This document shows, in pieces, positions 1 to 64,000 of a stretch of DNA of 64,000 bases. The DNA comes from an uncultured Bacilli bacterium (GTDB taxonomy: Bacteria > Bacillota_I > Bacilli_A > RF39 > UBA660). The first letter of the stretch is position 1; each line of letters starts with the position of its first letter. The stretch is taken from NCBI GenBank assembly GCA_934095865.1, contig CAKOKU010000001.1, positions 10,812 through 74,811 on the forward strand. The letters are read 5' to 3'. The translations under genes were made by a program, and so were the position numbers. The notes under the pieces were generated by a model. It worked only from the letters and a program-made list of their open reading frames with translations. It did no database searches and was not told where the DNA came from.

Positions 1-139
1 CAAGAGAACTAAATCCTTCTATTAATTCTTGATTAATTATTTTTAAAATTCTATTATTCGGAAGTTCATATATTTTAGAACTTTCGCCAATGTGAACTAG
101 CTTTTTTTCTTTAAAAGTTGAAACTTCGATTTTTTCCAT
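1..139 (-). CDS. Partial CDS (first 46 codons, runs off left edge); unknown function, N-terminus resembles the kinase-like paralogues at 19955-22194
   Basis: Reverse-strand ATG at 139 preceded by GGGAGA; open to position 1: MEKIEVSTFKEKKLVHIGESSKIYELPNNRILKIINQELIEGFSSL. Absent from ORF track because no stop lies in the window. G-x4-IYE-x7-K-x-IN pattern shared with the 19955 gene. Confidence 0.5.
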   Translation of the reverse strand, partial: MEKIEVSTFKEKKLVHIGESSKIYELPNNRILKIINQELIEGFSSL

Positions 140-258
140 ATATTAATATTTCTCCCACTGATTTGTTAACTGTTCTGATTTTAATGATAAATTATTATGT
201 TGTCAATCTTTTTCTAGAGTTTTTTAGAATGTTATGATATCCTGATTTTAGGAGATGA

Positions 259-669
259 GTGGATGTGAAAGTAGTAGGAACAATGTTTTTTAAAAATAAT
301 AGTTTGTTGATAGATAAACCAAGGAAGCGTGCGACTTTTCAAATGGTTGGTGGTAAAGTTGAAGATGGGGAAACACCTTTGGAGGCTGCTATAAGAGAAT
401 GTCATGAAGAATTAGGGCCAAAAGCAAGCTTTGATGAAAATTTATTGGAATTAGTAATGGAGTTTGATGAAATAGCAACCAGTGATGGTAAAACGCCAAT
501 TCATTTTTATGTTTTTAAATATAATGGTAATTTAGTTGGTGAGCTTAGTCTTTCTGAAGAGATTGGTGATTTTATGTGGTATACAAGCTCAAATGGCACT
601 GATATATTGTCTAACACTTTAAAACATAAAGTAGTGCCTTATTGTATAAAAAATAAACTTATTAAATAA
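259..669 (+). CDS. NUDIX hydrolase (MutT-like)
   Basis: Nudix box GGKVEDGETPLEAAIRECHEELG; GTG start 7 nt after AGGAG. Confidence 0.85.
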   Translation: MDVKVVGTMFFKNNSLLIDKPRKRATFQMVGGKVEDGETPLEAAIRECHEELGPKASFDENLLELVMEFDEIATSDGKTPIHFYVFKYNGNLVGELSLSEEIGDFMWYTSSNGTDILSNTLKHKVVPYCIKNKLIK

Positions 670-754
670 TTTAACAATTTAAAACGTATTATCATATATA
701 AAATATTATTTGTATTGATTAACTTAGTGTGTTAAAATTGAATAATAGAGGAGT

Positions 755-2575
755 ATGGTTAATATGGATAATAATAATCAAAATCAAATTCCATCACCTG
801 ATGATATTTTTGGAACAGGTAGTGCTAGTAATCAAGGTGATAATAGTTTAACTAATAGTGCAAATTTTGTTAGTGGACAGCAAAGTGCTCAATCACAAAT
901 TGATAATGCTGGTACTTTTGATGCATCAAATAATTTTGGAAATGATATTTTTGGTACGGTAACGGAAACTACCGCTCCAACAAATGAAAATCAAGCTGTT
1001 AATAGTGTCGAACCGGTTTATAATCAGGCTGCTTTTGTAGGTGGAGAACAAAACAATAGTGCAATAACATTTGAAAATGGAAGTAATAATGATACTAGTA
1101 ATTTTCAAAGTAATATGAATATGCAAGAACCTGTCCAAAATAGTAATGAACAGTCTAATCTTGATTTTAATATTAATAATACAGCGTCGGTATCTGAACA
1201 GCCTATAAATGAAGTTCCTAATATCAACACTGCTAATGTTTTGGAAGCTTCTAATAATATAAGCGAGGTCAATAATTTAAATATTGAGTCAAATGCTACT
1301 GTTAATGATAATAATGTCAGTACTTCAACTTTCCAAAATCCTGAATATCAAGAGCAACCTCTTCAGAATGAGCTTGACAATTCCACTGTTAATATTGATC
1401 CAACTATTCAAATTAATAACACTGCCAATTTTCAATCAGTTGTAGATAACAATGTTGGTGGTTCAAATGTTAATTTAGAAACGACTAATCAAGATAATTC
1501 TTTAACAACCCCGGTTAGTGATAACACTAATTTAGGAATAAATACTGATAATGTTAATAACAATTTAAATGAGACTTCCCAAGTAAATGACGAAGACTTG
1601 TTAAAAGCCTATGTTGGTAAGAAGTATGATAAAATTAAAAAAGGAAAATTTAATATTTGGAGTTTCTTTTTTGGCTCTTTGTATTTTATGTACCGTAAAA
1701 TGTTTTTATATGGCATTATTATATATACTATCCAGCTTATTCTTTTAAATGGGGTAAAATACGGCGGTTGGATATGTGTAATTATTGATATAATTTTAGG
1801 CTTGTTTACAAATAAAATTTATTTGCAAGAAGTTAGTAAGAGAGTTAGTAAAATAAAAGCTGATAATAGTGGTAAAAGCTATGATGTAATTGCGACTATT
1901 TGTAAATTGACGGGCGGAACTAGTAAATTATTATTGAGTCTTGGAATGTATGTTATTAGTACAATAACAACTATTGTTTTAATAGTTATGATGATAATGG
2001 GTATAGGTAATTTATTTAAAAGTATAGGTGATACTATTAGCGGTTTAATTAATGGTAAAGTTAACATTAATGTTCCAAATAATGCTGATTCTAATAAAGA
2101 CAGTAATAATGATTTTTCTGATAATACTTCAGAAGAATATAATGGTATCTTATCATTTGATACAACTATAAAAATTAATGATATATTTAGTGTGATTATT
2201 CCTAGCGATTTTAAAGAAGATTCTATGATGAGTGAAGATTATAGTATAAATTATACTTATGATGGTAGTGCTATTTTTGGCGATTGTAGTTTTTCTTTAT
2301 CAAGTCCATTAGGCTATAAGAGTGCTGAAAATTTAGCTAGTTCTATGCATGATTATTATAGTGCCAGTACTGATGCTAGTGCTATGAATAGTGTTACTTA
2401 TAACAATATAACTTGGTATGGCTTTTCTAGTGCTAATAGTCTATCTACTGATTATTATTATCTTACTAATAAAGATGGTAAAATTTATCTTTTTAATTAT
2501 GAAAGTGGTAGAGATAATTTAGAAACTTGTAATATTTATAAAGATATGATTTTTAATAGTATAAAATTAAAATAG
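755..2575 (+). CDS. Membrane protein: N/Q/S-rich low-complexity N-terminal region (~270 aa), DUF2628-like TM core, C-terminal extracytoplasmic domain
   Basis: 606-aa ORF with GAGGAG RBS. Segment KKYDKIKKGKFNIWSFFFGSLYFMYRKMFLYG resembles the DUF2628 TM motif (from memory); further hydrophobic helices follow. Confidence 0.7.
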   Translation: MVNMDNNNQNQIPSPDDIFGTGSASNQGDNSLTNSANFVSGQQSAQSQIDNAGTFDASNNFGNDIFGTVTETTAPTNENQAVNSVEPVYNQAAFVGGEQNNSAITFENGSNNDTSNFQSNMNMQEPVQNSNEQSNLDFNINNTASVSEQPINEVPNINTANVLEASNNISEVNNLNIESNATVNDNNVSTSTFQNPEYQEQPLQNELDNSTVNIDPTIQINNTANFQSVVDNNVGGSNVNLETTNQDNSLTTPVSDNTNLGINTDNVNNNLNETSQVNDEDLLKAYVGKKYDKIKKGKFNIWSFFFGSLYFMYRKMFLYGIIIYTIQLILLNGVKYGGWICVIIDIILGLFTNKIYLQEVSKRVSKIKADNSGKSYDVIATICKLTGGTSKLLLSLGMYVISTITTIVLIVMMIMGIGNLFKSIGDTISGLINGKVNINVPNNADSNKDSNNDFSDNTSEEYNGILSFDTTIKINDIFSVIIPSDFKEDSMMSEDYSINYTYDGSAIFGDCSFSLSSPLGYKSAENLASSMHDYYSASTDASAMNSVTYNNITWYGFSSANSLSTDYYYLTNKDGKIYLFNYESGRDNLETCNIYKDMIFNSIKLK

Positions 2576-2581
2576 CACGAT

Positions 2582-2974
2582 TTATTCGTGCTTTTCATAT
2601 GTCCAAATGCCTAGTTTTCCTTTTGCATATATAGGTTCTTCTAGTATTTCGACTACCTCTAGTTGCCAAGCATATCTTCCTACTTCGTAACGACCAGAAT
2701 TAAATTCTTGTTGGTTTTTTTGAACTTCTTTTATAAACTGGGGTGTCATTAAAATACAATCTTTTAAGATACACTTACATAGGATATGACTTGGGTTAGG
2801 TTTAGATTTTAAATAATTACTAGCTATTGTTATGTTTGCTGATTTACTGAAACTTTTTCCAGCATGAATATAGATTTCACCACGGTAATTAGTTTTCCAA
2901 CTGCGAGTTTCATAAATTTTAATGCCATCTTTAATTAGGGTAGCAAATGGTTCTTTTATAGTTAATACTTTCAT
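2582..2974 (-). CDS. ASCH domain protein
   Basis: 130 aa; MKVLTIKEPFATLIKDGIKIYETRSWKTNYRGEIYIHAGK is typical of ASCH/PUA-like beta-barrel proteins. Confidence 0.65.
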   Translation of the reverse strand: MKVLTIKEPFATLIKDGIKIYETRSWKTNYRGEIYIHAGKSFSKSANITIASNYLKSKPNPSHILCKCILKDCILMTPQFIKEVQKNQQEFNSGRYEVGRYAWQLEVVEILEEPIYAKGKLGIWTYEKHE

Positions 2975-3107
2975 TTAGTTGCTCTCTTTCTTAAGTAATT
3001 ATAACATATTATTAATTTCTAAATCATTGATTAGTTACCTTAGATAGATAAAATCAACTATCATTTTTTTAAAATATTTAATTACGTTTAATATTTTCTT
3101 ATGTAGA

Positions 3108-3136
3108 TTTACATCTTTTTTTAGAGGTGGTATACT
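3108..3136 (+). promoter_or_regulatory. Sigma-A-type promoter candidate for the nifS-like/ttcA-like pair
   Basis: TTTACA (3108-3113), 17-nt spacer, TGG-TATACT (TATACT at 3131-3136), about 30 nt upstream of the start codon. Confidence 0.5.
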
Positions 3137-3166
3137 AAGTTAGATTTTAAGACAAGGGGTGAATGT

Positions 3167-4291
3167 ATGATATATTTCGATTATGCTGCTGCGACGCCAG
3201 TTGATAAAGATGTACTAAATGAATATGTAATGTTAACTAAACATTATGGTAATCCGAATAGTGTTCATAGTCTGGGTTTGGAGAGTTTGAATTTGGTTAA
3301 TAAATATACTGAGAATATGGCAACGTTATTGGGAGTAGATACGGAAGAATTAATTTATACCAGTGGTGCAAGTGAATCAAATAATTTGGCAATAAAAGGA
3401 TGTGCTTTAAGGTATAAAAATTTTGGCAAACACATTTTAATTAGTAGTTTAGAACATAATTCAGTTACAGCTTCAGCTTTGAGTTTACAACAAATGGGAT
3501 TTGAAGTAGAATTAATTCTTGTTAATAAAAATGGTTTAATTGATTGTGAAATGCTAAGAAAAATGATAAGAAATGATACTATTTTAGTGAGTGTTTGTGC
3601 CGTAGATAGTGAAATGGGCTTAGTTCAACCAATTAAAGAAATATCTGATATTGTTAAAAATTATCCACATTGTATTTTTCATACAGACGCTACTCAAGCA
3701 ATTGGTAAAGTAACTTTTGATTTTAGTATTCCTGATTTAGTAACTTTGGCTCCACATAAATTTTATGGTTTAGGTAGTAGTGGTCTACTTATAAAGAAAA
3801 AAAACGTTAGTTTAGTGCCGCAAATAGATGGGGGAAGATCGACGAGTGTTTATAGAAGTGGAACTCCGGATTTGCCTATGATTGGAGCTATGTGTGTAGC
3901 TTTAAATAAGGCTTTAACAAATATTGATAAAAATTGTGATTATGTTACTAATTTGAGCAATAAAATAAAAACTGAATTAAGAGAATATGAAAATGTTATT
4001 TTAAATAATAGAGATAACTCAATTAATTATACAATAAACTTTAGTTTAAAAGGAATGAAGTCTTTAGATATTCAAAAAATGTTAAATGAATATGATATTA
4101 TAGTAGGTACTAAAACATCATGCTGTCCTGTTTTAACACCATCTAAATTAGTGTACGCATTAACAAAAGATAAACAAATTGCCTCTTCGTCGATTAGATT
4201 AAGTATTTCATATTTAACAACAGAAAAAGAAGTTAATACCTTATTAGAGGTTTTTGATAAAATTTATAGGGAGTATTATGGAGAAGTATAA
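3167..4291 (+). CDS. Cysteine desulfurase (class V aminotransferase, NifS/IscS-like)
   Basis: MIYFDYAATTP-type N-terminus; PLP-lysine context LAPHKFYG; C-terminal TSCCP active-site Cys region. Confidence 0.85.
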   Translation: MIYFDYAAATPVDKDVLNEYVMLTKHYGNPNSVHSLGLESLNLVNKYTENMATLLGVDTEELIYTSGASESNNLAIKGCALRYKNFGKHILISSLEHNSVTASALSLQQMGFEVELILVNKNGLIDCEMLRKMIRNDTILVSVCAVDSEMGLVQPIKEISDIVKNYPHCIFHTDATQAIGKVTFDFSIPDLVTLAPHKFYGLGSSGLLIKKKNVSLVPQIDGGRSTSVYRSGTPDLPMIGAMCVALNKALTNIDKNCDYVTNLSNKIKTELREYENVILNNRDNSINYTINFSLKGMKSLDIQKMLNEYDIIVGTKTSCCPVLTPSKLVYALTKDKQIASSSIRLSISYLTTEKEVNTLLEVFDKIYREYYGEV

Positions 4292-5117
4292 AGAAATAGA
4301 AAGAAGTATTATAAAGAAGTTTCGTAAAGAGATTTGGTCAAGATTTACTAAAGCTGTCCGTGATTATGAATTAATTCAAGAGAATGATAATATTATGGTT
4401 TGTATAAGTGGTGGTAAAGATTCATTTTTGCTAGCAAAGTGTATTCAAGAACTTCAAAGACATGGTAAAGTTAATTTTAATGCGCATTATGTAGTAATGG
4501 ATCCTGGTTATAATGAATATAATAAACAATATATTTTGGATAATGCATCTTTACTTAATGTTCCTATTGAAATGTTTAGTACAGATATTTTTGATGTTGT
4601 TAGTACTGTTGATAGTAAGAGTCCATGTTATTTGTGCGCAAGAATGAGAAGAGGACATTTATATAATAAAGCTAAAGAACTTGGCTGTAACAAAATTGCT
4701 TTAGGTCACCATTTTGATGATGTAATTGAAACTACGCTTTTGTCGATGTTTTATGGTGCTGAAATAAAAACCATGTTACCTAAATTACATAGTACAAATT
4801 TTGAAGGCTTAGAGCTTATTCGACCTCTTTATTTAGTTAAAGAACAAGACGTTATTAATTGGCGTGATTATAATGAATTAACTTTTATTAATTGTGCTTG
4901 TCGATTTACTGAAGGATGTTCATTAATAAATGATGGGACGAGTAAACGTAAAGAAATTAAAGAATTAATAAAAAAATTAAGAACAATTAATAATGATATA
5001 GATAATAATATTTTTAAAAGTATGGATAATGTTAATATTAATGCCGTTTTGGGTATAAAAAATGATGGAGAATATAAGAGCTTTTTAGATGATTATAATA
5101 ATAAAATTGCAAAATAA
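4278..5117 (+). CDS. PP-loop ATP pyrophosphatase, TtcA-family tRNA thiolation enzyme
   Basis: SGGKDS PP-loop and PCYLCARMRRG Cys motif. Start moved to the ATG at 4278 (AGGGAG RBS), overlapping the desulfurase stop by 14 nt. Confidence 0.8.
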   Translation: MEKYKEIERSIIKKFRKEIWSRFTKAVRDYELIQENDNIMVCISGGKDSFLLAKCIQELQRHGKVNFNAHYVVMDPGYNEYNKQYILDNASLLNVPIEMFSTDIFDVVSTVDSKSPCYLCARMRRGHLYNKAKELGCNKIALGHHFDDVIETTLLSMFYGAEIKTMLPKLHSTNFEGLELIRPLYLVKEQDVINWRDYNELTFINCACRFTEGCSLINDGTSKRKEIKELIKKLRTINNDIDNNIFKSMDNVNINAVLGIKNDGEYKSFLDDYNNKIAK

Positions 5118-5154
5118 TTTGATGTGTTATTAATGTTTTTGTTAGGTAAATTGA

Positions 5155-5192
5155 ACAGTGAGTTTAAAGCGTGAACTTGCTGTTTTAATTTT
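5155..5192 (+). terminator. Rho-independent terminator candidate
   Basis: ACAGTGAGTT / AACTTGCTGT stem (two G-U pairs) followed by TTTTAATTTTT. Confidence 0.45.
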
Positions 5193-5378
5193 TATTTTGA
5201 TAAAATTAACTTTATTTAATATAAAAAAATAATTTCTTAAATAACAAATAATAAAATAGTAATTTTAATTTATAATTATTGATTAAGTTTTTAAAATAAT
5301 TACTTGTAATTGTCTTAAAATACTGTAAAATTATAGTTGTTAGTACGTGATGTACTTTTTAGTAAGTAGAGGAATAAT

Positions 5379-7268
5379 ATGACTAGAGAAGAATTATTAA
5401 AACTAAAAGAAAAATTAAAGGGATTGAACGCGGAACAAGAAATGGAAAGAGATTTGTATCTTCGTAATATTGCCAATGGTACTATTGAGGGACCTTCTGT
5501 TGGAATTCCATCTATTGATAAGCCTTGGTTAAAATATTACACTGAAAATCAAATGCAAAGAAAAATGCCTGCTATGCGAGTTTATGATTATTTATATGAA
5601 TGTAATAAAGGTCATTTAAATAATATTGCTTTAAGCTATTATGGTAGAAAAATAACTTTTAGAGAACTTTTTGAAAATATAGATAGAACTGCTAAAGCTT
5701 TAATTGGTTTGGGAGTAAAACCTGGTGATATTGTAACAATATCAATGCCTAATACACCAGAGGCTGTATATTTGTTTTATGCTATTAGTAAAATTGGTGT
5801 AATTGGTAATATGGTTGATCCTAGAACCAGTGCTGAAGGAATAAAAAATTATGTTGATGAAGTTAAATCTGACCTAGTAATAATTGTTGATAGTTATTAT
5901 GATAAAGTAAGAGATATGGTTGGAAATTCTACTGTATCAAAAGTGGTTTGCGTGTCGCCATCAGAATCATTACCAGTTGTTTTGAATGTTGCTTACAAAT
6001 TGAAGGATAAAATTGATACTCTAAAAGATTCTGATAAGAAAATTAATTATGGCGAAAATGTCTTAAACTGGAAACAATTTATTCAAAGTGGTGAAAATAT
6101 TAATTTACTGGGTGTATTTTATTATCAAAAAGATTATCCAGTTGTAATTGAACATACTGGTGGTACAACAGGTAAACCAAAAGGCGTAGTTTTAAGCAAT
6201 GAAAATATTAATTCTGTTGCTTTACAAAGCGTTTTAACTGGTATTGATATGAAAAGGGAACATAATTGGATGGATATTATGCCTACCTTTATAGCTTATG
6301 GTGTTGGCATGGGATTACATTTGCCTTTGACAATAGGAATGGAAACAATTTTAATTCCTCAATTTGATCCGGCTAAATTTGATGAACTTATTTTAAAAAA
6401 TAAACCAATTCATATGGTAGGTGTTCCTTCATATTGGGGAACTATCATCAATAGCAAAAGATTGAAAAATAAAGATTTATCTTATATGATTGCTCCAACA
6501 GTAGGTGGCGATGCTATGGATAGAAAACTAGAAATGGATGCTAATGAATATTTAAAGAAACATGGTTGTGCTTCTAAAATTGTTAAAGGCTATGGGATGA
6601 CTGAAGTTACTGGTGGTGTTGCTGGTACTGTTGATGAAAATAATGAAATTGGAAGTGTTGGTATTCCTTTTGTAAAAAGTACAATAGCTATATTTGAACC
6701 ACAAACAGAAAATGAATTAGGATATAATCAAAAGGGTGAGATATGTATTTCAAGTCCAAATATGATGCTTGGTTATTATAATAATTTGGAAGCAACAAAT
6801 GCTATTGTATGGACCCATGCTGATGGAAAAAAATGGATTCACACAGGTGATTCTGGATATATGACAGAAAATGGCAATATTTTTGTTATTGATCGTATTA
6901 AAAGAATGATTATTCGTTATGATGGTTTTAAAGTATTCCCATCAGTAATTGAAGATGTAATTGTTTCTCATCCTGCGGTTGCTGCTTGTAAGGTTGTAGG
7001 TATTCCTGATGTTAATCATAGTCAAGGAAAATTACCAAAGGCTCATGTTGTTTTAAAAGAAGCATATAAATATATGGAAAGTGATATTTATAAAGAATTG
7101 CAAGATTTATGTTTTGTGAGACTTCCAGAATATTGTTTACCAGCTGATTATGAATTTACTGATGAATTACCAGTAACATCAATTGGTAAAATAGATTATC
7201 GTAAGCTTGAAGAAATGGATTTAGAAAAAATAACAGCTGGTAAAAAACATATATTGAAGAATAATTAG
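5379..7268 (+). CDS. AMP-dependent (adenylate-forming) acyl-CoA/acyl-carrier ligase
   Basis: ANL superfamily motifs TGGTTGKPKGV, GYGMTE, GDSGYMTENG, IGKIDYRKL. Confidence 0.85.
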   Translation: MTREELLKLKEKLKGLNAEQEMERDLYLRNIANGTIEGPSVGIPSIDKPWLKYYTENQMQRKMPAMRVYDYLYECNKGHLNNIALSYYGRKITFRELFENIDRTAKALIGLGVKPGDIVTISMPNTPEAVYLFYAISKIGVIGNMVDPRTSAEGIKNYVDEVKSDLVIIVDSYYDKVRDMVGNSTVSKVVCVSPSESLPVVLNVAYKLKDKIDTLKDSDKKINYGENVLNWKQFIQSGENINLLGVFYYQKDYPVVIEHTGGTTGKPKGVVLSNENINSVALQSVLTGIDMKREHNWMDIMPTFIAYGVGMGLHLPLTIGMETILIPQFDPAKFDELILKNKPIHMVGVPSYWGTIINSKRLKNKDLSYMIAPTVGGDAMDRKLEMDANEYLKKHGCASKIVKGYGMTEVTGGVAGTVDENNEIGSVGIPFVKSTIAIFEPQTENELGYNQKGEICISSPNMMLGYYNNLEATNAIVWTHADGKKWIHTGDSGYMTENGNIFVIDRIKRMIIRYDGFKVFPSVIEDVIVSHPAVAACKVVGIPDVNHSQGKLPKAHVVLKEAYKYMESDIYKELQDLCFVRLPEYCLPADYEFTDELPVTSIGKIDYRKLEEMDLEKITAGKKHILKNN

Positions 7269-7288
7269 AATGTGGTTGGTGAACTAGT

Positions 7289-9568
7289 ATGATAATAGGG
7301 ATGTCGTTTATTGTTTGCAGCTTAATTTATACATTACTACTTTGTGTTATATATTTTTCTAAATCAAGAATAAAGACAATAGAAACAAGAATGTATGCTG
7401 TACTTTTGATATTAAATGTTGTTGGTTTAATTTTAGAGTTCTTTTGTTGCTTAACTGTTAAAAATCAAGCTGTTATTCCAATTATTAATACGATTGTGAA
7501 TAGAGCCTATTTAGTTTATTTTACTACTTTTATCACGTTATTTACAATTTATATTTATATTATTTGTAATAAAAAGGATTCTGTTAATAAACATTTACTT
7601 CAATTGTTTAACAAGTATGAAATTACGTGGTTTTCTTTATTATTTATTGTGCTGTTGGTTGGGGTATTGTTTTTTCCAATTGAATATTATTATGATGGTG
7701 TGTCTGTTTATTCATTTGGAGCGGCTCCCAATGTTTTAATGATATTTAGTGCTATATACATGATTATTGATGTCATTTCTGTATCTTTAAATATTAAAAA
7801 GATAAAAAAAAGAAAATTAATTCCTTTAATTACATTATTTATTTGTTTTGTAATTGCGTTTATTGTAAGAAATATTAATCCTGGCATTATTCTTATTACT
7901 TGTTCTTTTGCTTTTGTAACAGCTGTAATGTATTTTACAATTGAAAATCCTGATTTAAAAATGGTTAATCAATTAGAACTTGCTAAAAATGAAGCAGAAA
8001 AAGCGAATAGGGCAAAGTCAGATTTCTTGTCTAGTATGAGTCATGAAATAAGAACGCCATTAAATGCTATTGTTGGTCTTTCTAATGATATGAAAGAACG
8101 TGGTAATTGTCCAGAAGATATGAAAGAAGATCTTAATGATATTGTTAGTGCTTCTAATACTTTATTAGAAATAGTTGGAAATATTATGGATATTAATAAG
8201 ATAGAGTCTGATAAAATGGAAATTATTGAGATTCCATATAATTTTAAAGAAGAAATAGAAACTTTAGCGCGTATTGATTCAGTTAGAATTGGTGACAAAC
8301 CAATTGAATTAAAGGTTGATATTGAACAAGATATTCCTTATGAGTTGATTGGGGATAAGGGGCATATTAAGGAAATTGTTAATAATTTATTATCTAATGC
8401 GATTAAATATACCGATGCCGGAACAATTAACTTGAGTGCCAAATGTATAAATAAAGATAATATTTGCAAGCTTATTATAACTTGTAGAGATACTGGTAGA
8501 GGTATTAAAGCAGAAAATATTACTAGATTGTTTAGTAAGTTTGATAGATTAGATGTTGAAAGAAATACAACAGTTGAAGGTACTGGTTTAGGACTTGCTA
8601 TTACCAAAAAATTAGTAGAGCTGATGGGTGGGTCTATTAATGTGCAGTCAACGTTTGGTGAAGGTTCAATTTTTATGGTTACCATACCACAAAGAATTGG
8701 AAAGATGAGCAAACCACTTACTGAAGAGGAACTACTTAATACAGCGCAGATAATGTTAGATGCTAATAAGAATATTGAAATTTATGCTGATAAGAGAATC
8801 TTAGTAGTAGATGATAATAAATTAAATATTAAAGTTGCTAGACGAGCTTTGGAACCTTTGAAATTTGCTTTAATAGATGATGCTGGAAATGGTCAAGAAT
8901 GTCTAGATAAAATAAAAGCAGGAAACAACTATGATGTTATTTTGATGGATATTATGATGCCAATTATGAGTGGTGAGACAGCTATTAAAAAATTACACGA
9001 AATAAAAGGTTTTAATACACCCGTAGTTGCCTTGACTGCGGATGCTATAAGTGGCGCCGAAGAAAAATATAAAAGTGAAGGCTTTGTAAGCTATATTGCA
9101 AAACCTTTTAGTAAAGAACAAATAAAATTAAAATTAGATAGTATTTTTAATAAATCAATAAGCAATGAGGATGTAGATAAGGAAACTAACATATCTAGTG
9201 AAGCCAAAGAAAATTATTTGTTAGACAATGGTATAAATTATAGGAATGGCATTGAATTGTTTGGAGATATAGAAACTTATAATGAAATGCTAAGTGATTG
9301 GTATCATGATTGTGAACAAAAATGGTCAAAAGTCAAAGAATTGTACCAAAATTCTGATATGAAAAATTATTCTGTTGAAGTTCATTCTTTAAAAAGTGAT
9401 AGTAAATATTTTGGCTTTACTAAATTGGCGGAATTAGCGTTAAATCATGAACTAAGAAGTAAGGAAAATGACCTTAAATATGTTAAAAGTAATTTTAAGA
9501 CGTTAGAAAAAGAATATCAAAGAATTGTTAAAATTGTTGCTGTATATTTAAAAAATAAAGAAAGTTAA
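7289..9568 (+). CDS. Hybrid sensor histidine kinase (polytopic TM sensor, HisKA, HATPase_c, REC, HPt)
   Basis: About 6-7 TM helices. H-box SHEIRTPLN; G-boxes DTGRGI and GTGLGL; receiver DVILMDIMMP and KPF; C-terminal HPt VHSLKSDSKYFG (His codon 9383-9385). Confidence 0.9.
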   Translation: MIIGMSFIVCSLIYTLLLCVIYFSKSRIKTIETRMYAVLLILNVVGLILEFFCCLTVKNQAVIPIINTIVNRAYLVYFTTFITLFTIYIYIICNKKDSVNKHLLQLFNKYEITWFSLLFIVLLVGVLFFPIEYYYDGVSVYSFGAAPNVLMIFSAIYMIIDVISVSLNIKKIKKRKLIPLITLFICFVIAFIVRNINPGIILITCSFAFVTAVMYFTIENPDLKMVNQLELAKNEAEKANRAKSDFLSSMSHEIRTPLNAIVGLSNDMKERGNCPEDMKEDLNDIVSASNTLLEIVGNIMDINKIESDKMEIIEIPYNFKEEIETLARIDSVRIGDKPIELKVDIEQDIPYELIGDKGHIKEIVNNLLSNAIKYTDAGTINLSAKCINKDNICKLIITCRDTGRGIKAENITRLFSKFDRLDVERNTTVEGTGLGLAITKKLVELMGGSINVQSTFGEGSIFMVTIPQRIGKMSKPLTEEELLNTAQIMLDANKNIEIYADKRILVVDDNKLNIKVARRALEPLKFALIDDAGNGQECLDKIKAGNNYDVILMDIMMPIMSGETAIKKLHEIKGFNTPVVALTADAISGAEEKYKSEGFVSYIAKPFSKEQIKLKLDSIFNKSISNEDVDKETNISSEAKENYLLDNGINYRNGIELFGDIETYNEMLSDWYHDCEQKWSKVKELYQNSDMKNYSVEVHSLKSDSKYFGFTKLAELALNHELRSKENDLKYVKSNFKTLEKEYQRIVKIVAVYLKNKES

Positions 9569-9626
9569 TAATTAGTTTACTTTCTTTTTTTTGTTTGCTA
9601 GAATAATTTTTGAATTAGGAGCTATT

Positions 9627-10574
9627 ATGAAAAACTATGGTATAATGCATTTTCAATATGCAAATTTAGAAAATTTTACATCTGCTATGGGGATGGAAAT
9701 TCGAAAAAAAATGAATAAATATTTACGAGATATTTTAAAAAAGGCAGCGAAAGAGGAGATTGTTGTTGAACATTATCCACAACTTCATGATGACGAAGCT
9801 TATATTTTTGTTTCTTTGCATAATTTTGTAGAAGATACAATTGTTAATTTAGCGACAATTGATCGAAATGCTTATCTTCTATTTGGGACGACTGACCAGT
9901 TAAAAGTAAATAAGGAGATGTACTTTGCTTGGCTAAATGGTTTTATTTATGTTGATAGAACAGATAAAACTAATCGTGCCATGGCTTTAGAAAAAATGGC
10001 TAGAGTTTTAAATAATGGTAATAGTGTTTTGATTTTTCCCGAGGGTGGATTTAATAATACTGAAAATGTATTATGTCAAAAATTATTTGCTAGTCCATTT
10101 ATTTTAGCTAAAAAAACCGGTGCTAAAGTCGTACCAATTGCTCCTTTTTATGAGTATGGTTCTTCTAAAGTTTATATAAATGTTGGCGAACCATTAGATT
10201 TAGCAGCATTCGATGATAAGAAAGAGGCCCTTTTGTACCTACGCGATATTTTATCAACATTGTTATATGAATTAATAGAAAAATATTCAACACCCATAGC
10301 CAGAGCTGAATTACAAGGCGATTTTAGAATGGCATTTATGGAACAAAGAAAAAAAGAATATATGAAAACGAAATGGACTAAGGATGTTTGGGATGAAGAA
10401 TTAACTAGATATTATGATGCCAAAGAAAGAGATTATTTAGATATGCTTGCAAGTATTGACAATATAAAAGTAACTATTGAAAATGGTGGTATTTTGGGTC
10501 CAACTTTAGTAAGAAGGCTTGAAGATAAAAAATATGATTTTAAACAATATATGCATGAAAATTGGAACAAATAA
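9627..10574 (+). CDS. PlsC/LPLAT-family acyltransferase (1-acyl-sn-glycerol-3-phosphate acyltransferase-like)
   Basis: H-x4-D motif HNFVED and FPEGG motif. Start moved to the ATG at 9627 (AGGAG RBS). Confidence 0.7.
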   Translation: MKNYGIMHFQYANLENFTSAMGMEIRKKMNKYLRDILKKAAKEEIVVEHYPQLHDDEAYIFVSLHNFVEDTIVNLATIDRNAYLLFGTTDQLKVNKEMYFAWLNGFIYVDRTDKTNRAMALEKMARVLNNGNSVLIFPEGGFNNTENVLCQKLFASPFILAKKTGAKVVPIAPFYEYGSSKVYINVGEPLDLAAFDDKKEALLYLRDILSTLLYELIEKYSTPIARAELQGDFRMAFMEQRKKEYMKTKWTKDVWDEELTRYYDAKERDYLDMLASIDNIKVTIENGGILGPTLVRRLEDKKYDFKQYMHENWNK

Positions 10575-10615
10575 AATTTAAATGTTATAATAAACCTATA
10601 ATAGGAGTTGATTTT

Positions 10616-12859
10616 ATGCATTTTCAATCATTGGAATTTGAATTACCCTTTTTCTCGTTTATTTTTATCTTTATGTTATGGATTGTGTATACTTTTAAGA
10701 AAAAAGTGCCGTTAGTAGAAAACAAACCATACGAAGTAATTTTATATTGTTCGTTATTTTCCTCTTTTTTAGATACGATTGTTCATATAATTAGTGCATT
10801 TTCAACTTTAAATGAATTAAATACTACATATTTTAGATTAATAGATTTTCTGAATAAGATAATGTCGACTTTATTTGTTATTATTTTTAGTTGTTTACTT
10901 TTATACACTTTAATTATATCTTATCCTAAAGTAAAGGAGAATTTTAAAAAGTATGCTTTAAGTTTCATAATAGTTGATAGTTTATTTTTTATCACGACAT
11001 TATTTACTTATATTGAAATAATTGAGATTGTTGGCGTTAGAAATGTTAATGGTTTGACTATTTATTTGGGTTATACTTTTGTAGCATTATTTTTACTTGC
11101 TAGTATTATTACTACAATCATTAATTTTAAAAAAGATAAAAGATATTATGCTGTTTATTCAATATTACTGACGATGATTCTTTTATATGCCTGTTCATTA
11201 GTTTTTAAAGGTTTAATTATTTATGATGTTATTTTAGCTTTATTATGTTACATTATGTATTTTACAATTGAAAATCCTGATATTAAAATGATTAAAAAGT
11301 TAGAGTTTTTAAGAGATGAAGCAGAAAAGGCCAACCGAGCTAAGACAGATTTTTTGGCTAGTATGAGTCATGAGATAAGAACTCCTTTAAATGCCATTAT
11401 TGGCTTTTCTAATGATATTATTGAACACAAAGAAGATGCCTCGGAAGAGATTCTAGATGATAGTAAAAATATAGTAATGGCTTCTAATACATTGTTAGAA
11501 ATTGTTGGTAATATTTTAGATATTAATAAGATTGAGGCAAATAAATTAGAAGTTGAAGAAGTAAGTTATAAATTAAGAGATGAAATTTATAGTTTATGTG
11601 AGATTAATAAAATAAGAATTGGTCAAAAAAATATTGTATTTAATGTTAAAATTGATGATAATGTGCCAGATAATTTAATTGGTGATAAGCTAAAGTTAAA
11701 AACCATAGTTAATAATCTAGTAACGAATGCGATTAAATATACCGAACATGGAAAAATTGATTTACAGATAGGGTTAATTGGTAAACTAGATGGTGATGTA
11801 GTTAATCTTAAGATTGTTTGCGAAGATACTGGTATTGGTATAAAAGAAGAAAATATTAGTAAGTTATTTACGAAATTTGAGAGATTAGATGTAGAAAAAA
11901 ATTCAACAATCGAAGGCACTGGCTTGGGATTGGTAATTACAAAAGCTTTAGTAGAAATACTCGGAGGCACAATAAAGGTTGAATCTTTTTATGGTATGGG
12001 ATCTAAGTTTATTGTTAATATTCCTCAAAAAATTAATAGAAGTACCATTATTACAGAAAATGGTAGTCTTAATAAAGAATTACAAAAAGAATCTATTAAT
12101 GATACTTTATACACTGATAAAAAAGTTTTAATTGTCGATGATAATAAGTTAAATATTAAAGTAGCTCGTCGCGTTTTAAAATCAATTGGTCTTAATTCTG
12201 ATGAATGTTATAATGGTGCCGAATGTTTGGAAAAGATTAAGCAAGGCAATAAATACGATGTTATTTTAACGGATATTATGATGCCAGTCATGAATGGCGA
12301 ACAAGCGCTTTTAGAGTTAAAAAAATTGCCTAATTTTGTAATGCCTGTAATTGCTTTAACTGCGGATGCTGTCAGTGGTGCTGAAGAAAAATATAGAAGT
12401 GAAGGCTTCGATGAATATATTTCTAAACCTTTTACGAAAGAACAGTTGCAATTTAAACTATCAAAAGTTTTGCAGAATAGTCAGCTAGATTTTACCTTTT
12501 TAAGCAAAAATGGTATTAATTTTGAGAAAAGTGATTTATATCTTAAAAATTCTTCTCAATATCTACAAAATTTAATGAAATGGCATAAAAATAGTAAAGA
12601 TGAATTTAAGATGTTAAAGCAGTCATGCGAGGAGTTTAATCTTGTCCATTACAGGAATGCTATTGAAAGATTACTAAATGAATGTAGTGAACTTGGGTTT
12701 GTCGATTTAAAAATTATTGCTGAAGAACATGAATTGCAATGTCGCGATGAAAAAAATAGTGATTATATTGTCAAGTATTTTAGTGAACTTGAAAAAGAAT
12801 ATAAAAAGATTGTTTTGACTTTAGATAAGTTCTTTAACAATAAAGATGGGGTGAAGTGA
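10616..12859 (+). CDS. Hybrid sensor histidine kinase, paralogue of 7289-9568, with degenerate HPt
   Basis: Same architecture: SHEIRTPLN, DTGIGI, GTGLGL, DVILTDIMMP. In a gapless alignment of the C-terminal domain, Glu (12665-12667) sits where the paralogue has the HPt His. Start moved to the ATG at 10616 (AGGAG RBS). Confidence 0.9.
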   Translation: MHFQSLEFELPFFSFIFIFMLWIVYTFKKKVPLVENKPYEVILYCSLFSSFLDTIVHIISAFSTLNELNTTYFRLIDFLNKIMSTLFVIIFSCLLLYTLIISYPKVKENFKKYALSFIIVDSLFFITTLFTYIEIIEIVGVRNVNGLTIYLGYTFVALFLLASIITTIINFKKDKRYYAVYSILLTMILLYACSLVFKGLIIYDVILALLCYIMYFTIENPDIKMIKKLEFLRDEAEKANRAKTDFLASMSHEIRTPLNAIIGFSNDIIEHKEDASEEILDDSKNIVMASNTLLEIVGNILDINKIEANKLEVEEVSYKLRDEIYSLCEINKIRIGQKNIVFNVKIDDNVPDNLIGDKLKLKTIVNNLVTNAIKYTEHGKIDLQIGLIGKLDGDVVNLKIVCEDTGIGIKEENISKLFTKFERLDVEKNSTIEGTGLGLVITKALVEILGGTIKVESFYGMGSKFIVNIPQKINRSTIITENGSLNKELQKESINDTLYTDKKVLIVDDNKLNIKVARRVLKSIGLNSDECYNGAECLEKIKQGNKYDVILTDIMMPVMNGEQALLELKKLPNFVMPVIALTADAVSGAEEKYRSEGFDEYISKPFTKEQLQFKLSKVLQNSQLDFTFLSKNGINFEKSDLYLKNSSQYLQNLMKWHKNSKDEFKMLKQSCEEFNLVHYRNAIERLLNECSELGFVDLKIIAEEHELQCRDEKNSDYIVKYFSELEKEYKKIVLTLDKFFNNKDGVK

Positions 12860-13140
12860 TGCAAAGATTACAATTTCAAGTCCAAGATAATATAGGAAAA
12901 ACAATAATGTATGATGTGATTGCCACTTATCAACATGATAAAGGTAAAAATTTTATTATCTATACGGATAGAACTTTAAATAAAGAGGGAAAGTTAAATG
13001 TATATTATTCATTATACAAAGAAGCGGATAAAAATATTGAATTAATAGAAGTTACTGATATGGAAGATAAAAAGATAGGGTTAGAATTACTTAAAGAAAT
13101 ACTTAAATTATTAGAAAATGACAATGAAAAGAGAAGCTAA
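12856..13140 (+). CDS. Small acidic protein, DUF1292-like
   Basis: 94 aa, overlaps the kinase stop (GTGATG). The pattern YDVIATY...GKNFIIYTD...EGKLNVYYSLY...IELIEVTDMED resembles DUF1292. The start could instead be the ATG at 12859. Confidence 0.55.
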   Translation: MMQRLQFQVQDNIGKTIMYDVIATYQHDKGKNFIIYTDRTLNKEGKLNVYYSLYKEADKNIELIEVTDMEDKKIGLELLKEILKLLENDNEKRS

Positions 13141-13206
13141 TAACACTTTAAATAGGTGTTATTTTTTCTATAATTTTGATATACTAAAATGGCATTTGAG
13201 GTTTAT

Positions 13207-15027
13207 ATGATTAATAAAGTAAAAGATATGATTTTTTATAATTTAAAGGAATTAATAATCTTTCAGTTAGTATTTAAAGTTACTAGTTTTTTAATATTTA
13301 TGCCATTATTTTTAAACCTTTTTAATATAATTATGAAAGTTACAGGTTATAATTATCTAACCTTAGAGAATATTACAGGTTTTATTATTAATCCATTGGT
13401 TATTATATTATTGATAATGTTAATTCTTTTTATGATGATGTTTAACTTTTTTGATTTAAGTACAATTATAGTACTTTTGGATGCCTCATATCAGAAAAAA
13501 GCTGTGGATATTAAGGAAGCTTTAGGAATATCTTTAAAAAAATCATTACAAGTTTTTAAAATTAATAACTTGCCTTTGGCTTTTATGTTGTTGTTTTTGA
13601 TACCGTTCTTAAATATAGGAATAGCTTCTGGTTTTGTTTCTTCTATATCTGTTCCTGAATTTGTTATGGATTATATTAATAATAATATATTATTTAAAAT
13701 TATATTTTGGCTAATATTTTCTGGTCTTTTGATTATTCTTTTAAGATGGTTATATGCAATACACTATTATGTTTTAGAAAATAATAATTTTCGACAAGCA
13801 AGAGCTAAAAGCATCAAGTTAAATGCTAAAAATCGCTTGTTAGATTTGATTAAGATGATAGTGGTTCAGTTAATAATTTTTTTGTTATATATAATTTTTC
13901 TCTTCTTGGGAATTGCCATAATTTATTTAATATACTTGTCTTTAAAAAAGATAGTAGTAGTTAGCAGTATTTTTATAACTATAATTGGTATCTTTTTAGG
14001 ATTATCACTTGTTATTGTTGCTTTGCTGTCTACTCCGATTAGTTATGCTTGCATGAGTGCCTTGTTTTATCAAAATAAGATAAAAAGTGGTGAGAAAATA
14101 AAACATATACAGTTTAATAAAATTAAAAAAATAACTATAAGTACCGTTAGATGGCGTCGTTTTAAGACTAGTTTGGTTTTATGCAGTGTCTTAACAGGCA
14201 GTGTGTTTACGTATGGTTTAGTAACGGGTAGATATAACTTTAATATTGAATATATTAAAAAACAAGAAATTACTGCGCATCGGGGGAGTTCAATTAAATA
14301 TCCTGAAAATACGATGTTAGCATTTATTGGTGCTTTAAATGAACAAGCTAATTGGATTGAGTTAGACGTTCAACAAACAAAGGATGATGTCTTAGTAGTT
14401 AGTCATGATAATAATTTAAAACGCACGACTGGAAAAGATATTAACATCACAGATGTGAACTATGATGAAATCGAAGAAATAGACGTTGGGAGCTATCTAA
14501 ATTCTAATTACCCTATATCATATATACCAAGATTAGAAGATGTTATAAAATGGGCTAGTTCAAATAATATGAAAGTTAATATTGAATTGAAACCAAATGG
14601 AATGGAAAATGACTTAGAAGAAAAAGTCATAGCATTAATCAAAAAGTATAATTTTGAAGATAATTGTGTGGTTGCTTCTGGTAAGTATGAAGTTTTAGAA
14701 AAAGTTAAAGAAATAGATGATGATATTAAAACGGCCTATGTAATGAGTTTCTTTTATGGTGATATTATAAAATTGGATAAAGTAGATGTTTTTAGTATAG
14801 AAGCATCTAGTATCAATAGTGAATTAGTTAAAAAGATTCATAATAATGGTAAGGAAATCTATGCTTGGACTGTTAATAATAGTGATAGTATAAATAAAAT
14901 GTTAGAACTTAATGTTGATAATATTATTACGGATGATGTAGAATTAGCATATAGATTATTATTTAAAAGTAGAAGTAGTAATTTAGTTTTTGTTTATATC
15001 AAATATGTAGAGAAAGTGTTTAGGTAG
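13207..15027 (+). CDS. Membrane-anchored glycerophosphodiester phosphodiesterase (GDPD)
   Basis: N-terminal multi-TM domain, then ITAHRGSS..YPENT, ELDVQQTKDDVLVVSHD and IELK motifs. Start placed at 13207 (GAGG RBS); 13189 is the alternative. Confidence 0.85.
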   Translation: MINKVKDMIFYNLKELIIFQLVFKVTSFLIFMPLFLNLFNIIMKVTGYNYLTLENITGFIINPLVIILLIMLILFMMMFNFFDLSTIIVLLDASYQKKAVDIKEALGISLKKSLQVFKINNLPLAFMLLFLIPFLNIGIASGFVSSISVPEFVMDYINNNILFKIIFWLIFSGLLIILLRWLYAIHYYVLENNNFRQARAKSIKLNAKNRLLDLIKMIVVQLIIFLLYIIFLFLGIAIIYLIYLSLKKIVVVSSIFITIIGIFLGLSLVIVALLSTPISYACMSALFYQNKIKSGEKIKHIQFNKIKKITISTVRWRRFKTSLVLCSVLTGSVFTYGLVTGRYNFNIEYIKKQEITAHRGSSIKYPENTMLAFIGALNEQANWIELDVQQTKDDVLVVSHDNNLKRTTGKDINITDVNYDEIEEIDVGSYLNSNYPISYIPRLEDVIKWASSNNMKVNIELKPNGMENDLEEKVIALIKKYNFEDNCVVASGKYEVLEKVKEIDDDIKTAYVMSFFYGDIIKLDKVDVFSIEASSINSELVKKIHNNGKEIYAWTVNNSDSINKMLELNVDNIITDDVELAYRLLFKSRSSNLVFVYIKYVEKVFR

Positions 15028-15028
15028 T

Positions 15029-16636
15029 ATGAAAAAGAATAAGAAATATATTTTGCTAGTAATATTTTGGTTGGTTTTAGCAAATTTGGAATTTTTAGTT
15101 TTTAAAAATCTTATTTATGGTCATGATATTCATTTTCATATTGCCAGAATAAATGGTATTGTTGATAGTTTAAGAGCGGGAATTTTTCCGGCCCTAATAT
15201 ATCCGAACTATCTTAATGGTTATGGGTATGCTAACGGTATTTTTTATGCTGATATTTTTCTTTACATTCCAGCTATCCTTAGTTTGTTGGGACTTAGTGT
15301 CGTTAATAGTTATAAAGTATTCATGATTATAGTGAATATTGGTATATTTTTTAGCATGAAATTTGCTATAAAGAAAGTAACAAAGAATGATTATGTTAGT
15401 CTTATTATTGCTCTTATTTATTTAATGAGTTCTTATAAGATAAGTGATATGTTTTTGCGAGCTGCTGTTGGTGAGGTTATAGCGTTTGTCTTCTTTCCAT
15501 TATTTATGCTAGGTCTTTATAGTATTTTTTATGGTGATAAAAAAGATTGGTATTGGTTTACAATTGGTATAGTTGGTATCTGCTTTTGTCATAATTTGAG
15601 TCTTGTCATGGCTTTTATACTAGTATGTTTTTGCTTTCTATTAAATATCAAAAAGATGTTTACGGATAAAGAGCGCTTGTTAACTTTATTAAAAGGTGGG
15701 ATTTTGGGCGTACTTCTTTCTTCTTGTTTTTTAGGTACTTTACTTGAAGCCATGAAAAGTGATAGCTTTAGGTATAGTAATTTAGTAGGCAGTGATATGG
15801 TGGTCATGCGTGCTGCTAATCCTTTATATAGCATTGTGGCCATTCCTTCTGGTACGCATCCATGGCAGCCATTAGGCATTGGTTTAATTTTCGTCTTTTT
15901 ACTTGCTTTTTTACGAAAAATGATTAACAAAGTTCAAAATAAAAATGATAATAAATTTAGTATTGACTGTTTGCTATTGGGGATTGTTTTTCTTGTTATG
16001 GCAACGACTATATTCCCTTGGAACATATTTAAAAATGTATTAGGAATAATTCAATTTCCATGGCGATTTTATATGTTGGTTACGATCTTGTTATTGTTTG
16101 GCTTTGCTATTTTGCTAACTAATTATAAAAAATTAAACAAGAAAATATTTACTTTTATTGTTTGCGGTTTCATGTTTGGCACGTGGGCAGTTGGCTTTTT
16201 GTATCATTACCGCTTTGAGCATTTAGATGAATATAAGCCTTATTATATTAGTAATGGTGAGTATGTTCCGGTTGGCGTTGATACGGATTTTATTAATGCT
16301 CGTGGTGAGGTAATTACTTCGAATAATGAAGAATTACATACAGTTTTTGTAAGAAATGGTATTAATCTAGATATAAATTATAGTAATAATGAAGGGAATA
16401 ATACCTATATTGAATTACCGCTTGTTTATTATAAAGGTTATGTTGCTAAAGAAAATAATACTAAGTTAACAGTTGCAAAAGGAGATAATGGTCTTGTTAG
16501 AGTTTATCTTCCTAATAAAGAAGGCAGTATAAAAGAGTATTATGGTTTTACAAATATTCGAATTATTTCTTATAGTATATCAATTTTAAGTTTGGTAATT
16601 TTTATTTATCTAATAAAAAAAGAAAAGCAAAAGTAA
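15029..16636 (+). CDS. Polytopic membrane protein, possibly a GT-C-fold glycosyltransferase
   Basis: More than 12 predicted TM helices, a GHDIHFHIARING motif in the first loop, and a C-terminal soluble domain plus a final TM. The functional call is a guess from architecture. Confidence 0.6.
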   Translation: MKKNKKYILLVIFWLVLANLEFLVFKNLIYGHDIHFHIARINGIVDSLRAGIFPALIYPNYLNGYGYANGIFYADIFLYIPAILSLLGLSVVNSYKVFMIIVNIGIFFSMKFAIKKVTKNDYVSLIIALIYLMSSYKISDMFLRAAVGEVIAFVFFPLFMLGLYSIFYGDKKDWYWFTIGIVGICFCHNLSLVMAFILVCFCFLLNIKKMFTDKERLLTLLKGGILGVLLSSCFLGTLLEAMKSDSFRYSNLVGSDMVVMRAANPLYSIVAIPSGTHPWQPLGIGLIFVFLLAFLRKMINKVQNKNDNKFSIDCLLLGIVFLVMATTIFPWNIFKNVLGIIQFPWRFYMLVTILLLFGFAILLTNYKKLNKKIFTFIVCGFMFGTWAVGFLYHYRFEHLDEYKPYYISNGEYVPVGVDTDFINARGEVITSNNEELHTVFVRNGINLDINYSNNEGNNTYIELPLVYYKGYVAKENNTKLTVAKGDNGLVRVYLPNKEGSIKEYYGFTNIRIISYSISILSLVIFIYLIKKEKQK

Positions 16637-16709
16637 TTAATTATTTTGGTAAAATCTACTTGTTATAATTTATGAAATTAAAATAAAAATATTGGAGGTG
16701 GTAACGAAA

Positions 16710-18596
16710 ATGAAATATGTAATAAAAAATGGCGCTGTTAGCATTGATGGAAAAAGTGTGTTAGAGTGCATTAATTTAGAAATAAATGATCATGATAAGA
16801 TAGCTATTGTTGGGAAGAATGGGGCTGGTAAAACTACGTTATTAAATGCCATTGTTGATAATAATTTATTGGAAGAAGGTATTGGTGATGATAAGTTTCA
16901 GATAATAAAACAGGGAAATCCGAGTATTGGTTATCTAAAACAAATAGAACTAAATGATAATAATACATTGATTGAAGAAGTTAGAAAACCGTTTGCAAAT
17001 CTAATAAAAATGGAAGAAAAATTAAATAATTTGTTATTAAAAATGCAATCTGGTAGTGATTCAAAAGCTACTATGGGGTATTCAGTTTTAGAAGAACAAT
17101 TTAAATTAAATGATGGCTATAATTATAAGAAAGAATATGAAGTTTTATTAAAAAAATTTGGCTTTACTGAGGAAGATAAAAATAAATTATTAAAAGATTT
17201 TTCTGGTGGTCAAAAAACTAAGATAGCTTTTGTTAAAATGCTTTTAGATAAACCTGATATACTTCTTTTAGATGAACCGACAAATCATTTAGATGTAGAT
17301 ACTGTTGAGTGGCTTGAAGAATATTTAAGAAATTACAAGAAGGCCATTATTTTAGTATCACATGATAGAATGTTTATTAATAATATTGTTGATATTGTTT
17401 ATGATATTAGTTACGGTGCTACGACGAAATATACGGGTAATTATGATTATTATGAAAAGCAAAAGCAATTAAATTATGAAAAAGCCTTAAAGGATTATGA
17501 GTACCAACAAAAAGAAATCAAGAAACTTACTAGTATATATGAGAGATTTAGAAGTAAACCATCGAAAGCTAGTATGGCGATGTCTAGATTACATATGTTA
17601 GAAAAAATGGATATTTTAGAACGACCAAATAAAATAGAAGCAATGACTTTTAGAACTAATATGGATAATATTCCTAATTGTGGTAGAGATGTCTTAATAA
17701 CTAATGATTTACAAGTTGGCTATGAACAATCTCTTTATACTTTAAATCTGTTTGTGCGTAGAAAAGATAAATTGGGTATTATAGGACCAAATGGATTAGG
17801 CAAATCAACGATTTTAAAAACAATTGCTGGTAAAACTCCGCAACTTGGTGGTACTTTTACTTGGAATAATGGAGTTAAAATAGGCTATTTTGATCAAAAT
17901 TTAGCGATGTTAGATGAAAATAACAGTATTTTGGAAGAATTTATGGCTACTTATCCAACAATTTTGGAATATGAAGCTCGTACGTTTTTGGGATCATTTT
18001 TATTTAAAGGTGATGATGTATATAAGAAGTTGAATGTTTTATCTGGTGGCGAAAGAGTAAGACTCCAGTTATGTAAAATCTTTTATAGTAAGCCTAATGT
18101 TTTATTATTGGATGAACCGACAAATCATTTAGACATCGTTGGCCGTGAATATTTAGAGGAAATTTTAAGTGTTTATGGTGGTACAATTATATTTGTATCT
18201 CATGATAGATATTTTATCAAAAAAGTTGCTAATTCTTTATTAGTATTAAATAAAGAAAGTGCTACTTATTATGCTGGTGGTTATACTGATTACTTGAATA
18301 ATATTAAAACAACTGTTAGCAGTGTTGATGTTAATTCAAAGGAAAATAAAAATTTAACAGGTAATAAAGAGAAGAAAAATAATTATACTTTAAGTAAAGA
18401 ACTAAAAGCTTTAGAGCGAAATATAAGTAAATTAGAATTGAATATTAAAAAATTGGAAGAAAGTCTATATTTGGAAGAAATTTATAATAATCGCGAAAAA
18501 CTGGTTGCTGTAAATAATGAGATTAGTGCAAAGAAGGAAGAATTGGAAAGTCTTAATAATAAGTGGTTAGAATTGTCTGTTGAACTTGAGAATTAA
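16710..18596 (+). CDS. ABC-F family ATPase (two ABC domains, no TMD)
   Basis: Two Walker A motifs (GKNGAGKTT, GPNGLGKST), two signature motifs (FSGGQK, LSGGER) and a C-terminal coiled coil. Start at the ATG at 16710 after GGAGGTGG. Confidence 0.9.
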   Translation: MKYVIKNGAVSIDGKSVLECINLEINDHDKIAIVGKNGAGKTTLLNAIVDNNLLEEGIGDDKFQIIKQGNPSIGYLKQIELNDNNTLIEEVRKPFANLIKMEEKLNNLLLKMQSGSDSKATMGYSVLEEQFKLNDGYNYKKEYEVLLKKFGFTEEDKNKLLKDFSGGQKTKIAFVKMLLDKPDILLLDEPTNHLDVDTVEWLEEYLRNYKKAIILVSHDRMFINNIVDIVYDISYGATTKYTGNYDYYEKQKQLNYEKALKDYEYQQKEIKKLTSIYERFRSKPSKASMAMSRLHMLEKMDILERPNKIEAMTFRTNMDNIPNCGRDVLITNDLQVGYEQSLYTLNLFVRRKDKLGIIGPNGLGKSTILKTIAGKTPQLGGTFTWNNGVKIGYFDQNLAMLDENNSILEEFMATYPTILEYEARTFLGSFLFKGDDVYKKLNVLSGGERVRLQLCKIFYSKPNVLLLDEPTNHLDIVGREYLEEILSVYGGTIIFVSHDRYFIKKVANSLLVLNKESATYYAGGYTDYLNNIKTTVSSVDVNSKENKNLTGNKEKKNNYTLSKELKALERNISKLELNIKKLEESLYLEEIYNNREKLVAVNNEISAKKEELESLNNKWLELSVELEN

Positions 18597-18889
18597 TGCC
18601 TAAAATATGCAAAGTAAGGGCTTTTGTGTATAGTAAGAAAGAATTTAATAAATCTCTTCAATGTATTAAGGATATAAATGAGAAAACTTTAATTTTAGCT
18701 ATTGAAAATATGAATTTGGTTTCACTAAATTTTAATATTCATGATTATGATCCTTCAGATTTTAAAAAAGTTAATGAAACTGTTTATAGAAAAGAAGAAG
18801 AATTGTATAAAATTAATGGTTACTTTTCTGCTTTGTCTTTAATAGGTGTTATGTTAGTCGATTTAGGTTTAGTAATAGAATCAGATTAA
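18596..18889 (+). CDS. Hypothetical protein, hydrophobic C-terminus
   Basis: 97-aa ORF whose ATG overlaps the ABC-F stop (TAATG). No recognisable motif. Confidence 0.4.
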   Translation: MPKICKVRAFVYSKKEFNKSLQCIKDINEKTLILAIENMNLVSLNFNIHDYDPSDFKKVNETVYRKEEELYKINGYFSALSLIGVMLVDLGLVIESD

Positions 18890-19006
18890 TGTAGTTGTTA
18901 AAAAATATGTAAAATAGAAATCATATATATGTAAATTATTCTTAAAAAACAAATAGAAAATTAAAAATGTGGTAAAATATTCTTAGAATAAAAGGAGATT
19001 AAAAGA

Positions 19007-19786
19007 ATGACAAAATATGATTTTAAAGATAAAGTTGTGTTGATTACTGGGGCCGGTAGTGGCATTGGAGAAGAATGTGCTAAGAGATTTAGCGAAAGTG
19101 GTGCGATTGTTGTCTTATGTGACAATAAAGAAGACAGAATTCAGAAAGTAAAAGAAGAACTCGGCGGTAAATGCGTAGCTTGTAAAATTGATGTTACCAA
19201 TTATGCTAATATAGAAAAACTAGTTAAATTTGTTGTAGATAAGTTAGGACATATAGATGTGGTAGTAAATTCGGCTGGAATTTGTAAGTTGATGCCAATT
19301 GATGAAATGTCAATTGAAACTGTTGATGCCTTGATAGATATAAATTTAAAAGGCACAGTTTATATGAGTAAAGCTTTAGCGCCTATTATGAAAAATCAAA
19401 AATCAGGAAAAATTATTAATATGTCTAGTATAGCTGGTCGTATTTGTAATAGTGGTTCAAATGTTTATGCTACTACAAAGGCTGGTATTATGGCCATAAC
19501 TAGTAGTATGGCTCGTGAATTAGCTGAATATAATGTTAATGTTAATTCAGTTTTACCAGGTATTGTACGCACTAATATGTGGGAAGGTATCTTAGATGAC
19601 TTTACTAATAAAGATGATTCTATAAGAGAACAAACATTTAAACAATCTACTGATGCTATTCCTTTAAAAAGACCACAAACAGTTGATGATATAGCTAATA
19701 TGGTTTTATTCTTAGCTAGTGAAGATGCTAAAAATATTACAGCTCAAAATATTGCTGTTGATGGTGGATATACTTTTGATATGTAA
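19007..19786 (+). CDS. Short-chain dehydrogenase/reductase (FabG-like)
   Basis: TGAGSGIG cofactor motif, NSAG, catalytic YATTKAG (YxxxK). AGGAG RBS. Confidence 0.85.
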   Translation: MTKYDFKDKVVLITGAGSGIGEECAKRFSESGAIVVLCDNKEDRIQKVKEELGGKCVACKIDVTNYANIEKLVKFVVDKLGHIDVVVNSAGICKLMPIDEMSIETVDALIDINLKGTVYMSKALAPIMKNQKSGKIINMSSIAGRICNSGSNVYATTKAGIMAITSSMARELAEYNVNVNSVLPGIVRTNMWEGILDDFTNKDDSIREQTFKQSTDAIPLKRPQTVDDIANMVLFLASEDAKNITAQNIAVDGGYTFDM

Positions 19787-19810
19787 GGTACTAGAAATAG
19801 TATCTTTTTT
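19787..19810 (+). terminator. Rho-independent terminator
   Basis: GGTACTA-gaaa-TAGTATC followed by TTTTTT. Confidence 0.6.
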
Positions 19811-19900
19811 AAATTTAAGTATTAATTAATTTATAAAAAATGTAATTAAAGATTAATTGATGTTATGCTTATTATCTCATTGAGTAGTTAAAAAATTTAA

Positions 19901-19929
19901 TTGACATTGCTAATAATATGTAATATCCT
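19901..19929 (+). promoter_or_regulatory. Promoter-like element TTGACA-17-TATCCT
   Basis: TTAATTGACA ... TATCCT. The same layout recurs at 21396-21424 upstream of the third paralogue. Confidence 0.4.
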
Positions 19930-19954
19930 ATTATGAATTTATGGGGTGATAAGT

Positions 19955-20680
19955 GTGGCACTTATAAGAGTAAAAGGTATTGAAGAATTAAATTTAAGAG
20001 GTAAATCAATTAATGCTGGCGACCATGGTGAAATCTATGAATTTGATTCTACACATTATTTTAAAAGAATAAATGATGCTGATGGATTATTAAATAATAC
20101 TACAAATTATCAACGTAAAAACATATTAGAGTTTTTGATGAAATTTAAAGGTACAAAACATTTAGTTTTTCCTGAAGATATTTATGTTACTAAAGAGCAA
20201 TTGCTTGGCTATACTTCTGTGAAGAAGGATGCCAAACCGTTAGCGTCTTTAGATGATGATGCCAGATTAGCCGATGTTTTAAAATCTTTTAAAGTATTAC
20301 TAAAAGAATTAAAAATTTTAGCAAATGGTGGTGTTTTTAATTATGATTTATCTCCCGACAATGTCTTATTTGATAAAGAAATGTGGGTTATAGATTTTGA
20401 TGAAAGTTCTTATAATAAAAAGCTTAGCTATGAAAGAATGGTTTTGCGTCTTTTCCAAACTGTTAGAGATTCAATAGTTGGTGATTGCTATGCTTCGCCT
20501 TTATTAAGACAAAGAGATTTAGAAGAGTTATACCGTCAATTTGTGTCGTATGAGTCTTTAGATTATGATGCCTATTTTCGCTTATTAATATCAAATGCCG
20601 AGTATGCAAATTATTTTAAAAGAGTAAAAACGGTCGGCGATTTAAGAAGAAGCTTAGAAATAGCAAAGAAAAATTTATGA
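19955..20680 (+). CDS. Minimal protein-kinase-like fold protein, paralogue 1 (motifs intact)
   Basis: NYDLSPDNVLF (20339-20371) matches a kinase catalytic loop; VIDFDES (DFD at 20393-20401) matches the metal-binding motif. FKRIN gives a candidate VAIK-type Lys. GTG start at 19955 yields MALIRVKGIEE, parallel to the paralogues. Confidence 0.6.
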   Translation: MALIRVKGIEELNLRGKSINAGDHGEIYEFDSTHYFKRINDADGLLNNTTNYQRKNILEFLMKFKGTKHLVFPEDIYVTKEQLLGYTSVKKDAKPLASLDDDARLADVLKSFKVLLKELKILANGGVFNYDLSPDNVLFDKEMWVIDFDESSYNKKLSYERMVLRLFQTVRDSIVGDCYASPLLRQRDLEELYRQFVSYESLDYDAYFRLLISNAEYANYFKRVKTVGDLRRSLEIAKKNL

Positions 20681-21373
20681 GTAAAATAAGAGTTAAAAGT
20701 ATAGAAGAAATACCATTAAAAAGTGATGAAATTAATCGTGGCAATGGTGGTGTTATATATTTAACTAGAGCTGGCGATTATTTTAAATTATTAAATCCAG
20801 AATATAGATTTTGGCAAAACAGTAGTAATTACAATCGCCTTAGAATTCTAGAAAAACTGATGGGTCTTGGTCCTACTAATTATTTGGTATTACCTAAAGA
20901 TATTTATGTTACAGATGAAGCACTACTTGGTTATACCATGAATATTTGTAATGGAATACCATTGGGCTATTTTGCTGATAATATAAAATATGGTGATATT
21001 GTTAGAGCTTTTAATAATATTTTGAAAGAAATAAGATTTAGCTATTGAAAATATTGATATTTGCAGTGATAATGTGCTATTTGATGGTGTAAATCTTTAT
21101 ATGTTGGATTTTGATAATAGCATTAGTGATGTTAATCCAGAAATTGCATATAGATTGATGGCAAATGGTCTTTTAGGACTGGTATTAAGCAAAATTATAG
21201 ATGATTTTGTGGTTCCTGATAAAGATTTAATTAATTTTAAAAATCAGCTTGATATGCTAAGAAGTGAGAATCATAGTTTTTATTTACTTTTATTAAAATA
21301 TAAGTTAGAAAGATATTGTGGGATGGATATTAAAACTGTTGGTGATATTCGCCGAATATTACGTTTGCTTTAG
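20677..21373 (+). pseudogene. Kinase-like paralogue 2, split by a frameshift near 21034
   Basis: ORFs 20677-21048 and 21074-21373 are the N- and C-terminal halves. Shifting +1 at 21034/21035 restores LKEI/DLAIENIDICSDNVLFDGVNLYMLDFDNS, colinear with paralogue 1. Confidence 0.7.
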
Positions 21374-21395
21374 CTTCTATAATAGGTGATTTTAA

Positions 21396-21424
21396 TTGAC
21401 TTTCTTAAGAATTAATTATATCCT
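21396..21424 (+). promoter_or_regulatory. Promoter-like element TTGACT-17-TATCCT
   Basis: TTAATTGACT ... TATCCT, duplicated from the 19901 element. Confidence 0.4.
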
Positions 21425-21447
21425 AAGTAGTATGAAAAGGTGAAATT

Positions 21448-22194
21448 ATGGCAATTATAAAAGTTAAGAATATACAAGAGATTGGTTTTAGTAATGATAT
21501 AGTACGTACAAGCAGAACTGGCGTTAATTATACTATGCCTGGACAGGATAATGTTGTTTTCAAAAGATTAAATAATGATACTGGTTTTTTAGATTCACAA
21601 GAAAGTGAGGACCGTTTTAATACTTTAGTTGAATTGATGAATAATGGTAAGGTTTATACCGGTTGTGAAATTCCTCAAGATATATATATTTCTGGGGATG
21701 GGGTATATTTATATGGATATTCATTATTAGATAGTGGTAAATCATCTTTAAAAAGTAGACAAAACTATGATGGAAGTTATATTAAATTTTTAATTGATTA
21801 TAAAAAATTTTTAGCTGAACTTCGTGAAATGGCAAATCATGGAGTTAGTCATTATGGCATTGATTCTTCGACTTTATTATATAGTCGTAACGATGGCTTT
21901 ACTTTAAGTAGTGTAGATGAGTGCAGACATTCTGGTTATATTGCTCTATATCAGGAAATGGGTGCAAAATCTTTTGAAGTTATTAAAGGATATATTACAA
22001 GGGGTTACGAAGAATCGCCAATTTTAAGAGATGGTGGCTTACAAGCGTTAGAAGAAGCATTTAAAAATCGTAGTCGTGCTTGTTATATGAGATATTTATA
22101 TAAATTACAATTTGAGACTTCGATGGAATTAGGTAGTCCAGCTACAAGTATTGAAGATGTAAGAAATGGTCTAAAACATAGTTTAAAAAGATAA
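21448..22194 (+). CDS. Kinase-like paralogue 3 with degenerate catalytic motifs (predicted pseudokinase)
   Basis: N-terminus MAIIKVKNIQE and VFKRLNN are conserved. The catalytic loop becomes HYGIDSSTLLY and DFD becomes SSVDE. AAGGTG RBS. Confidence 0.6.
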   Translation: MAIIKVKNIQEIGFSNDIVRTSRTGVNYTMPGQDNVVFKRLNNDTGFLDSQESEDRFNTLVELMNNGKVYTGCEIPQDIYISGDGVYLYGYSLLDSGKSSLKSRQNYDGSYIKFLIDYKKFLAELREMANHGVSHYGIDSSTLLYSRNDGFTLSSVDECRHSGYIALYQEMGAKSFEVIKGYITRGYEESPILRDGGLQALEEAFKNRSRACYMRYLYKLQFETSMELGSPATSIEDVRNGLKHSLKR

Positions 22195-22202
22195 TCATAA
22201 AT

Positions 22203-22234
22203 GTACCATCTAAATATCTAGGTGGTGCTTTTTT
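22203..22234 (+). terminator. Rho-independent terminator
   Basis: GTACCATCTA-aatatc-TAGGTGGTGC followed by TTTTTT. Confidence 0.65.
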
Positions 22235-22300
22235 AATGTCTTTGATAATATAAATATGGTATACTATTCTAGTAAGAAATTATGAAATGGAAAATTGACA

Positions 22301-23399
22301 ATGGATATAAGAGAAATTAAGTTAAAATATAATGATTTAGTTAATAAAGTTAGTGAAATTGGGAGGTCTCTTTGACGTAGAGGCTAAAAAAAATAGAATA
22401 AAGGAACTAGAAACTGCTTTAAACGATAGCTCTATTTGGAGTGATTTAGAACGTGCAAATAAGATTAATGCTGAATTGACTAATTTAAAAAAAGAAATAA
22501 GTGGCATAAGTAAAATTAATCTTAGTATAGAAACAATTGCCTTAATGTTAGATGAAGCAACAAGTGATGCTGAACTTATGAATGAAGTGGCATTAGAGAT
22601 TGAAAATGTTTCTAAAGAAGTTGAGGAACTTTATATAGCAACTCTTTTAAATGGACCTTATGATAATTTAAATTGCTTTTTAGAAATTCATCCTGGAGCT
22701 GGTGGTACCGAGGCTTGTGATTGGGCAAGTATGCTTCTTAGAATGTATGAACGTTTTTGTGAAAAAAATAATTATAAATATGAAGTAATAGATTTTCTTA
22801 AAGGGGAAGAAGCCGGTGTTAAGTCTGTAACTTTAAGAATTAGCGGGTTTAATGCTTATGGTTATTTTAAAGGCGAAAAGGGTATTCATCGTTTGGTAAG
22901 AATATCTCCATTTGATTCAAATAAGAGAAGACACACGTCTTTTGCTTCTGTTAGTGTAGTTCCTGAATTTGAAAAGATAAGTGATATTGAAATAAAAGAT
23001 GAAGACTTAAAAATAGACGTTTTTCATTCTAGTGGGGCTGGCGGTCAATCTGTTAATACTTCTGATAGTGCCGTAAGAATTACCCATTTACCAACTAATA
23101 TAGTTGTTAGTTGTCAGGTAGAACGTAGTCAATTAAGAAATAAAGAACGTGCAATGGAAATGTTAAAATCAAAGTTATATCAATTAGAAGTTGAAAAAAA
23201 AGAAGCTGAATTAAATAAAGAAAAAGGCTTAAATTCTAGTATTAATTTCGGTAGTCAAATAAGAAATTATGTTTTAGAACCATATACTTTAGTGAAGGAT
23301 GTAAGAAGTGGTTATGAAACTAGTCAAGCATTTAAAGTATTAGATGGAGATATTTTAGATATAATGCAATCAGTTTTAAAAAAGAATATAAATAAGTAA
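22301..23399 (+). CDS. prfB: Peptide chain release factor 2, expressed through a programmed +1 frameshift
   Basis: Frame 0 reads MDIREIKLKYNDLVNKVSEIGRSL then TGA (22373-22375). The +1 frame continues DVEAKKNRIKELE. RF2 motifs SPF and GGQ (SGAGGQSVN) are present. Confidence 0.92.
22361..22376 (+). promoter_or_regulatory. RF2 autoregulatory +1 frameshift site
   Basis: Internal SD-like GGGAGG, then TCT CTT TGA C (slippery CUU-UGA-C). Confidence 0.9.
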
Positions 23400-23439
23400 A
23401 AAATTATAAAAGTGGATATAGAGGTCGAGAAATAAAAAC

Positions 23440-25095
23440 ATGAAAAAGTTAACTAGTTGTAGAAGAAAGGCGGCTTTTTTTCTTTCTTTATGTATAGTAA
23501 TTAATACTACTTGTTTTAGTTTGTTAGGTAATAAAAAAAGTGATGTAAAAAATAATGCTGGTATGGTTGAGGCTTTAGAGTATGAGGATACGATTGAAGC
23601 AACTGAGATTGACCAGCAAAAATGTTTGAAATTAATTGAAGAAATAAAAAGAATAAGCTTCAATGCCCAAGAAAAAACTTTATTAAGTGAAGCTGAACTT
23701 GATAGTTTTTTAAATAGAAAGACAGTTGGAGAATGTACTTATTCTTTTGATGGGGATTATACGGATATTCTGCGAGCTATTCGAGATAACTCACGGGCTT
23801 TTATAGATTCAGATAAAACTGCAAATTATCACTCTTTAGATGATGTTGATTACTTAAGAAGTTTAGGTAAATATGTTGATGTTAATGCCGAAGAAATGGC
23901 TTTATGGATTAATGAATGTTTGAAAAGTAGGATAAATAAAGTATTAGCGTCTGGAAATAAAGAACATATTCATAAATTAGCTTACTTAAAAATAGTTTTT
24001 AGGACTTTGCCAGAAGAAGAATTGGGTAATTATGATTCAGATAACAATACAATAGTTTTATCTATTCAGAATTTCTTAAAAAAATGTTTTATTAAAGATG
24101 ATTTTTATGCTGGTATTTATAATATTTTCAATCATGAAATTAATCATGCTTTTCAATACCCTTGTTCAGATATTTTAGAAATAAATGGTATTCAATATTG
24201 TGCCTTTTATAAAGAAAGTTCGGCTGAAAGTTATAATTGGTTAAAAAATCAATGCCCATATCAATCAAAAAATAAAAAATATAATTATACTTATGGATAT
24301 TTAGAAGAAAGAAAACATGAAGGAGATATTTTATTAATTAATTTTTTAGATACTTCTAAATCTTTAGATGGATATTATGATGTTATTTTTAACAATGATA
24401 TGTTAGGTCTTGGCAGTTATTTAGGCCTTGATTTTAGTCAAACAAAAGAATTAGTTTGTGCGATGTATTTAATGGATGCTGCAAGTTTAAGAAATAACTA
24501 TTGGCAACAGGCTTTTCATACTCAAGATTTAGCCAGTATTGATGCTAACATTGATAAAACAGTTGGAATGCTGGTTAATGGTGTTTCTGAAGGCGTGGTT
24601 TTAAAATTATCATTGACTAATTTATTAATGAAGACATTAGATGGCAGTGTAACATTAGAAGAAAATTTAGCCCTTTATTATTTCATTTTGGTTAATATAT
24701 TTGATTCAGTTTGTTATAGTGATTATGATTATGCCAATGAAATTTCAACAGTAACTTATTATCAAGAATTTTGTTCAAAGTATCAAATAATGCAGGAAAT
24801 TTATTTTGAATTTTTAAGTAATTATTATGGTGTAGATATTGATGAGATAGTTGAAATGTTCTCTGATATTATTAATAGTGATTTTTTGACTTGCCTTAGT
24901 GATTATGTTGAATATGATCAAGTAGATGATAGTAAGTATGGCATTTTGATTAAAAGATTAATGACTACTTATCCAACAATGTATTTTATTGCTAATGACG
25001 GGACGGTATTTTCTAATTTTAATATTGATAGTATTAGAATGCTATTAGCAGATAGCGCTATAAAAAGTAAATATTTAGTGTTAACTTTGGGGTAA
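23440..25095 (+). CDS. Exported HExxH protein, paralogue 1 (putative zinc metallopeptidase of an unrecognised family)
   Basis: N-terminal signal or lipoprotein-like peptide (FFLSLCIVINTTC). HEINH at 24133-24147. Colinear similarity to the next two genes. Confidence 0.6.
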   Translation: MKKLTSCRRKAAFFLSLCIVINTTCFSLLGNKKSDVKNNAGMVEALEYEDTIEATEIDQQKCLKLIEEIKRISFNAQEKTLLSEAELDSFLNRKTVGECTYSFDGDYTDILRAIRDNSRAFIDSDKTANYHSLDDVDYLRSLGKYVDVNAEEMALWINECLKSRINKVLASGNKEHIHKLAYLKIVFRTLPEEELGNYDSDNNTIVLSIQNFLKKCFIKDDFYAGIYNIFNHEINHAFQYPCSDILEINGIQYCAFYKESSAESYNWLKNQCPYQSKNKKYNYTYGYLEERKHEGDILLINFLDTSKSLDGYYDVIFNNDMLGLGSYLGLDFSQTKELVCAMYLMDAASLRNNYWQQAFHTQDLASIDANIDKTVGMLVNGVSEGVVLKLSLTNLLMKTLDGSVTLEENLALYYFILVNIFDSVCYSDYDYANEISTVTYYQEFCSKYQIMQEIYFEFLSNYYGVDIDEIVEMFSDIINSDFLTCLSDYVEYDQVDDSKYGILIKRLMTTYPTMYFIANDGTVFSNFNIDSIRMLLADSAIKSKYLVLTLG

Positions 25096-25154
25096 ATAAT
25101 ATTTTGACTTTTTAGAAAATTTCTTTATAATATAGCTTACGGAGGTTTTTAGCA

Positions 25155-26864
25155 TTGAATAATATGAAAAAAAGACTAACATCGTTATTATTGGTGTTCT
25201 GCATCACGGTAAGTAATACGGGATGTAAGGTCTTTAAGCGTGCTAAAAATGACATAGAACTTAATGATTCTAGTGTTTCAGTTAGTGATATTGAGGCTAG
25301 TAATACAGAATTAGAAATTGCCTTTAGAGAATTTGTATCTTCCTTAGATAAAGTCGATGGTGTTGATAAAAAAATCCATTTTACAAAAAAAGAAGAGATA
25401 GAAATAACTACTTTGACTCCAACTCATGCTTGTGTTTATGAGTTTACGGGAACTGGACTAGATTTAATTGAATTAATAGAACAAAATACTGGCGAGTATT
25501 TAGAAGCACATAGTGAATATAAGAGCTTTTTTGATGATAGTTATATGAGTGAGGAGTCTTATGTAAATTACTTTGGGTTGGAACTTAATGAAGATGATAT
25601 CAAAAGAGTAAAAGAAGTTATGGCTGATGCCTTATACAATAAAGTGTTGTATGTCTTAAATAATGATACTGATGATGATGTTCATAAGTTAGCAACTTTA
25701 AGCATTGTGTTTGTAGAAGACTTTGCTAATTCCAATAGCAACTTTAGAACATATGGCGTGTATGAAAATAGTGAGAATGTTATTAAGATTTCTTTAAAAA
25801 ATATTTTGGATAGTTCAAATAGCTATTTTCGGGTAATTCAATCAGCTTATAATGCTGCTGCTCATGAACTAAGTCATATTGATGATTATGCTTGCTCTGA
25901 TCGATTGTTAGCTGGTGATAACGAAAAGATAGATTTTTTGAATAGAGAGTTTGTATCTTCACTAAGAGAAGCTGAAAATTCTAGTTTTCAACAAAGTGGC
26001 ATGGTAGATAATCCTTGGCGTACTTATATGTCATCATCCGATTATTGTTATGATAGCTTTCGCCAATTTGAATCATGTTTATTTTTAACTAATGCTTTTG
26101 ATAAAGATAAGACAATTGCTGATTATTATTTAGCTTTTAAGAGTAGTGATTTATCAAAATTATATGAATATTTTTCTCTGATGACTAAAGAAGAGCAAAT
26201 AGAATTTATTAAAATAATTTATGCTTATGATGCCACTCAGGCCAGAAACAATTATGCAGCTAGTTTTACTAGTGAAGATGCTAAAGAAAGATATTGGCAA
26301 GTTGAAGATAGTTTAGAAAAAAGTTATTTTATTAGTATTTTAAAGATGGCCTTGATTAATTTGGCTCAATATAATGTTAATAATGAAGGGGATTTAAACT
26401 GTAAAGATAACTTGATGCTTTATTATTATATTATGATTACTATTGCAGATAATGCAGCTTTAGCTGATGTAGATAGTAATGGGGAGGCAGTAGTTTATTT
26501 TTATGATAGTTTTTGTCGTAATTATAAACAGATTGAGGAAAGCTTTTTCAGATTTTTAAGTGCTTGTTATGGAATGTCAGTGGAAGAAGTTCAAGAAATG
26601 TATAAAAAAACTTCAAGTGATGAATTACTGACTAAGATAAATAAGATAGATTGTTATGATGAAAATAAGTTAACAAGAATTGGTCGGCTTTTTGATAAGT
26701 TTAGCAATTTAAAGGTTGCTTTAAGAAGCCGAGATAAAGATATAGATACAGGGTTAATGATAGATAATATTTGGTTACAAGTTTTAGAGCAGCTTAATGA
26801 TTATGATGATGAAAAGCAAAATATATTAGGGTTAAATGTAGTAAGGAGAAATTATCATGAATAA
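25155..26864 (+). CDS. Lipoprotein with HExxH motif, paralogue 2
   Basis: Lipobox-like LLLVFCITVSNTGC. HELSH at 25863-25877. TTG start 9 nt after GGAGG (alternative ATG at 25164). Confidence 0.6.
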   Translation: MNNMKKRLTSLLLVFCITVSNTGCKVFKRAKNDIELNDSSVSVSDIEASNTELEIAFREFVSSLDKVDGVDKKIHFTKKEEIEITTLTPTHACVYEFTGTGLDLIELIEQNTGEYLEAHSEYKSFFDDSYMSEESYVNYFGLELNEDDIKRVKEVMADALYNKVLYVLNNDTDDDVHKLATLSIVFVEDFANSNSNFRTYGVYENSENVIKISLKNILDSSNSYFRVIQSAYNAAAHELSHIDDYACSDRLLAGDNEKIDFLNREFVSSLREAENSSFQQSGMVDNPWRTYMSSSDYCYDSFRQFESCLFLTNAFDKDKTIADYYLAFKSSDLSKLYEYFSLMTKEEQIEFIKIIYAYDATQARNNYAASFTSEDAKERYWQVEDSLEKSYFISILKMALINLAQYNVNNEGDLNCKDNLMLYYYIMITIADNAALADVDSNGEAVVYFYDSFCRNYKQIEESFFRFLSACYGMSVEEVQEMYKKTSSDELLTKINKIDCYDENKLTRIGRLFDKFSNLKVALRSRDKDIDTGLMIDNIWLQVLEQLNDYDDEKQNILGLNVVRRNYHE

Positions 26865-28602
26865 TAATATGAGTTATGGTGAAAAATCGATTGAAAAAAG
26901 AAGAAAACAAGAGGCTAAGAGAAATAAAATTTTAGGATCAATTGCTTTAGTGGTTGCTATTAATGTGGCTTTAGTAAGTGCTTATTTACATGGTGGTGTT
27001 GGTGCTGTCTTAGCAGCGGTCAAGAAAAATAAGAGTGAAGATGAAGAATCTGCAATTGCTTTAATGACAACTTCTGCTAGAGTTACTGGCGATGGTATTT
27101 CTGAGAATAATGATTTTAGTGAAATTTTATTTTTAAGTCAAAAAGAACAAGAAGAATTGTTAAGAAGAATTAATGATGGTTATCAAGATAAATGTACTTT
27201 TGAAAAAGAATGCAGTGCTGCTGATATAGTTAATACTATCATGAGTAATAGTGCTGATTTTGCTAGTAATCATCCTGGTTATTTATCACTATTTGATTAT
27301 GAAGGGTTAGCTTCTTATATTTTAACTAATGATATTGATATAGATGATTTTGATACGGCTATGAAAGCTATGACTACTGGGGTAATTTTTGTTGTTAAAG
27401 ATGCTTGTGCCAAATATGATGATGGTGTGATTGGCTCTAAAAGTGATATTCACAATTTAATGGATGTAAAGTTGGTACTAGATATTGAAGGTAAGAATCA
27501 AGTTGATGATGTTAATTGTATTGCCATTGACTATAAAGGTATTACTAGCCAAATAGAGGATAATCAACAGAAAAAGGTTGTTTATAATAGCGCTTTTATG
27601 GAATTAATGATTAGTAAACTTACTCGTATTATTCAACGTGATTGTCCTGAGTATGGAGCCGAGTCTAAAGTGTTGACTTATGATAGTGAGGTAGTTCCTT
27701 TTATACTAGATACTAGTACTATAAGTGTAATACCTAATTATTATGGTATAACATTGTCTAATAATTTTGATAAGACTTTACTTTTTGAAAGAAATGCTGA
27801 AGCCAAGCTTCTATTGCTTACTTTATTTGATAGAGATAAAGATATAAGTTGGTATTATAATGCTATAAATAAAAATGATTTAGCGAGCTTTTGTGAATAT
27901 TTTGGAGCTAATAGTAGTGAAGAACAACTTAGATTGTTTAATTTAATTGCCTCATATGATGCGGTTTATATGAGAAATTCTTATTATAAGAAAGTTAGAA
28001 ATATGCTTGATTTAACTGATTATACATCTTATGCTAAGGAAAAATTGGCTCAAAGAGTAGAAGATAAAATTGATTTTAGTAATGATGCTACTATTTTAGG
28101 TATTGCTATTGATAAAATGATTACAGATGCTAATAGCCACGCAGATTTGAGCATGATAGATTATTTTGACTTATTTGATTTTGTTTCTAGTGTTGCTTTT
28201 GCTGATACTTATTCTTCAGATAGTACTATGTCATTTGACGTATCTGATACTTTAATTGCCAAATATTTTGAACTTAAAGATAAATTTATTAAATCTATGG
28301 CAGTAAGATATGATTGTTCATTGGAAGATGCTTTAAACGCTTATGAAAATAATCGTCATAATTCATTATTTTTCTCATCTTTAGCTTATAAATCCGGTAG
28401 TGTTTATTATGATCCATCTGTTAGCTTGGACGATTATCCTTTCTTAGCAGATCAATACAGCTCTTCAAAAGGTGTATGTGATGATCTTTTAAAAGTATTT
28501 GGCAATTTAGATGATATTGCTAGATTATGTCCTAACTTTTATAAAGGCGTTCCAGAAAATGTTTTAGAATCTGGTAAAAAATTAAATAAAGATTTAAATT
28601 AA
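26857..28602 (+). CDS. Membrane-anchored paralogue 3 with degenerate metal site (MELMI in place of HExxH)
   Basis: Overlaps the upstream gene by 8 nt (AAGGAG RBS). N-terminal TM ILGSIALVVAINVALVSAYL without a lipobox Cys. MELMI at 27598-27612 aligns with the HExxH of its paralogues. Confidence 0.6.
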   Translation: MNNNMSYGEKSIEKRRKQEAKRNKILGSIALVVAINVALVSAYLHGGVGAVLAAVKKNKSEDEESAIALMTTSARVTGDGISENNDFSEILFLSQKEQEELLRRINDGYQDKCTFEKECSAADIVNTIMSNSADFASNHPGYLSLFDYEGLASYILTNDIDIDDFDTAMKAMTTGVIFVVKDACAKYDDGVIGSKSDIHNLMDVKLVLDIEGKNQVDDVNCIAIDYKGITSQIEDNQQKKVVYNSAFMELMISKLTRIIQRDCPEYGAESKVLTYDSEVVPFILDTSTISVIPNYYGITLSNNFDKTLLFERNAEAKLLLLTLFDRDKDISWYYNAINKNDLASFCEYFGANSSEEQLRLFNLIASYDAVYMRNSYYKKVRNMLDLTDYTSYAKEKLAQRVEDKIDFSNDATILGIAIDKMITDANSHADLSMIDYFDLFDFVSSVAFADTYSSDSTMSFDVSDTLIAKYFELKDKFIKSMAVRYDCSLEDALNAYENNRHNSLFFSSLAYKSGSVYYDPSVSLDDYPFLADQYSSSKGVCDDLLKVFGNLDDIARLCPNFYKGVPENVLESGKKLNKDLN

Positions 28603-28630
28603 AATAATATTTATTTTGTTTCTATTTGAA

Positions 28631-28661
28631 TATCTGTTTTTAAAAAGACAGGTATTTTTTT
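28631..28661 (+). terminator. Rho-independent terminator candidate
   Basis: TATCTGTTTTT / AAAAAGACAGGTA imperfect stem followed by TTTTTTT. Confidence 0.45.
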
Positions 28662-28695
28662 CTGCTTAATGGATATAATATATAATCTTTTTTTG

Positions 28696-28720
28696 TTCAT
28701 AGAGTTACATACTCTATGAA
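28696..28720. repeat. Perfect 10-bp-stem hairpin, copy A (TTCATAGAGT-TACAT-ACTCTATGAA)
   Basis: The 25-nt sequence recurs as its exact reverse complement at 28958-28982. Confidence 0.9.
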
Positions 28721-28816
28721 TACGTAATTACGTGCATCTATTCTTAATTTCTATTGTAATTTTACCATATTTTAAACACTTTTGGTACCTAATAAAATGC
28801 TTTTTAGTGTAAATTA

Positions 28817-28924
28817 TAGTCAATTTTGTAGTCAAAAAATTTGGATAAATCAGTTAAAAATACTTAAATGAAATGGGATTTAATAAAAATCTAAATAAAT
28901 AATTTTTAGTCAAATTTATAGTCA
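28817..28924 (+). repeat. Two pairs of TAGTCA direct repeats, each pair with 12-nt register
   Basis: TAGTCA at 28817, 28829, 28907 and 28919. GTACCTAAT direct repeat at 28785 and 28946. Confidence 0.8.
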
Positions 28925-28957
28925 GATTACTGTTTTAATTAGTGAGTACCTAATGTT

Positions 28958-28982
28958 TTCATAGAGTATGTAACTCTATGAA
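28958..28982. repeat. Hairpin copy B (TTCATAGAGT-ATGTA-ACTCTATGAA), reverse complement of copy A
   Basis: Identical stem with the loop inverted relative to copy A. The two copies are separated by 237 nt. Confidence 0.9.
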
Positions 28983-29062
28983 AAGTACACTTTAAGAAAA
29001 CAAAAAGCGACAAAAGCATAGATTTCTTAATTTATGGAATAATAAATATGAAAGGGATTATT

Positions 29063-31069
29063 ATGAAGAATAAGAAATTATGGTTAGTTGGTACTCTAAG
29101 TATATTTGGCTTGGCTTTGATTATTGGAACATCGTATGCGTATTGGCGATTTAGTAAAATCAGTGATGGTAGTAATGCTGCCTTGTCTGGATGTTTTAGT
29201 GTATCACTTTCTAATGAAGCTAATGCTATAAGTTTGGAAAATGCTTATCCAATAAGTGATGAAGATGGCAAGAAACTAAAGCCATATAGCTTTACAATAA
29301 CTAATACTTGTAGTATTTTTGCTAAATATTATGTTAATTTAGAAATGCTTGAAGGTACAACTTTAAATAGTAAATATGTTGCAGTAAGGGTTAATAATGA
29401 GAATATTCAATTACTTAGTGAATTTAATGAAGATACAAATAAAAGCTTATCTACGAGTACAGAAGCAAGGACTTTAGCTACTGGGTATTTAGGCTCTGGT
29501 GATTCAATAGATTATAGTGTAGCTTTTTGGATGGATGAAAGTGTTACTATTAATGATACCGATGCAATGAATAAGAATTTTAAAAGTAAGATTATGGTAA
29601 AAGCAGAACCTAGTAGTTATTCACCAGTTGATTCTGGGTATAACACATTGCATGATGCCATTTTAGCTAATGAATATCAAACGACACCAGAGATTGCAAT
29701 TGAGAAAATCAAGGCTAAGCAAAGTTCTAGTATAACAGATAATGGTGATGGGACTTATACAGTGACTAATACAGCCCCGATTATTAAGTGGACATCTGTT
29801 ATAGGTGATGCTGTTACGAAAGATATTGTTAAACCATCGATTGATGCGATTAAATCAGATTCTCAAACTGTTGACTTGACTGAAAACGATGTTAAGTTGA
29901 AATTTTATAAAAATATTTCGTTTAATACAGATACAGGAAAGTATACTTTATCTGATCCTATTTATGTTGAACCAGATTTATTAAGCTATGATGAATCGAC
30001 TCATTATTATTTTAAAAATGAATATATATCATATAATTATTCGACCAAAAAGTTGTATACCGTTGTAGAAAATGATGGTATAAGTGTATATGAAGTAACT
30101 GGTGCATATAAAACTGATACAAAAACTATTTGGAATGGCATCGAATATTCTGCATTAAATTATAAATTGTCTTTAGTGACTATGACTGAATCAGAATTAG
30201 AAACAGATAAGTCTGACAAAGGCTTGTATGCTGGTACAGATGATTATGGTACAACCTACTATTATAGAGGAAATGTAAAAAATAATAATGTTTATTTTGC
30301 TGGCTATTATTGGCAAGTAGTAAGAATAAATGGTGATGGTTCAATTAGATTAATGTATAATGGACAAGTAAAAAATGCGTCTGGTATTGACCAATCGATT
30401 AACAATAAATTATATCAATTTAATGTTTCTTATAATTCCCCTGCATATGTAGGTTATATGTATGGAGATATAAATGCTTCAAATTTTGAAGCTGTTCATA
30501 AAAATGAAAATTCATCTACTGTGAAAAAGGTTATTGATTCTTGGTATACGAGTAATATTGTTAAAAATGATTATTCAAGTTATGTATCCATCAACGCTGG
30601 TTTTTGTGGAGATAGAAGTATTTATAGCGGTGATGGTATTAAAATTGATAAATCTACGGCATTTAGTTCTTTGTGGCGTCGTTTGAATCAAATTTTTCAA
30701 TTTAAGTGTTCTAATATGAACAATGATTTGTATACTGCCTCTGAATCAAATATAGGTAATAAATCTTTAACATATCCAGTAGGTTTAGTGACGTATGACG
30801 AATTGGTTTTAGCAGGTTTAAACGATCAGCAATTAAATAAGTTATCTTACGCATATTCTTCACAAAATTATTGGACTATGACGCCTGGTAGTTTCAGTTC
30901 AACATTTGGGTATGCTTATGCGTGGCGTAGTGACAATCCTGGTTTTCTTTCATATCGTTGGGTAAATATGAGTAATAGTGTTCGTCCTGTTATTAACTTA
31001 AAGGCCGACGTTGAAATAACTGAAGGCATAGGTACGGCCAATGACCCTTATGTAATAAAAACAGAATAA
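29063..31069 (+). CDS. Large secreted protein: SipW-type signal peptide, TasA/camelysin-like N-terminal domain, C-terminal surface domain
   Basis: MKNKKLWLVGTLSIFGLALIIGTSYAYW matches the GT-x-AYF SipW-cognate signal class. ENAYPISD...YSFTITNTCSIFAKYYVNL resembles the TasA/M73 beta-sandwich. The C-terminus YWTMTP...VRPVINLKADVEITEGIGTANDPYVI resembles a DUF6273-like surface domain (from memory). Start at 29063 (AAAGGGA RBS); 29048 is the alternative. Confidence 0.6.
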   Translation: MKNKKLWLVGTLSIFGLALIIGTSYAYWRFSKISDGSNAALSGCFSVSLSNEANAISLENAYPISDEDGKKLKPYSFTITNTCSIFAKYYVNLEMLEGTTLNSKYVAVRVNNENIQLLSEFNEDTNKSLSTSTEARTLATGYLGSGDSIDYSVAFWMDESVTINDTDAMNKNFKSKIMVKAEPSSYSPVDSGYNTLHDAILANEYQTTPEIAIEKIKAKQSSSITDNGDGTYTVTNTAPIIKWTSVIGDAVTKDIVKPSIDAIKSDSQTVDLTENDVKLKFYKNISFNTDTGKYTLSDPIYVEPDLLSYDESTHYYFKNEYISYNYSTKKLYTVVENDGISVYEVTGAYKTDTKTIWNGIEYSALNYKLSLVTMTESELETDKSDKGLYAGTDDYGTTYYYRGNVKNNNVYFAGYYWQVVRINGDGSIRLMYNGQVKNASGIDQSINNKLYQFNVSYNSPAYVGYMYGDINASNFEAVHKNENSSTVKKVIDSWYTSNIVKNDYSSYVSINAGFCGDRSIYSGDGIKIDKSTAFSSLWRRLNQIFQFKCSNMNNDLYTASESNIGNKSLTYPVGLVTYDELVLAGLNDQQLNKLSYAYSSQNYWTMTPGSFSSTFGYAYAWRSDNPGFLSYRWVNMSNSVRPVINLKADVEITEGIGTANDPYVIKTE

Positions 31070-31176
31070 AAGCATAAAAATAAATAATTAGCATAATATA
31101 TAGAGAGATAACTTTTAACAGAGTTTATCTTAATCTTCCTTTTTTAATAGTCTTTAAATTCTCCTTACTATTTTAC

Positions 31177-31206
31177 AAGGCACAGTAGATGTGCTTTGTT
31201 TTTTTG
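31177..31206 (+). terminator. Rho-independent terminator
   Basis: AAGGCACA-gtaga-TGTGCTTT followed by GTTTTTTT. It lies inside the ORF-track N-terminal extension of the next gene. Confidence 0.55.
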
Positions 31207-31245
31207 ACTTTAAATTGTATAATAATATTAGATAGGATTAGAATT

Positions 31246-32106
31246 ATGAAAAAGAAAATACAGTTTGTAATAGGAATATTTATAGTAGCCTTTATTTTTA
31301 ATTTGTTTTATGTACCTAATAATTTGGCTGCCACTGGTGTAAGTGGATTATCCATAGTATTAGGTAATTTTATAAATATAGATAAGTCTTTATTTGTTGG
31401 CGCTGTTAATTTAGTCTTAATATTAATATCATTTATTTTTTTAGGCAAAGAAAGTACATATAATACGATTGTTGGTTCATTACTATTACCTTTTTTTATT
31501 AAAATAACTAGTTATTTGACTGGCTTAATTGATATTAGCAGTGTTGATTTGTTAATAAAAGCTGTTGTCGGTGGTATAGTATCAGGTTATGGTTTAGGTC
31601 TTGTTTTTAAAAGTGGATATACTACGGGCGGTACTGATATCATAGAAGCCATTATTTGTAAATACTTTCATATGTCAATGGATAAATCAATAATTTTAGT
31701 AGATGGTTTCGTTGTTTTATTAACAGGTTTTGTTTTTGGAATAGAACATTTAATTTATGCTCTTATTATTTTAGTTTGTCAAAGTATTTATTCTAATAGA
31801 TTTATGTTGGAAATAAAGGAAGATAAAATCTTATTTATTAATTCAAAGAAACATAGTGAAATTATTAAATTTCTTAAAGAAACATATAATTATGGAATAT
31901 CTATATTAGATGGTGTTGGGGGATATAGTGATACTATGAATAAAATATTGATGGTATCAGTAAGATATAATTATTATTTAGAAATTAAAGAAGCTATATT
32001 ACTTATTGATCCTAATGCTTTTATTACAGTTTGTAATTCACATGAAACAGTTTATCTTAATAAAGAGGAGAGAAGTCATAATAAGAAAGTAATCTTAGAT
32101 AAATAA
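31246..32106 (+). CDS. YitT-family membrane protein (DUF2179 C-terminal domain)
   Basis: NNLAATGVSGLS, GYTTGGTDI, and a C-terminal DGVGGYS...VCNSHE domain. Start moved to 31246. Confidence 0.8.
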   Translation: MKKKIQFVIGIFIVAFIFNLFYVPNNLAATGVSGLSIVLGNFINIDKSLFVGAVNLVLILISFIFLGKESTYNTIVGSLLLPFFIKITSYLTGLIDISSVDLLIKAVVGGIVSGYGLGLVFKSGYTTGGTDIIEAIICKYFHMSMDKSIILVDGFVVLLTGFVFGIEHLIYALIILVCQSIYSNRFMLEIKEDKILFINSKKHSEIIKFLKETYNYGISILDGVGGYSDTMNKILMVSVRYNYYLEIKEAILLIDPNAFITVCNSHETVYLNKEERSHNKKVILDK

Positions 32107-32204
32107 AAAATGGTGAAGTTTGGGCTTTAAGAGCAAAATATTTTTCTTGTAATTTTAACGAAATTGTAGTAATATCTTAAAAGTATTAAAGGAAGTGGGT
32201 TAAT

Positions 32205-34010
32205 ATGGATAAGATTATAAATATTGCAGTAGTAGCGCACGTTGATGCCGGTAAAAGTACATTAGTAGATGCCCTATTACAACAAAATGGGGTTTTTCGT
32301 GATAATGAGGTAGTCCATGAGCAAGTTATGGATAGTAATGACTTAGAAAGAGAAAGAGGAATTACTATTTATTCTAAAAACTGTGCTATTAGATATAAAG
32401 GCTATAAAATTAATATTGTAGATACACCTGGTCATGCTGATTTTTCTAGTGAAGTAGAAAGAATAATGCGTACTGTTGATACTGTAATTTTAATTGTAGA
32501 TGCTAAAGAAGGCCCAATGCCACAAACAAGATTTGTTCTTAAAAAAGCTTTAGAACAAAATTTAAGACCAATTCTATTTATTAATAAAATAGATAAGAAA
32601 GATGCGAGACCAGAAGAAGTAGTAAATATGACTTTTGATTTGTTTATGGAATTGAATGCTACTGATGAACAATTAGATTTCCCAATTGTATATGGTGTTG
32701 CTAGAGATGGAAAGGCTACTTTAGATTTAAATAATTTAGCTGATGATATTTCTCCTTTGTTAGATACTGTTTTAAAACAAGTTAAACCATATGAAGGTAG
32801 TGTAGATGATAATCTTCAATTACAAATTTCACAATTAGATTATGATTCCTTTATTGGTCGTTTAGGAATTGGCCGCGTTACTAAAGGGGTTGTAAAATCA
32901 GGAGAAATGGTTACTTTGTGTCGTAATGATGGAAAGGTTGAATCATTTAGAATATCTAAGTTATTTGTTAATGAAGGTATTAAAAAGAAAGAAGTTAATG
33001 AAGCTTACTATGGTGATATTGTAACTGTTGCTGGTTGTAAAGATATTTCTATTGGTGATACATTATGTCCTCAAGGTCTTGTTGATCCATTACCTCCAAT
33101 TGTAATTGAAAGACCAACACTATCAATGAACTTTATGGTTAACTCATCTCCTTTTGCTGGTCAAAGTGGTAAGTTCTTAACATCAAGACATATTAAAGAT
33201 AGATTAGAAAAAGAATTAGAAACTAATGTTGGTTTAGAAGTAGAGGAATTACCTGGTACTGATGGTTTTAAAGTTTCTGGACGTGGAGAGCTACACTTAT
33301 CTGTATTATTAGAAGAAATGCGCCGTGAAGGATATGAATTATGTGTATCTAAACCAGAAGTTTTATATGAAGAAATTGATGGTCGTAAATGCGAACCATA
33401 TGAGACAGTAATTGTTAATACACCAAGTGATTATGCTTCAACAATTATAGCTGATTTACAAGAAAGAAAAGCTACATTGTTAGTAATGACAAATGGTGAA
33501 GAAGGTTATACACATTTAGAGTTTAGTGCTCCTACACGTGGATTGATTGGTTACCGTAGTGCATTTATTACTAATACTAAAGGTGAAGGTATTATGGTTC
33601 GTTCTTTTGATGAGTATAAACCATATGCTGGTGAAATAAGAGGCCGTAAAAATGGTGTTCTTGTTTCTATGGAAACTGGTAAGACTTTGGGTTATTCACT
33701 ATACAACTTACAAGACAGAGGCCAAATGATTGTTGGGCCAAGCGTAGATGTTTATGTAGGTATGATTGTTGGTATTCATAATAGAGATAATGATTTAAAT
33801 GTTAACCCATGTAAGAATAAAGAAATGTCAAATACAAGAAGTAAATCTGCTGATGATGCTATTGCATTAGTTACTCCTAAAACATTTAGTTTAGAAGAAG
33901 CTTTAGAGTTTATTGAAGAAGATGAATATGTAGAAGTTACTCCAGCTGTTATTAGACTTCGTAAGAAAATTCTTGATCCAAATGAAAGATTTAGAGTTAA
34001 TAGAAAATAA
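32205..34010 (+). CDS. typA: Translational GTPase TypA/BipA
   Basis: NIAVVAHVDAGKSTLVD, DTPGHADF, NKIDK; full-length colinearity with BipA. Confidence 0.95.
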   Translation: MDKIINIAVVAHVDAGKSTLVDALLQQNGVFRDNEVVHEQVMDSNDLERERGITIYSKNCAIRYKGYKINIVDTPGHADFSSEVERIMRTVDTVILIVDAKEGPMPQTRFVLKKALEQNLRPILFINKIDKKDARPEEVVNMTFDLFMELNATDEQLDFPIVYGVARDGKATLDLNNLADDISPLLDTVLKQVKPYEGSVDDNLQLQISQLDYDSFIGRLGIGRVTKGVVKSGEMVTLCRNDGKVESFRISKLFVNEGIKKKEVNEAYYGDIVTVAGCKDISIGDTLCPQGLVDPLPPIVIERPTLSMNFMVNSSPFAGQSGKFLTSRHIKDRLEKELETNVGLEVEELPGTDGFKVSGRGELHLSVLLEEMRREGYELCVSKPEVLYEEIDGRKCEPYETVIVNTPSDYASTIIADLQERKATLLVMTNGEEGYTHLEFSAPTRGLIGYRSAFITNTKGEGIMVRSFDEYKPYAGEIRGRKNGVLVSMETGKTLGYSLYNLQDRGQMIVGPSVDVYVGMIVGIHNRDNDLNVNPCKNKEMSNTRSKSADDAIALVTPKTFSLEEALEFIEEDEYVEVTPAVIRLRKKILDPNERFRVNRK

Positions 34011-34021
34011 TTAAACAAAGT

Positions 34022-34057
34022 AAACTTAAGATGTTAGATTATGTCTTAAGTTTTTTT
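34022..34057 (+). terminator. Rho-independent terminator
   Basis: AAACTTAAGA ... TCTTAAGTTT (10-bp stem) followed by a T-run. Confidence 0.7.
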
Positions 34058-34207
34058 AATTATCATTTATAATTTTTTAGAATTATAAATGGTAAAGTTT
34101 GCTCTATGATAAATATAAAGAAACAGGTGATTTGTGAACAAATAATTCACTTAAAAATACTTGGAAATAGTGGATTTTGTGCTATAATTTTAATGGAGGT
34201 AAAGAAA

Positions 34208-35746
34208 ATGGAAAAGAAAGATGAAAAAAAGAAAAATTCATCAAAAGCTGCTAAAGTAAAAAACAATACTAAAACAACTTCTAAAGTAGAAGAAGAAAAA
34301 GTAGCCGCTGTAAAGATTGTTAAAGAAGAAAATAAGAAATCAACATCTAAAGCAAATAGTCATTTCTTATTTAAGATTTTAGCAATTTGTATTCTAGTGG
34401 CAGTTGTATTTACTTGGGTAATTCCTGTTGGAAGTTTTAGTAGTGGTACGTTTACTAGTGGTGAATTAGAGAGAAAAGGCATTGCTGATATATTTTTAAA
34501 TATATTCTATGCTAGTAACCATTATCTATTACAAGTTGTTTTTGTCTTAATAGTAGGGTTATTTTATGGTGTACTTGCGAAGACTGACGGTTATAAAGCT
34601 TTGATAAATAAAGCAACGGAATTTTGGATTGATAAAAAAACACGTTTTGTTTTAATTCATACGTTGTTAATTGCTTTGTTTGCATCAACTGCTACTCAAA
34701 GTTTTCCAACATTAATTTTTATACCAATGATAATTAGTATTGCCAGTCGTTTAGGCTTTGGTAAAATATCTTCTATTGCAATGACATTTGGTGCTATTAT
34801 GATTGGTACTGTTGGTCAAACGACTTCATTAGTTGGTATTAATTATTTAGTTAGTACTATGGGTATAGAAGTTGGAACTAATTTATTAGCAAGATTTGGT
34901 ATACTTGCCTTTGGCTATCTTCTTTTGAATTTATTAATTATTAAGAATATGAAAAAAGATAAAGCTGAAGAAGAATTAGATTTAATACCATTAACTGGTA
35001 ATGAAAATAAGGGAAAAGCTTGGCCATATATTGTTTTATTTAGTGTATTATTAGTAGTAGCTGTACTTGGTTTTATGCCATGGTCATCAGTATTTGATAT
35101 TACAATATTTGATACATTCCATACTTGGATAACTGAAAAAGCTACTATTACAATTGGTGGAACATCACATGCTGTTTTAAGTTATATATTAGGTACAACT
35201 TCTACTTTTGGCGAATGGGATTTATATACTTATGCTTATGTTTCAATGATTGCTTTAGTATTTGTTAAACTATTTAGCAAGATTAAATTCGATGAAGCTT
35301 TAGATGGCGCAGTCGAAGGCATGAAGAAACTTGTTAAACCAGCTTTGTTTGTAGTTTTAGCTTATACTATGTTTGAGTTCTGTTACTCACAATACTCAAC
35401 TGGTTTTGTTAATACAATTGTAAATGGCATTGTTGGTGAAAAGTTTAATGTATTTAGTAATACATTTGCTAATATTATTGCTGATTTCTTCCATGTTGAT
35501 TTTGGATATACTGCTTTCGTATTTGGTAGTGTGTTTGCATCAAGATTTAAAGATTACGTTGCAACTATTTTAGTAATTATGACATCAATTAATGGTTTAG
35601 TTTCTATGGTAACACCAACAAGTGTTGTCTTATTAACTGGTTTAAGTATGTATGATGCATCTTATAAAAAATGGTTAAAATACATTTGGAAATTAGCTCT
35701 AGTTTTATTAGTAATATTAGTTGCATTTTTCTTAGTACTTGCTTAA
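34208..35746 (+). CDS. YfcC-family (DcuC-like) integral membrane transporter with Lys-rich N-terminal tail
   Basis: FTWVIPVGSF motif after the first TM and about 12 TM segments. Start moved to the ATG at 34208 after GGAGGT. Confidence 0.7.
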   Translation: MEKKDEKKKNSSKAAKVKNNTKTTSKVEEEKVAAVKIVKEENKKSTSKANSHFLFKILAICILVAVVFTWVIPVGSFSSGTFTSGELERKGIADIFLNIFYASNHYLLQVVFVLIVGLFYGVLAKTDGYKALINKATEFWIDKKTRFVLIHTLLIALFASTATQSFPTLIFIPMIISIASRLGFGKISSIAMTFGAIMIGTVGQTTSLVGINYLVSTMGIEVGTNLLARFGILAFGYLLLNLLIIKNMKKDKAEEELDLIPLTGNENKGKAWPYIVLFSVLLVVAVLGFMPWSSVFDITIFDTFHTWITEKATITIGGTSHAVLSYILGTTSTFGEWDLYTYAYVSMIALVFVKLFSKIKFDEALDGAVEGMKKLVKPALFVVLAYTMFEFCYSQYSTGFVNTIVNGIVGEKFNVFSNTFANIIADFFHVDFGYTAFVFGSVFASRFKDYVATILVIMTSINGLVSMVTPTSVVLLTGLSMYDASYKKWLKYIWKLALVLLVILVAFFLVLA

Positions 35747-35752
35747 AAAATG

Positions 35753-35776
35753 AAGCTCCTAAATTGGGGCTTTTTT
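35753..35776 (+). terminator. Rho-independent terminator
   Basis: AAGCTCC-taaatt-GGGGCTT followed by TTTTT. Confidence 0.55.
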
Positions 35777-35812
35777 AAATGCTTTAGAAATTTTTGGATG
35801 TGAAATTAAATG

Positions 35813-35841
35813 TTGATTTCAAAGTGGTAGTTTGCTATAAT
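35813..35841 (+). promoter_or_regulatory. Strong sigma-A promoter of the rpsF-ssb-rpsR operon
   Basis: TTGATT (35813-35818), 17-nt spacer, TGC-TATAAT (35836-35841). Confidence 0.7.
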
Positions 35842-35847
35842 ACTAAG

Positions 35848-35915
35848 CGAGTAACAAATTACTCCTTGCTTCACATTAAAGTGTAAGCCGAGTGACCAAG
35901 AGGAGGTGTAGAAAA
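35848..35915 (+). promoter_or_regulatory. Structured 5' leader of rpsF (candidate S6:S18-binding leader)
   Basis: Hairpin GAGTAA-caaa-TTACTC (35849-35864). Then CTTG[CTTCAC-attaaa-GTGTAAG]CCGAGTGAC-CAAG closes directly onto the AGGAGG SD. Confidence 0.4.
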
Positions 35916-36206
35916 ATGAATAAATACGAAATGATGTTCATTGTTAAAGCTACTATGGAAGAAGCTAATGTTAAAGCTGTTGCTGATAATATGAAAAAAT
36001 TAGCTGAAAGTTTAAGTGCTAAAATAGATAGCTTTAAGGAAATGGGCGAAAAGAAACTAGCATATCCTATAAAAAAAGAAATTAATGGTTATTATTTTGT
36101 AATGACTATGGCTGCTAGCAAAGATGCTGTTAAAGAAATTGACCGTAAAGCATCAATCGATGAAAATATAATTAGACATTTAATTATTAAATTAGATGAG
36201 GAGTAA
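35916..36206 (+). CDS. rpsF: 30S ribosomal protein S6
   Basis: MNKYEMMFIVKATMEE... Start at 35916 after AGGAGG. Confidence 0.95.
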   Translation: MNKYEMMFIVKATMEEANVKAVADNMKKLAESLSAKIDSFKEMGEKKLAYPIKKEINGYYFVMTMAASKDAVKEIDRKASIDENIIRHLIIKLDEE

Positions 36207-36209
36207 GGT

Positions 36210-36704
36210 ATGAATAAAGTTATTTTAATTGGTAGATTGACTAGAGATCCAGAAATGCGTACGACAACTACTGGTAATGCGACAGCATCATTTACTATTG
36301 CTGTTAGTAGACCTTTTACTAATCAACAAGGTGAAAGAGAAGCTGATTTTATCAACTGTGTAGTTTGGCGTAAACAAGCAGAAAATGTTTCAAAGTATTG
36401 TAGTAAAGGTTCACAGGTTGCTGTTGAAGGAAGATTGCAAACAAGAAGTTATGATGCAAATGATGGAACAAAGCGTTATGTTACTGAAGTAATTGCTGAT
36501 AATGTAACATTCTTAGGTTCTAGAGCTGGTGCCGGTCAATCAACTAATGACAATACAACATCATCTTATAATTCAAATTATCAATCTAATCAAAATGTGA
36601 TGGGTGGAGCTAGTAATGATATTGCTACAACTGATTTGGATATGGATCCATATGCAGCGATGGGCAATGAGATATCATTAACTGACGATGATCTACCTTT
36701 CTAG
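36210..36704 (+). CDS. ssb: Single-stranded DNA-binding protein
   Basis: MNKVILIGRLTRDPEMR OB-fold, Gly/Asn/Ser-rich tail, C-terminal DDDLPF. Confidence 0.95.
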   Translation: MNKVILIGRLTRDPEMRTTTTGNATASFTIAVSRPFTNQQGEREADFINCVVWRKQAENVSKYCSKGSQVAVEGRLQTRSYDANDGTKRYVTEVIADNVTFLGSRAGAGQSTNDNTTSSYNSNYQSNQNVMGGASNDIATTDLDMDPYAAMGNEISLTDDDLPF

Positions 36705-36719
36705 GAAGGAATAGAAAAA

Positions 36720-36938
36720 ATGGCAGAATTTTACCGTAAGAAAAAAAGAATATGTCAAATGTGTGCTGGTAAGTCTATTGATTACAAAGATGTTCCTATT
36801 ATTTTAAAGTATGTAACTGAAAAAGGAAAAATCGTTAATAGAAGACAAAGCGGTGCATGTGCTAAACATCAAAGACATATTGCACAACAAATTAAATATG
36901 CAAGATTTATGGCTTTAATACCATATGTAAAAGACTAG
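36720..36938 (+). CDS. rpsR: 30S ribosomal protein S18
   Basis: IDYKDV...KIVNRRQSGACAKHQRHIAQQIKYARFMALIPY. Confidence 0.95.
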   Translation: MAEFYRKKKRICQMCAGKSIDYKDVPIILKYVTEKGKIVNRRQSGACAKHQRHIAQQIKYARFMALIPYVKD

Positions 36939-36961
36939 GTACTTGAAAAAGTATCTTTTTC
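36938..36961 (+). terminator. Rho-independent terminator
   Basis: GGTACTT-gaaa-AAGTATC followed by TTTTTC. Confidence 0.6.
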
Positions 36962-37098
36962 TTTTGTAATAAAATACAAATATTATCTATAATTAATTAT
37001 AATAATTTACTTAAAGTATATATTAAAAAATATAAATTTTATGTGAGTAAATTTATTTGAAAAAAGTGTTTGGAAATAGGCTGATTTGATAAAATTTT

Positions 37099-37127
37099 TT
37101 GACTGATAAGATGATATTTGGTACAAT
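37099..37127 (+). promoter_or_regulatory. Sigma-A promoter candidate for rplI-dnaB
   Basis: TTGACT (37099-37104), 17-nt spacer, TGG-TACAAT (37122-37127). Confidence 0.6.
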
Positions 37128-37154
37128 AGGTAGGAATTAAAAAGGAGAGGCATA

Positions 37155-37595
37155 ATGAAAGTTATATTACTTAAAGATGTAAAAAAACAAGGAAAAAAAG
37201 ATGAGATAATTGAAGTTAGTGATGGCTATGCCATGAATTATTTAATTAAAAATGGGTTAGCTGTTGCAGCGACAAAGACAAGTACAAAGATTTTATCAAA
37301 AGAATTAGATGATCGTAAGGTTGCAGAAGAAGCTTTTGTTAAAGAAATGGAAGCAATGCGTGATAAAATAGTTAGAGAAGATATTACGTTTAAAGTTAAA
37401 ACTGGTGCTATGGACAAAGTATTTGGTAATATTTCTTCAAAACAAATTGCTGATTATTTGAATAAGTTAGGATATAAAGTTGACAAGAAACAAATTCAAA
37501 TTGATAGTCCGATTGATACTTTAGGAGTACATAATGTAACTCTAGAATTACATAAAAAAGTTAGATTTAACATTAGAATTAATATAGTGAAGTAG
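37155..37595 (+). CDS. rplI: 50S ribosomal protein L9
   Basis: [37 protein letters not shown]. Confidence 0.95.
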
Positions 37596-37603
37596 GTGAT
37601 AGT

Positions 37604-38956
37604 ATGGCAAGGAAGATGCCACAAAATCTAGATGCTGAAATGTCTGTATTGGGTGTTTGCTTTCTTGATGAACGTGTGATTGGCAAAGTCTTAGAAGAAG
37701 TAACAGAAGATATGTTCTATAATGATGCTAATCGAAAAATTTTTCTTGCTATAAAAAGTTTACATACTAATGGAGTTCCAGTTGATGTAACAACAATTGC
37801 TGATGAACTTGATAAGAGTAAATCTTTAGCCGCTGTTGGTGGAATTGAGTATTTAACAGATGTTATATCATCTGTGGTTACAGTTGCTAATTTAGATTAT
37901 TATATAAATATTATAAAAGAAAAAATGATAGTGCGTAATTTAATTACGACAGCTACGGATATAGTAACTGAAGCATATAATGAAGAAGATGATATTACAT
38001 CGCTTTTAGATAATGCTGAAAAAAATATTCTTGATGTTATTAGATCAAGACAAACAACAGAGTTTGCTCCGATTGGTGATGTTTTGGCTAGAGCTCAAGC
38101 TCAATTAGAATTTTTATCACAAAATCGCAGTGTTATTTCAGGATTAGAAACTGGCTTCTACGATTTAGATAAAGCTACCAGTGGTTTGCATGAGGGTGAA
38201 ATGATTGTTATTGCGGCTCGTCCCGGTATGGGAAAAACTGCTTTTGCTTTAAATATAGCAACCCATGCAGCGATGACGACAAAAAAGGCAGTGGCTATTT
38301 TTAACTTAGAAATGTCAGCTGAACAATTGGTTAATCGTATGATAAGTGCCGTCGGTGGTATTGAAGGTAAAAAATTAACTAATGGTCAGTTAGGCCAAAC
38401 CGATTGGCGAAAATATAATGAAGCTATGAGTCAGTTAGCTGACACTAATATTTATATAGAAGATAATTCGGGTATTACGGTTAATGATATAAGGGCTAAA
38501 TGTCGTAGATTAGCCAGCAAAAAAGAAGGCTTAGGTTTAATAATAATCGATTACTTACAGCTTCTTACCATAGGCGGTCGAAGACCAGATTCTCGTCAGC
38601 AAGAAGTATCAGATATTTCCCGTTCCATAAAAATGATGGCAATGGAATTGAAAGTGCCAGTTATAGCCTTAGCGCAACTTTCGCGTAATGCTGAAAAAAG
38701 AGAAAATAATGAACCAATGCTAGCAGATTTAAGAGAATCAGGTTCAATTGAACAAGATGCTGATATAGTCATGTTTATTAATAGAAAAGATTATTACAAA
38801 GCTAAAACAGAATTAGGAAAGAATGAAAATGTGGAGACTGATATTATCATTGCAAAACACAGAAAAGGGGGAACCGGTAAATTTACCGTTTTATTTGAAC
38901 CAACCATGATGAATTTTAAAAATTATATGGTTTTGGAAAAAGAAGGAGAATATTAA
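37604..38956 (+). CDS. dnaB: Replicative DNA helicase (DnaB family; DnaC in B. subtilis nomenclature)
   Basis: PQNLDAEMSVLG N-terminus, Walker A ARPGMGKT, IIDYLQL, SRxxE...DLRESGSIEQDAD. Confidence 0.95.
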   Translation: MARKMPQNLDAEMSVLGVCFLDERVIGKVLEEVTEDMFYNDANRKIFLAIKSLHTNGVPVDVTTIADELDKSKSLAAVGGIEYLTDVISSVVTVANLDYYINIIKEKMIVRNLITTATDIVTEAYNEEDDITSLLDNAEKNILDVIRSRQTTEFAPIGDVLARAQAQLEFLSQNRSVISGLETGFYDLDKATSGLHEGEMIVIAARPGMGKTAFALNIATHAAMTTKKAVAIFNLEMSAEQLVNRMISAVGGIEGKKLTNGQLGQTDWRKYNEAMSQLADTNIYIEDNSGITVNDIRAKCRRLASKKEGLGLIIIDYLQLLTIGGRRPDSRQQEVSDISRSIKMMAMELKVPVIALAQLSRNAEKRENNEPMLADLRESGSIEQDADIVMFINRKDYYKAKTELGKNENVETDIIIAKHRKGGTGKFTVLFEPTMMNFKNYMVLEKEGEY

Positions 38957-40461
38957 TGAGTAAAAAAACTAGAGTTCTTTGTATACTGACAACTTTAATT
39001 TTTGGAGTAGCTATGTTTATTGCAACATCATATAAAACTAGTTATGCTGATGAAATTGAAGGTGTTTATCAAGTATATTTAAATGGTGAAAAACTAGGAA
39101 TGATTAGTAGCCAAGATGAACTATATAATTTAATTAATGAAGAGCAGTCGGCAATTAAGGATGAGTACGATGTTGCTCAAGTATATCCCCCAAAAGGATT
39201 TTCAATTACTAAATTAAACACTTATAGTGCTACTGTCGACAGTGCATCTGATATTTATGAAAAGATAAAAGAAGCTAAAAACTTTACTGTAAAAGGTTAT
39301 ACTATAACTGTTAGTAGTAAGGGTGATGATGCTAAAGTTTTATATAAAATAAATGTATTAGATGAAAATGTTTTTGAAGAAGCTTTAAAAAAATTGGTGT
39401 TATCATTTATTCCTGAAGATGAGTATTTAGCCTATATAAATAATGAGCAAAAAGAAATTGTTGATACGGGTGAACGTATAGAAAATTTATATTTTCAAGA
39501 AAACATTTCCATTAAAGAGACTTATATTAGTACTGATGAGAAAATATTTACTGATGTGGAAGATTTAAGTAAGTATTTATTATTTGGTAGTGATAATGAA
39601 GAAGTAGAGTATACAGTAAAATTAGGTGATACTATTAGTAGTATTGCTGAAACAAATGAGTTAAATGTTTCGGAATTTTTAGTAGCTAATCCAAAGTATA
39701 AGAGTGCTGATGATTTATTGGCCGTTGGAGATAAAGTAATTATTTCCTTGATTAATCCAAAATTAAGTTTGGTTTATGATAAATATGTTGTTGAAGATGT
39801 TGAAGAAAAATATTCAACAGAAATAAAATATGATAACTCAAAAAATACTAGTTATAAATATGTTCAACAAAAAGGTGTTAATGGTATAAGACGTGTTGCT
39901 TCTCGTACTCAAGTTATCAATGGTGATGCTAACCAACAATCAGTAATTGATACCGCTAATACTTATATGGTAAGAGATACTGTAAATGAAATTATTGTTA
40001 AAGGTAGAAAAACTACATCAAGTTGGGGTAGTTATATTGATGATGGTACAGAATATGCATGGCCAACTTTGAAACCGTATAAAATTACCTCTGGTTTTGG
40101 TACAAGATACTTATTTAACCGTACAAGTCATGATGGTATAGATATTTCAGGTACTGGTTATGGTTCACCAATTTATGCTATTGCTGCTGGTACTGTTTAT
40201 CATGTTGGTTATTATGGCCCAGGTGGAAGGGCATTTGGTTTAAATATTATCATTAAGCATTCTAATGGTGCTTACTCAGCATATGGCCATTTGTCTGATA
40301 CTTATGTTCAAAAAGATCAATATGTTGAACGTGCTCAAAAGATAGGAGCAATGGGAAAAAGTGGTCAAGTAACAGGTACTCACCTTCACCTTGGTTATTG
40401 GATAGGTGTACCTTGGAAACCAGGAAGTAAGGCTATAAATCCATTGTTGTTGTATAAGTAA
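38956..40461 (+). CDS. Secreted M23 family peptidoglycan metalloendopeptidase with LysM (and G5-like) domains
   Basis: N-terminal TM/signal. LysM segment YTVKLGDTISSIAETNELNVSEFLVANP. M23 motifs HDGIDISG and GTHLHLG. Confidence 0.85.
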   Translation: MSKKTRVLCILTTLIFGVAMFIATSYKTSYADEIEGVYQVYLNGEKLGMISSQDELYNLINEEQSAIKDEYDVAQVYPPKGFSITKLNTYSATVDSASDIYEKIKEAKNFTVKGYTITVSSKGDDAKVLYKINVLDENVFEEALKKLVLSFIPEDEYLAYINNEQKEIVDTGERIENLYFQENISIKETYISTDEKIFTDVEDLSKYLLFGSDNEEVEYTVKLGDTISSIAETNELNVSEFLVANPKYKSADDLLAVGDKVIISLINPKLSLVYDKYVVEDVEEKYSTEIKYDNSKNTSYKYVQQKGVNGIRRVASRTQVINGDANQQSVIDTANTYMVRDTVNEIIVKGRKTTSSWGSYIDDGTEYAWPTLKPYKITSGFGTRYLFNRTSHDGIDISGTGYGSPIYAIAAGTVYHVGYYGPGGRAFGLNIIIKHSNGAYSAYGHLSDTYVQKDQYVERAQKIGAMGKSGQVTGTHLHLGYWIGVPWKPGSKAINPLLLYK

Positions 40462-41234
40462 TGAGAATTTGTGTTTTGGCTAGTGGTTCTAAAGGGAATG
40501 TTACTTATGTAGAGACAAAAGAACATAAGATATTACTAGATATAGGAACTAATTTAAGATATATAAAAAATCAGCTAGAGGAACTTGGCGTTTCTCTAGC
40601 TGATATTGATATAATTCTAGTTTCCCATGTTCATACTGATCATATTGGCGCCTTAAATCAATATATAAAAAAATATAATGGAAATGTTTATATGACGATG
40701 GGAATGTTAGAAGAACTAGGTATTGATGCACCAATAAATAAATATTCTAATTTACAAATTTATAATGATAATTTATATTTGGATGATTTAAAAGTAGAAA
40801 TAATAAAAACCAGTCATGATACAAAAGATTCAAAAGGCTTTATTTTAAGTGAAGGCTTGAAAAGCTTAGTATACTTAACCGATACTGGTTATTTAAACCA
40901 AAAATATTTTTCAATCCTAAGTAATAGAAACGTTTATTTGTTTGAGAGTAATCATGATGTAGAAATGCTTTTAAATGGCAAGTATCCAGCTTGGTTAAAA
41001 GACCGTGTATCTGGTCCTTATGGCCATTTGTCAAATCAAGATGCTTCTGTTTATTTAGCAAAACTAATTGGTCCAGATACCAAAAAGATTGTTTTATTGC
41101 ACTTATCTCATGAAAATAATACAGAAGATATAGCACTATCAACTTTTAGAAAAACATTAATAGAGTATGATGTTTGTTTTACTAATGTTTGTTGTGCCAA
41201 ACAAAATGAACGAATTGAGGAAATAATCATATGA
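40461..41234 (+). CDS. MBL-fold metallo-hydrolase (WalJ/YycJ-like)
   Basis: VSHVHTDHIG motif. Position upstream of rlmH matches the B. subtilis walJ...rlmH neighbourhood. Confidence 0.8.
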   Translation: MRICVLASGSKGNVTYVETKEHKILLDIGTNLRYIKNQLEELGVSLADIDIILVSHVHTDHIGALNQYIKKYNGNVYMTMGMLEELGIDAPINKYSNLQIYNDNLYLDDLKVEIIKTSHDTKDSKGFILSEGLKSLVYLTDTGYLNQKYFSILSNRNVYLFESNHDVEMLLNGKYPAWLKDRVSGPYGHLSNQDASVYLAKLIGPDTKKIVLLHLSHENNTEDIALSTFRKTLIEYDVCFTNVCCAKQNERIEEIII

Positions 41235-41665
41235 TTAAGTTGATTTGTGTAGGAAAAATAAAAGAAAAGTATTTGAGTGATTTAATTGCTGATTATGCTA
41301 AAAGAATAAATAAATATCATAAATTAAATGTAATTGAATTAAAAGATAGTGATATAGTATCAGAAAGTAAAGAGATTATTAAACATATAGGTTCAAATGA
41401 TTATGTCGTCGCTTTAGCTATTGAAGGAGAAGAAATGTCATCTTTAGGATTTGCTAAGTTTTTAAATAATACATTTAATCATTATGGGACGATTACTTTT
41501 ATTATTGGTGGTTCTGATGGAATATTAGAAAATATTAAAATGAGTGCTAATAAGAAATTATCTTTTTCGAAGATGACGATGCCACATGGGTTATTTAGAG
41601 GTGTCTTTTTAGAGCAATTATATAGAGCTTTTAAAATAAATAATAATGAAACTTACCATAAATAA
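41231..41665 (+). CDS. rlmH: 23S rRNA (pseudouridine1915-N3)-methyltransferase RlmH
   Basis: SPOUT fold: MIKLICVGKIKEKYL... IGGSDG ... HGLFRGVFLEQLYRA. Confidence 0.9.
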   Translation: MIKLICVGKIKEKYLSDLIADYAKRINKYHKLNVIELKDSDIVSESKEIIKHIGSNDYVVALAIEGEEMSSLGFAKFLNNTFNHYGTITFIIGGSDGILENIKMSANKKLSFSKMTMPHGLFRGVFLEQLYRAFKINNNETYHK

Positions 41666-41668
41666 TTA

Positions 41669-41707
41669 GAAGATTGCAAAAATAAAAGACAGTAATCTTC
41701 TTTTTTG
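41669..41707 (+). terminator. Rho-independent terminator
   Basis: AGAAGATT ... AATCTTCT followed by TTTTT. Confidence 0.6.
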
Positions 41708-41739
41708 ATAAAATAGTGAAGGAAAAGGAATGAAGTAAA

Positions 41740-42399
41740 ATGATAGGAAACGATTGGGATAATGAATTAAAAGTTATTTGGAATAGCCCAAACTTTAATA
41801 AATTTTATAATAATGTATTAAAACTATATGATAAAGAAGAAATTTATCCGCCCAAAGAAGATATATTTAGAGCCCTTAAACTTACCCCTTATAAAGATGT
41901 TAAGGTTGTGATAGTAGGTCAGGATCCTTATCATGGTAAGGGTGAGGCCATGGGGTTATCTTTCTCTGTTCATAAAGATATTAAAATTCCACCATCATTA
42001 AAAAATATTTATCAAGAATTGTATGATGATTTAGGAATTACGCCTCATGGTGATGGTGATTTAACAAGATGGGCCGAAGAGGGAGTTTTGCTGTTGAATA
42101 GTGTTTTAACGGTAAAAAAAGATAGTCCAGCTTCCCATAAAAATTTAGGTTGGGAACCACTTACTGATTACATAATAAAAAAAGTAAATGCCAAGACCAC
42201 ACCAGTAGTATTTATCTTGTGGGGAGCATTTGCTAAGTCAAAACAGATTTATATAACTAATCCAATTCATTTAGTTATCACAAGTTCACATCCATCACCA
42301 TTTAGTTGTCGTAGTGGTTTCTTTGGAAGTCGACCCTTTTCAAGAACAAATGAGTTTTTGAAGAAAAATAATATTGATCAAATAAATTGGCAATTATAA
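41740..42399 (+). CDS. ung: Uracil-DNA glycosylase
   Basis: GQDPYH, PPSL.NI, and HPSPFS-type C-terminal motif. Confidence 0.95.
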   Translation: MIGNDWDNELKVIWNSPNFNKFYNNVLKLYDKEEIYPPKEDIFRALKLTPYKDVKVVIVGQDPYHGKGEAMGLSFSVHKDIKIPPSLKNIYQELYDDLGITPHGDGDLTRWAEEGVLLLNSVLTVKKDSPASHKNLGWEPLTDYIIKKVNAKTTPVVFILWGAFAKSKQIYITNPIHLVITSSHPSPFSCRSGFFGSRPFSRTNEFLKKNNIDQINWQL

Positions 42400-42939
42400 T
42401 TTAAAATCTTCAATGTCATCATCATTCATATCCTTATTATCAAAAAAATTGCGGATACTAATATGATGAAATTTAGCAATAATATTAGACGGAAATTTTC
42501 TAACTAATTCATTTGATTTAGAAGTATATTTATTATAAAATTTTTTAGCAGCATTAATTCTTTCATCCATAACTCGAATATCGTTGGTATAATCACGGTA
42601 TTCTTTTATTTCTTCTAGAGCTGGGAAATCATCTTGAATTTTAGTAATCAAAAGATGAGTATCTATTAACTTACGCTCTAATTGAAAATTAGAAATACTT
42701 TCATTTTTAAGCTCGTTAAGATTTTTAAAATTAATCTTGGTATCAGTTATATTTGCCTTAACTAAGTTTTCTAATTTTAATAATAAATCGTACTTACTTC
42801 GCAAAGCCTCATCAATCATACTTTCAGCTTCATCAATTTTTGTTTTGTAGTTTTGTAGCGAATTATAATAGTAAATGTATGTAATAACTAAAAGACAAAT
42901 AATAATTAATAATATTAAAATTGCGTAAACAAATGCCAT
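42394..42939 (-). CDS. lemA: LemA family protein
   Basis: N-terminal TM followed by YYNSLQNYKTKIDEAESMIDEALRSKYDLL. Confidence 0.8.
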   Translation of the reverse strand: MAFVYAILILLIIICLLVITYIYYYNSLQNYKTKIDEAESMIDEALRSKYDLLLKLENLVKANITDTKINFKNLNELKNESISNFQLERKLIDTHLLITKIQDDFPALEEIKEYRDYTNDIRVMDERINAAKKFYNKYTSKSNELVRKFPSNIIAKFHHISIRNFFDNKDMNDDDIEDFKL

Positions 42940-43075
42940 AAAAATACCTCATATTCTATGTTAAGTATAACATGTATCATTTTAAACATAAAGATTATAC
43001 TGTAAAAAAATTGGATTATTAAGTAATTGCTTACAAAAATCTAGTTATTTATGTTATCCTTATAGTGGTGATGAT

Positions 43076-43576
43076 ATGCAGATAAAGAGATTAGTAGTCG
43101 GTGAATTACAAGAAAATTGTTATATTTTAGAAAAAGATGGTAAATATTTAGTTATTGACCCTGGTGATGAATTTAAAAAAATAGATAAAGAGATTAAAGG
43201 CGAATTAGAAGAAATTTTAGTCACACATTATCATGATGATCATATTGGCGCGTTAGATAAATTAAAAAATAAATATGGAATAGAAGAGAATACTTTTAAA
43301 AGAAAAACATTTAATTACGAAATAATAGAAACTCCGGGTCATACATCTAATTCTTTAACTTTTTATTTTAAAGAAGATAATATTATGTTTACAGGTGATT
43401 TTTTGTTTGCTAATTCCATTGGCAGAATGGATATGCCAACTGGTAGTCAAAAAGATATGCTGGCATCTTTAGATAAAATAAAAAAATATCCAAGAGATAC
43501 AATAATTTGTCCTGGACATTATATAAGTAACACTTTGGGTGGTGCTTTAGATATTGTTGATAGTTTCTTTGATTAA
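43076..43576 (+). CDS. MBL-fold metallo-hydrolase (glyoxalase II-like, short form)
   Basis: THYHDDHIG; TPGHTSNS; GDFLF...GRMD. Confidence 0.8.
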   Translation: MQIKRLVVGELQENCYILEKDGKYLVIDPGDEFKKIDKEIKGELEEILVTHYHDDHIGALDKLKNKYGIEENTFKRKTFNYEIIETPGHTSNSLTFYFKEDNIMFTGDFLFANSIGRMDMPTGSQKDMLASLDKIKKYPRDTIICPGHYISNTLGGALDIVDSFFD

Positions 43577-43989
43577 AAATTTTTTTCGGAGTAGCTATGG
43601 CTGTAATTAATTCTTTCGTCAAAAGTAACATAGTTTAAATAAATCATTAAGATTAAGTCCCATTCGCCAGTATTAGGATTGCTGATTATTAAATGATCAC
43701 GGCCGGCTTCTTCAATACGACCAGCAAAAATTTTATTACGCCATTCGGTTGAATCTGGGAAACTAACGTAAGCTTTTACCATCTTACCTTTATTTAGCCT
43801 TAATATATTTTCAATGTAGCTTTGTTCCATAGGCAAGCTGGTTCCTTGTTGATAATTAGGACTCTGTTGGTAATTGTTATTGGCGTTTGTGCCCATATTT
43901 TGATTAGGTATTTGATTGTTATTCATGTTTACATCATAGTTATTTTGGTTTGTTGGAAATGTTGGATTTGGATAATATGTTCCATTCAT
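43573..43989 (-). CDS. gerQ: Spore coat protein GerQ
   Basis: Q/N-rich N-terminus, then QSYIENILRLNKGKMVKAYVSF...AGRDHLIISNP...IYLNYVTFDE, closely colinear with B. subtilis GerQ. Start at 43989 (AGAGGTG RBS). Confidence 0.85.
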   Translation of the reverse strand: MNGTYYPNPTFPTNQNNYDVNMNNNQIPNQNMGTNANNNYQQSPNYQQGTSLPMEQSYIENILRLNKGKMVKAYVSFPDSTEWRNKIFAGRIEEAGRDHLIISNPNTGEWDLILMIYLNYVTFDERINYSHSYSEKNF

Positions 43990-44103
43990 ATAAAATTCAC
44001 CTCTCTTAACTATATGCAAAATTTTAAAAATATAGTATGATTAATATGAAGCTAGAAGATATAATATAACTTAATAAAGAATGAAGGGAAGATACATTTT
44101 GTA

Positions 44104-44991
44104 ATGAATAAAGTATTAGATAAAATTAAAAATAAAAAAAGATTAAAAAATGTGTTATTGTTCTTTTTAGGCTTAACAATTTTGGCTATAAATTACAATA
44201 TGTTTGCTTTACCTAATAGTTTTAATATTGGCGGAATGAGTGGTATTGCAACGATGCTTAACTATTTGTGTGGTTTAAAGCCTTCTTATTTTATTTTTGG
44301 TAGTAGTTGTTTTCTTTTGTTAATATCATATTTTACTTTGGATAAAGAAACTACCTATAACAGCATAGTAGGGGCAATTATGTATCCGTTGCTGATTGAA
44401 CTTTTTAGACCATTTTGTGATATGTTATTGCCTTCCTTCCAATTTTCAAATATAGTTATTACGTTGATTATGTGTGGTGTTTTATTAGGCATAGGTAATG
44501 GCTTTGTCTATAAAAGTGGGTTTACTACTGGTGGCAGTGATATTATTATGAAACTTATTCATAAATATCAACATCTAACTGAAGGTACCAGTCAATTAAT
44601 TATGAATACTATTATAATTTTACTTGGAGTAGTTGTTTTTGGCGTTCCTAGTTTGATATATTCACTAATTATCATTTTGATATCTACTAATATTGTTGAT
44701 AAAATTTTAATTGGTATTTCTAATAGTAAAATGTTTATGATATCAAGTAAAAAGGCTAAAGAAATAAAAGAGTATGCTATAAACTCATTAAATACAGGCG
44801 TTACTATTTTTACAACTACTGGTGGTTATATGTTTGTAAAAAGAAAGATGTTAATGATTGTTGTGCCTACTAGATTGTATAATGCTTTTAAAGAAAAAAT
44901 ATTAGAGATAGACAATGAAGCTTTTATTGTTGTAAGTGATTGCTATGAAGTAACTGGTGGTCAAAGAAGAAGTAATCATTTGTTCTTTTAA
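44104..44991 (+). CDS. YitT-family membrane protein (DUF2179), second copy
   Basis: GFTTGGSDI motif and C-terminal DUF2179-like domain. Paralogue of 31246-32106. Confidence 0.8.
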   Translation: MNKVLDKIKNKKRLKNVLLFFLGLTILAINYNMFALPNSFNIGGMSGIATMLNYLCGLKPSYFIFGSSCFLLLISYFTLDKETTYNSIVGAIMYPLLIELFRPFCDMLLPSFQFSNIVITLIMCGVLLGIGNGFVYKSGFTTGGSDIIMKLIHKYQHLTEGTSQLIMNTIIILLGVVVFGVPSLIYSLIIILISTNIVDKILIGISNSKMFMISSKKAKEIKEYAINSLNTGVTIFTTTGGYMFVKRKMLMIVVPTRLYNAFKEKILEIDNEAFIVVSDCYEVTGGQRRSNHLFF

Positions 44992-45053
44992 CATAAAAAT
45001 TATGAAAGGGTATCTTGCTTATATACTATCTAAGAAAATAATGGAAATAATAA

Positions 45054-46145
45054 ATGAAAATAAAGATAATAAGGGTTGTACAGGTATTTTTAATATTAGG
45101 AATAATAGTTTGTTCATTGGGGCTTTTGACGTGTAAGATTTTTAATAAATTTTTAGAAGAAAACTATAACGTGAATGATAAAATTATTGTTAGAAGTTAT
45201 TTTGGCGAAGATCAAAATTTAATAAATAAAGATTATGTTGATGTACCTGTAAGTAATGATAGTAGTAATTCTTTAGAAAATAATGATAATTTAAGTAGTA
45301 GTGTTGTTGATATTAAAAATATGGCTTTTTCTAGGAATAAGGTCGAAGTTGTTAACAGCAGTTATAATATTCCTGATAGCATAAAAGATTTAATTTTACA
45401 AGATATAAATTCTTATTATGATAAATCATCATTCTATTTTATTGATTTAATAGATGGTACAGGTATTGGCTATAATATAGATAGTATTTATCAGTCAGCC
45501 AGTATTATTAAAGCTGCATATTGCTTGTATCTATATAAAGCTCTAAGTATTGGTAATATAAATTTTGATGAACATTTAACATATACTTCTAATTTTTATA
45601 GTTCTGGTAGTGGCATTTTAAAGAATGATGATGTTGGTAGTGAATATAGTGTTCGTGAATTGGTTTATGATACGATTGTATACAGTGATAATATTGCTTA
45701 TAAGATGCTTCATCATCGTTTTGGTGTGTTGGAATATAACAAAATGTTAGATGAATTAGGTGTTAGGCAAATGCACTTATCATATGTTAATCCGTGGGGA
45801 CTTATAACACTTCGAGATATGGCTTTAATATGGCAAGAGATATATAATTTTGCTTTGCAAAGTTCCTTTGGGGAAGAATATTTAAATTTATTATCTAGTA
45901 ATGCTTATAATTATTTTAGCGGTACCATACCTAATTACAACAGTGCTACTAAAGAAGGATTTACTAAAGATGTTACCAATTCATCGGGTATCTTATTTGG
46001 ATATCATCCATACTTATTATTGGTATCAGCTAAAAGCTATTATGATGGCAGTTCTTATTATCAAGTAAAGAAAGAACTTCGAACTATCGGAATGTTAGTT
46101 AATGATTATGAACAGTACATGCTTAATAAGGATAGTGTCAAATAA
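45054..46145 (+). CDS. Membrane-anchored class A beta-lactamase-like serine hydrolase
   Basis: SxxK (SASIIK), SDN (YSDN), and KEG in place of KTG. N-terminal TM anchor. Confidence 0.7.
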   Translation: MKIKIIRVVQVFLILGIIVCSLGLLTCKIFNKFLEENYNVNDKIIVRSYFGEDQNLINKDYVDVPVSNDSSNSLENNDNLSSSVVDIKNMAFSRNKVEVVNSSYNIPDSIKDLILQDINSYYDKSSFYFIDLIDGTGIGYNIDSIYQSASIIKAAYCLYLYKALSIGNINFDEHLTYTSNFYSSGSGILKNDDVGSEYSVRELVYDTIVYSDNIAYKMLHHRFGVLEYNKMLDELGVRQMHLSYVNPWGLITLRDMALIWQEIYNFALQSSFGEEYLNLLSSNAYNYFSGTIPNYNSATKEGFTKDVTNSSGILFGYHPYLLLVSAKSYYDGSSYYQVKKELRTIGMLVNDYEQYMLNKDSVK

Positions 46146-46206
46146 ATGGCATATCCTTTTATTTTGCGTGATTTTATGGTATATTTGTTATAGTAAGGTG
46201 GTAATA

Positions 46207-46908
46207 GTGAAGTTCATAGAGATAAAAAATTGTTCTAAAGTTTATAAAAATGGTGTTACAGCACTTGCTAATATAAATTTAAGCATTAAGAAAGGCGAGT
46301 TTGTCTTTATAATTGGGCAGACAGCTTCTGGCAAGTCGACTTTAATTAAAATGTTGTACCGTGAAGAAAAGCCAACCAAAGGTGAAGTATTTGTCGGTGG
46401 TATTAACGTATCAAAACTTAGAAATGGTAAGGTATATAAATTACGTCGAAAATTAGGTGTTGTTTTTCAAGATTTTAAATTATTGCCTAAATTAACGGTT
46501 TATGAAAATGTAGCTTTTGGTTTGGAAAGCATTGGTCTTAAGAGTAGTGAGATTAGACCTAAAGTTATGAACGCCCTAGAACGAGTTGGTTTAAAAGATA
46601 AGTACCGTTCTTTGCCAAAAGAACTATCAGGTGGTGAACAGCAACGTGTGTGTATAGCTCGTGCAATTGTTAATGAGCCAAAACTACTAATATGTGATGA
46701 ACCAACAGGTAATTTAGATCCAGAAACATCAAAAGATATTATGGATGTTATAGATAATATTAATAAAGATTTAGGAACCACAGTGGTGATGGCTACGCAT
46801 GATAAAGATATTGTTAATAGAATGAAAAAGAGAGTTGTAACCATTGAAGGTGGTCTTAAAGTTAGTGATGTTATGAATGGAGGTTATAAAGTTCATGAAA
46901 GTAATTAG
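46207..46908 (+). CDS. ftsE: Cell division ATP-binding protein FtsE
   Basis: GTG start after AAGGTGG. Walker A GQTASGKST, signature LSGGEQQR, Walker B LLICDEPTGNLD. Confidence 0.9.
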   Translation: MKFIEIKNCSKVYKNGVTALANINLSIKKGEFVFIIGQTASGKSTLIKMLYREEKPTKGEVFVGGINVSKLRNGKVYKLRRKLGVVFQDFKLLPKLTVYENVAFGLESIGLKSSEIRPKVMNALERVGLKDKYRSLPKELSGGEQQRVCIARAIVNEPKLLICDEPTGNLDPETSKDIMDVIDNINKDLGTTVVMATHDKDIVNRMKKRVVTIEGGLKVSDVMNGGYKVHESN

Positions 46909-47788
46909 AATATTGTTACGTAATTTTCGTGATGCGCTTAGAAGTGTTATTCGTAATTTTAGTTTATCTATTGCATCAATTACTTGTATAGCAATAACCT
47001 TAATTTTAGTGGCTCTCTCCATCGTTATAAGTGCTAATGTAAATCATTTTACAGCTACTTTAGAAAAAACATTAAATATTGTTGTTTATATAAATGAGGA
47101 TGTTACATCAGAACGGGAAAAGGAAATTGAAGAAGAAATTAAAAGCTTAAAAAATTATGATACTTTGATATATAAATCTAAAGATCAATGGAAAGAAGAA
47201 ATGCAACAAACTAGTGATGAATTAAATACAACTTTAAGTTATTTAGATGAAAATCCTTTATTAGATTCTATTATTGTCAAAGTTGATGATATAAAAAGTT
47301 TATCTACGGTAGCTGGGGCTATTAAAAATATTGAAGGTGTTAAATCGGCAAAGTATGGTGAAGATACGGTTGATAAAATGGTTTTTATGTTTGATATTAT
47401 TCAAAAAGTAACTATTGTAATTGTATGTGCCTTGATTTTAGTTACGGCTTTCTTAATTAGTAATACGATTAAATTAACTATCTTTTCTCGTAAAAATGAA
47501 ATTGAGATTATGCGTTTAGTCGGTACGAGTAATTTTGCTATTAGACAACCATTTATAATTGAAGGTTTTATCTTAGGAGTTATTGGGGCGATTATACCAG
47601 TGATTATAACGGTTTATGGTTATATATTGTTCTATGATCATTTTGATGGATATTTGTTTTCTCACATTATTGAACTTATTCGTCCAATGAATTTGGTATG
47701 GTTTGTATCACTTATATTAGTCATTGTCGGTGGCATTGTTGGTATGTTTGGTAGTGCTAGAGCCGTTAGAAAGTATTTGAAAATATGA
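46895..47788 (+). CDS. ftsX: Cell division permease FtsX
   Basis: Start at 46895 after GGAGG, overlapping the ftsE stop. 4-TM FtsX topology with a large first loop and EIEIMRLVG motif. Confidence 0.9.
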   Translation: MKVIRILLRNFRDALRSVIRNFSLSIASITCIAITLILVALSIVISANVNHFTATLEKTLNIVVYINEDVTSEREKEIEEEIKSLKNYDTLIYKSKDQWKEEMQQTSDELNTTLSYLDENPLLDSIIVKVDDIKSLSTVAGAIKNIEGVKSAKYGEDTVDKMVFMFDIIQKVTIVIVCALILVTAFLISNTIKLTIFSRKNEIEIMRLVGTSNFAIRQPFIIEGFILGVIGAIIPVIITVYGYILFYDHFDGYLFSHIIELIRPMNLVWFVSLILVIVGGIVGMFGSARAVRKYLKI

Positions 47789-49011
47789 TGAAAAAGGTAA
47801 TAAATTATAGTTTTCGTTTGTTCTTGTGCTTTTTTATGTTGATCCCGTATTTTTTAGAGCCTTTTAGTGTTATGGCAGCGACTAATAATAGCAAAGCAAC
47901 TACAATCGCTGGGTTAAGAAAAGAATTGGAAGCGTTGAAAAAACAGAAGACTGATGCTCAAAATAGCAAAAAACAAACTCAAAGTGAAATTAATAAAAAT
48001 AAACAAGCCGTCGCGGATGCTAGAGCTGAACAAAGTAGAATTGTAGAAGAAGTTGCTGATGCAGAGGCTAAAATAACTAAAAGTAATGAGGATATTTCGA
48101 AGGCTGAACAAGATATGAATACTGTCTTGAAATATTATCAATTAAGTAGTAATCAGAATGAGTATTTAGAATACATTACAGGAGCAACGACACCAACCGA
48201 TTTCATTATGCGTGTCGAAGCCGTGTCACAGATAGCTGGGTATTATAAGTCAAAAGTAGAAGAACTTGATAGTTTAATTAAAGAAAATGAACAGTTAAAG
48301 ATAGATTTAGCTAATAAGAATGATGAATTAGATGAAAAAATTGCTAATACAGATAAGGCTATTAGTAAATTGAATAATGATTTGTCGGCTATAAATGATA
48401 TCAATGATGATATTGATGCACAGATAAAAAACCAACAAAATTTAATTAATTATTATAAGACCGTTTGTAGTAGTGAAACTCAATTATTATCTTCTTGTGT
48501 TAGTGTAACAGCATCTTCTGGCTGGTTAAAACCAGTTGTAAAAGGCCGAATTAATTCTCGTTGGGGATACCGTAATCCAGTATTAAATACAGGTTCTTTC
48601 CATAATGCTCATGATATTGGTGGTAATGCTGAAGGAACCCCTGTTTATGCTGCTGCTGCTGGTACGGTTGCTGCTATTACAGTAAAAGCTAGTTGTGGTG
48701 GTAATAAAGTTTATATTCATGCTAATGTTTTAGGAAAAGCTTATACTATGCAATATGCCCATCTTTTAACTATTAAAGTTAAAGTTGGTGATGAAGTAAA
48801 TGTTAATACTATAATAGGTACTGTTGGTGGTGGGTCGACTGCTGCTAAAAATGGTGGTTATGATACTTGTACTACTGGTACTCATCTTCATTTCGGTATT
48901 TCAAAAGGCTATTATTTGAAAGATTATACAAGGTGGTCAAAATTTATTGCCAATTCTATTGAACCTCCTGGATATCCTAAAACTGGAGTATGGTGGTATT
49001 CAAGAAAATAA
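47785..49011 (+). CDS. Coiled-coil M23 peptidoglycan hydrolase (FtsEX-partnered, EnvC/PcsB analogue)
   Basis: Signal peptide, about 200 aa of heptad-rich coiled coil, and M23 motifs HNAHDIGG and GTHLHFG. Overlaps the ftsX stop. Confidence 0.85.
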   Translation: MMKKVINYSFRLFLCFFMLIPYFLEPFSVMAATNNSKATTIAGLRKELEALKKQKTDAQNSKKQTQSEINKNKQAVADARAEQSRIVEEVADAEAKITKSNEDISKAEQDMNTVLKYYQLSSNQNEYLEYITGATTPTDFIMRVEAVSQIAGYYKSKVEELDSLIKENEQLKIDLANKNDELDEKIANTDKAISKLNNDLSAINDINDDIDAQIKNQQNLINYYKTVCSSETQLLSSCVSVTASSGWLKPVVKGRINSRWGYRNPVLNTGSFHNAHDIGGNAEGTPVYAAAAGTVAAITVKASCGGNKVYIHANVLGKAYTMQYAHLLTIKVKVGDEVNVNTIIGTVGGGSTAAKNGGYDTCTTGTHLHFGISKGYYLKDYTRWSKFIANSIEPPGYPKTGVWWYSRK

Positions 49012-49024
49012 TTATATAAAAATG

Positions 49025-49067
49025 AAAAGAACTATTAGACTAATCTTATTGAGCTAATAGTTCTTTT
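49025..49067 (+). terminator. Rho-independent terminator
   Basis: 14-bp stem AAAAGAACTATTAG ... CTAATAGTTCTTTT followed by a T/A-rich tail. Confidence 0.7.
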
Positions 49068-49453
49068 ATAAAATCTTAAGGACACGAGCCGAAGTAAGGT
49101 ATTAGAATTAGAAAAATATGGAAGTTATATCTTTTGTTATTTGTTTATTTGAAAATTAGTTATAAATGGGGTAATTCTATGGACATAACAGCCAATTGCT
49201 CGTGTCGATTGGTAGATTAACATAAAGTTTTATGGCTTGCAAAGTGCTAAAGTTTATAGATTAGATATATATTAAAATATAAATGTGATAATTAGACTAG
49301 GCAAGTTTGGGTGTTTAGTTATTGTTAAATATCTAATTAAGAAGTTTAGCTAATTTAAAATAATTTGCAGAAAAAATATGGTACAATACTTTGTGGTTAA
49401 TAACTATTTTAAAGAAAGGAATTATCATTTATTGTGATTAATGGCGTGATAAT

Positions 49454-50383
49454 ATGACTTATACAACGAAAACCAAAGATGAAATAGCAAGAATTGAAGA
49501 AGATTTAGTAAGTAGTTTAGCCGAACTTTCGGGTTTTATAAGATTTGACGGTGAAGTAAATCAACATGAAATAATTTTGACAATTGAGAATGCTGCTGTT
49601 GCTAGAAGAATTTATAAATTAATGAAAAATTGTTTTGATATTCGTCCTAAAATAATGGTTCGGGTTCAAAATAGATTTAGAGTTCGTCAATTATATATAC
49701 TTACGTATAATACTAATACGGCTGATATTTTAGAAAAACTTAATATATATAAAAATGGTAAAAAGACTTTGCCGGAAGAGTATTTTTTAGCTACAAAAGA
49801 AGAGAAGGCAGCTTTTTTAAGAGGCTTATTTTTGGCAACTGGTAGTATTAGTAATCCGCAAACAAGTGGTTACCATTTGGAATTTAGTGTTCCTACGAAA
49901 AAGGAAGCTGATTATATTGTTAAGCTATTAAAAGAGTTTAATGTTATATCTAAAGTGTTAAAAAGAAAAACAAGATATATGGTTTATATTAAACAGGCTG
50001 AAATGATAAGTGATTTATTAAAGTTATTTGGAGCGATTAATAGTATGTTTTTCTTTGAAGATATTAGAATATACCGTGATCATAAAAATATGGTTAATAG
50101 ACTTAATAATTGTGAGATTGCTAATCAAGAAAAAACTACTATTACGGGACTAAAACAGTTAGATGATATCAATTATTTAAAAGAACATGATTTAATTGGC
50201 CTTTTAGATGAAAGAATTCAGGAAGTAATAGAGTATAGAGTAAAATATCCAGAAACTTCTTATCAAGAATTGGCAGAAATAGTGTCAGTAGAAACAGGCA
50301 ATCCAATTAGTAAATCGGGAATAAATCATTATTTCCGGAAAATAAAAACTTTGATAGAAAATCATAAGAAAAAACAAGGCTAA
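49454..50383 (+). CDS. whiA: DNA-binding protein WhiA
   Basis: TKDEIARIE...LAELSGFIRFDG, degenerate LAGLIDADG region GLFLATGSISNP, C-terminal HTH. Confidence 0.9.
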   Translation: MTYTTKTKDEIARIEEDLVSSLAELSGFIRFDGEVNQHEIILTIENAAVARRIYKLMKNCFDIRPKIMVRVQNRFRVRQLYILTYNTNTADILEKLNIYKNGKKTLPEEYFLATKEEKAAFLRGLFLATGSISNPQTSGYHLEFSVPTKKEADYIVKLLKEFNVISKVLKRKTRYMVYIKQAEMISDLLKLFGAINSMFFFEDIRIYRDHKNMVNRLNNCEIANQEKTTITGLKQLDDINYLKEHDLIGLLDERIQEVIEYRVKYPETSYQELAEIVSVETGNPISKSGINHYFRKIKTLIENHKKKQG

Positions 50384-50452
50384 TATTATTAATGATGTGG
50401 ACATTGGCCTTAGCTTTTGATAAAATTGACTTAAGATAGGAAGTGTGGTTTT

Positions 50453-51838
50453 ATGGTTGATGACGAAAAAAAGAAGAAAAACAAGTGGATTGTTTTAGGA
50501 AGTATTATTTTGTTAATTCTTTTAGGGTTGTGGGTTAGTTTTTATACATTGATGAATAATCCTAAATATGTGATAACAAAATCTATAACCAAGACTTTTA
50601 GTGTGGTAAAACAAGAAGTTAAAAATGAGTCTTTGTTTGCTAATGACACTTTTAGTTTTAACGTAAAGGCCTCTTTTGGTGGAGATACTCTTAGTGGTGC
50701 TTTAGATGGTGATGTTTTAAAACTTGGTGGTTATTTAGACCGAACAAATAAAAGATTAAGTTTGAATGGTCGCTTAATTGAAGATGATAAAACATTGCTT
50801 GATGGTGTTTTGACAATTAAAGATGATGAAAAATATGTTAGCAGTGCCAATTTATTTGATAATATTTATAGTTTGAAAAATTATGCTTGTGATGATGATT
50901 CTATAATTTGTGATTTTTTAAAAGCTGACTTTTTTGATGGAAATTATAATTATAATTTGGAAGAAATATTAACTGATTTTGAACAGGCTTTTAAAAAGAG
51001 TATAGATAATAATAATGTATTTCGTAATAAAGGTTCCTTTAAAGATAGTAATGCAAATTATAATAAGTATACATATAAATTAAATAAAGATACTTTGAAT
51101 GATATTTATAGTAGATTAAATGATGATAGTAAGAAATTATTATATGATGTTTATTATTTCATTAGTGATGCTGAAGATGTTAATGATGCCAAGTTACTTT
51201 TAGAAAGTGATATTAATAATTGGACAGATAGTTTAGAATTTAATATTTATACAAATGGTTTATTAAATGAATTTAAGGCTTTAGAAATAGGTAATAATGA
51301 TTCTTTTATTAATATAGAGTATAGTAGGGATGATAATGATCTAGTTATTCGTGTACCTGAATATAATATTAAAGTTGATGTATTAGCTAGTAACAATGAG
51401 ATAACAACTACTTTGTATTATAAAAATACTTTATTAGCCCGTGAAATAAAAAAGCTTGAAGATTCTAAAGAAACGATTGATGTCGAAATTTCTTTGATGG
51501 GGGCAAATTTTACTGCCAAGATTATTCATAATTATACTAAGGATAGAACTTCCGTAAATGGTTCATATGATGCGACAATAGATGCTAATTTCTTGTTCTT
51601 TGATTTTAATGGGACGGGAAATATAGAATATAATGTTAGTAAAAATATAGATTCTGGTTATATTGATGTTGGTAAGGCTATTGATATAAATGAATTTACT
51701 AAGGAAGATAATGAGAAACTAGAAAGTACTTTAAATGATTTCTTTAAATCAAGAATTGGTAGCAATATTAGTGATATCTTTGGTGATGGAATTGATGTTG
51801 ATGACGGTATTGATGACTATTTTAGTTTAGAGGCATAA
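50453..51838 (+). CDS. Hypothetical membrane-anchored protein (D/N-rich ectodomain)
   Basis: 461-aa ORF with one N-terminal TM (WIVLGSIILLILLGLWVSFYTL). No motif recognised. Confidence 0.55.
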   Translation: MVDDEKKKKNKWIVLGSIILLILLGLWVSFYTLMNNPKYVITKSITKTFSVVKQEVKNESLFANDTFSFNVKASFGGDTLSGALDGDVLKLGGYLDRTNKRLSLNGRLIEDDKTLLDGVLTIKDDEKYVSSANLFDNIYSLKNYACDDDSIICDFLKADFFDGNYNYNLEEILTDFEQAFKKSIDNNNVFRNKGSFKDSNANYNKYTYKLNKDTLNDIYSRLNDDSKKLLYDVYYFISDAEDVNDAKLLLESDINNWTDSLEFNIYTNGLLNEFKALEIGNNDSFINIEYSRDDNDLVIRVPEYNIKVDVLASNNEITTTLYYKNTLLAREIKKLEDSKETIDVEISLMGANFTAKIIHNYTKDRTSVNGSYDATIDANFLFFDFNGTGNIEYNVSKNIDSGYIDVGKAIDINEFTKEDNEKLESTLNDFFKSRIGSNISDIFGDGIDVDDGIDDYFSLEA

Positions 51839-51877
51839 AAAAATTAGTTTGCAGAAAATGCAAGCTAATTTTTTTTG
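51836..51877. terminator. Bidirectional terminator between convergent genes
   Basis: AATTAGTTTGCA-gaaaa-TGCAAGCTAATT, flanked by an A-run upstream and a T-run downstream. Confidence 0.65.
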
Positions 51878-52347
51878 CTATCAGTGGAACCAAAACCACC
51901 TTTTCTAACTCCCGTAGCATTATCATCATCAGTGATTAAATATTTTTGGAAGATAACTTGACCAATTATATCTCCTTTTTTGATAATTAAATCTTCGGTA
52001 CCAAAGTTCCAGTATTGAAAGAAGAAATGACCATCATTAGTTTCATTACAGTAATAATCAGCATCTATAATTCCAATTGAATTACTCATCATAAATCCCT
52101 TTTTAGGGCCACTACTACGATTTACTAACATATAGAACTCATCTTTTTGACAATATGCTTTAAGACCAGTAGGTATAAGGGTTGGCTTATCTCCATGCTT
52201 GTATGGAGGTATTACAATATCTTCGGCAGCTTCAATATCATAACCAGCTGCGGCCGCAGTTTTTCTTACAGGAATGTGAATATCTTTATCTTCATATCCT
52301 TTAGCAATTTCAAATCCTCTTAATTTCATTTTAATTCTCACTTTCAT
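51865..52347 (-). CDS. dut: dUTP diphosphatase (trimeric dUTPase family)
   Basis: AAAGYDI, NSIGIIDADY, GGFGSTD motifs. The alternative start at 52329 would remove the overlap with nrdG. Confidence 0.85.
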   Translation of the reverse strand: MKVRIKMKLRGFEIAKGYEDKDIHIPVRKTAAAAGYDIEAAEDIVIPPYKHGDKPTLIPTGLKAYCQKDEFYMLVNRSSGPKKGFMMSNSIGIIDADYYCNETNDGHFFFQYWNFGTEDLIIKKGDIIGQVIFQKYLITDDDNATGVRKGGFGSTDSKKN

Positions 52348-52831
52348 ATAATATTATTTTATTGGCTTTTAGTGTTTTTTGAATGTCGATTACTCTTTGA
52401 TTAGAAGAGCCACACCATTTTAATCTTGGGTCGTGTAGTTCTTCTTTGAATTGACCGTCGATTAGAACATCTATATAATTCAAAGCTTCTTTGTTAGGTA
52501 TATTTTCAAATAAATAGCCGGTCCACAACCATATTGTTTTGTTTGGGTATTTTTCTTTAAAAGCTTTGGCTAATTCTTTTGTTGCTTCGATGGTATTAGG
52601 ATGTAATGGTTCACCACCTAAGATTGATAGACCTTTAATATAATCATCTTTAGCTAGATTAATTATTTCTGCTATTTCGTTATTAGTAAAGTCTTGTCCT
52701 TCGTTGAAATCCCATGTTTCTTTATTAAAACAACCTTTACAATGAAAAGGGCAACCTTGCATGAAGATTGAAACCCTTACACCAGGACCATTAGCAATGT
52801 CCATTTTTCTTATTTTATTAAATTTTGCCAT
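52331..52831 (-). CDS. nrdG: Anaerobic ribonucleoside-triphosphate reductase activating protein (radical SAM)
   Basis: GCPFHCKGCFN cluster motif; directly downstream of nrdD. Confidence 0.9.
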   Translation of the reverse strand: MAKFNKIRKMDIANGPGVRVSIFMQGCPFHCKGCFNKETWDFNEGQDFTNNEIAEIINLAKDDYIKGLSILGGEPLHPNTIEATKELAKAFKEKYPNKTIWLWTGYLFENIPNKEALNYIDVLIDGQFKEELHDPRLKWCGSSNQRVIDIQKTLKANKIILYESEN

Positions 52832-52833
52832 GG

Positions 52834-54987
52834 TTAGGCATCCTTATTATCAATATGAATAACACGGTCTTTTATCTCTTGGGTACGGCCTTTATTCCAG
52901 AAGTTAGTACCAATATAACCGCAAGTACGACGCGCAACATTTAACTTATTGTGATCACGATTACCGCAATTAGGGCAATACCATTCTAAATTGTCATCAA
53001 TAAGAATTTCACCTGTATAACCACATTCATGGCAATAATCACTTTTAGTATTTAATTCAGCATACATTATGTTGTTGTAAATAAATTTGATTACTTCTAA
53101 GACAGCGTCTAAATTATTTGTTAAGTTTGCTGTTTCTACATAACTAATAGCTCCACCTGGACTTAATTTTTGGAATTCACTTTCTAATTTTAATTTAGAG
53201 AAAGCATCAATTTCTTCAAATACAGGAACGTGATAAGAGTTGGTAATGTAATTTCTATCAGTGATTCCTTTAATAACGCCAAATCTTTCTTTTAAGCACT
53301 TAGCAAATTTATAAGTAGTAGCTTCAATTGGTGTGCCGTAAACTGAGTAATCAATGTCTTCAGCATTTTTCCATTCGTTACATTTATCTACTAATTTTTG
53401 CATTACTTTAAGGCCAAATTCTCTTCCTTCAGCGCCATCAGTGTGGCTTTTTCCAGTCATAAATTTAACACATTCGTAAAGTCCGGCATATCCTAGAGAT
53501 ATTGTTGAATATCCGTGATGTAGTAAATCGTGAATTGATTCGCCTTTTTTTAAACGGGCAAGGGCTCCGTGTTGCCATAATATTGGAGCGACATCACTGG
53601 TAACCTTTGATAATCTCTTATGTCTTATTTGAAGAGCACGATGACATAATTCTAATCTTTCATCCATTAAACGCCAGAATGTATCCATATCTTTATCACT
53701 AGAAAGGGCAACATCAACTAAATTTAGTGTAACAACACCTTGGTTGAAGCGACCATAATATTTTGGCTTGCCATTTTCATCAACATATGGAGTTAAGAAA
53801 CTACGACATCCCATGCATGGATAGCAGTTACCATTACCATTTTTATCAATTTTATTAGCTTTCATGATTTTTTCTGAAATATAGTCAGGTACCATACGTT
53901 TTGCTGTACATTCAGCGGCTAATTTAGTTAAGTAGTAGTATTTGCCATCAGGATTAATATTATCTTCTTCTAAGATATATAATAATTTAGGGAAGGCTGG
54001 CGTTATATATACGCCTTTTTCGTTTTTCATCCCTTGAATTCTTTGACGTAATACTTCTTCAATTAACATGGCAAGCTCTTCTTTGTATTCAGTAGTTTCT
54101 CCTAGGTACATACATACTGATAAGAATGGGGCTTGACCGTTAGTTGTTGTCATCGAATTAATTTGATATTGGAAAGTTTGAACACCATCGGTAATTTCCT
54201 TTTTTAAATCCTCATCGACAAATTTAGCAATTTGAGCTTTAGTTAGTTTTCTTTCTTTGTACTTTTTCTCATAATATTCTTTACTTGATCTAATAAATGG
54301 AGCTAGATGAGTTAAGGTTACGGTGCAGCCACCATATTGACTAGAGTTAACAGCAGTAATAATTTGAGTAGCAATTGTCATTGCCGTTAGGAAACGATGG
54401 GGTTTTTCAATCATAACGCCATTGATACTTGTACCATTTTGAAGCATATCATCTAGGTCGATTAAGTCGCAGTTGTGTAGTGCATTTTGTGCAAAATAGT
54501 CGGCATCATGGAAATGAATGATTCCGGCATCATGAGCTGCAACAATATCTTCTGGTAATAAGAAACGACGTGTAATATCTGTGCTGGTAATGCCTGCTAG
54601 ATAATCTCTTTGAGTTGTTACTATCTTAGCATTTTTGTTAGAATTTTCAGTGTTCCAATATTCAGATTCACCGTCAATAAGTTCTTTAATAGCTAAATCA
54701 GTAGTATTACTTCTTCTAACTAATTCTCTTGTGTAACGGTAAGTAATATATTTTTTGGCTAATTCGTATTTACCAATACTCATTAGTTTGACTTCAATTA
54801 TATCTTGAATGTCTTCAACTAAAATACGTTTTTTACCAAGTCTTTCTATATATTTAATAATATTTTTAATTTGAATTGGAGAGGCTTGATCTTCTTCTTC
54901 AACTTCATAATTAGCCTTATTAATAGCAGCTTCGATTTTTTCTGGGCACCAATCTACCATGTGTCCGTCTCTTTTAATAACTTTCAT
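52834..54987 (-). CDS. nrdD: Anaerobic ribonucleoside-triphosphate reductase
   Basis: ATP-cone MKVIKRDGHMV, C-terminal Zn ribbon CHECGY...CPNCG, and glycyl-radical motif RRTCGYIG. Start at 54987 (AAAGGG RBS). Confidence 0.93.
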   Translation of the reverse strand: MKVIKRDGHMVDWCPEKIEAAINKANYEVEEEDQASPIQIKNIIKYIERLGKKRILVEDIQDIIEVKLMSIGKYELAKKYITYRYTRELVRRSNTTDLAIKELIDGESEYWNTENSNKNAKIVTTQRDYLAGITSTDITRRFLLPEDIVAAHDAGIIHFHDADYFAQNALHNCDLIDLDDMLQNGTSINGVMIEKPHRFLTAMTIATQIITAVNSSQYGGCTVTLTHLAPFIRSSKEYYEKKYKERKLTKAQIAKFVDEDLKKEITDGVQTFQYQINSMTTTNGQAPFLSVCMYLGETTEYKEELAMLIEEVLRQRIQGMKNEKGVYITPAFPKLLYILEEDNINPDGKYYYLTKLAAECTAKRMVPDYISEKIMKANKIDKNGNGNCYPCMGCRSFLTPYVDENGKPKYYGRFNQGVVTLNLVDVALSSDKDMDTFWRLMDERLELCHRALQIRHKRLSKVTSDVAPILWQHGALARLKKGESIHDLLHHGYSTISLGYAGLYECVKFMTGKSHTDGAEGREFGLKVMQKLVDKCNEWKNAEDIDYSVYGTPIEATTYKFAKCLKERFGVIKGITDRNYITNSYHVPVFEEIDAFSKLKLESEFQKLSPGGAISYVETANLTNNLDAVLEVIKFIYNNIMYAELNTKSDYCHECGYTGEILIDDNLEWYCPNCGNRDHNKLNVARRTCGYIGTNFWNKGRTQEIKDRVIHIDNKDA

Positions 54988-55037
54988 ATAATACCCTTTC
55001 ATGAACATCTTCAATATATCATATCTTCATATTATCA

Positions 55038-55057
55038 ATTGTTGCAATTGCAACAAT
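55038..55057. promoter_or_regulatory. Perfect 20-bp palindrome ATTGTTGCAATTGCAACAAT in the nrdD / crp-like divergent region (candidate operator)
   Basis: Reverse complement identical to itself. Contains TGTTG-N6-CAACA, a CRP/FNR-type 5-6-5 layout. Confidence 0.5.
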
Positions 55058-55097
55058 GATTAATTTTTGGTATATTTTTATTCAGAGGTGTGTCAAT

Positions 55098-55730
55098 ATG
55101 GTTTCATTGTTTCAAAATATAACTCTAAATGAAAAGGGGAAAATTCTTAAATTATTAAACACTACTATCTTTACATATCAAAAAGGTGTAAATGTTTCTT
55201 ATTCATTTAATGACAGTGAGACGGTTGGGGTTATTTTAGAAGGCTCTTTAGATATTGTTAGAATAGATTACAATGGTAATCGAACGATTATAGATACAGT
55301 TTATGAAGATGAACTGTTTGGTAGTTCTATAACTAGTATTATAAATAATGATTATGAGATAGTAACCAAAGAAGAAGTTAGGATTTTATGGATAGATTAT
55401 AATCATATTTTAAAAAATAGTGATACTTCTTTAGCTTATAATCAGTTTTTAAAAAATTTATTATCTATTCTTTTAGAATACAATATTTTAAAAAATGAAC
55501 GAATTGAAATATTAACCCAAAAAACAATCAGAAATAAATTACTAGAATATTTTCGTTTAACTGTTCAAAAAAATAAATCTAAAGTAATTTATTTAAAGAG
55601 TACATGGCAAGATTTGGCTGATTATTTAGCCATTGATCGTTCGGCAATGAGTAGGGAGCTAAAGAATTTAAAGGATGAAGGGTTTATTATAGTTAAAGGT
55701 CGTGTTATTACGCTTTGTTATACTTTTTAG
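55098..55730 (+). CDS. Crp/Fnr-family transcriptional regulator (no N-terminal Cys cluster)
   Basis: cNMP-binding-like beta-roll, then HTH TWQDLADYLAIDRSAMSRELKNLKDEGFI. Start at 55098 (AGAGGTG RBS). Confidence 0.8.
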   Translation: MVSLFQNITLNEKGKILKLLNTTIFTYQKGVNVSYSFNDSETVGVILEGSLDIVRIDYNGNRTIIDTVYEDELFGSSITSIINNDYEIVTKEEVRILWIDYNHILKNSDTSLAYNQFLKNLLSILLEYNILKNERIEILTQKTIRNKLLEYFRLTVQKNKSKVIYLKSTWQDLADYLAIDRSAMSRELKNLKDEGFIIVKGRVITLCYTF

Positions 55731-55831
55731 AAAATTGATGTTTGTTATTTAATTAAGGTTTTAAGATTTATTCTTAAGGCTTTTTTTATAAAATTATTCT
55801 TTAAACATATACTTATTTAGGTGATGTCTAT

Positions 55832-56911
55832 TTGAAGAAAATTGATTATAAGTTATTAATTTTAAGTATTATTGCTGGATTTTTAGGAATTGTGATGATT
55901 TATTCAGCTAGTAATGTTTGGGCCGAGTATAAATTTAATGATCCCTTAAAGTATGTTAAACATCAATTTTTGTTTTATATTATAGGCATATTAATTATGT
56001 TATTTTTATCTAAAATAGATTATCAGAAATATTATAAGTATGCAAATAAAATACTGTTTGTCTGTTTTGTTCTTTTGGTACTAGTGCTTATTCCTGGTGT
56101 TGGTAAGGTAAGAAATGGGGCACGAAGTTGGTTTGGCATCGGTTCTTTTGGCATTCAACCATCAGAGTTTGCTAAAATAGGATTGATAATTTTTGTTTCT
56201 AAGTATTTAGCTAATAATGATAAGAGTGTTAAAGATGTTGTTAAGGGTTTATTTCCTATTTTAGGCATTATTTTTCTTTTCTTTGGACTTATTATGTTGG
56301 AACCTGATTTTGGTCAAGGGATGGTTATTGTTTTAACCTTGATAATGATAATTTTTATTTCTGGTGCCAATGTATCTTTTTTTGTTAAGTGTGGTATTTT
56401 AGGTTTATTTGGTATTGTTGGTCTTATTATAGTTGCGCCATACCGTTTAGCACGTATTATTTCTTTTGTTAATCCATGGGTAGATCCTTTAGGAAGTGGC
56501 TTTCAAATCATTCAAAGTCTTTATGCCATTGGACCCGGTGGCTTGTTGGGACTTGGTTTTGGTTCATCTATTCAAAAACATTTTTATTTGCCAGAACCCC
56601 AAACTGATTTTATTTTTTCGATTATTTCTGAAGAATTTGGCTTTTTAGGAGTATTATTTGTAACGGGAATCTTCTTTTTATTATTTTATTTTGCTATGAA
56701 AATTAGTTTACGTGCTAAGAATTTATTTGCTAAATATTTAGTCTTTGGCTTAGCTTTTGGCATTTTAATTCAAGCTTTACTTAATTTATGTGTTGTTGTC
56801 GGCTTAATTCCTGTAACAGGTGTTACCCTTCCTTTCTTTAGTTATGGTGGCTCTAGTTTATTAGTTTCTTTTGCTTCTATTGGCATAATTTTAAATGCTA
56901 GTAAAGATTAA
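55832..56911 (+). CDS. SEDS-family peptidoglycan glycosyltransferase (FtsW/RodA/SpoVE)
   Basis: TTG start after AGGTGA. QPSEFAK, EPDFG, PEPQTDFIFS, GVTLPFFSYGGSS motifs. Confidence 0.9.
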   Translation: MKKIDYKLLILSIIAGFLGIVMIYSASNVWAEYKFNDPLKYVKHQFLFYIIGILIMLFLSKIDYQKYYKYANKILFVCFVLLVLVLIPGVGKVRNGARSWFGIGSFGIQPSEFAKIGLIIFVSKYLANNDKSVKDVVKGLFPILGIIFLFFGLIMLEPDFGQGMVIVLTLIMIIFISGANVSFFVKCGILGLFGIVGLIIVAPYRLARIISFVNPWVDPLGSGFQIIQSLYAIGPGGLLGLGFGSSIQKHFYLPEPQTDFIFSIISEEFGFLGVLFVTGIFFLLFYFAMKISLRAKNLFAKYLVFGLAFGILIQALLNLCVVVGLIPVTGVTLPFFSYGGSSLLVSFASIGIILNASKD

Positions 56912-56998
56912 TCATAGGCATTTATGTAAAGACATAAAATTTAAAAGACTTTTGTCTTATAATTTGATATAATTAATTAGATAGTAAAGGGGTATTTT

Positions 56999-58657
56999 AT
57001 GAATGAAACAATAAGAGTTACTTATAATGGTAATAAATCTTTAGAAGTTTTAAAAAATACGAAAATTATAGATATCTTAAGTAAGATTACTGATATTAAT
57101 AAAGATGAAGTAGTAGGTGTTAAAATAGGTAATTCCTTAGTAAATATGGAAAATACTTTGAAAAAAGATGCTACGCTTAATTTTATAGATGCCAATGATT
57201 TAGCTGGTTATAAAATGTATCAAGCTGGTCTAAAATTTATTTTACTTGTTGCTTTGAGAGAATTGTATGGTAAAGATATAACTTTAACTTTTGATCATTC
57301 TATAATGCGAGGAATCCATGTTAGCGTTAGTCTTGGTTGTAGCGTTAATAACGAAGAAATTTTAAAGATCAAAAAGAAAGTGCAAGAATTAATAAAAGCA
57401 GATTTAAGAATCATGAAACTTAATGTTTCTAGTAGGGAAGTGTTTGCTTATTATAATTTAATTGGAGATATTCCTTGTGGTTATAATGTTTTAAATATTC
57501 GTGATGAATTTGTTACGTTATATAAATTAAAAAATTATTTTGGCTATTTTTATACAGAAATGCCTTATAGTACGGCTTGTCTGAAAAACTTTGATATTGT
57601 TGCTTTGAGTAACAATGAATTAGTGCTTTTATTTCCTAGTCCCCATAGTAGTTCTTCTACTTTAAGTTATGTTCATTATGAAAAGGTTATTGAGTGTTTT
57701 AAACAAGAAAAAGAATGGTTAAATAAAGTAGGTATTCCTTATATTTATCAAGTAAATAAATGGGTTGCTAAAGGTAATGTCAAAGATTTAATTAGGTTAG
57801 CAGAAGTTAATTTTGATAATAAAATTCATGAAGTAGCTTTAAAAATTATTGCAAAAAAGAGTCGCTTTGTAATGATTGCTGGTCCTTCAAGTAGTGGGAA
57901 AACGACGACTAGTAAAAAGTTGGCTTTAGATTTAGAAGCTAAAGGATATAAGACTTTGCAAATAAGTGTTGATGACTATTTTAAAGATCGTGTTGATACA
58001 CCTAAACTACCGGATGGAAGCTTGGATTTTGAGAGTATTAATGCTATTGATGTAGGGCTATTGAATAGTGATATTAATAAATTACTTAGTGGTAAGGGGG
58101 TAAAATTGCCTAAATTTAATTTTATCTCGGTTAAAAAAGAATTTGGCTCTGATGAAGTAACTATTACGGAAGATTATATTATCTTAATGGAGGGTTTGCA
58201 CTGTCTAAATGATGCTTTAACTCCAGAGATTGACCAAAGTCTTAAGTATAAAATTTATTTAAGCCCTTTTATGCCCCTTAATGTAGATAGTAATAATTAT
58301 ATAAGTACGACTGATTTACGCCTTATTAGACGTTTGATTCGAGATAATAGAACTAGAGGTCATGATGTTAGTAAGACGATTGCCACTTGGCAGTCAGTTC
58401 GAAGGGGAGAAGAAGAATATATTTTCCCTTATATTAATACGAGTGATGTAATTATTAATACAGCTCTTGTTTATGAGCTTGGTGTTTTAAGGGTATTTGC
58501 TGAACCTTTATTATTCTCAGTTGATACAAGTTCTATTTACTATGAGGAAGCAAGAAGATTATTAAACTTTTTGAAGATTTATTACCCTATATCTAGTGAA
58601 TATATAAGTGATGCTTGTGTTTTAAGAGAATTTATTGGGGGTTCAATATTTGAATAA
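56999..58657 (+). CDS. Uridine kinase-family nucleoside kinase with ThrRS-like (TGS/second additional) N-terminal region
   Basis: P-loop GPSSSGKTTT in the C-terminal half; long N-terminal extension. Confidence 0.7.
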   Translation: MNETIRVTYNGNKSLEVLKNTKIIDILSKITDINKDEVVGVKIGNSLVNMENTLKKDATLNFIDANDLAGYKMYQAGLKFILLVALRELYGKDITLTFDHSIMRGIHVSVSLGCSVNNEEILKIKKKVQELIKADLRIMKLNVSSREVFAYYNLIGDIPCGYNVLNIRDEFVTLYKLKNYFGYFYTEMPYSTACLKNFDIVALSNNELVLLFPSPHSSSSTLSYVHYEKVIECFKQEKEWLNKVGIPYIYQVNKWVAKGNVKDLIRLAEVNFDNKIHEVALKIIAKKSRFVMIAGPSSSGKTTTSKKLALDLEAKGYKTLQISVDDYFKDRVDTPKLPDGSLDFESINAIDVGLLNSDINKLLSGKGVKLPKFNFISVKKEFGSDEVTITEDYIILMEGLHCLNDALTPEIDQSLKYKIYLSPFMPLNVDSNNYISTTDLRLIRRLIRDNRTRGHDVSKTIATWQSVRRGEEEYIFPYINTSDVIINTALVYELGVLRVFAEPLLFSVDTSSIYYEEARRLLNFLKIYYPISSEYISDACVLREFIGGSIFE

Positions 58658-58678
58658 AGAAAAGAAAGAGGAAGAAAA

Positions 58679-59695
58679 ATGATTAAAGTTGCAATTAATG
58701 GTTTTGGAAGAATTGGCCGTTTGGCTTTTAGAGAAATGATTACTAGTAAAGATTTAGATGTTGTTGCTATTAATGATTTATCAAGTAGTGAAGAATTATG
58801 TTATTTATTAAAGTATGATTCTAATCATCGTAGTTTTCATGAAAATGAGATAAGTTTTGATGATGATAATTTGATTATTGCTGGGGTTAAAAAGGTAAAG
58901 ATATTTAGCCAAAAAGATCCTGTTAATTTGCCTTGGCGTGATTTGGGGGTTGATGTTGTCTTAGAGTGTAGTGGCCATTTTACTAAAGTCGAGGATGCTA
59001 ATAAGCATATTATAGCGGGCGCTAAAAGTGTTATCATTTCGGCACCTTGTAAGGGTAATGCTAAAACAATTGTTTATAATGTTAATAACAGTACGTTAGA
59101 TGGTAGTGAACAAATTATCTCGGCGGCTTCTTGCACAACTAACTGTTTGGCTCCGGTAATTGATGTGATTGAAAAAAATATTGGCGTCGTTTGTGGCTCA
59201 ATGAGTACAATTCATGCTTATACGAACGATCAAGCGACTTTAGATATAACTCATCAAAAAGGAATTTATGCCCGTCGTGGTCGTGCTTGTGCGATGAATA
59301 TTGTTCCTGCTAGTACAGGAGCAGCAAGTGCGATTGGTAAAGTAATCCCATCTTTAGAAGGTAAAATTATAGGTAAGGCTTTTAGAGTTCCCGTTTCCGA
59401 TGGTTCAATGATAGATTTAACTTTAGAATTAAAAAAAGAAGTAACGAAAGAAGAACTAAATCGTTTATTTATTAACAACGCCAATGAAACTTTGAGAGTA
59501 ACTAATGATCCTATTGTTTCTAGTGATTGTATTGGTAAGAAATGTGGGGCCATTGTCGATTTATTATCAACAGAAGTTTTAAAAAGTGGTGATAAGACTT
59601 TGTGCAAAGTTGTAGCTTGGTATGATAATGAGGTTGGTTACACTCATCAGATGATTGAAACTTTAAGATATTTTATGAGTTTGAAAAAAAATTAA
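58679..59695 (+). CDS. gap: Glyceraldehyde-3-phosphate dehydrogenase
   Basis: NGFGRIGR, active site ASCTTNCLAP, WYDNEVGY. Confidence 0.95.
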   Translation: MIKVAINGFGRIGRLAFREMITSKDLDVVAINDLSSSEELCYLLKYDSNHRSFHENEISFDDDNLIIAGVKKVKIFSQKDPVNLPWRDLGVDVVLECSGHFTKVEDANKHIIAGAKSVIISAPCKGNAKTIVYNVNNSTLDGSEQIISAASCTTNCLAPVIDVIEKNIGVVCGSMSTIHAYTNDQATLDITHQKGIYARRGRACAMNIVPASTGAASAIGKVIPSLEGKIIGKAFRVPVSDGSMIDLTLELKKEVTKEELNRLFINNANETLRVTNDPIVSSDCIGKKCGAIVDLLSTEVLKSGDKTLCKVVAWYDNEVGYTHQMIETLRYFMSLKKN

Positions 59696-59886
59696 AAAAA
59701 TAAGTCGAATTTTGTTGAAAATTTACTAAAAATGATAACTTTGTGTCGAGAATATGTAATTTTTCTGAAAATAAAGATTATTTACAGTTTTTTAGGGATA
59801 TATTTGGTATAATTGTTGATGTTTATTTGGAAGAAAAATAAATAATAGAAAAAGGAGAAATGTATTTAATATACATATAATAAAAA

Positions 59887-60480
59887 ATGAAAAATGAAGA
59901 AAATAAGGGGTCGCATTATTTTAATAATACAAGGGTGTGTATTATAGATGCTGATGGTCAACCTATCAATTTTTGTATGAGTGAACAAGAGTTTAGACAA
60001 CATTATGGTGATGGAAGTTATTCTTATCATGGACAAACTTTGAAAAGCGCTGTTATGTGGAAGATGGGTCGTGATGATTTTCCGTTTACTGATTTATATC
60101 CAGTAAATATGGCTTTACAATTAGCCGAAACTTTTAAATGGGCTTCGGTTATGGTAGCTCCAATTGCAGAAGCTTCGCCAGAAATATTTGGAACGGTTGT
60201 TTTACCAAAGGGTGAAGAAATAACAGATGCACAAGAGCAAGCTGTAATAGGCTATTTAGAAGCGACTTCTTCAAAAGGCGGTTTTACAGGACTACCACCT
60301 TTAAAATTTGGTGAAGGTGTTTTAGTGTATAAAGCACAAAGTAACGAACTTGATAATGTTGGACCAGTTATAATTGGGTCGTCTCCTGAAGGCCATTTGC
60401 CAAAAGAGATATTAGAAGAAACTATTAATTCTTTTAGAGGAATAACTTTAGAACAACAAGGTGTTTTAAAAAGAGCTTAG
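59887..60480 (+). CDS. Hypothetical protein (197 aa) inserted between gap and pgk
   Basis: Long ORF with coding-like composition and no motif recognised. It has no SD of its own and is preceded by a six-codon mini-ORF (59860-59880) that has a strong SD. Confidence 0.55.
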   Translation: MKNEENKGSHYFNNTRVCIIDADGQPINFCMSEQEFRQHYGDGSYSYHGQTLKSAVMWKMGRDDFPFTDLYPVNMALQLAETFKWASVMVAPIAEASPEIFGTVVLPKGEEITDAQEQAVIGYLEATSSKGGFTGLPPLKFGEGVLVYKAQSNELDNVGPVIIGSSPEGHLPKEILEETINSFRGITLEQQGVLKRA

Positions 60481-60502
60481 TTAAAATTTAAGAAAGGCAG
60501 TA

Positions 60503-61708
60503 TTGAAGATGAAATGTTTATTACAAGAAATGGATGTTAAAAATAAAAGGGTAATAGTTCGTTGTGATTTTAATGTACCGGTAAGTAATGGTAAAATTCT
60601 TGATGATACTAAGATTAAAGCTTCGTTAGAAACTATTAATTATTTAATACAAAATGATTGTAAAATTATATTATTGTCGCATTTTGGTAAAGTTAAGACT
60701 GAAAGTGATAAGCAAAAATATAGTTTAAAAATTGTTGCTAAACGTTTAAATGAGTTAGTATCCACTAATGTAATATTTTCACCGGAAACAAGGAGTAGCT
60801 TTTTAGAATTAAAAGTTATGGATTTACAACCAAAAGATATTTTATTGGTAGAAAATACTCGTTTTGAGGATGTTCCTAATGGCTTTGAGAGTAATAATGA
60901 TCCTCAATTGGCTGCTTATTTTGCTTCTTTAGGTGATATCTTTGTTTTAGATGCCTTTGCTAGTAGTCATCGTCTACACGCCTCAACTAGTGGTATTGCT
61001 AAGTTTATACCTAGTTGTTTAGGATTTTGTGTTCAAAAGGAAATGAATATGCTTGATAAGTATGTTTTGAATGCTAAAAGACCATTTTGTATTGTTATGG
61101 GTGGCGCTAAAATTGATGATAAACTTTTATTGATGGAAAAGCTATTGTCTAAATGCGATTATATGCTTTTAACTGGGGGTCTTGCTAATAGTGTACTTAA
61201 ATCTTTAGGTCTTAATGTTGGTGAGTCTTTAGCTACTAATGATTTGAAAATGCTTTCTGATGTAAAAGAAATGCTAATAAAATATCACAAGAAGATTGTG
61301 TTACCATTTGATGCTATTGTTGGTAGAAAATATGATGATAATTTTGCTGATGCACGTGATATTAATAAAATAGGTGTTGATGAAGTTATTGGAGATATTG
61401 GCCCAAAGACTTTAAATCAATATAGTAAAATATTTAATACGGCTGCGACTATTTTTGTTAATGGTACTGCTGGTAAATATGAAGATCCTAGATTTAGTAA
61501 TGGCACTTTAGAATTATTCAATGCTTTAAGTAATTGTAGCGCCGATGTTGTTTTAGGCGGTGGTGATTGTGTCAGTGCCGCTAATAAATTCCATATGGCT
61601 GATAAGTTTACTTATACTTCAACTGGTGGTGGTGCAACATTGGAATATATAATTAATGACACTTTGCCAGCGATTGAAGCTATAATGGATAAAGAAGAAA
61701 CTTTATAA
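60503..61708 (+). CDS. pgk: Phosphoglycerate kinase
   Basis: KRVIVRCDFNVP, HFGK, ENTRF, GGGD motifs. The start could instead be the ATG at 60509. Confidence 0.93.
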   Translation: MKMKCLLQEMDVKNKRVIVRCDFNVPVSNGKILDDTKIKASLETINYLIQNDCKIILLSHFGKVKTESDKQKYSLKIVAKRLNELVSTNVIFSPETRSSFLELKVMDLQPKDILLVENTRFEDVPNGFESNNDPQLAAYFASLGDIFVLDAFASSHRLHASTSGIAKFIPSCLGFCVQKEMNMLDKYVLNAKRPFCIVMGGAKIDDKLLLMEKLLSKCDYMLLTGGLANSVLKSLGLNVGESLATNDLKMLSDVKEMLIKYHKKIVLPFDAIVGRKYDDNFADARDINKIGVDEVIGDIGPKTLNQYSKIFNTAATIFVNGTAGKYEDPRFSNGTLELFNALSNCSADVVLGGGDCVSAANKFHMADKFTYTSTGGGATLEYIINDTLPAIEAIMDKEETL

Positions 61709-61801
61709 GAATTTGTTCGACAAATTATGTCAAAATAATTTGTAGGTATTTAGTAACTTTTGCTTTATAATGAATATAGGTAGTATGAAAGGGAAAAAAT
61801 A

Positions 61802-62569
61802 ATGATTAATGTACTTATGATAGATGAAGTATCTAGTATTAAGGCAGTAAAAACATATTTGAGTAGTAAAAGTAGTACCAATGTTAATATAAAGTATAGT
61901 TGTTCTGATGGCCTAGAGGCTGTTAATTTAATAAAAAAAGAAAAAGATAATATTGATTGTATCATTATGGGAATGATTTTACCTTCGTTGGATGGTATGG
62001 GTATTTTAAAATTTTTAAAAAATGAAAATATAGATAAAAAAGTTATAATTTATACTTATAATAATAATTTGTCTTTATTACAAACTTTGAATTCATATAA
62101 TGTTGTTTTCTACTTATTTAAAAATGTTGATTTAAGTATTTTAGAAGAAAGAGTAAATGATGCTTGTGCAATATCAATGAATAATGATTTTAATTTAAGT
62201 GTAAGCAAAAGCAGTAAAAAGACCAAAGAAATATCTAAATTATTACATGAGCTTGGAATGCCTAGTCATATTAAAGGATATCAATATATTAGAGATTCTA
62301 TTGAAATGATGTATAAGAATCCTTCGACATTTGGTGGAATAACAAAAGAAGTTTATCCATATATAGCTGATAAATATAATACAACACCATCAAGAGTGGA
62401 AAGAGCAATTAGACATGCTATTGAAGTTAGTTGGACGAGGGGTGATTATGATTTAATGGAAGAAATCTTTGGTCATTCAGTAGATTTTGATCGAGCTAAA
62501 CCAACTAATTCAGAGTTTTTGGCAACCTTAGCGGATAAACTTTGTATTGATAATCATGTTAATGTTTAA
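61802..62569 (+). CDS. spo0A: Spo0A-family sporulation transcription factor with atypical receiver (Gly at the phospho-acceptor position)
   Basis: The C-terminal Spo0A signature is nearly invariant: HIKGYQYIRDSI, TPSRVERAIRHAIEVSWTRG, KPTNSEF. The receiver reads DCIIMGMILPSLDG where B. subtilis has DVLVLDIIMPHLDG. Confidence 0.85.
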   Translation: MINVLMIDEVSSIKAVKTYLSSKSSTNVNIKYSCSDGLEAVNLIKKEKDNIDCIIMGMILPSLDGMGILKFLKNENIDKKVIIYTYNNNLSLLQTLNSYNVVFYLFKNVDLSILEERVNDACAISMNNDFNLSVSKSSKKTKEISKLLHELGMPSHIKGYQYIRDSIEMMYKNPSTFGGITKEVYPYIADKYNTTPSRVERAIRHAIEVSWTRGDYDLMEEIFGHSVDFDRAKPTNSEFLATLADKLCIDNHVNV

Positions 62570-62749
62570 ATAATGATATCTTAACTTAAAAGGTTAGGAA
62601 TCTTTTTTTGCCAAATGACGATTTTTAGGGCTTTTAACTAGCATTATAGTTTAAAAAATGTTGAAATATTGAGAACTTATGCTATAATAAAATTACAGAT
62701 TTGAGTGGGCATTTTAAAAATTCCCACTTTTATTTATATGCGAGGTTCT

Positions 62750-63004
62750 ATGGAAAGTAATTTAGAAAAGTTAAGGCAATTAGTAAGTGATGCTCTAAAA
62801 TGCAGAGATATTATGGTTACTGATGTGTGCTATCATAAAGAAAATAATTATAATTTTTTAACTATTGAGTTGGATAAAGTTAATGGTATTGACTTAGATG
62901 AAATAGTAGAAGCTACGAATATAATTAATCCAATTGTGGATAAGTTAGATTTTATAGATGAATCTTATATCTTAGATGTTATAAGTAAAGAAAGAGGAGT
63001 TTAA
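62750..63004 (+). CDS. rimP: Ribosome maturation factor RimP, N-terminal domain only
   Basis: Position immediately upstream of nusA. Colinear with the RimP N-domain up to SYILDVISKERGV, then a stop. Start at 62750 (GAGG RBS). Confidence 0.65.
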   Translation: MESNLEKLRQLVSDALKCRDIMVTDVCYHKENNYNFLTIELDKVNGIDLDEIVEATNIINPIVDKLDFIDESYILDVISKERGV

Positions 63005-63005
63005 A

Positions 63006-64000
63006 ATGAGAAGAAAAAAAGAAAGTGAAAATGTTGTAGATAGTGGTCTTGAATTTATTAAGGCTCTAAATACAGTAACAGAAGAAAAAGGTATTTCTAA
63101 AGATTTGATTATTGAGGCAATGAAACAAGCTTTAATGACTGCTTATAAGAAAAATTATGATTCACGTACTAATGTTCGTGTTGATTTTGATGAATTTACT
63201 GGCAAATTTAAAGTTATTTCTTATTATGTAGTTGTTGATGATTATATTGATTCTACTTATGAAGTAGATGAAGAAGGTAATGAAGTAGAGATTCCTCCTC
63301 AAATTAATCCTGATGCTCAAATGTTATTAGAAGATGCTAGAGAAATTGATCCAGATATTCAAGTTGGTGAAACTATTGAAAAAGAAGTTACACCTCATGA
63401 TTTTGGCCGTGTTGCTGCTGGGGCTGCTAAACAAGTAGTTACTCAAAGAATTAGAGAAGCGGAAAAAGAATCAATTGTTAATGAATTTGGTGATAAACAA
63501 GATGAAATGTTAGTTGGTTTACTGGCGATGGAAGATCAAAGAAATTATTATATTGATTTAGGTCGTGCTCGTGGTGTTTTACCAAAGAGTGAGATGATTC
63601 CTGGTGAAACAGTAAAAATGGGTTCTTCAATCAAAGTATATGTTACAAAGGTTGAAGCTGGTACTAAAGGACCATTAATTCTTTTATCTCGTAAACATTA
63701 TGGCTTTGTAAAAAGATTGTTTGAATCAGAAATTCCTGAGTTGGCTGATGGTACGATTATTTTATATCAAGTAGCCAGAGAACCAGGTGTTCGTTCTAAA
63801 GTTGCTGTTTATTCAACTAATGATAAGATTGATCCAATTGGTGCTTGTATTGGTGCTAAGGGTAGCAGAATTGCAAATATCTTAAAAGAATTAAATGGTG
63901 AAAAAGTTGATTTAGTACGTTATAGTGAAGATCCGGCTGAATTTATTAAAAATGCGATGGCTCCAGCTCAAAATGTAATTGTTTCTATTAAGGATGCGGA
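63006..64000 (+). CDS. nusA: Transcription termination/antitermination factor NusA (partial, runs off right edge)
   Basis: Open from the ATG at 63006 to the window end. EEKGISKDLIIEAMKQALMTAYKK, S1 domain GRARGVLPKSEMIPGE, KH motif DPIGACIGAKGSRI. Not in the ORF track because no stop lies in the window. Confidence 0.93.
   Translation, partial: MRRKKESENVVDSGLEFIKALNTVTEEKGISKDLIIEAMKQALMTAYKKNYDSRTNVRVDFDEFTGKFKVISYYVVVDDYIDSTYEVDEEGNEVEIPPQINPDAQMLLEDAREIDPDIQVGETIEKEVTPHDFGRVAAGAAKQVVTQRIREAEKESIVNEFGDKQDEMLVGLLAMEDQRNYYIDLGRARGVLPKSEMIPGETVKMGSSIKVYVTKVEAGTKGPLILLSRKHYGFVKRLFESEIPELADGTIILYQVAREPGVRSKVAVYSTNDKIDPIGACIGAKGSRIANILKELNGEKVDLVRYSEDPAEFIKNAMAPAQNVIVSIKDA

Follow-up and report, generated by a model that had tools for sequence, protein, structure and literature searches.

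Among the described systems closest to the locus studied here are some in which a hybrid histidine kinase is encoded beside an enzyme with which it works. The DSF system comprises the ligase RpfB, RpfF and the kinase RpfC, an H-D-H hybrid kinase with five transmembrane (TM) helices, and its regulator is not a DNA-binding protein (PMC4504480). RpfC controls RpfF through contact between its REC domain and the protein, for which the phosphorelay is not needed (PMC4504480), and the cytoplasmic domain of CqsS binds CqsA tightly in the CqsA/CqsS system (PMC13174287). The locus analyzed here, from an uncultured Bacilli bacterium, alternates hybrid kinases with lipid-handling enzymes, a layout described in the earlier note as non-standard; it is indeed unusual, but the DSF and CqsA/CqsS systems are precedents for it.

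The window, by which we mean the whole 64,000-nt stretch of DNA analyzed, was compared with about 35 related loci. The seven open reading frames reported earlier are present at the coordinates listed below and all run in one direction, with the tight spacing described for them (neighboring genes overlap or are at most about 58 nt apart) and with an AGGAG-like ribosome-binding site of its own before most starts. Pfam searches also returned the domain content previously stated for the acyl ligase, the first kinase (HK1), the acyltransferase (AT), the second kinase (HK2) and the glycerophosphodiester phosphodiesterase (GDPD). The features are as follows.

5153..5185, + strand: terminator-like hairpin with a 14-bp stem and a T-run, after the upstream ttcA-like gene
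5379..7268, + strand: adenylate-forming acyl ligase, FadD-like, 629 aa (AMP-binding and AMP-binding_C)
7289..9568, + strand: HK1, 7-TM hybrid kinase of the 'ligase-type' clade (HisKA, HATPase_c, REC, Hpt)
7931..7954, + strand: junction motif YFTIENPD of HK1, at the end of TM7 and the start of the DHp helix
9627..10574, + strand: AT, soluble PlsC/LPLAT-superfamily acyltransferase, 315 aa (PF01553)
10616..12859, + strand: HK2, 7-TM hybrid kinase of the 'AT-type' clade (HisKA, HATPase_c, REC)
11258..11281, + strand: junction motif YFTIENPD of HK2
12856..13140, + strand: small acidic protein, 93-94 aa, no family assignment
13142-13167, + strand: weak hairpin (AACAC...GTGTT) with a T-run, preceding the GDPD gene
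13147-13174, + strand: promoter-like site TTTAAA-16-TATAAT, overlapping the preceding hairpin and T-run
13189..15027, + strand: membrane-anchored GDPD (GPDPase_memb and GDPD)
15029..16636, + strand: gene 7, YfhO/PTPS_related-type polytopic membrane protein, 535 aa

Judged from gene order in the relatives, the conserved unit is two paralogous pairs rather than a seven-gene operon, with the ligase as the first member of the ligase-HK1 pair and AT as the first member of the AT-HK2 pair. These paired cassettes are specific to a lineage of uncultured gut Bacilli of roughly 23-29% GC. AT and a kinase are adjacent in 22 of the 24 evaluable loci, whose flanks are unrelated, the sole exceptions being two loci of Lachnospiraceae, and in 20 distinct loci, again with unrelated surroundings, the gene directly after AT encodes a kinase of the family. 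The pair is split by an IS transposase in L012 and by a ligase and a second AT in L013. Five loci (the window, L007, L009, L030 and L031) have a kinase of the family after a ligase, and in L007 and L009 the whole order ligase-HK1-AT-HK2 is found again. That kinases alternate with acyl-activating and acyl-transferring enzymes is a genuine pattern conserved in evolution, found in full in these two loci and as pairs elsewhere. The order of all seven genes is not conserved; the relatives keep only the four-gene order or its halves. The ligase and AT also adjoin without a kinase in four loci (L013, L016, L017 and L025), and because AT, its C-terminal extension included, occurs without any kinase in Lachnospiraceae, the enzyme does not depend on the kinase for its function, a point against direct coupling of the two.

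Adjacency of AT and a kinase alone would also be expected from simple two-component autoregulation of target genes. Kinase genes are commonly co-transcribed with their targets. The two kinases may be conventional sensors that, like DesK, respond to a property of the membrane such as its fluidity, thickness or content of fatty acids and act through a regulator encoded elsewhere on the transcription of their own operon, with no contact between kinase and enzyme, a scenario that we regard as unlikely. A -10-like promoter of its own precedes each AT-kinase pair in the relatives, as this scenario would have it, but the regions before AT, compared across the loci, yielded no conserved operator-like motif.

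The remaining three genes are co-directional neighbors with envelope functions that lie outside the conserved module. The small protein had been called DUF1292-like, an assignment that was not borne out: it has no match to Pfam DUF1292 (PF06949) at E<=10, and its resemblance is limited to a pairwise match, with 29% identity across 63 aa, to a genuine DUF1292 protein, which itself passes the model. Homologues of the small protein were absent from the 18 genome loci compared. The GDPD, whose start is likely at 13207 (alternative 13189), is a membrane GDPD by its GPDPase_memb (1e-36) and GDPD (5.2e-40) matches. Gene 7, said to be GT-C-like, has no match in the Pfam scan, to PF09586, PF10131 or any other model, and only a 'faint' precomputed one, and its 535 aa are much shorter than the 835-position YfhO model; the assignment gains support through its homologues (38-63% identity), which score 43.8-64.9 bits against the YfhO cut-off of 28.5, and gene 7 presumably has the predicted GT-C fold.

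The hairpin at 5153..5185, followed by an AT-rich 190-nt leader with several promoter-like sites, is the likely 5' boundary of the unit. A consensus scan placed terminator-like sites at 2574-2592 and 5153-5185 only, and none within 5379-16636; the claim that no terminator interrupts the genes stands for strong terminators, but the short hairpin and T-run at 13142-13167, together with the promoter-like site at 13147-13174, qualify it and mark 13142..13174 as a possible internal boundary ahead of the GDPD gene. The earlier note had envisaged one self-contained seven-gene operon for making or remodeling a glycolipid or a teichoic-acid-linked molecule, with both kinases sensing the product. Glycerophosphate polymers and the glycosylation of teichoic acids are what GDPD and YfhO-type proteins act on, and the tight spacing, single orientation and lack of a strong internal terminator in the scan agree with such an operon. 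However, this proposal now appears very improbable, as the last three genes are unlinked to the pairs elsewhere: none of the other loci examined has the small-protein, GDPD or YfhO-type gene in the neighborhood of its AT-kinase pair. Gene 7 is paired with the GDPD gene in a sister species only, where four unrelated genes part the two from the kinase, and in a more distant relative a gene 7 homologue adjoins MurT/GatD. The T-run hairpin and promoter-like site ahead of the GDPD gene also speak against a single operon, and the co-directional array simply continues beyond 16636 into an ABCF gene, a 97-aa ORF and an SDR gene, ending at a terminator-like hairpin at 19787-19810.

Of the two enzymes of the conserved unit, the ligase belongs to the ANL ligases, with Pfam matches to AMP-binding (2.6e-67) and AMP-binding_C (3.6e-13), relatives in the PDB and intact core motifs (TGGTTGKPKG, GYGMTE, TGDSG and SIGK); its best NCBIfam matches are long-chain-fatty-acid--CoA ligases, with all equivalog matches under their cut-offs. 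AT belongs to the PlsC/LPLAT (AGPAT) superfamily, having HX4D and EGG-type motifs and a PlsC fold: it carries HNFVED (9819-9836), NGFIYVDR, FPEGG (10035-10049) and VVPIA, matches PF01553 at 5.8e-12, and finds PlsC (5kym) in a profile search of the PDB at 1e-6. Foldseek with its AlphaFold2 model likewise placed TmPlsC (5kym) first at 1.9e-8, followed by PatA and LpxM. The protein scores only 38.7 against the NCBIfam model AGP_acyltrn (cut-off 103), and no hydrophobic segment was found in it, whereas PlsC proper, a 1-acyl-G3P acyltransferase that takes LPA as acceptor, has an N-terminal membrane-embedded two-helix anchor. The C-terminus of AT is extended by about 100 aa, which are helical and conserved. 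More than 400 homologues were found, the best 119 of which (the window's own protein excluded) have 56-72% identity.

Both kinases share the kinase boxes SHEIRTP (with His252), NAIKY, DTG and GTGLGL, all complete, and both have the receiver signature DD...D...T...K in the form VDDN, DIMMP (Asp554 in HK1, Asp553 in HK2), LTADA and KPF. That every catalytic residue is in place would suit a conventional two-component function. HK1 is built of a 7TM region (aa 1-222), the H-box His252, a CA domain, the REC domain with Asp554 and an Hpt domain with the canonical His699 in the HxxKG-type motif VHSLKSDSKYFGF. Although its Pfam Hpt score of 23.9 bits lies just below the cut-off of 24.6, the domain is 40-47% identical to the Hpt of stand-alone Hpt-REC proteins, which have the same motif. 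HK2 has the same order up to its receiver (7TM, His252, CA domain, Asp553), followed by an Hpt-like tail that is homologous to the HK1 Hpt (tblastn 3.5e-8) but in which Glu replaces the phospho-accepting His (12665-12682, IERLLNE against VHSLKSD in HK1), and Pfam Hpt did not match HK2. HK1 is thus a full H-D-H kinase, the only one in the window, and HK2 an H-D kinase with a pseudo-Hpt, so that the description of both as full H-D-H kinases was right for the first and not for the second.

No further receiver was found in the whole 64-kb window by tblastn with both REC domains as queries, so the reported absence of a cognate response regulator holds within this window, which is its scope, rather than the genome. 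Nor does the window contain the terminal acceptor of this organism's relay, a point against the reading preferred below. For the conventional scenario it can be said that the view is confined to 64 kb of the genome, and the regulator may lie elsewhere. In seven of the related loci (L004-6 and L032-35), however, the pair is followed by an Hpt-REC protein of 257-260 aa with no output domain, and this linked extra relay gene is not the DNA-binding regulator that the scenario would lead one to expect. The absence of a DNA-binding regulator here fits a relay that, in the relatives, ends on such an output-less protein.

The sensors of both kinases are purely polytopic and lack PAS and HAMP domains, as the earlier note had observed, and the shared junction YFTIENPD is present in both. 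In the AlphaFold2 model of HK2 (pLDDT 87.6) the sensor has seven TM helices, with TM7 continuous with the DHp helix; this continuity resembles DesK-type mechanical coupling and would also suit a conventional sensor. The junction (MYFTIENPD) is invariant across the sensor family, and the sensor always ends there and passes directly into the kinase helix. The family is small: of 1.84e9 representatives only about 160 contain the domain, in each case at the N-terminal end of a protein of kinase size, and the N-terminal 240 aa of both kinases had no Pfam match at E<=10 to HisKA_7TM, 7TMR-DISM_7TM, 5TMR_LYT, MASE or any other input domain. Conserved residues of the sensor are located in the cytoplasmic loops and the junction, and there is almost no extracellular surface. 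An intramembrane or lipid signal, as proposed before, is the most reasonable input.

The sensors and the cytoplasmic halves of these kinases appear to have had different histories. In a neighbor-joining tree of the 7-TM domains, the kinases that come after a ligase are cleanly separated from those that come after an AT; the cytoplasmic halves group by genome instead. Amino acid identity between the two kinases is 22% in the 7TM domain and 56% in DHp-CA-REC for HK1 and HK2 of the window, 26% and 80% for those of L007, and 27% and 71% for those of L009. At the nucleotide level, similarity between paired kinases sets in exactly at the junction motif and stops where REC does, amounting to 69%, 83% and 80% over some 1.2 kb; YFTIENPD in HK1 is both the signature of the family and the left boundary of the stretch homogenized between HK1 and HK2. 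Such homogenized halves could be the result of only gene conversion between nearby tandem paralogues, with no functional meaning. A clade with degenerate kinases (two each in L007 and L009, and those of L008, L010, L015 and L022) has replaced the kinase His by Gln or Asn and lost the G2 box and the Asp, Thr and Lys of REC. This clade retains the 7TM domain, MYFTIENPD and the adjacency, and the AT catalytic motifs are intact in it. Conservation of the pair where the kinase His is lost and the receiver is degenerate is left unexplained by conventional signaling.

The same evidence bears on a lipid autoinducer circuit, in which AT, fed by the ligase, would make a diffusible acylated signal, the 7-TM kinases would be its receptors and the relay would lead to a non-DNA-binding receiver. 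Two diverged sensors feeding near-identical transmitters recall the parallel receptors of Vibrio, and resemblance to the DSF and CAI-1 systems lies in the synthase-beside-receptor layout, in a hybrid kinase with a TM-only input and in the clustered ligase; PlsC-family enzymes are also reportedly HdtS-type acyl-homoserine-lactone synthases. Nevertheless we consider such a circuit doubtful. AT is highly conserved (50-72% identity) across relatives whose sensor and ligase diverge far more, which looks more like a conserved housekeeping substrate than a co-diversifying signal and receptor, and entire clades of kinase-dead receptors are hard to reconcile with a quorum response by phosphorelay. Close AT homologues exist without a receptor in Lachnospiraceae, and one relative (L040) has an agr-type peptide system.

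The reading that we prefer, and hold at about even confidence, is that the 7-TM kinases sense lipids within the membrane and are directly coupled to the enzymes with which they are paired, by analogy with RpfC/RpfF/RpfB and CqsS/CqsA. Given their families and the ligase-AT adjacency in other loci, the ligase would activate a fatty acid and AT would transfer the acyl group to a lyso-lipid or similar acceptor. Each kinase would most likely read a membrane-resident lipid that the enzyme of the immediately preceding gene consumes or makes, since the seven TM helices expose little extracellular surface and the last one runs into the kinase helix. Two output arms are envisaged. One would be a His-Asp-His relay in which the Hpt of HK1, the only intact one, probably serves HK2 as well, and which in the relatives would end on the Hpt-REC protein devoid of a DNA-binding or other output domain. 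In the other, the cytoplasmic part of the kinase would directly control the partner enzyme by protein-protein contact, as for RpfC-RpfF and CqsS-CqsA, and this would explain why the pair persists in whole clades whose kinases have lost the residues for phosphorylation. The pairs suggest lipid sensing wired straight to lipid-modifying enzymes.

Among known systems, the chemistry is closest to that of E. coli Aas, a 2-acyl-GPE acyltransferase fused to an acyl-ACP synthetase that works with LplT and combines adenylate-forming ligase and PlsC-family acyltransferase activities in re-acylating lysophospholipids. Here, however, the two activities are separate proteins without an LplT-like MFS flippase, Aas has no kinase partner, and matches of AT to Aas-type NCBIfam models are weak and far under the family cut-offs. 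DesK/DesR is similar in having a TM-only sensor whose last helix is continuous with DHp and which is linked to the gene of a lipid-modifying enzyme; but DesK is a 5-TM, non-hybrid HisKA_3 kinase whose neighbor is a DNA-binding regulator of the NarL type, and no such feature applies here, both kinases having HisKA (PF00512) and REC and the window holding no other receiver. HisKA_7TM (PF16927) and 7TMR-DISM proteins likewise fuse a 7-TM input to a histidine kinase, but neither matched here even at E<=10.

The CqsA/CqsS system of Vibrio (CAI-1) resembles the locus in that the enzyme gene adjoins that of a TM-only hybrid kinase, a hydrophobic ligand is bound inside the membrane domain of CqsS, the last TM helix passes the signal to the cytoplasm, and several receptors converge on one Hpt. 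It differs in that CqsS has six TM helices rather than seven and no fused Hpt, LuxU being a separate protein; CqsA is a PLP-dependent enzyme and the HK2 partner a PlsC-type acyltransferase; the output there is the DNA-binding regulator LuxO; and no CqsS structure was among the Foldseek matches. The Rpf/DSF system of Xanthomonas differs in having the crotonase RpfF in place of a PlsC-type acyltransferase (the ORFs scanned within the cluster and in its surroundings in the window included no crotonase-type synthase or HD-GYP regulator) and five rather than seven TM helices in RpfC, with no detectable sequence relation found, while the locus here has two paralogous sensors, each tied to a different enzyme, in Gram-positive-type low-GC Bacilli. 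The likeness to Rpf/DSF lies in the gene neighborhood, where a hybrid kinase of the order HisKA-HATPase-REC-Hpt with TM helices as its only input adjoins a fatty acyl-CoA ligase and a lipid-handling enzyme, and in a cognate regulator (RpfG) without a DNA-binding domain. Both systems are functional analogues only, and phosphorelay-free contact of the RpfC type would explain the kinase-dead relatives of the locus described here.

Across relatives of the window organism, two paralogous enzyme-kinase gene pairs are conserved: an adenylate-forming acyl ligase followed by a hybrid histidine kinase, and a PlsC-type acyltransferase (AT) followed by a second such kinase. In the window both pairs stand in a row within a co-directional cluster at 5379-16636, where domain scans recovered all seven open reading frames that an earlier note, made from the sequence alone, had listed, with the domain content claimed for them:

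5379-7268, + strand: ligase, an AMP-binding acyl ligase
7289-9568, + strand: HK1, a hybrid histidine kinase, HisKA-HATPase_c-REC-Hpt
9627-10574, + strand: AT, a PF01553 acyltransferase
10616-12859, + strand: HK2, a hybrid histidine kinase, HisKA-HATPase_c-REC
12856-13140, + strand: gene 5, a 94-aa ORF
13189/13207-15027, + strand: GDPD, a membrane glycerophosphodiester phosphodiesterase
15029-16636, + strand: gene 7, a 535-aa polytopic membrane protein

Independent gene calls on metagenome contigs encoding an identical HK1 gave the same genes and starts. Intergenic spacing in the cluster ranges from overlap to 58 nt, and an AGGAG-like site precedes most starts. Orientation and spacing do not define the operon limits in a genome whose genes all point one way; the window has a GC content of 26-33%, a strong positive GC skew and nearly all of its genes on the + strand. 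The claim that the cluster holds no terminator agrees with a consensus scan, strict for a 28% GC genome in that it demands three G-C pairs, which returned a good hairpin only upstream, at 5153-5185; it is at odds with a short hairpin and T-run at 13142-13167 before GDPD, recognized by eye and folding, which overlaps a promoter-like site (13147-13174) directly 5' of that gene. The next convincing hairpin and T-run lies at 19787-19810, past three further co-directional genes (ABCF, 97-aa ORF and SDR). The ABC-F ATPase is encoded 55-73 nt past gene 7, and its stop is overlapped by one base by the 97-aa ORF, which has no family match (16692-18889); the co-directional array therefore extends past 16636. 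Upstream, an extremely AT-rich leader of 261 nt between a ttcA-like gene and the ligase (5118-5378) holds the strong hairpin terminator and at least four overlapping promoter-like sites; since the entire window was without matches in the Rfam and tRNA scans, no riboswitch or leader RNA was detected 5' of the ligase. Farther downstream are two paralogous ORFs without Pfam matches (19946-20680 and 21448-22194; 26% identity, E 3e-14) with two small ORFs between them, three tandem paralogous ORFs of 551, 569 and 581 aa (23440-28602; 24-30% mutual identity) that match nothing in Pfam and start with signal-peptide or lipoprotein-like sequences, and a large ORF of 673 aa, likewise without a Pfam match (29048-31069).

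Homologues of AT number more than 400, and the best 119 besides the window's own protein are 56-72% identical. A pattern scan with one genome per species yielded 18 loci, to which individual protein look-ups added others. GC content is 22-29% in all but three of the 18, and these low-GC loci are labelled uncultured Bacilli/Tenericutes or lie in obviously mis-binned MAGs. Four module-bearing contigs of 23-29% GC, three labelled Muribaculaceae (L015, L019, L020) and one Melainabacteria (L014), are almost certainly binning contaminants from the low-GC Bacilli lineage, given such low GC inside MAGs named after high-GC or unrelated taxa. In 20 distinct loci AT is directly followed by a kinase of the family, and the flanking genes are wholly different, including those for AlaRS, RNase HII, PAP2, LGT, a PBP5-type carboxypeptidase, CdaA and FtsA/FtsZ. 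At L013 AT and kinase are separated by a ligase and another AT; at L012 an IS-type transposase (DUF772 and DDE_Tnp_1; 6936-8336) is inserted there. The only kinase-less AT loci are two Lachnospiraceae contigs (37-41% GC), in which AT lies among ligases and further acyltransferases. The 9.2-kb contig of a Blautia schinkii isolate (L017, 37% GC) carries three AMP-binding ligases and three PF01553-type acyltransferases, one homologue being 54% identical to the window AT, and no kinase; this compact cluster may represent a multi-acylation pathway.

The second pair, ligase followed by a family kinase, occurs in the window and in L007, L009, L030 and L031. Kinase genes split into two ORFs just past the HisKA region (L030:8001-10237, L031:8001-9751, L032:8001-9835) reflect either assembly frameshift errors, some contig names suggesting long reads, or genuinely split genes. 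Conservation of gene order extends to both pairs and, in L007 and L009, to the complete ligase-kinase-AT-kinase order, and it stops before the last three genes. No gene 5 homologue was found in the 18 genome loci, and neither GDPD nor a YfhO-type gene lies beside an AT-kinase pair in any other locus examined. The idea of a seven-gene teichoic-acid module was accordingly abandoned, these three genes being unlinked to the pair elsewhere. In a sister species with a gene 7 homologue of 63% identity, four unrelated genes lie between the kinase and an unbroken block of GDPD, gene 7 and the gene after it; farther away in the lineage, a relative has its gene 7 homologue beside MurT/GatD. One carrier of a gene 7 homologue also has an agr-like cluster of AgrB, a LytTR response regulator and a HATPase_c_5 kinase (L040:3851-6663), so peptide quorum sensing exists in related low-GC gut bacteria.

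Both window kinases possess a canonical H-box (SHEIRTP, His252), N, G1 and G2 boxes and all receiver residues (DD/D/T/K). For the window organism, whose kinases are thus complete, ordinary two-component signalling to a DNA-binding regulator encoded elsewhere is possible; tblastn with both receivers as queries found no further REC in the 64 kb window. The label of full H-D-H kinases is correct for HK1, whose Hpt carries VHSLKSDSKYFGF as do the stand-alone Hpt domains of relatives, and fails for HK2, whose C-terminal tail is homologous to that Hpt but has Glu in place of His and no Pfam Hpt match. Purely polytopic sensors had also been proposed, and residues 1-275 of HK2 indeed form seven transmembrane (TM) helices, N-out/C-in, by hydropathy and in an AlphaFold2 model (pLDDT 87.6). 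Pfam scans, even at E<=10, detected no PAS, HAMP or known input domain in either kinase and nothing useful in both sensor domains, gene 5 or gene 7. In the model the sole extracellular feature is a 14-residue beta-hairpin, and TM7 is one unbroken helix (203-274) running through the H-box. The junction YFTIENPD, noted earlier as shared, was located at 7931-7954 (HK1) and 11258-11281 (HK2) and is an invariant signature of the sensor family.

This sensor family is small: phmmer, run exhaustively against 1.84 billion representatives, gave 160 matches, 60 of them at E<=1e-10, and was more informative than a word-indexed search with the HK2 sensor, which returned mostly truncated or frameshifted fragments. 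Of 148 matches retrieved, about 100 have the junction motif where it is expected. The domain has no existing family model. In all full-length matches but one, proteins of 460-820 aa, it is N-terminal, and its conserved positions map to cytoplasmic loops 1 and 5, to the inner end of TM3 and to the junction rather than to the outer face. In a Foldseek comparison with the PDB, the 7-TM model matched nothing more specific than generic 7-TM proteins (class C GPCRs, adiponectin receptor; E ~1e-3, TM-score ~0.5), which was not taken as homology, and a PDB sequence search with HK1 found kinase cores only.

Sensor clade tracks the partner enzyme, whereas the cytoplasmic halves of kinases from one genome have been homogenised. 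In a neighbour-joining tree of 7-TM domains, kinases that follow the ligase separate from those that follow AT; the cytoplasmic kinase and receiver parts (DHp-CA-REC) cluster instead by genome. Amino acid identity between the two kinases is 22% in the 7-TM domain and 56% in DHp-CA-REC for the window, 26% and 80% for L007, and 27% and 71% for L009. At the nucleotide level the paralogues are 69% (window), 83% (L007) and 80% (L009) similar over ~1.2 kb, a similarity that starts exactly at the MYFTIENPD codons and stops at the receiver end. The paralogues L009:7746-9587 and 10747-12585, and likewise L007:6594-8408 and 9626-11467, have long near-identical stretches in common in the receiver region, a pattern suggestive of gene conversion at a fixed breakpoint. 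Whether by recurrent gene conversion or by selection, the transmitter-receiver modules have been kept alike while the sensors stayed distinct. Homogenised cytoplasmic halves fit a shared downstream partner or heterodimerisation through DHp, and alternatively they could result from the closeness of the tandem genes.

The pairing persists in kinase-dead clades (both copies in L007 and L009, and L008, L010, L015 and L022-24), in which the H-box His is replaced by Gln or Asn, the G2 box is lost and the receiver is without its Asp, Thr and Lys. In these proteins the N and G1 boxes persist, as do the 7-TM domain and MYFTIENPD, and their genes keep their place beside an AT with intact catalytic motifs; the enzyme linkage therefore outlives phosphotransfer. 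Seven other loci (L004-6, L032-35) have an intact kinase followed by a stand-alone phosphotransfer-receiver protein (Hpt-REC) of 257-260 aa, in which the canonical His and Asp are present and an output domain is absent. Judging by the receivers linked in relatives, the relay, where traceable, does not end on a DNA-binding protein. A k-mer search upstream of AT in 13 loci found no shared operator beyond shuffled controls. Palindromes in this region may be clade-specific operators: a perfect one, TTGTATCA-N6-TGATACAA, lies about 60-90 nt 5' of the AT start in L004, L005 and L032, with a small divergently transcribed HTH_3 (Xre-type) gene at it in L032, and a different one, TGTAAA-ATG-TTTACA, is found in L008 and L010.

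AT is a soluble protein of the PlsC/LPLAT superfamily (motifs HNFVED, NGFIYVDR, FPEGG and VVPIA) that matched PlsC (5kym) at 1e-6 in a profile search of the PDB, and its AlphaFold2 model retrieved PlsC, then PatA, then LpxM in Foldseek. It bears a conserved C-terminal helical extension of ~100 residues; a kinase-docking role for this extension was rejected because it is equally conserved in Lachnospiraceae without a kinase. The ligase, complete in its ANL core motifs, has its nearest matches among long-chain fatty-acid ligases and falls below every curated equivalog cut-off. Gene 5 had been called DUF1292-like, and this assignment was not upheld: there is no Pfam DUF1292 match, and pairwise comparison with a genuine DUF1292 protein shows just a weak resemblance. 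Gene 7 has no Pfam match itself and found nothing among PDB sequences; its homologues (38-63% identical) pass the YfhO threshold and also match PTPS_related and DUF6541, and from these family matches it is presumably a short YfhO-type membrane protein with a GT-C fold.

The core of the earlier note stands, in that kinases alternate with acyl enzymes, the signal would be a membrane one and a regulator of the classical kind is missing. The ligase and AT would form a fatty-acid activation-and-transfer route; their kinase-free adjacency in L013, L016, L017 and L025 favours a functional link of the two. Each 7-TM domain would sense some membrane lipid connected with the enzyme it is paired with, and the cytoplasmic part of the kinase would exert direct control over that enzyme, the phosphorelay forming another arm. 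We tentatively suggest, at a low probability, that the 7-TM kinase-like proteins are regulatory subunits of lipid enzymes, in which an embedded sensor gates the ligase or the PlsC-type AT post-translationally and the relay is optional. Under such regulation, some clades would have discarded the relay to the output-less Hpt-REC, leaving pseudokinase forms, and the two paralogues may heterodimerise via their homogenised DHp domains to integrate two lipid cues. The purpose may be homeostatic lipid control, which is favoured by the high conservation of AT, the existence of kinase-dead clades and the envelope-type neighbourhoods. As a variant, the module may be the first lipid-type autoinducer synthase-receptor circuit in Bacillota, a reading kept alive by the synthase-receptor gene layout and by the HdtS-type signal synthases reportedly found within the PlsC family.

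If the coupling of sensor and enzyme is real, two-component hardware would control lipid enzymes directly and not through transcription, and an uncharacterised 7-TM input domain would join the short list of intramembrane lipid sensors. The kinase-competent and kinase-dead clades constitute a natural experiment for separating phosphorelay-dependent from phosphorelay-independent functions. The mosaic pattern shows paralogous sensors keeping a common output: sensors follow the enzyme, cytoplasmic halves are homogenised, and the boundary at the junction motif is sharp. For the signalling field the conserved pairing is of note, together with its mosaic evolution and its pseudokinase clades; ligand, acceptor and physical coupling alike are inferences, drawn for uncultured organisms. 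The lineage, abundant in the human gut (Hadza and other cohorts), is without a cultured model.

Literature searches on kinase, acyltransferase and lysophospholipid, and on RF39 and histidine kinase, yielded no account of such a module. In Xanthomonas, RpfC is a 5-TM H-D-H hybrid that senses a fatty-acid signal, its regulator does not bind DNA, and it holds the synthase RpfF via its receiver domain independently of the phosphorelay (PMC4504480). According to a 2026 preprint, CqsS, a TM-only hybrid kinase, uses its cytoplasmic domain to bind the neighbouring synthase CqsA tightly (PMC13174287). The Rpf crotonase and HD-GYP regulator, the CqsA-type PLP-dependent synthase and the sensor folds of Rpf and Cqs are not common to the window module. 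The two systems are analogies for the module, not groups of which it is a member; its parts all come from known superfamilies, and its logic has precedents in Rpf and Cqs.

Follow-up and report, generated by a model that had tools for sequence, protein, structure and literature searches.

Bud32 (KEOPS) and the RIO kinases are archaeal and eukaryotic enzymes with a small bilobal core, no activation loop and a catalytic loop, D-[L]-[ST/H/N]-x-x-N, that lacks the ePK lysine, and they work on translation-related ribonucleoprotein machinery. NleH1, NleH2 and OspG, the smallest solved kinase domains, are likewise minimal cores without an activation segment or substrate-binding lobe; they are type III effectors secreted by Gram-negative pathogens and carry N-terminal secretion regions. 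Hanks-type kinases such as PknB/Stk1 and YabT have an activation loop, an APE motif, an alphaG region, a D-x-K-x-x-N catalytic loop and PASTA or other sensor domains, and the ePK catalytic domain alone takes up about 270 aa or more. APH/CAK enzymes carry an insert between subdomains VIa and VIb.

Here we describe a family of proteins of about 240 aa, similar in length to the Kdo kinases, which shares the small core, the lysine-free catalytic loop and the lack of an activation loop with Bud32/RIO and the minimal core with NleH/OspG, and which has neither the Hanks-type features listed above nor the CAK insert. Unlike Bud32 and RIO, the family has so far been found only in low-GC uncultured bacteria (~25-31% G+C), several of the source records being metagenomes or MAGs from the human gut that bear the label 'Tenericutes' or 'Bacilli', and its genes, unlike Bud32, have no adjacent Kae1/TsaD-type partner. 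In contrast to NleH/OspG, its members are chromosomal and hold a stable position. They also differ from both groups in a family-specific C-terminal four-helix bundle, which follows the DxD motif, adds ~85 residues and ends in T-x-x-D-x-R.

Layout of the tandem locus

Within the window (the whole stretch of 64,000 nt that was analysed), reading of the ORFs gave three head-to-tail genes at 19901-22194, here called P1, P2 and P3 (Table 1). The initial annotation had taken them for tandem paralogues, which is borne out by identities of 39% between P1 and P2 and 26% between P1 and P3; no other ORF of the window resembled the triad at better than E = 0.07 in a six-frame search with a profile made from the triad itself. 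For P1, GTG 19955 (MALIRVK) is the likeliest start, on which the gene callers agree (241-aa product P0001), and the P1 stop overlaps the start of P2 in the ATGA at 20677-20680. Judged by sequence comparison, the three genes form an old A/B/C set of paralogues: other species carry A and B copies orthologous to P1 and P2, respectively, which rules out a recent local triplication. Taken as a whole, the locus is in our view probably an old array of minimal kinases in which P1 would be the enzyme, P2 the pseudogene and P3 the pseudokinase, with a protein or ribonucleoprotein as the target.

The block had also been credited with promoter-like elements of its own and with terminators on both sides. 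Promoter-like hexamers are indeed present 5' of P1 and P3, and alignment of both upstream regions revealed that a block of ~40 nt holding the P1 site recurs 5' of P3, but such matches are no commoner than in shuffled sequence (25 observed vs 19.9 ± 4.2). As for the terminators, the scan detected the one at 22203 (one site found vs 0.4 expected in shuffles), whereas the hairpin at ~19787 (GGTACTA-GAAA-TAGTATC followed by T6) can be seen by eye but lies below the scan's strength limit. Rfam had no match anywhere in the window.

A fourth, dispersed member had been suspected in the partial ORF at the window's left edge. This fragment matched family profile A5 at E = 5e-6, and the complete gene (L014:12836-13708) encodes a 290-aa protein with the same first 46 residues, the K, the D..N loop and LLDFDG, whose score with the family profile is 73 bits; the ORF is thus confirmed as a family member, and a more distant one. 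The L014 locus was reached via a 130-aa ASCH protein, while a look-up with a 606-aa protein near the left edge gave no match.

Table 1. Features of the locus, in window coordinates
Feature	Position	Strand	Remarks
First 46 codons (MEKIEVSTFKEKKLVHIGESSKIYELPNNRILKIINQELIEGFSSL) of dispersed family member	2..139	-	Gene exits the window's left edge
Promoter-like TTGACA-17-TATCCT	19901..19929	+	5' of P1; consensus match only
P1, 241-aa minimal protein-kinase-like protein, intact	19955..20680	+	ORF, profile, model
P2, N-terminal part	20677..21048	+	Frame 0, TGA stop 21046-21048
Site of 11-nt deletion that frameshifts P2	21034..21035	+	DNA alignment, window and L001 vs L040
P2, C-terminal part	21035..21373	+	+1 frame; keeps DICSDNVLF, LDFDNS
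Promoter-like TTGACT-17-TATCCT	21396..21424	+	5' of P3; consensus scan
P3, 248-aa predicted pseudokinase	21448..22194	+	Residue alignment, substitution pattern
Intrinsic-terminator-like hairpin and T-run	22203..22228	+	3' of P3; scan
prfB (release factor 2)	22301..23399	+	Downstream neighbour of P3

Fold, extent and affinities of the family

An AlphaFold2 model of P1 made with a 108-sequence alignment reached a pLDDT of 97.2 and a pTM of 0.92 (an alignment of four sequences gave a pLDDT of 51) and is bilobal, with the elements in the order beta1-3, alphaC, beta4-5, alphaE, beta7-8 and helices. Compared with the PDB by Foldseek, it matched 1367 chains at E <= 1e-3, and the best 50 of the 1367 were all protein kinases; Hanks-type kinases have the same fold by this comparison, and a viral library returned kinases too. 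The TM-scores were only 0.45-0.6, with a large rmsd, because the C-lobe differs. The same alignment underlies the best E-values of our profile searches of the PDB, and with 10 of its 108 members matching Pfam Pkinase, this broad profile found S. aureus Stk1/PknB-type chains (4eqm/9ymt, 1.9e-10), NleH1 (6e-10), OspG, CK2 and YabT (6g4j, 3.4e-7), Hanks-type kinases being the best matches and the NleH1/NleH2/OspG chains 4lrj, 4lrk and 4o96 falling at 6e-10 to 3e-8. A strict profile, built from 19 sequences, gave much weaker matches (RSK 4e-4, Bud32 chains 2e-3 to 1e-2, NleH1 3e-3), still with only kinases among the matches listed, the best 60 of 125 at E <= 1. The earlier assignment to the kinase-like superfamily, which structure prediction or profile searches could have overturned, is upheld by the bilobal model, by these searches and by the conserved key residues.

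At E <= 1e-3, 149 cluster representatives (clusters at 50% identity), mostly of 230-250 aa, came out of an exhaustive profile search. Genuine eukaryotic kinases were drawn in by the library search as well, at 1e-5 to 1e-3, and a word-indexed search for homologues of P1 recovered nothing but P1 itself. Conservation was counted in the alignment of 108 full-length members. The lysine, the D-x4-N pair and the DFD-type Asp singled out by the initial annotation are kept in 106 (K36), 103 (D130), 103 (N135) and 105 (D146) of these homologues, and G21 (100), P72 (99), G84 (102), Y85 (100) and D148 (94) are conserved as well. The N-lobe is canonical (Gly-loop, beta3 Lys, alphaC, hinge GY), the catalytic loop reads D-[LIV]-[HNS]-x-x-N, with H, N or S instead of K at D+2, and the metal-binding motif is I-D-x-D; there is no activation segment or APE motif, a helix of the P1 model beginning ~10 residues after DFD. 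Conserved family columns map to six of the ten superfamily key residues listed, in PKA numbering, by Kannan et al (2007; PMC1821047), namely G52, K72, P104, D166, N171 and D184. In contrast to Bud32/RIO, the family does not conserve the alphaC Glu (E91; at the column of P1 E58, 35 of the 108 have E), nor is there a conserved His (H164 of HxD) before the catalytic Asp in the 108 sequences, so activity could be weak or ATPase-like; loss of such residues occurs in genuine PKL families (Kannan et al, 2007).

The initial annotation had found no named family into which the proteins fit, and P1-P3 do fall below every curated threshold in Pfam, NCBIfam, PHROGs and PADLOC. The only matches of P1 in single-sequence profile searches were to APH (Pfam PF01636; 17.2 bits, E 0.0047, residues 95-153 only; cut-off 23.2), homoserine kinase (0.008) and Kdo kinase (0.012; 14.7 bits vs a 142-bit cut-off), all three covering the catalytic loop to DxD, while P2 and P3 had zero APH score and no match in these searches; none of the three matched Pfam Pkinase (PF00069) at E <= 10. 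Models of known families fared little better with the relatives: RIO1 (PF01163) matched 4 of the 108 members at E <= 0.01, Kdo kinase (PF06293, PRK01723) one of the 108 at the same threshold, and the NCBIfam Bud32 models (TIGR03724) one or two of the 19 at 2.6e-4 to 9e-3, in each case below the curated cut-off, and OspG_kinase and APH each matched 3 of the 108. Among the clusters looked up, members were called only 'hypothetical protein', with no source naming any. Since P1-P3 reach no curated threshold, we conclude that they belong to a new, previously unnamed family within the protein-kinase-like superfamily.

These likenesses also bear on what the family might act upon. It seems unlikely that the proteins are small-molecule kinases of the APH/ChoK, homoserine-kinase-II or Kdo type, phosphorylating a metabolite, sugar, lipid or antibiotic, with the nearby SDR maybe in the same pathway. 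The three matches of P1, all at the catalytic loop, would fit such a role, as would a D+2 residue other than the lysine of Ser/Thr kinases, the lack of an activation loop in the P1 model, the I-D-x-D motif, which we take to resemble the Kdo/WaaP-type motif, and an SDR gene that lies upstream of the block in the window lineage and, in L006, two genes away on the upstream side. However, all three matches stay below curated cut-offs, the family profiles rank protein kinases, Bud32 and NleH above APH/ChoK, and the catalytic loop lies at residue ~130 of 241 in P1 vs position ~165 in the 241-position profile of Kdo kinase. By published insert criteria (PMC1821047), alphaE of the P1 model runs straight into the catalytic loop with no CAK-type insert on the way, and beta3 and alphaC are likewise not separated by the long insert of the RIO/KdoK type. 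Neither transporter nor pathway genes are conserved nearby, and the SDR was rejected as a conserved partner, as the SDRs of the window and L006 share only 33% identity and no SDR is present in the other lineages. The reading that we prefer is an atypical minimal kinase or ATPase of Bud32/RIO/NleH grade, whose target would be a protein or ribonucleoprotein and not a CAK-type small molecule.

The prfB neighbourhood and candidate functions

Nothing informative was thought to lie beside the block, a view that overlooked prfB, whose signal for programmed +1 frameshifting (GGGAGG..CTT TGA C) lies at 22370-22376. Six divergent lineages (6 of the 8 contexts sampled; the neighbour was seen also in L003-L009 and L019-L023) have a family gene immediately 5' of prfB, and across them RF2 is 65-79% identical and the kinases 22-44%. 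The gap between kinase and prfB is 1 nt in L006, ~47 nt in L019 and 6-24 nt in L022, and the genes upstream of the kinase differ where the prfB linkage holds. The link is not universal, one lineage having the order QueH-kinase-zf-Mur ligase and another a third context, and in the window a terminator stands between P3 and prfB. Given the position upstream of prfB in six lineages, with short gaps in three, RF2 or the termination machinery is the leading candidate partner. We offer a link of the family to RF2 or translation as a hypothesis only: the two genes could be neighbours through inherited synteny alone, with no functional meaning, and the literature searched held nothing relevant to a kinase upstream of prfB or to a link with translation termination.

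In its most specific form, which we regard as a long shot, the hypothesis would make the family a fast-evolving minimal kinase/ATPase for translation termination, ancestrally co-transcribed with prfB and acting on RF2 or the ribosome. Such an enzyme might phosphorylate RF2 or the terminating ribosome, or gate it with ATP, in a Bud32/RIO-like manner, and might thereby tune UGA termination or the frameshift autoregulation of prfB in small-genome gut Bacilli, with P3 as an allosteric partner or decoy.

A conflict-driven kinase array, whether for anti-phage defence or toxin-like, with an arms race behind the changes in copy number, the fast evolution and the dead copies, strikes us as very unlikely. 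Copy number does range from one to three across species, with decayed copies in different species, the kinases have diverged much further than RF2 in the same lineages, two of the 19 members weakly match PADLOC defence kinases (PD-T4-6, 8e-5, and MkoA), and the stretch from the ABC-F gene to the SDR, just 5' of the array, is a variable island. Yet the position beside prfB has been stable through deep divergence, a conserved partner, effector or antitoxin gene is absent, P1 itself matches no PADLOC model, selection on P1 is purifying and strong, not diversifying, and no relatives were found in phage genomes or viral contigs. A phage or mobile-element origin was rejected on the same empty searches of phage and viral sequences.

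Fates of the three copies

In P1, the motifs N-Y-D-L-S-P-D-N-V-L-F and D-F-D reported by the initial annotation lie exactly at 20339-20371 and 20393-20401. The Gly-loop G, the K, D and N, and the metal-binding D are all present in P1 and P2, and in P1, counted from the Met, the residues are G22, K37, D131, N136, D147 and D149. P1 shares 43-44% identity with its orthologues L003_A and P0003, and its pN/pS of 0.07 vs strain L001 points to strong purifying selection, with values of 0-0.09 for the genes that flank the triad. P1 is predicted to be a catalytically competent, strongly constrained enzyme, which would bind ATP-Mg via K37, N136 and D147 and could use D131 as the base for gamma-phosphate transfer or hydrolysis.

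P2 is a pseudogene, and the population is polymorphic for the microhomology deletion that broke it. P2 had been described as frameshifted with both motifs kept, and the alignment agrees: relative to the intact allele in L040, 11 nt (GATTATTGTGT) between GATT direct repeats have been lost, because of which the frame-0 reading stops early (Table 1), and both motifs stand in the +1-frame continuation. The intact allele encodes a 235-aa protein (P0249) in a strain that is 97% identical. The identical deletion occurs in the independent assembly L001 and is common to many assemblies, and N-terminal fragments of 123-130 aa with the same sequence are found on many contigs (the C-terminal fragment was begun at 21053 for alignment). 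Compared with L001, P2 has a pN/pS of 0.45, indistinguishable from neutral (p = 0.10), and a substitution pattern that differs from that of the flanking genes (p = 3e-4), the counts being small (17 substitutions for P2 and 17 for P3).

It is extremely unlikely that P2 is instead a working gene, made by programmed +1 frameshifting like prfB or as two polypeptides: the recurrence of the frameshift in many assemblies, a pN/pS of 0.45 and not 1, and an ATG just 5' of the catalytic loop in the second piece of L001 would suit this, but the 97%-identical strain is intact, with the simple loss of 11 nt between GATT repeats as the difference, the overlap has neither a shifty stop codon nor a Shine-Dalgarno-like stimulator, the frame-0 stop differs between the window and L001 and is not conserved, the junction holds a cluster of three non-synonymous changes, and the substitutions are unlike those of the flanking genes and compatible with neutrality. 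Both a programmed frameshift and a sequencing error were rejected on the ground that the intact allele differs by the 11-nt deletion.

P3 had been called a pseudokinase from its replaced motifs. At the K-D-N-D columns it reads K-G-T-S, the catalytic D, the N and the Mg-binding D having given way to G, T and S, and only the beta3 K and the Gly-loop G remain among the key residues, yet its pN/pS vs L001 is 0.15 (10.5 synonymous and 6.5 non-synonymous changes) and neutrality is rejected (p = 5e-4). The 248-aa ORF is intact in 20 cluster members (the P0002 cluster), and beyond similarity at the level of P1 and P2 the only relatives found were nearly identical copies from further strains of this organism. 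P3 is, as far as residues and substitutions can tell, a pseudokinase kept by purifying selection; it is predicted to be inactive and may have a scaffold or regulatory role.

The locus thus represents an unnamed PKL family of at least 149 clusters, whose members P1-P3 and their close relatives are claimed by no model of Pfam, NCBIfam, PHROGs or PADLOC. Near the minimum size for the fold, without an activation loop and with a helical module of its own, the family informs what a minimal kinase core needs. One locus provides a comparison set of a copy predicted to be active, a freshly killed copy whose intact allele still segregates and a maintained pseudokinase, and the recurrent place upstream of prfB makes a connection between a kinase and translation termination in uncultured gut bacteria a testable hypothesis.

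The tandem triad and the state of its copies

Three same-strand ORFs (P1, P2 and P3) lie between an SDR gene and prfB. The P1 product matches gene-caller output on other assemblies (protein P0001), the start of P2 overlaps the P1 stop (ATGA), and P1 is 39% identical to P2 and 26% identical to P3. The initial annotation had located the kinase motifs exactly, and the terminator that it placed after P3 was detected by scan; its hairpin downstream of the SDR gene can be seen in the sequence but is weak, and its promoter-like hexamers are present, but at a frequency not above that of shuffled sequence. About 40 nt containing such hexamers are alike upstream of P1 and of P3 (TTTAATTGAC[AT]TT..TAA.AAT...T[AT]ATATCCTA), so the two units may have a common promoter type or operator. 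When the window was searched in six frames with the triad's own profile, no further ORF scored better than E = 0.07.

Features in and around the triad (window positions)
Feature	Position	Strand	Description
Fourth member, partial	2-139	-	start of a 290-aa gene
Histidine-kinase block	5379-12859		two hybrid kinases and an acyltransferase gene
Variable island	18596-18889		97-aa ORF
SDR gene	19007-19786
Region upstream of P1, with shared block	19880-19957
P1	19955 (GTG start)-20680	+	241 aa, MALIRVK...
P2, N-terminal part	20677 (ATG start), stop 21046-21048	+	123 codons
P2, continuation	21035-21373	+	+1 frame, homologous sequence
Region upstream of P3, with shared block	21374-21450
P3	21448-22194	+	248 aa
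Terminator	22203-22228
prfB leader	22301-22376		CTT TGA C at 22370-22376
Second array	23440-25095, 25155-26864, 26857-28602		three paralogues

Changes were counted against one strain, L001 (97.6% identical).

Synonymous and non-synonymous changes relative to L001
Gene	Synonymous	Non-synonymous	pN/pS
P1	11	3	0.07
P2	6	11	0.45
P3	10.5	6.5	0.15
SDR	17	3	0.05
ABC-F	33	12	0.09
prfB	15	0	0

P1 is constrained to the same degree as the flanking genes. P2 could not be distinguished from neutral (p = 0.10), and its substitution pattern is unlike that of the flanking genes (p = 3e-4). The frameshift initially noted in P2 is real: the frame-0 stop and +1 continuation are accounted for by the loss at 21034/21035 of 11 nt (GATTATTGTGT) flanked by direct GATT repeats, as seen by DNA alignment with an intact 235-aa allele (P0249) from one strain, L040 (97.2% identical). 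The shift recurs in L001 and in partial sequences from dozens of contigs. Given the intact allele and the deletion between repeats, P2 is a recent pseudogene that is still polymorphic. Both a sequencing error and a programmed frameshift are rejected, as the intact allele differs by this 11-nt deletion.

In P3, the catalytic D, N and D are replaced by G, T and S while the beta3 Lys is retained; losses of this type occur in about 5 of 108 family members. As neutrality is rejected for P3 (p = 5e-4), the predicted pseudokinase proposed initially is a maintained one. Beyond similarity at the P1-P2 level, the only relatives found for it were almost identical sequences from further strains of this organism (cluster P0002, with 20 members).

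The interval between the ABC-F and SDR genes is variable. In L001 (6363-8369), it holds an AAA_21 ATPase (385 aa) and a 264-aa protein, an insert that might be a defence-type cassette; in the related locus L003 (5492-6449), it holds two minus-strand genes.

Predicted kinase fold and family assignment

Searched alone, P1 reached 17.2 bits against Pfam APH (cut-off 23.2), with weak homoserine-kinase and Kdo-kinase matches located at the catalytic loop; single-sequence searches with P2 and P3 matched nothing relevant, and a word-indexed homologue search with P1 returned only itself. An exhaustive HMM search, using a profile built from the window's own sequences, recovered representatives of 149 clusters at E <= 1e-3 (28 at E <= 1e-10), mostly of 230-250 aa, with genuine eukaryotic protein kinases also among the weakest matches.

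The ATP/Mg-binding and catalytic residues, including those proposed in the initial annotation, are conserved. Across an alignment of 108 full-length members, the near-invariant columns are G21 (100/108), K36 (106), P72 (99), G84 (102), Y85 (100), D130 (103), N135 (103), D146 (105) and D148 (94); columns 21, 36, 130, 135 and 146 correspond to P1 residues G22, K37, D131, N136 and D147. Of the ten residues that Kannan et al (2007; PMC1821047) list as key to the protein-kinase-like superfamily, six are represented among these columns: G52, K72, P104, D166, N171 and D184 (PKA numbering). In this alignment, neither the Glu of alphaC nor the His of HxD is conserved.

An AlphaFold2 model of P1 (108-member alignment as input; pLDDT 97.2, pTM 0.92) has the order beta1-3, alphaC, beta4-5, alphaE, catalytic loop, beta7-8, DFD. 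A helix run begins about 10 residues past DFD, leaving no activation segment. Foldseek matched the model to 1367 PDB chains at E <= 1e-3 (TM 0.45-0.6), those listed being protein kinases without exception, and a viral library again returned kinases. The 108-member profile matched PDB sequences of an S. aureus Stk1-type kinase (1.9e-10), NleH1 (6e-10), NleH2 and OspG (about 3e-8), as well as CK2 and YabT. Because Pfam Pkinase matches were present in 10 of the 108 sequences, this search was repeated with the 19 closest sequences; among the matches listed, only kinases appeared, more weakly (RSK 4e-4, Bud32 2e-3, NleH1 3e-3). Model, structure search and profiles thus agree on the kinase fold first proposed.

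Neither P1-P3 (Pfam, NCBIfam) nor the 19 closest members (NCBIfam) reached a curated cut-off, and the latter matched PHROGs and PADLOC only weakly. Even at E <= 0.01, the majority of the 108 have no Pfam match; scattered weak matches were to Pkinase, ABC1, Kinase-PolyVal, RIO1, APH, OspG, Bud32, Kdo kinase and PD-T4-6. Among the clusters looked up, no source names the family, and the window organism's copies are 'hypothetical protein' at NCBI. Its catalytic loop follows the pattern D-[LIV]-[HNS]-x-x-N, in contrast to the D-x-K-x-x-N of Ser/Thr kinases, and its metal-binding motif is I-D-x-D. In the P1 model, both the CAK-type insert ahead of the catalytic loop and the long RIO/KdoK-type insert past beta3 are absent, and a helical bundle specific to the family occupies the last ~85 residues and ends in the motif T-x-x-D-x-R. 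With no curated match and these distinguishing features, we file the triad as a new family of the superfamily, whose nearest counterparts in grade are the minimal atypical kinases Bud32, RIO and NleH/OspG.

Array history and linkage to prfB

All recovered loci have a G+C content of 25-31%, and the sources of several are human-gut metagenomes or MAGs that carry the label 'uncultured Tenericutes' or 'uncultured Bacilli'; we infer an RF39-like source group. In a neighbour-joining tree, P1 clusters with first copies from other species (L003_A, P0003; 43-44% identical), P2 with the second (P0004, 49%; L003_B, L005), and P3 is a long branch; the decayed third copy of L003 and L004 resembles P0010. 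The array is thus an old A/B/C set pruned differently by lineage: one copy remains in L005, two and a remnant in L003 and L004, and the window organism retains A together with a dead B and a C with a dead site.

The suspected fourth member proved to be the start of a gene that is whole in the related locus L014; it is more distant (73 bits), with K, the D..N loop and DFD all intact. In L014, where the sequence (12836-15753) continues past the left edge of the window, it lies divergent to a NUDIX gene and is followed by an Xre-type HTH gene (233 aa in some strains, 37 aa in others) and by three genes without annotation (143, 234 and 162 aa). Equivalent L014 genes also annotate the histidine-kinase block, in which hybrid kinases (HisKA-HATPase_c-Response_reg, 759 and 765 aa) flank the acyltransferase gene, adjoining an AMP-binding enzyme; this pairing is unusual for an apparently small genome.

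Each lineage in the P1 clade has its gene or array immediately upstream of prfB, in the same orientation, and so do three further lineages, whose kinases, P0025 (L006-9), P0184 (L019-21) and P0009 (L022-23), are only 22-30% identical to P1. Between these lineages, RF2 identity is 65-79%, and the upstream neighbours differ throughout (SDR, deaminase, two unknown proteins or a Big_2 protein). From kinase stop to prfB leader start, the gap is 1 nt in L006, 6-24 nt in L022, about 47 nt in L019 and 106 nt, with a terminator within, in the window. The exceptions are one lineage of 17 loci and one locus with a third context. In the exceptional lineage (L010, L012, L013, L025-L039), the gene belongs to a different conserved block, with a Zip transporter on the opposite strand, the epoxyqueuosine reductase QueH, the kinase, a zinc-finger protein (zf_Tbcl, 58 aa) and a Mur ligase; the beginning of the kinase gene overlaps the end of QueH in L010.

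Every prfB next to the family's gene carries the canonical SD-CTT-TGA-C frameshift site. In the window leader, MDIREIKLKYNDLVNKVSEIGRSL and GGGAGG precede CTT TGA C, a classical programmed +1 frameshift, so this organism reads UGA as stop (code 11) despite the 'Tenericutes' label on related MAGs. Immediately downstream of prfB, the second tandem array encodes paralogues of ~550-580 aa (24-30% identical) with hydrophobic N-termini resembling signal peptides or anchors; HExxH motifs in the first two (HEINH, HELSH) suggest zinc metalloproteases. By appearance only, L003 and L005 have similar genes after prfB, one with H-E-x-x-H in a like context.

Proposed activity

P1 would bind ATP-Mg through K37, N136 and D147 and would use D131 as base, for substrate phosphorylation or ATP hydrolysis; the C-terminal helical module would serve as a substrate platform, and P3 would act non-catalytically. 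A family of small-molecule kinases seems unlikely to us, as the family profiles favour protein kinases along with Bud32 and NleH, and no CAK insert is present. For the same reasons, we commit to a probable protein- or RNP-directed atypical kinase or ATPase. The adjacency to prfB could be inherited synteny; since it outlasts changes of both outer flanks and looks operonic in three lineages, RF2 or translation termination is the best available partner lead, albeit a long shot.

The initial observation and interpretation were essentially correct, and the present analysis adds the family's size, the exact P2 lesion, selection on the pseudokinase, support for the suspected fourth copy and the prfB linkage. 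As the superfamily itself is well known, the finding is genuine but not categorically new; what it contributes is a previously unannotated minimal kinase-like family.

Follow-up and report, generated by a model that had tools for sequence, protein, structure and literature searches.

We describe here a protein family, represented by three tandem genes (g1, g2 and g3) in the 64,000-nucleotide stretch of DNA analysed (the window), that probably constitutes a new family of gluzincin-like surface metallopeptidases. Its members are mostly predicted lipoproteins, and their conserved residues, together with a structure model, point to a zincin-like catalytic core. From the sequences we infer that the family binds zinc and has peptidase activity, and that the g1, g2 and g3 proteins are exposed at the cell surface.

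An independent check of the open reading frames returned exactly the coordinates and lengths given in the initial annotation (Table 1). The 8-nt overlap of g2 and g3 reported there (26857-26864) is also correct; the gap between g1 and g2, reported as 60 nt, is in fact 59 nt (25096-25154). The proposed colinear paralogy of the three genes is borne out by BLASTP (g1/g2, E 2e-33; g2/g3, E 2e-16; g1/g3, E 1e-7), with g1 and g2 being 25% identical across 543 aa. The genes had been described as a triad encoding HExxH proteins. This holds for g1 (HEINH, residues 232-236, nt 24133-24147) and g2 (HELSH, residues 237-241, nt 25863-25877) and does not hold for g3, in which HExxH is absent.

Table 1. Features of the g1-g3 locus, in window coordinates
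Feature	Position	Strand	Description
prfB (release factor 2)	22302..23399	+	classical +1 frameshift site GGGAGG-TCT-CTT-TGA-C at ~22361-22376
g1	23440..25095	+	551 aa; canonical member of the family
Promoter, sigma-70-type, near-consensus	25104..25131	+	TTGACT-16-TATAAT, 11/12; in the g1-g2 gap
Ribosome-binding site GGAGG	25141-25145	+	3' of the promoter
g2	25155..26864	+	569 aa; TTG start, alternative ATG at 25164
g3	26857..28602	+	581 aa; pseudo-member; start overlaps the end of g2 by 8 nt
Terminator-like hairpin, weak	28630..28661	+	8 bp including one G-U pair, then a T-run; read by eye

Extent and distribution of the family

Far from being orphans, the g1, g2 and g3 proteins belong to a family that, in an exhaustive search with a HMMER profile, comprised 204 clusters (defined at 50% identity) at E<=1e-3, of which 163 reached E<=1e-10. 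Members are typically ~500-600 aa long, and all 204 clusters consist of unnamed proteins from MAGs and metagenomes, human gut included, so that the family is indeed an unrecognised one, as had been proposed. The profile HMM matches g1 with an E-value of 3.5e-95, g2 with 1.3e-107 and g3 with 2.3e-66, and reaches 1e-148 on independent loci. g1 is the orthologue of family member L002_c1, and the cluster to which g3 belongs counts 24 members at >=90% identity. A word-indexed search of 5.8 billion proteins, queried with g2, a 4-sequence profile and a 133-sequence profile, returned only a 95%-identical orthologue (P0001); the word index appears to have been swamped by low-complexity words. The genome has 28% GC, and the g1, g2 and g3 proteins are rich in N, K, I, Y and E.

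Relatives occur in a Hadza gut MAG ('uncultured Bacilli') and on a human-gut metagenome contig, which indirectly indicates a gut origin, and the range of the family is best explained as uncultured low-GC gut Bacillota (GTDB 'Bacilli'). Such Bacilli are common in human and animal guts and are poorly understood; to our knowledge, almost nothing is known of the interaction between their surface and the host. A locus search with a tighter alignment gave four metagenome loci and none in IMG/VR, and with no locus in the latter a phage origin was dropped.

No family in Pfam, NCBIfam, PHROGs or the PDB sequences matches g1, g2 or g3 above threshold, and the profile searches suggested in the initial annotation thus assign the proteins to no characterised family, peptidase or otherwise. 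For the peptidase families considered there (M4, M13, M48, M60, M78, SprT and others), neither g1-g3 nor 82 members nor the family consensus gave a Pfam or NCBIfam match even at E<=10. Matches to PDB sequences obtained with two profiles and the consensus core (APC coiled coil, MtrG, serine acetyltransferase and a PDI-like protein) were rejected as chance. The best library match is sub-threshold, to the strand and HExxH helix of DUF6782 ('putative metallopeptidase', E 0.004), and Zincin_1 matches weakly in one member. DUF6782 is the sole library family with repeated weak matches, all to the strand and HExxH-helix segment at profile positions 66-114. However, the family consensus scores 13.5-16.9 bits where 27 are needed to pass the gathering threshold, just 3 of the 82 members reach E<0.01, and the alignment covers only ~50 of the 241 profile positions. 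DUF6782 is an uncharacterised family too, and we found no description of it or of similar families in the literature.

A conserved gluzincin-like site

Residue numbers in what follows are those of g2 (HELSH = 237-241), and conservation refers to a family alignment of 133 sequences with a mean column identity of 16%. The family signature consists of a lipobox, the motif HExNHxRQxxCxCR, the motif ExSAES ~29 residues further on, and YxYxxER. The columns of H237 (124 of 133 sequences), E238 (122), H241 (122), E272 (124) and E276 (124) are strongly conserved, and all five residues occur together in 116 members. E272 follows H241 at a median spacing of 29 residues (range 17-42). The Cys that follows HExxH (C242 in g1, C247 in g2), previously picked out as conserved, is the top-conserved column of the family (130 of 133).

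A conserved downstream Ala-Glu had also been noted as compatible with a third ligand of gluzincin type. The conserved Glu is confirmed, although the pairing of SAES in g1 with EAEN in g2 places the two in a non-homologous register in the family alignment. The conserved block is E272-[SA]-S-A-E276-S, which is intact in g1 (ESSAES) and reads REAENS in g2, where E272 is kept and Ser replaces the second Glu. The third ligand is thus likely to be E272 and not the Ala-Glu formerly aligned in g2. The other sequence blocks described earlier (C-x-Y/F-x-F-x-G near residues 93-99, H-K/N-L..., YY... and F-L-S-x-x-Y-G) are found in g1 and g2, whereas g3 has them only in part.

The proposed gluzincin-type arrangement is strengthened by the family data: the H, E, H and Glu columns are each conserved in 92-93% of the 133 sequences, lie on consecutive predicted helices after a small beta-sheet, and are lost jointly. 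Among 93,961 column pairs, the pairs H241-E272, E238-E272 and H241-Y299 rank 9, 17 and 28 by covariation, and eight pairs between the HExxH helix and the Glu helix fall in the top 300 against one expected; these ranks carry no phylogenetic correction, and the signal is largely co-loss in a few lineages. HExxH is absent from 12 of the 133 members (about 9%), including whole tandem pairs such as L014, which are otherwise well conserved. Comparing members that have HExxH with these 12, retention falls from 100% to 25% for E272, from 95% to 25% for A275, from 98% to 25% for Y299 and from 93% to 42% for R303, while a Cys quartet described below, N111, D175 and Y472 are kept at 83-100%. Because E272, Y299 and R303 go with HExxH while the Cys quartet persists, these residues appear to form a real active-site module. 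The members without catalytic residues are nevertheless well conserved, and the scaffold therefore seems to have some catalysis-independent function.

The mature protein would be laid out as a backing helix, a three-stranded sheet, the active-site helix H237-E238-x-N-H241-x-R-Q, a Cys-x-Cys loop, the Glu helix E272-x-x-A-E276-S, then Y299, E302 and R303, and finally an all-helical C-terminal domain of ~250 residues. In such a protein H237, H241 and E272 would be the ligands of a catalytic Zn2+, E238 would be the general base activating water, and Y299 and/or Y280 would stabilise the transition state. Such a mechanism is that of the gluzincin metallopeptidases.

Predicted structure and export

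An AF2 model of g2 computed with a deep alignment has a pLDDT of 86.8 and a pTM of 0.87, compared with a pLDDT of 38 when a 4-sequence alignment was used. The model contains a helix at 146-169, strands at 183-186, 201-204 and 209-212, a helix at 224-244 that holds HELSH and a helix at 269-280 that holds E272. The predicted order of elements is that of the zincins, namely backing helix, three-stranded sheet, HExxH helix and Glu helix. Foldseek searches of the PDB and BFVD with the whole g2 model gave no match at E<=1e-3 and, despite the many zincins in the PDB, no zincin; TM-scores peaked at ~0.1, and anthrax lethal factor came no better than E 0.83. Obtained with the whole model as the only query, this lack of a match is weak evidence against a zincin core.

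The proteins had been described as exported, in agreement with a canonical lipobox in 92 of 133 members (by a simple rule that asks for G, A or S at -1 and a hydrophobic h-region) and with the g2 model, in which residues 1-22 are helical and residues 23-47 disordered, as fits a signal peptide followed by a tether. The N-termini of the three proteins differ. That of g2 is lipoprotein-like, as suggested previously, with a sequence ..S-N-T-G-C24 (nt 25224-25226) that has an Asn at -3, atypical of the lipobox pattern [LVI][ASTVI][GAS]C, and satisfies the simple rule. g1 has a hydrophobic signal or anchor at residues 11-29 (KD 2.05) without a canonical lipobox: its candidate sites, L-S-L-C and N-T-T-C, fail the simple rule. 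The uncleaved anchor proposed for g3 is consistent with a hydrophobic stretch at residues 25-43 (nt 26929-26985, KD 2.22) that has no Cys and no lipobox.

A conserved Cys/His quartet

Four further positions, C93, C/H177, C247 and C/H/D249, form a quartet that occurs in the 133 members chiefly as CCCC (54), CHCC (28), CCCH (20), CHCD (11) and CCCD (8). His249 and His177 are never found together (Fisher p 5e-5, ignoring phylogeny). The quartet is most likely a structural metal site or a disulfide-like clamp, by which the N-terminal segment would be tied to the end of the active-site helix. It could represent disulfides, since the mature proteins have a median of 7 Cys; the many single replacements of Cys by His (48 of 133) make an arrangement as two disulfides less likely.

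Intact, eroded and predicted inactive copies

g1 has HEINH, C242, ESSAES (residues 259-264, nt 24214-24231) and the equivalents of Y299, E302 and R303, and is best explained as a complete, if putative, enzyme. g2 keeps HELSH, E272 (nt 25968-25970), Y299 and R303, has C93, H177, C247 and D249 as its quartet, and has lost R243, Q244, A275, E276, Y280 and E302. The putative ligands and general base are thus kept, but because several second-shell residues are lost, the activity of g2 may be altered or weakened.

In g3 the aligned HExxH position reads F-M-E-L-M, with no His. The family columns H, E, H, E272 and E276 are occupied by S, K, R, D and I, and Y299 is replaced by L. C93, H177, C247, N111, D175 and the YY pair are retained. 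Comparison with strain L001 gives 34 synonymous and 33 non-synonymous codon differences, and the 581-aa reading frame is intact in both strains. Assuming ~3 non-synonymous sites per synonymous site, dN/dS is roughly estimated at ~0.3, by which measure g3 is under purifying selection. With its scaffold kept under such selection and its catalytic residues lost, g3 is a predicted membrane-anchored pseudoenzyme, and probably serves as a non-catalytic partner or scaffold. Since the start of g3 overlaps the end of g2, translational coupling of the two is suggested, and we infer a partnership between their products.

Comparison with known systems

The family resembles the gluzincins (MEROPS clan MA(E), for example thermolysin M4, neprilysin M13 and ACE M2) in having HExxH on one helix and the likely-ligand Glu on the next, about 20-64 residues on, in the backing helix and small beta-sheet that precede the active-site helix, and in the conserved Tyr further downstream. 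The E-x-x-x-E block of the family mirrors the ExxxD of thermolysin-like enzymes. In known gluzincins the spacing from HExxH to Glu is 24-64 residues (PMC3267712). Unlike the gluzincins, the family gives no profile or structural match and has the extended motif HExNHxRQxxCxCR, the additional Cys/His quartet, a predicted lipoprotein anchor and a helical C-terminal domain without detectable relative.

The M60-like proteins (PF13402) are found in host-associated microbes, an example being the Bacteroides thetaiotaomicron lipoprotein BT4244, a mucinase (PMC3267712). As in the present family, these are extracytoplasmic, often lipoprotein-anchored HEXXH...E proteins of gut and mucosal microbes, and were first recognised by comparative genomics alone (PMC3267712). 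However, PF13402 matches none of our members, and the present family lacks carbohydrate-binding modules and differs in spacing, flanking motifs and taxa (uncultured low-GC Bacilli).

Pseudoproteases that pair with an active paralogue, such as FtsHi, invite comparison with g3, whose scaffold and structural residues are kept under purifying selection, whose catalytic residues are all lost, and whose gene adjoins and overlaps that of an HExxH paralogue. The comparison is limited in that pseudo-members of our family are not always beside an intact copy and in that a complex containing g3 is hypothetical. A rule that pseudo-members always neighbour an intact paralogue was rejected as unsupported: L012 stands alone on a short contig, and L014 comprises two pseudo-copies.

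Possible functions

A fuller picture of the family can be offered tentatively, as a possibility that falls short of being probable. The architecture would be unlike solved structures, combining a gluzincin site (HExNH...ExxAE...Y) with a structural Cys3-4/His/Asp zinc site. Confined to uncultured low-GC gut Bacilli, the family would have diversified fast, as tandem arrays with 2-4 copies that follow prfB, and would repeatedly have given rise to pseudoprotease partners anchored in the membrane. These, g3 among them, may join the active lipoprotein in a heteromeric complex at the surface and act on host or dietary proteins. Action on host or matrix substrates is pure speculation.

An unlikely alternative is that the family is a zincin-type metallohydrolase with a housekeeping role in the cell's own envelope, such as stem-peptide trimming in peptidoglycan, processing of lipoproteins or surface proteins, or cleavage of signalling peptides, and is not directed at the host. 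In keeping with this, three related genomes have the array directly 3' of prfB, a housekeeping gene; distant members occur as single copies among housekeeping genes (MreC, AlaRS, topoisomerase, SecG); and none of 82 members scanned has a fused carbohydrate-binding or adhesin domain. However, such enzymes are usually well conserved, whereas syntenic copies of this family are 24-32% identical when the neighbouring genes are 68-84% identical. Related genomes, moreover, differ in copy number (2 to 4), a pattern seen more typically in surface proteins that face diversifying pressure, and the family is missing from most Bacillota. Divergence this fast makes it probable that immune, phage or niche-driven selection acts on the proteins.

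It is slightly less probable again that these are non-enzymatic surface proteins (a binding protein, adhesin or scaffold) of helical fold, in which HExxH and the Glu bind a structural metal or a ligand. The match of the fold to no known peptidase would agree with such a role, as would the persistence of 12 motif-less members, some as tandem pairs, and the purifying selection on g3. It is difficult to reconcile with the conservation of the general-base Glu, which equals that of both His residues and which a purely structural site does not need, and with the joint loss of Q244, A275, Y280, Y299 and R303 with the motif, a pattern that usually marks an active site. Pseudoenzyme fractions of ~10% are, in addition, common in true enzyme families. 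That HExxH arose by chance in AT-rich, low-complexity reading frames, the family being an artefact of composition, would fit the low GC content, the skewed amino-acid usage and the swamped word-indexed searches, and is refuted by the HMMER family search and profile E-values on independent loci, the occurrence of the motif in one shared alignment column in 116 of 133 members when <0.01 HExxH motifs are expected per protein at this composition, the confident AF2 model, and the presence of orthologues in syntenic genomes.

If the preferred reading as a surface zinc protease family is correct, the classification of peptidases gains a new family that merits its own MEROPS and Pfam entries, and the confident model offers directly testable residues in g1 E233 and g2 E238. 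The intact, eroded and dead copies would then provide a natural series for the origin of pseudoenzymes in tandem arrays. The stakes are moderate, as many uncharacterised HExxH families exist and no current view is overturned.

Organisation of the locus

g1 follows prfB after a gap of 40 nt in which the scan found no terminator, and the window contains no Rfam match. The predicted promoter between g1 and g2, followed by a ribosome-binding site (Table 1), is called from its consensus match only, in a region that the promoter scan found not to be enriched in promoter-like sites; it may provide a separate promoter for g2 and g3. The hairpin directly 3' of the g3 stop has only two G-C pairs in its stem, which explains why the terminator scanner did not report it; the transcription unit probably ends there.

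Three divergent paralogues belong to a family absent from domain libraries

The three open reading frames lie exactly where the initial annotation had placed them (see table), in a window of 28% GC throughout whose GC skew is strongly positive and whose plus strand carries nearly all genes. The 8-nt overlap of g2 and g3 also stood, whereas the gap between g1 and g2 is 59 nt rather than 60 nt. BLASTP bears out that the three are colinear paralogues (E = 2e-33 for g1/g2, 2e-16 for g2/g3 and 1e-7 for g1/g3), with pairwise identities of ~18-25%. HEINH in g1 and HELSH in g2 are found at the nucleotides first reported for them; an HExxH motif is expected by chance fewer than 0.01 times in proteins of such composition. 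The aligned position of g3 reads F-M-E-L-M. No terminator was found between prfB and g1.

Searches of Pfam, NCBIfam and PHROGs with g1, g2 and g3 gave nothing above noise, the nearest library family being DUF6782 with all matches below threshold, and profile searches of PDB sequences returned chance matches only. The sole return of a word-indexed search of 5.8 billion proteins was P0001, a 95%-identical orthologue on a 5.8-kb contig (L001) where the triad is also present. Yet when 1.84 billion cluster representatives were searched exhaustively with HMMER and a paralogue profile, 204 proteins were detected at E ≤ 1e-3 (163 at E ≤ 1e-10, 33 at E ≤ 1e-30), nearly all of 500-600 aa and aligned end to end. 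The triad belongs to a real family despite matching no known one, as the description of the family as unrecognised had implied. Wherever a source is named, the member is listed as a 'hypothetical protein' of a MAG. Among GTDB species representatives, a scan yielded one syntenic relative, L002, from a Hadza-gut 'uncultured Bacilli bacterium' MAG; metagenomes supplied four more loci, one of them with the label human gut, and IMG/VR supplied none.

Coordinates of genomic features (nucleotides) and of elements in the g2 model (residues)
Feature	Position	Strand	Remark
g1	23440-25095	+	551-aa ORF
g2	25155-26864	+	569-aa ORF; TTG start, with GGAGG 5' of it at 25141-25145
g3	26857-28602	+	581-aa ORF
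Near-consensus sigma-70 promoter	g1-g2 gap	+	consensus match
Weak hairpin with T-run	3' of g3	+	read by eye
prfB frameshift region	22302-22376	+	short frame from ATG at 22302 to GGGAGG TCT CTT TGA C
Kinase-like array, window	19946-22194	+	tandem, 5' of prfB
Kinase-like array, L002	4238-6480		tandem, 5' of prfB
Kinase-like array, L016	541-2724		tandem, 5' of prfB
Split second kinase-like copy	20677-21048; 21074-21373	+	123 aa; 99 aa
673-aa protein	29048-31069	+	just 3' of triad
Its L002 counterpart	13179-14612
Hybrid histidine kinases	7289-9568; 10562-12859	+	upstream, near each other
L014 tandem pair	1197-2612; 2703-4631		both without HExxH
L015 tandem pair	3-488; 576-2312		both without HExxH
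L006 serpin-domain protein	189-1829		546 aa, PF00079
Signal helix	g2 4-22		AF2 model
Disordered tether	g2 23-47		AF2 model
Helices (short strands follow)	g2 48-118		AF2 model
Long helix	g2 146-169		AF2 model
Strands	g2 183-186, 201-204, 209-212		AF2 model
Helix with HELSH (237-241)	g2 224-244		AF2 model
Loop bearing C247 and D249	after g2 224-244		AF2 model
Helix with E272	g2 269-280		AF2 model
All-helical domain	g2 ~300 to 550		AF2 model

The family array diverges rapidly at a conserved locus

In three related genomes (the window, L002 and L016) the array lies directly 3' of prfB, in the order SDR, three kinase-like paralogues, prfB, family array. Its copy number varies from three in the window to three plus a fourth beyond yitT in L002 and two, both intact, in L016. 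A neighbour-joining tree pairs g1 with its orthologue L002_c1, groups g2 with the P0010/P0016 subfamily and sets g3 on a very long branch. Tandem copies also occur elsewhere (L014, L015), and distant members stand as single copies among unrelated neighbours. When the window is compared with L002, family proteins at corresponding positions share 32%, 32% and 24% identity, as against 84% for the SDR, 78% for RF2 and 68% for YitT, which indicates that the family evolves very fast. Because of this fast divergence and the variation in copy number, we favor an outward-facing, selection-exposed role; a housekeeping role in the envelope is possible.

Co-loss and covariation separate two modules

An alignment of 133 family members, with a mean column identity of 16%, yields the signature (g2 numbering) I108-x-x-N111-[ST]; [ED]-D175-x-[C/H]177; H237-E238-[LIF]-N-H241-x-R243-Q244-x-x-C247-x-[C/H/D]249-R250; E272-[SA]-S-A-E276-S277-x-[LI]-Y280-N281; and, downstream, Y297-x-Y299-x-x-E302-R303-x-x-E306 and Y324-Y325-N-A-I-F-D-x-D. 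C93 is kept in 127 of the 133, the H, E, H, E, E set is complete in 116, and a canonical lipobox preceded by a charged n-region and a hydrophobic h-region is found in 92.

The 12 members without HExxH have lost downstream residues along with the motif: E272 is present in 100% of intact members and 25% of these pseudo-members, A275 in 95% and 25%, Y280 in 83% and 25%, Y299 in 98% and 25%, R303 in 93% and 42%, and Q244 in 82% and 33%. Retained in 83-100% of pseudo-members are C93, N111, D175, C/H177, C247, C249, R250, Y324, Y325, Y472 and P517. APC-corrected mutual information agrees with this pattern, ranking H241-E272 9th, E238-E272 17th and H241-Y299 28th of 93,961 pairs and placing eight pairs between the HExxH and Glu helices in the top 300 where one is expected, although the signal derives from relatively few lineages and is uncorrected for phylogeny. 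Co-loss and mutual information define a putative active-site module (H237, E238, H241, Q244, E272, A275, Y280, Y299 and R303) and a separate, presumably structural one. They also point to E272 as the probable partner of HExxH, rather than E276 or the Ala-Glu originally proposed in g2. H241 and E272 are separated by a median of 29 residues (range 17-42), overlapping the 24-64 quoted for known gluzincins (PMC3267712). The gluzincin-type reading is supported, with two corrections: the likely third ligand is E272, and g3 is without HExxH.

Within the triad g1 is canonical, with HEH, Q244, ESSAES, Y299, E302 and R303 all present. g2 retains H, E, H, E272, Y299, R303 and E306 and has lost R243, Q244, A275, E276, Y280 and E302; one residue appears to be missing from its Glu-helix motif, REAENS, when this is compared with the E-A-N-A-E-N found in its nearest subfamily (P0010, P0016 and P0018). 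In g3 the whole active-site module is gone, while C93, N111, D175, H177, C247 and the YY pair remain, and the TM anchor that had been proposed is seen as a hydrophobic segment (residues 25-43, KD 2.22) where others have a lipobox. Judged by its sequence, g3 is not decaying, because a second strain carries it intact (34 synonymous versus 33 non-synonymous codon differences) and falls in a 24-member cluster. The triad is most economically read as a gradient from an intact enzyme (g1) through an eroded one (g2) to a pseudoenzyme (g3). Both copies lack HExxH in the tandem pairs of L014 and L015, which implies that catalytic loss is recurrent and that an adjacent intact paralogue does not always compensate.

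Positions 93/177/247/249 are occupied as CCCC in 54 sequences, CHCC in 28, CCCH in 20, CHCD in 11 and CCCD in 8. His never occurs at 177 and 249 together (Fisher p = 5e-5), and this pair ranks 301 of 93,961 by mutual information. These residues fit better as a tetrahedral structural metal site than as two disulfides, since single Cys-to-His or Cys-to-Asp swaps are frequent; their retention in pseudo-members argues for a structural role.

The predicted structure is consistent with a zincin-like catalytic domain

With the 133-sequence alignment AF2 modelled g2 at pLDDT 86.8 and pTM 0.87, with 387 residues at 90 or above; a 4-sequence alignment gave pLDDT 38. The model runs from a backing helix through a small sheet to an active-site helix and then a Glu helix, which is the canonical zincin order known from metallopeptidase catalytic domains. 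Foldseek searches of PDB and BFVD with the model returned nothing at E ≤ 1e-3, so the overall architecture would be unlike anything solved; zincin-fold membership is suggested by the order of elements in the model, with no structural confirmation from Foldseek.

The most economical reading is that these are undescribed gluzincin-like surface metallopeptidases, mostly lipoproteins, as predicted from sequence and model; metal-dependent hydrolase chemistry is somewhat likely. The family is new, of the known HExxH+E zincin type; it is by now clearly delimited, and for g2 there is a confident model. Uncharacterised families with an HExxH motif are no rarity, and these findings leave current understanding unchallenged. 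The resemblance to the M60-like domain is one of functional analogy, not of relatedness (cf. PMC3267712).

Neighboring genes

prfB carries the classical RF2 programmed +1 frameshift site, which means that the GTG start at 22353 in the mechanical ORF list is too late. The ~245-aa paralogues 5' of it have a weak kinase-like signature (APH, PF01636, E = 0.005, residues 98-156), and Pfam and NCBIfam assign them to no family. The triple array is common to both syntenic genomes, and its members diverge fast (43% and 26% identity versus 78-84% in neighbors). The two ORFs of the second copy together match one full-length paralogue, which probably reflects a pseudogene (through a frameshift or a stop) or else an error in sequencing.

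The 673-aa protein has an N-terminal TM/signal segment ending G-T-S-Y-A-Y-W, which we take to resemble SipW/TasA-camelysin-type signal peptides, and no Pfam match. Over its first ~190 aa it shares 47% identity with the L002 protein, but the C-terminal parts are unrelated (Gly-rich tail in L002); it seems to be the second variable surface protein encoded at the locus. The two large hybrid histidine kinases contain HisKA, HATPase_c and receiver domains, one also Hpt. Were the genome small, as hinted by its low GC, they would amount to an unusual signalling repertoire. Bacterial serpins are uncommon; a metagenomic contig encodes one ~6 kb upstream of P0010, which probably has nothing to do with the family.
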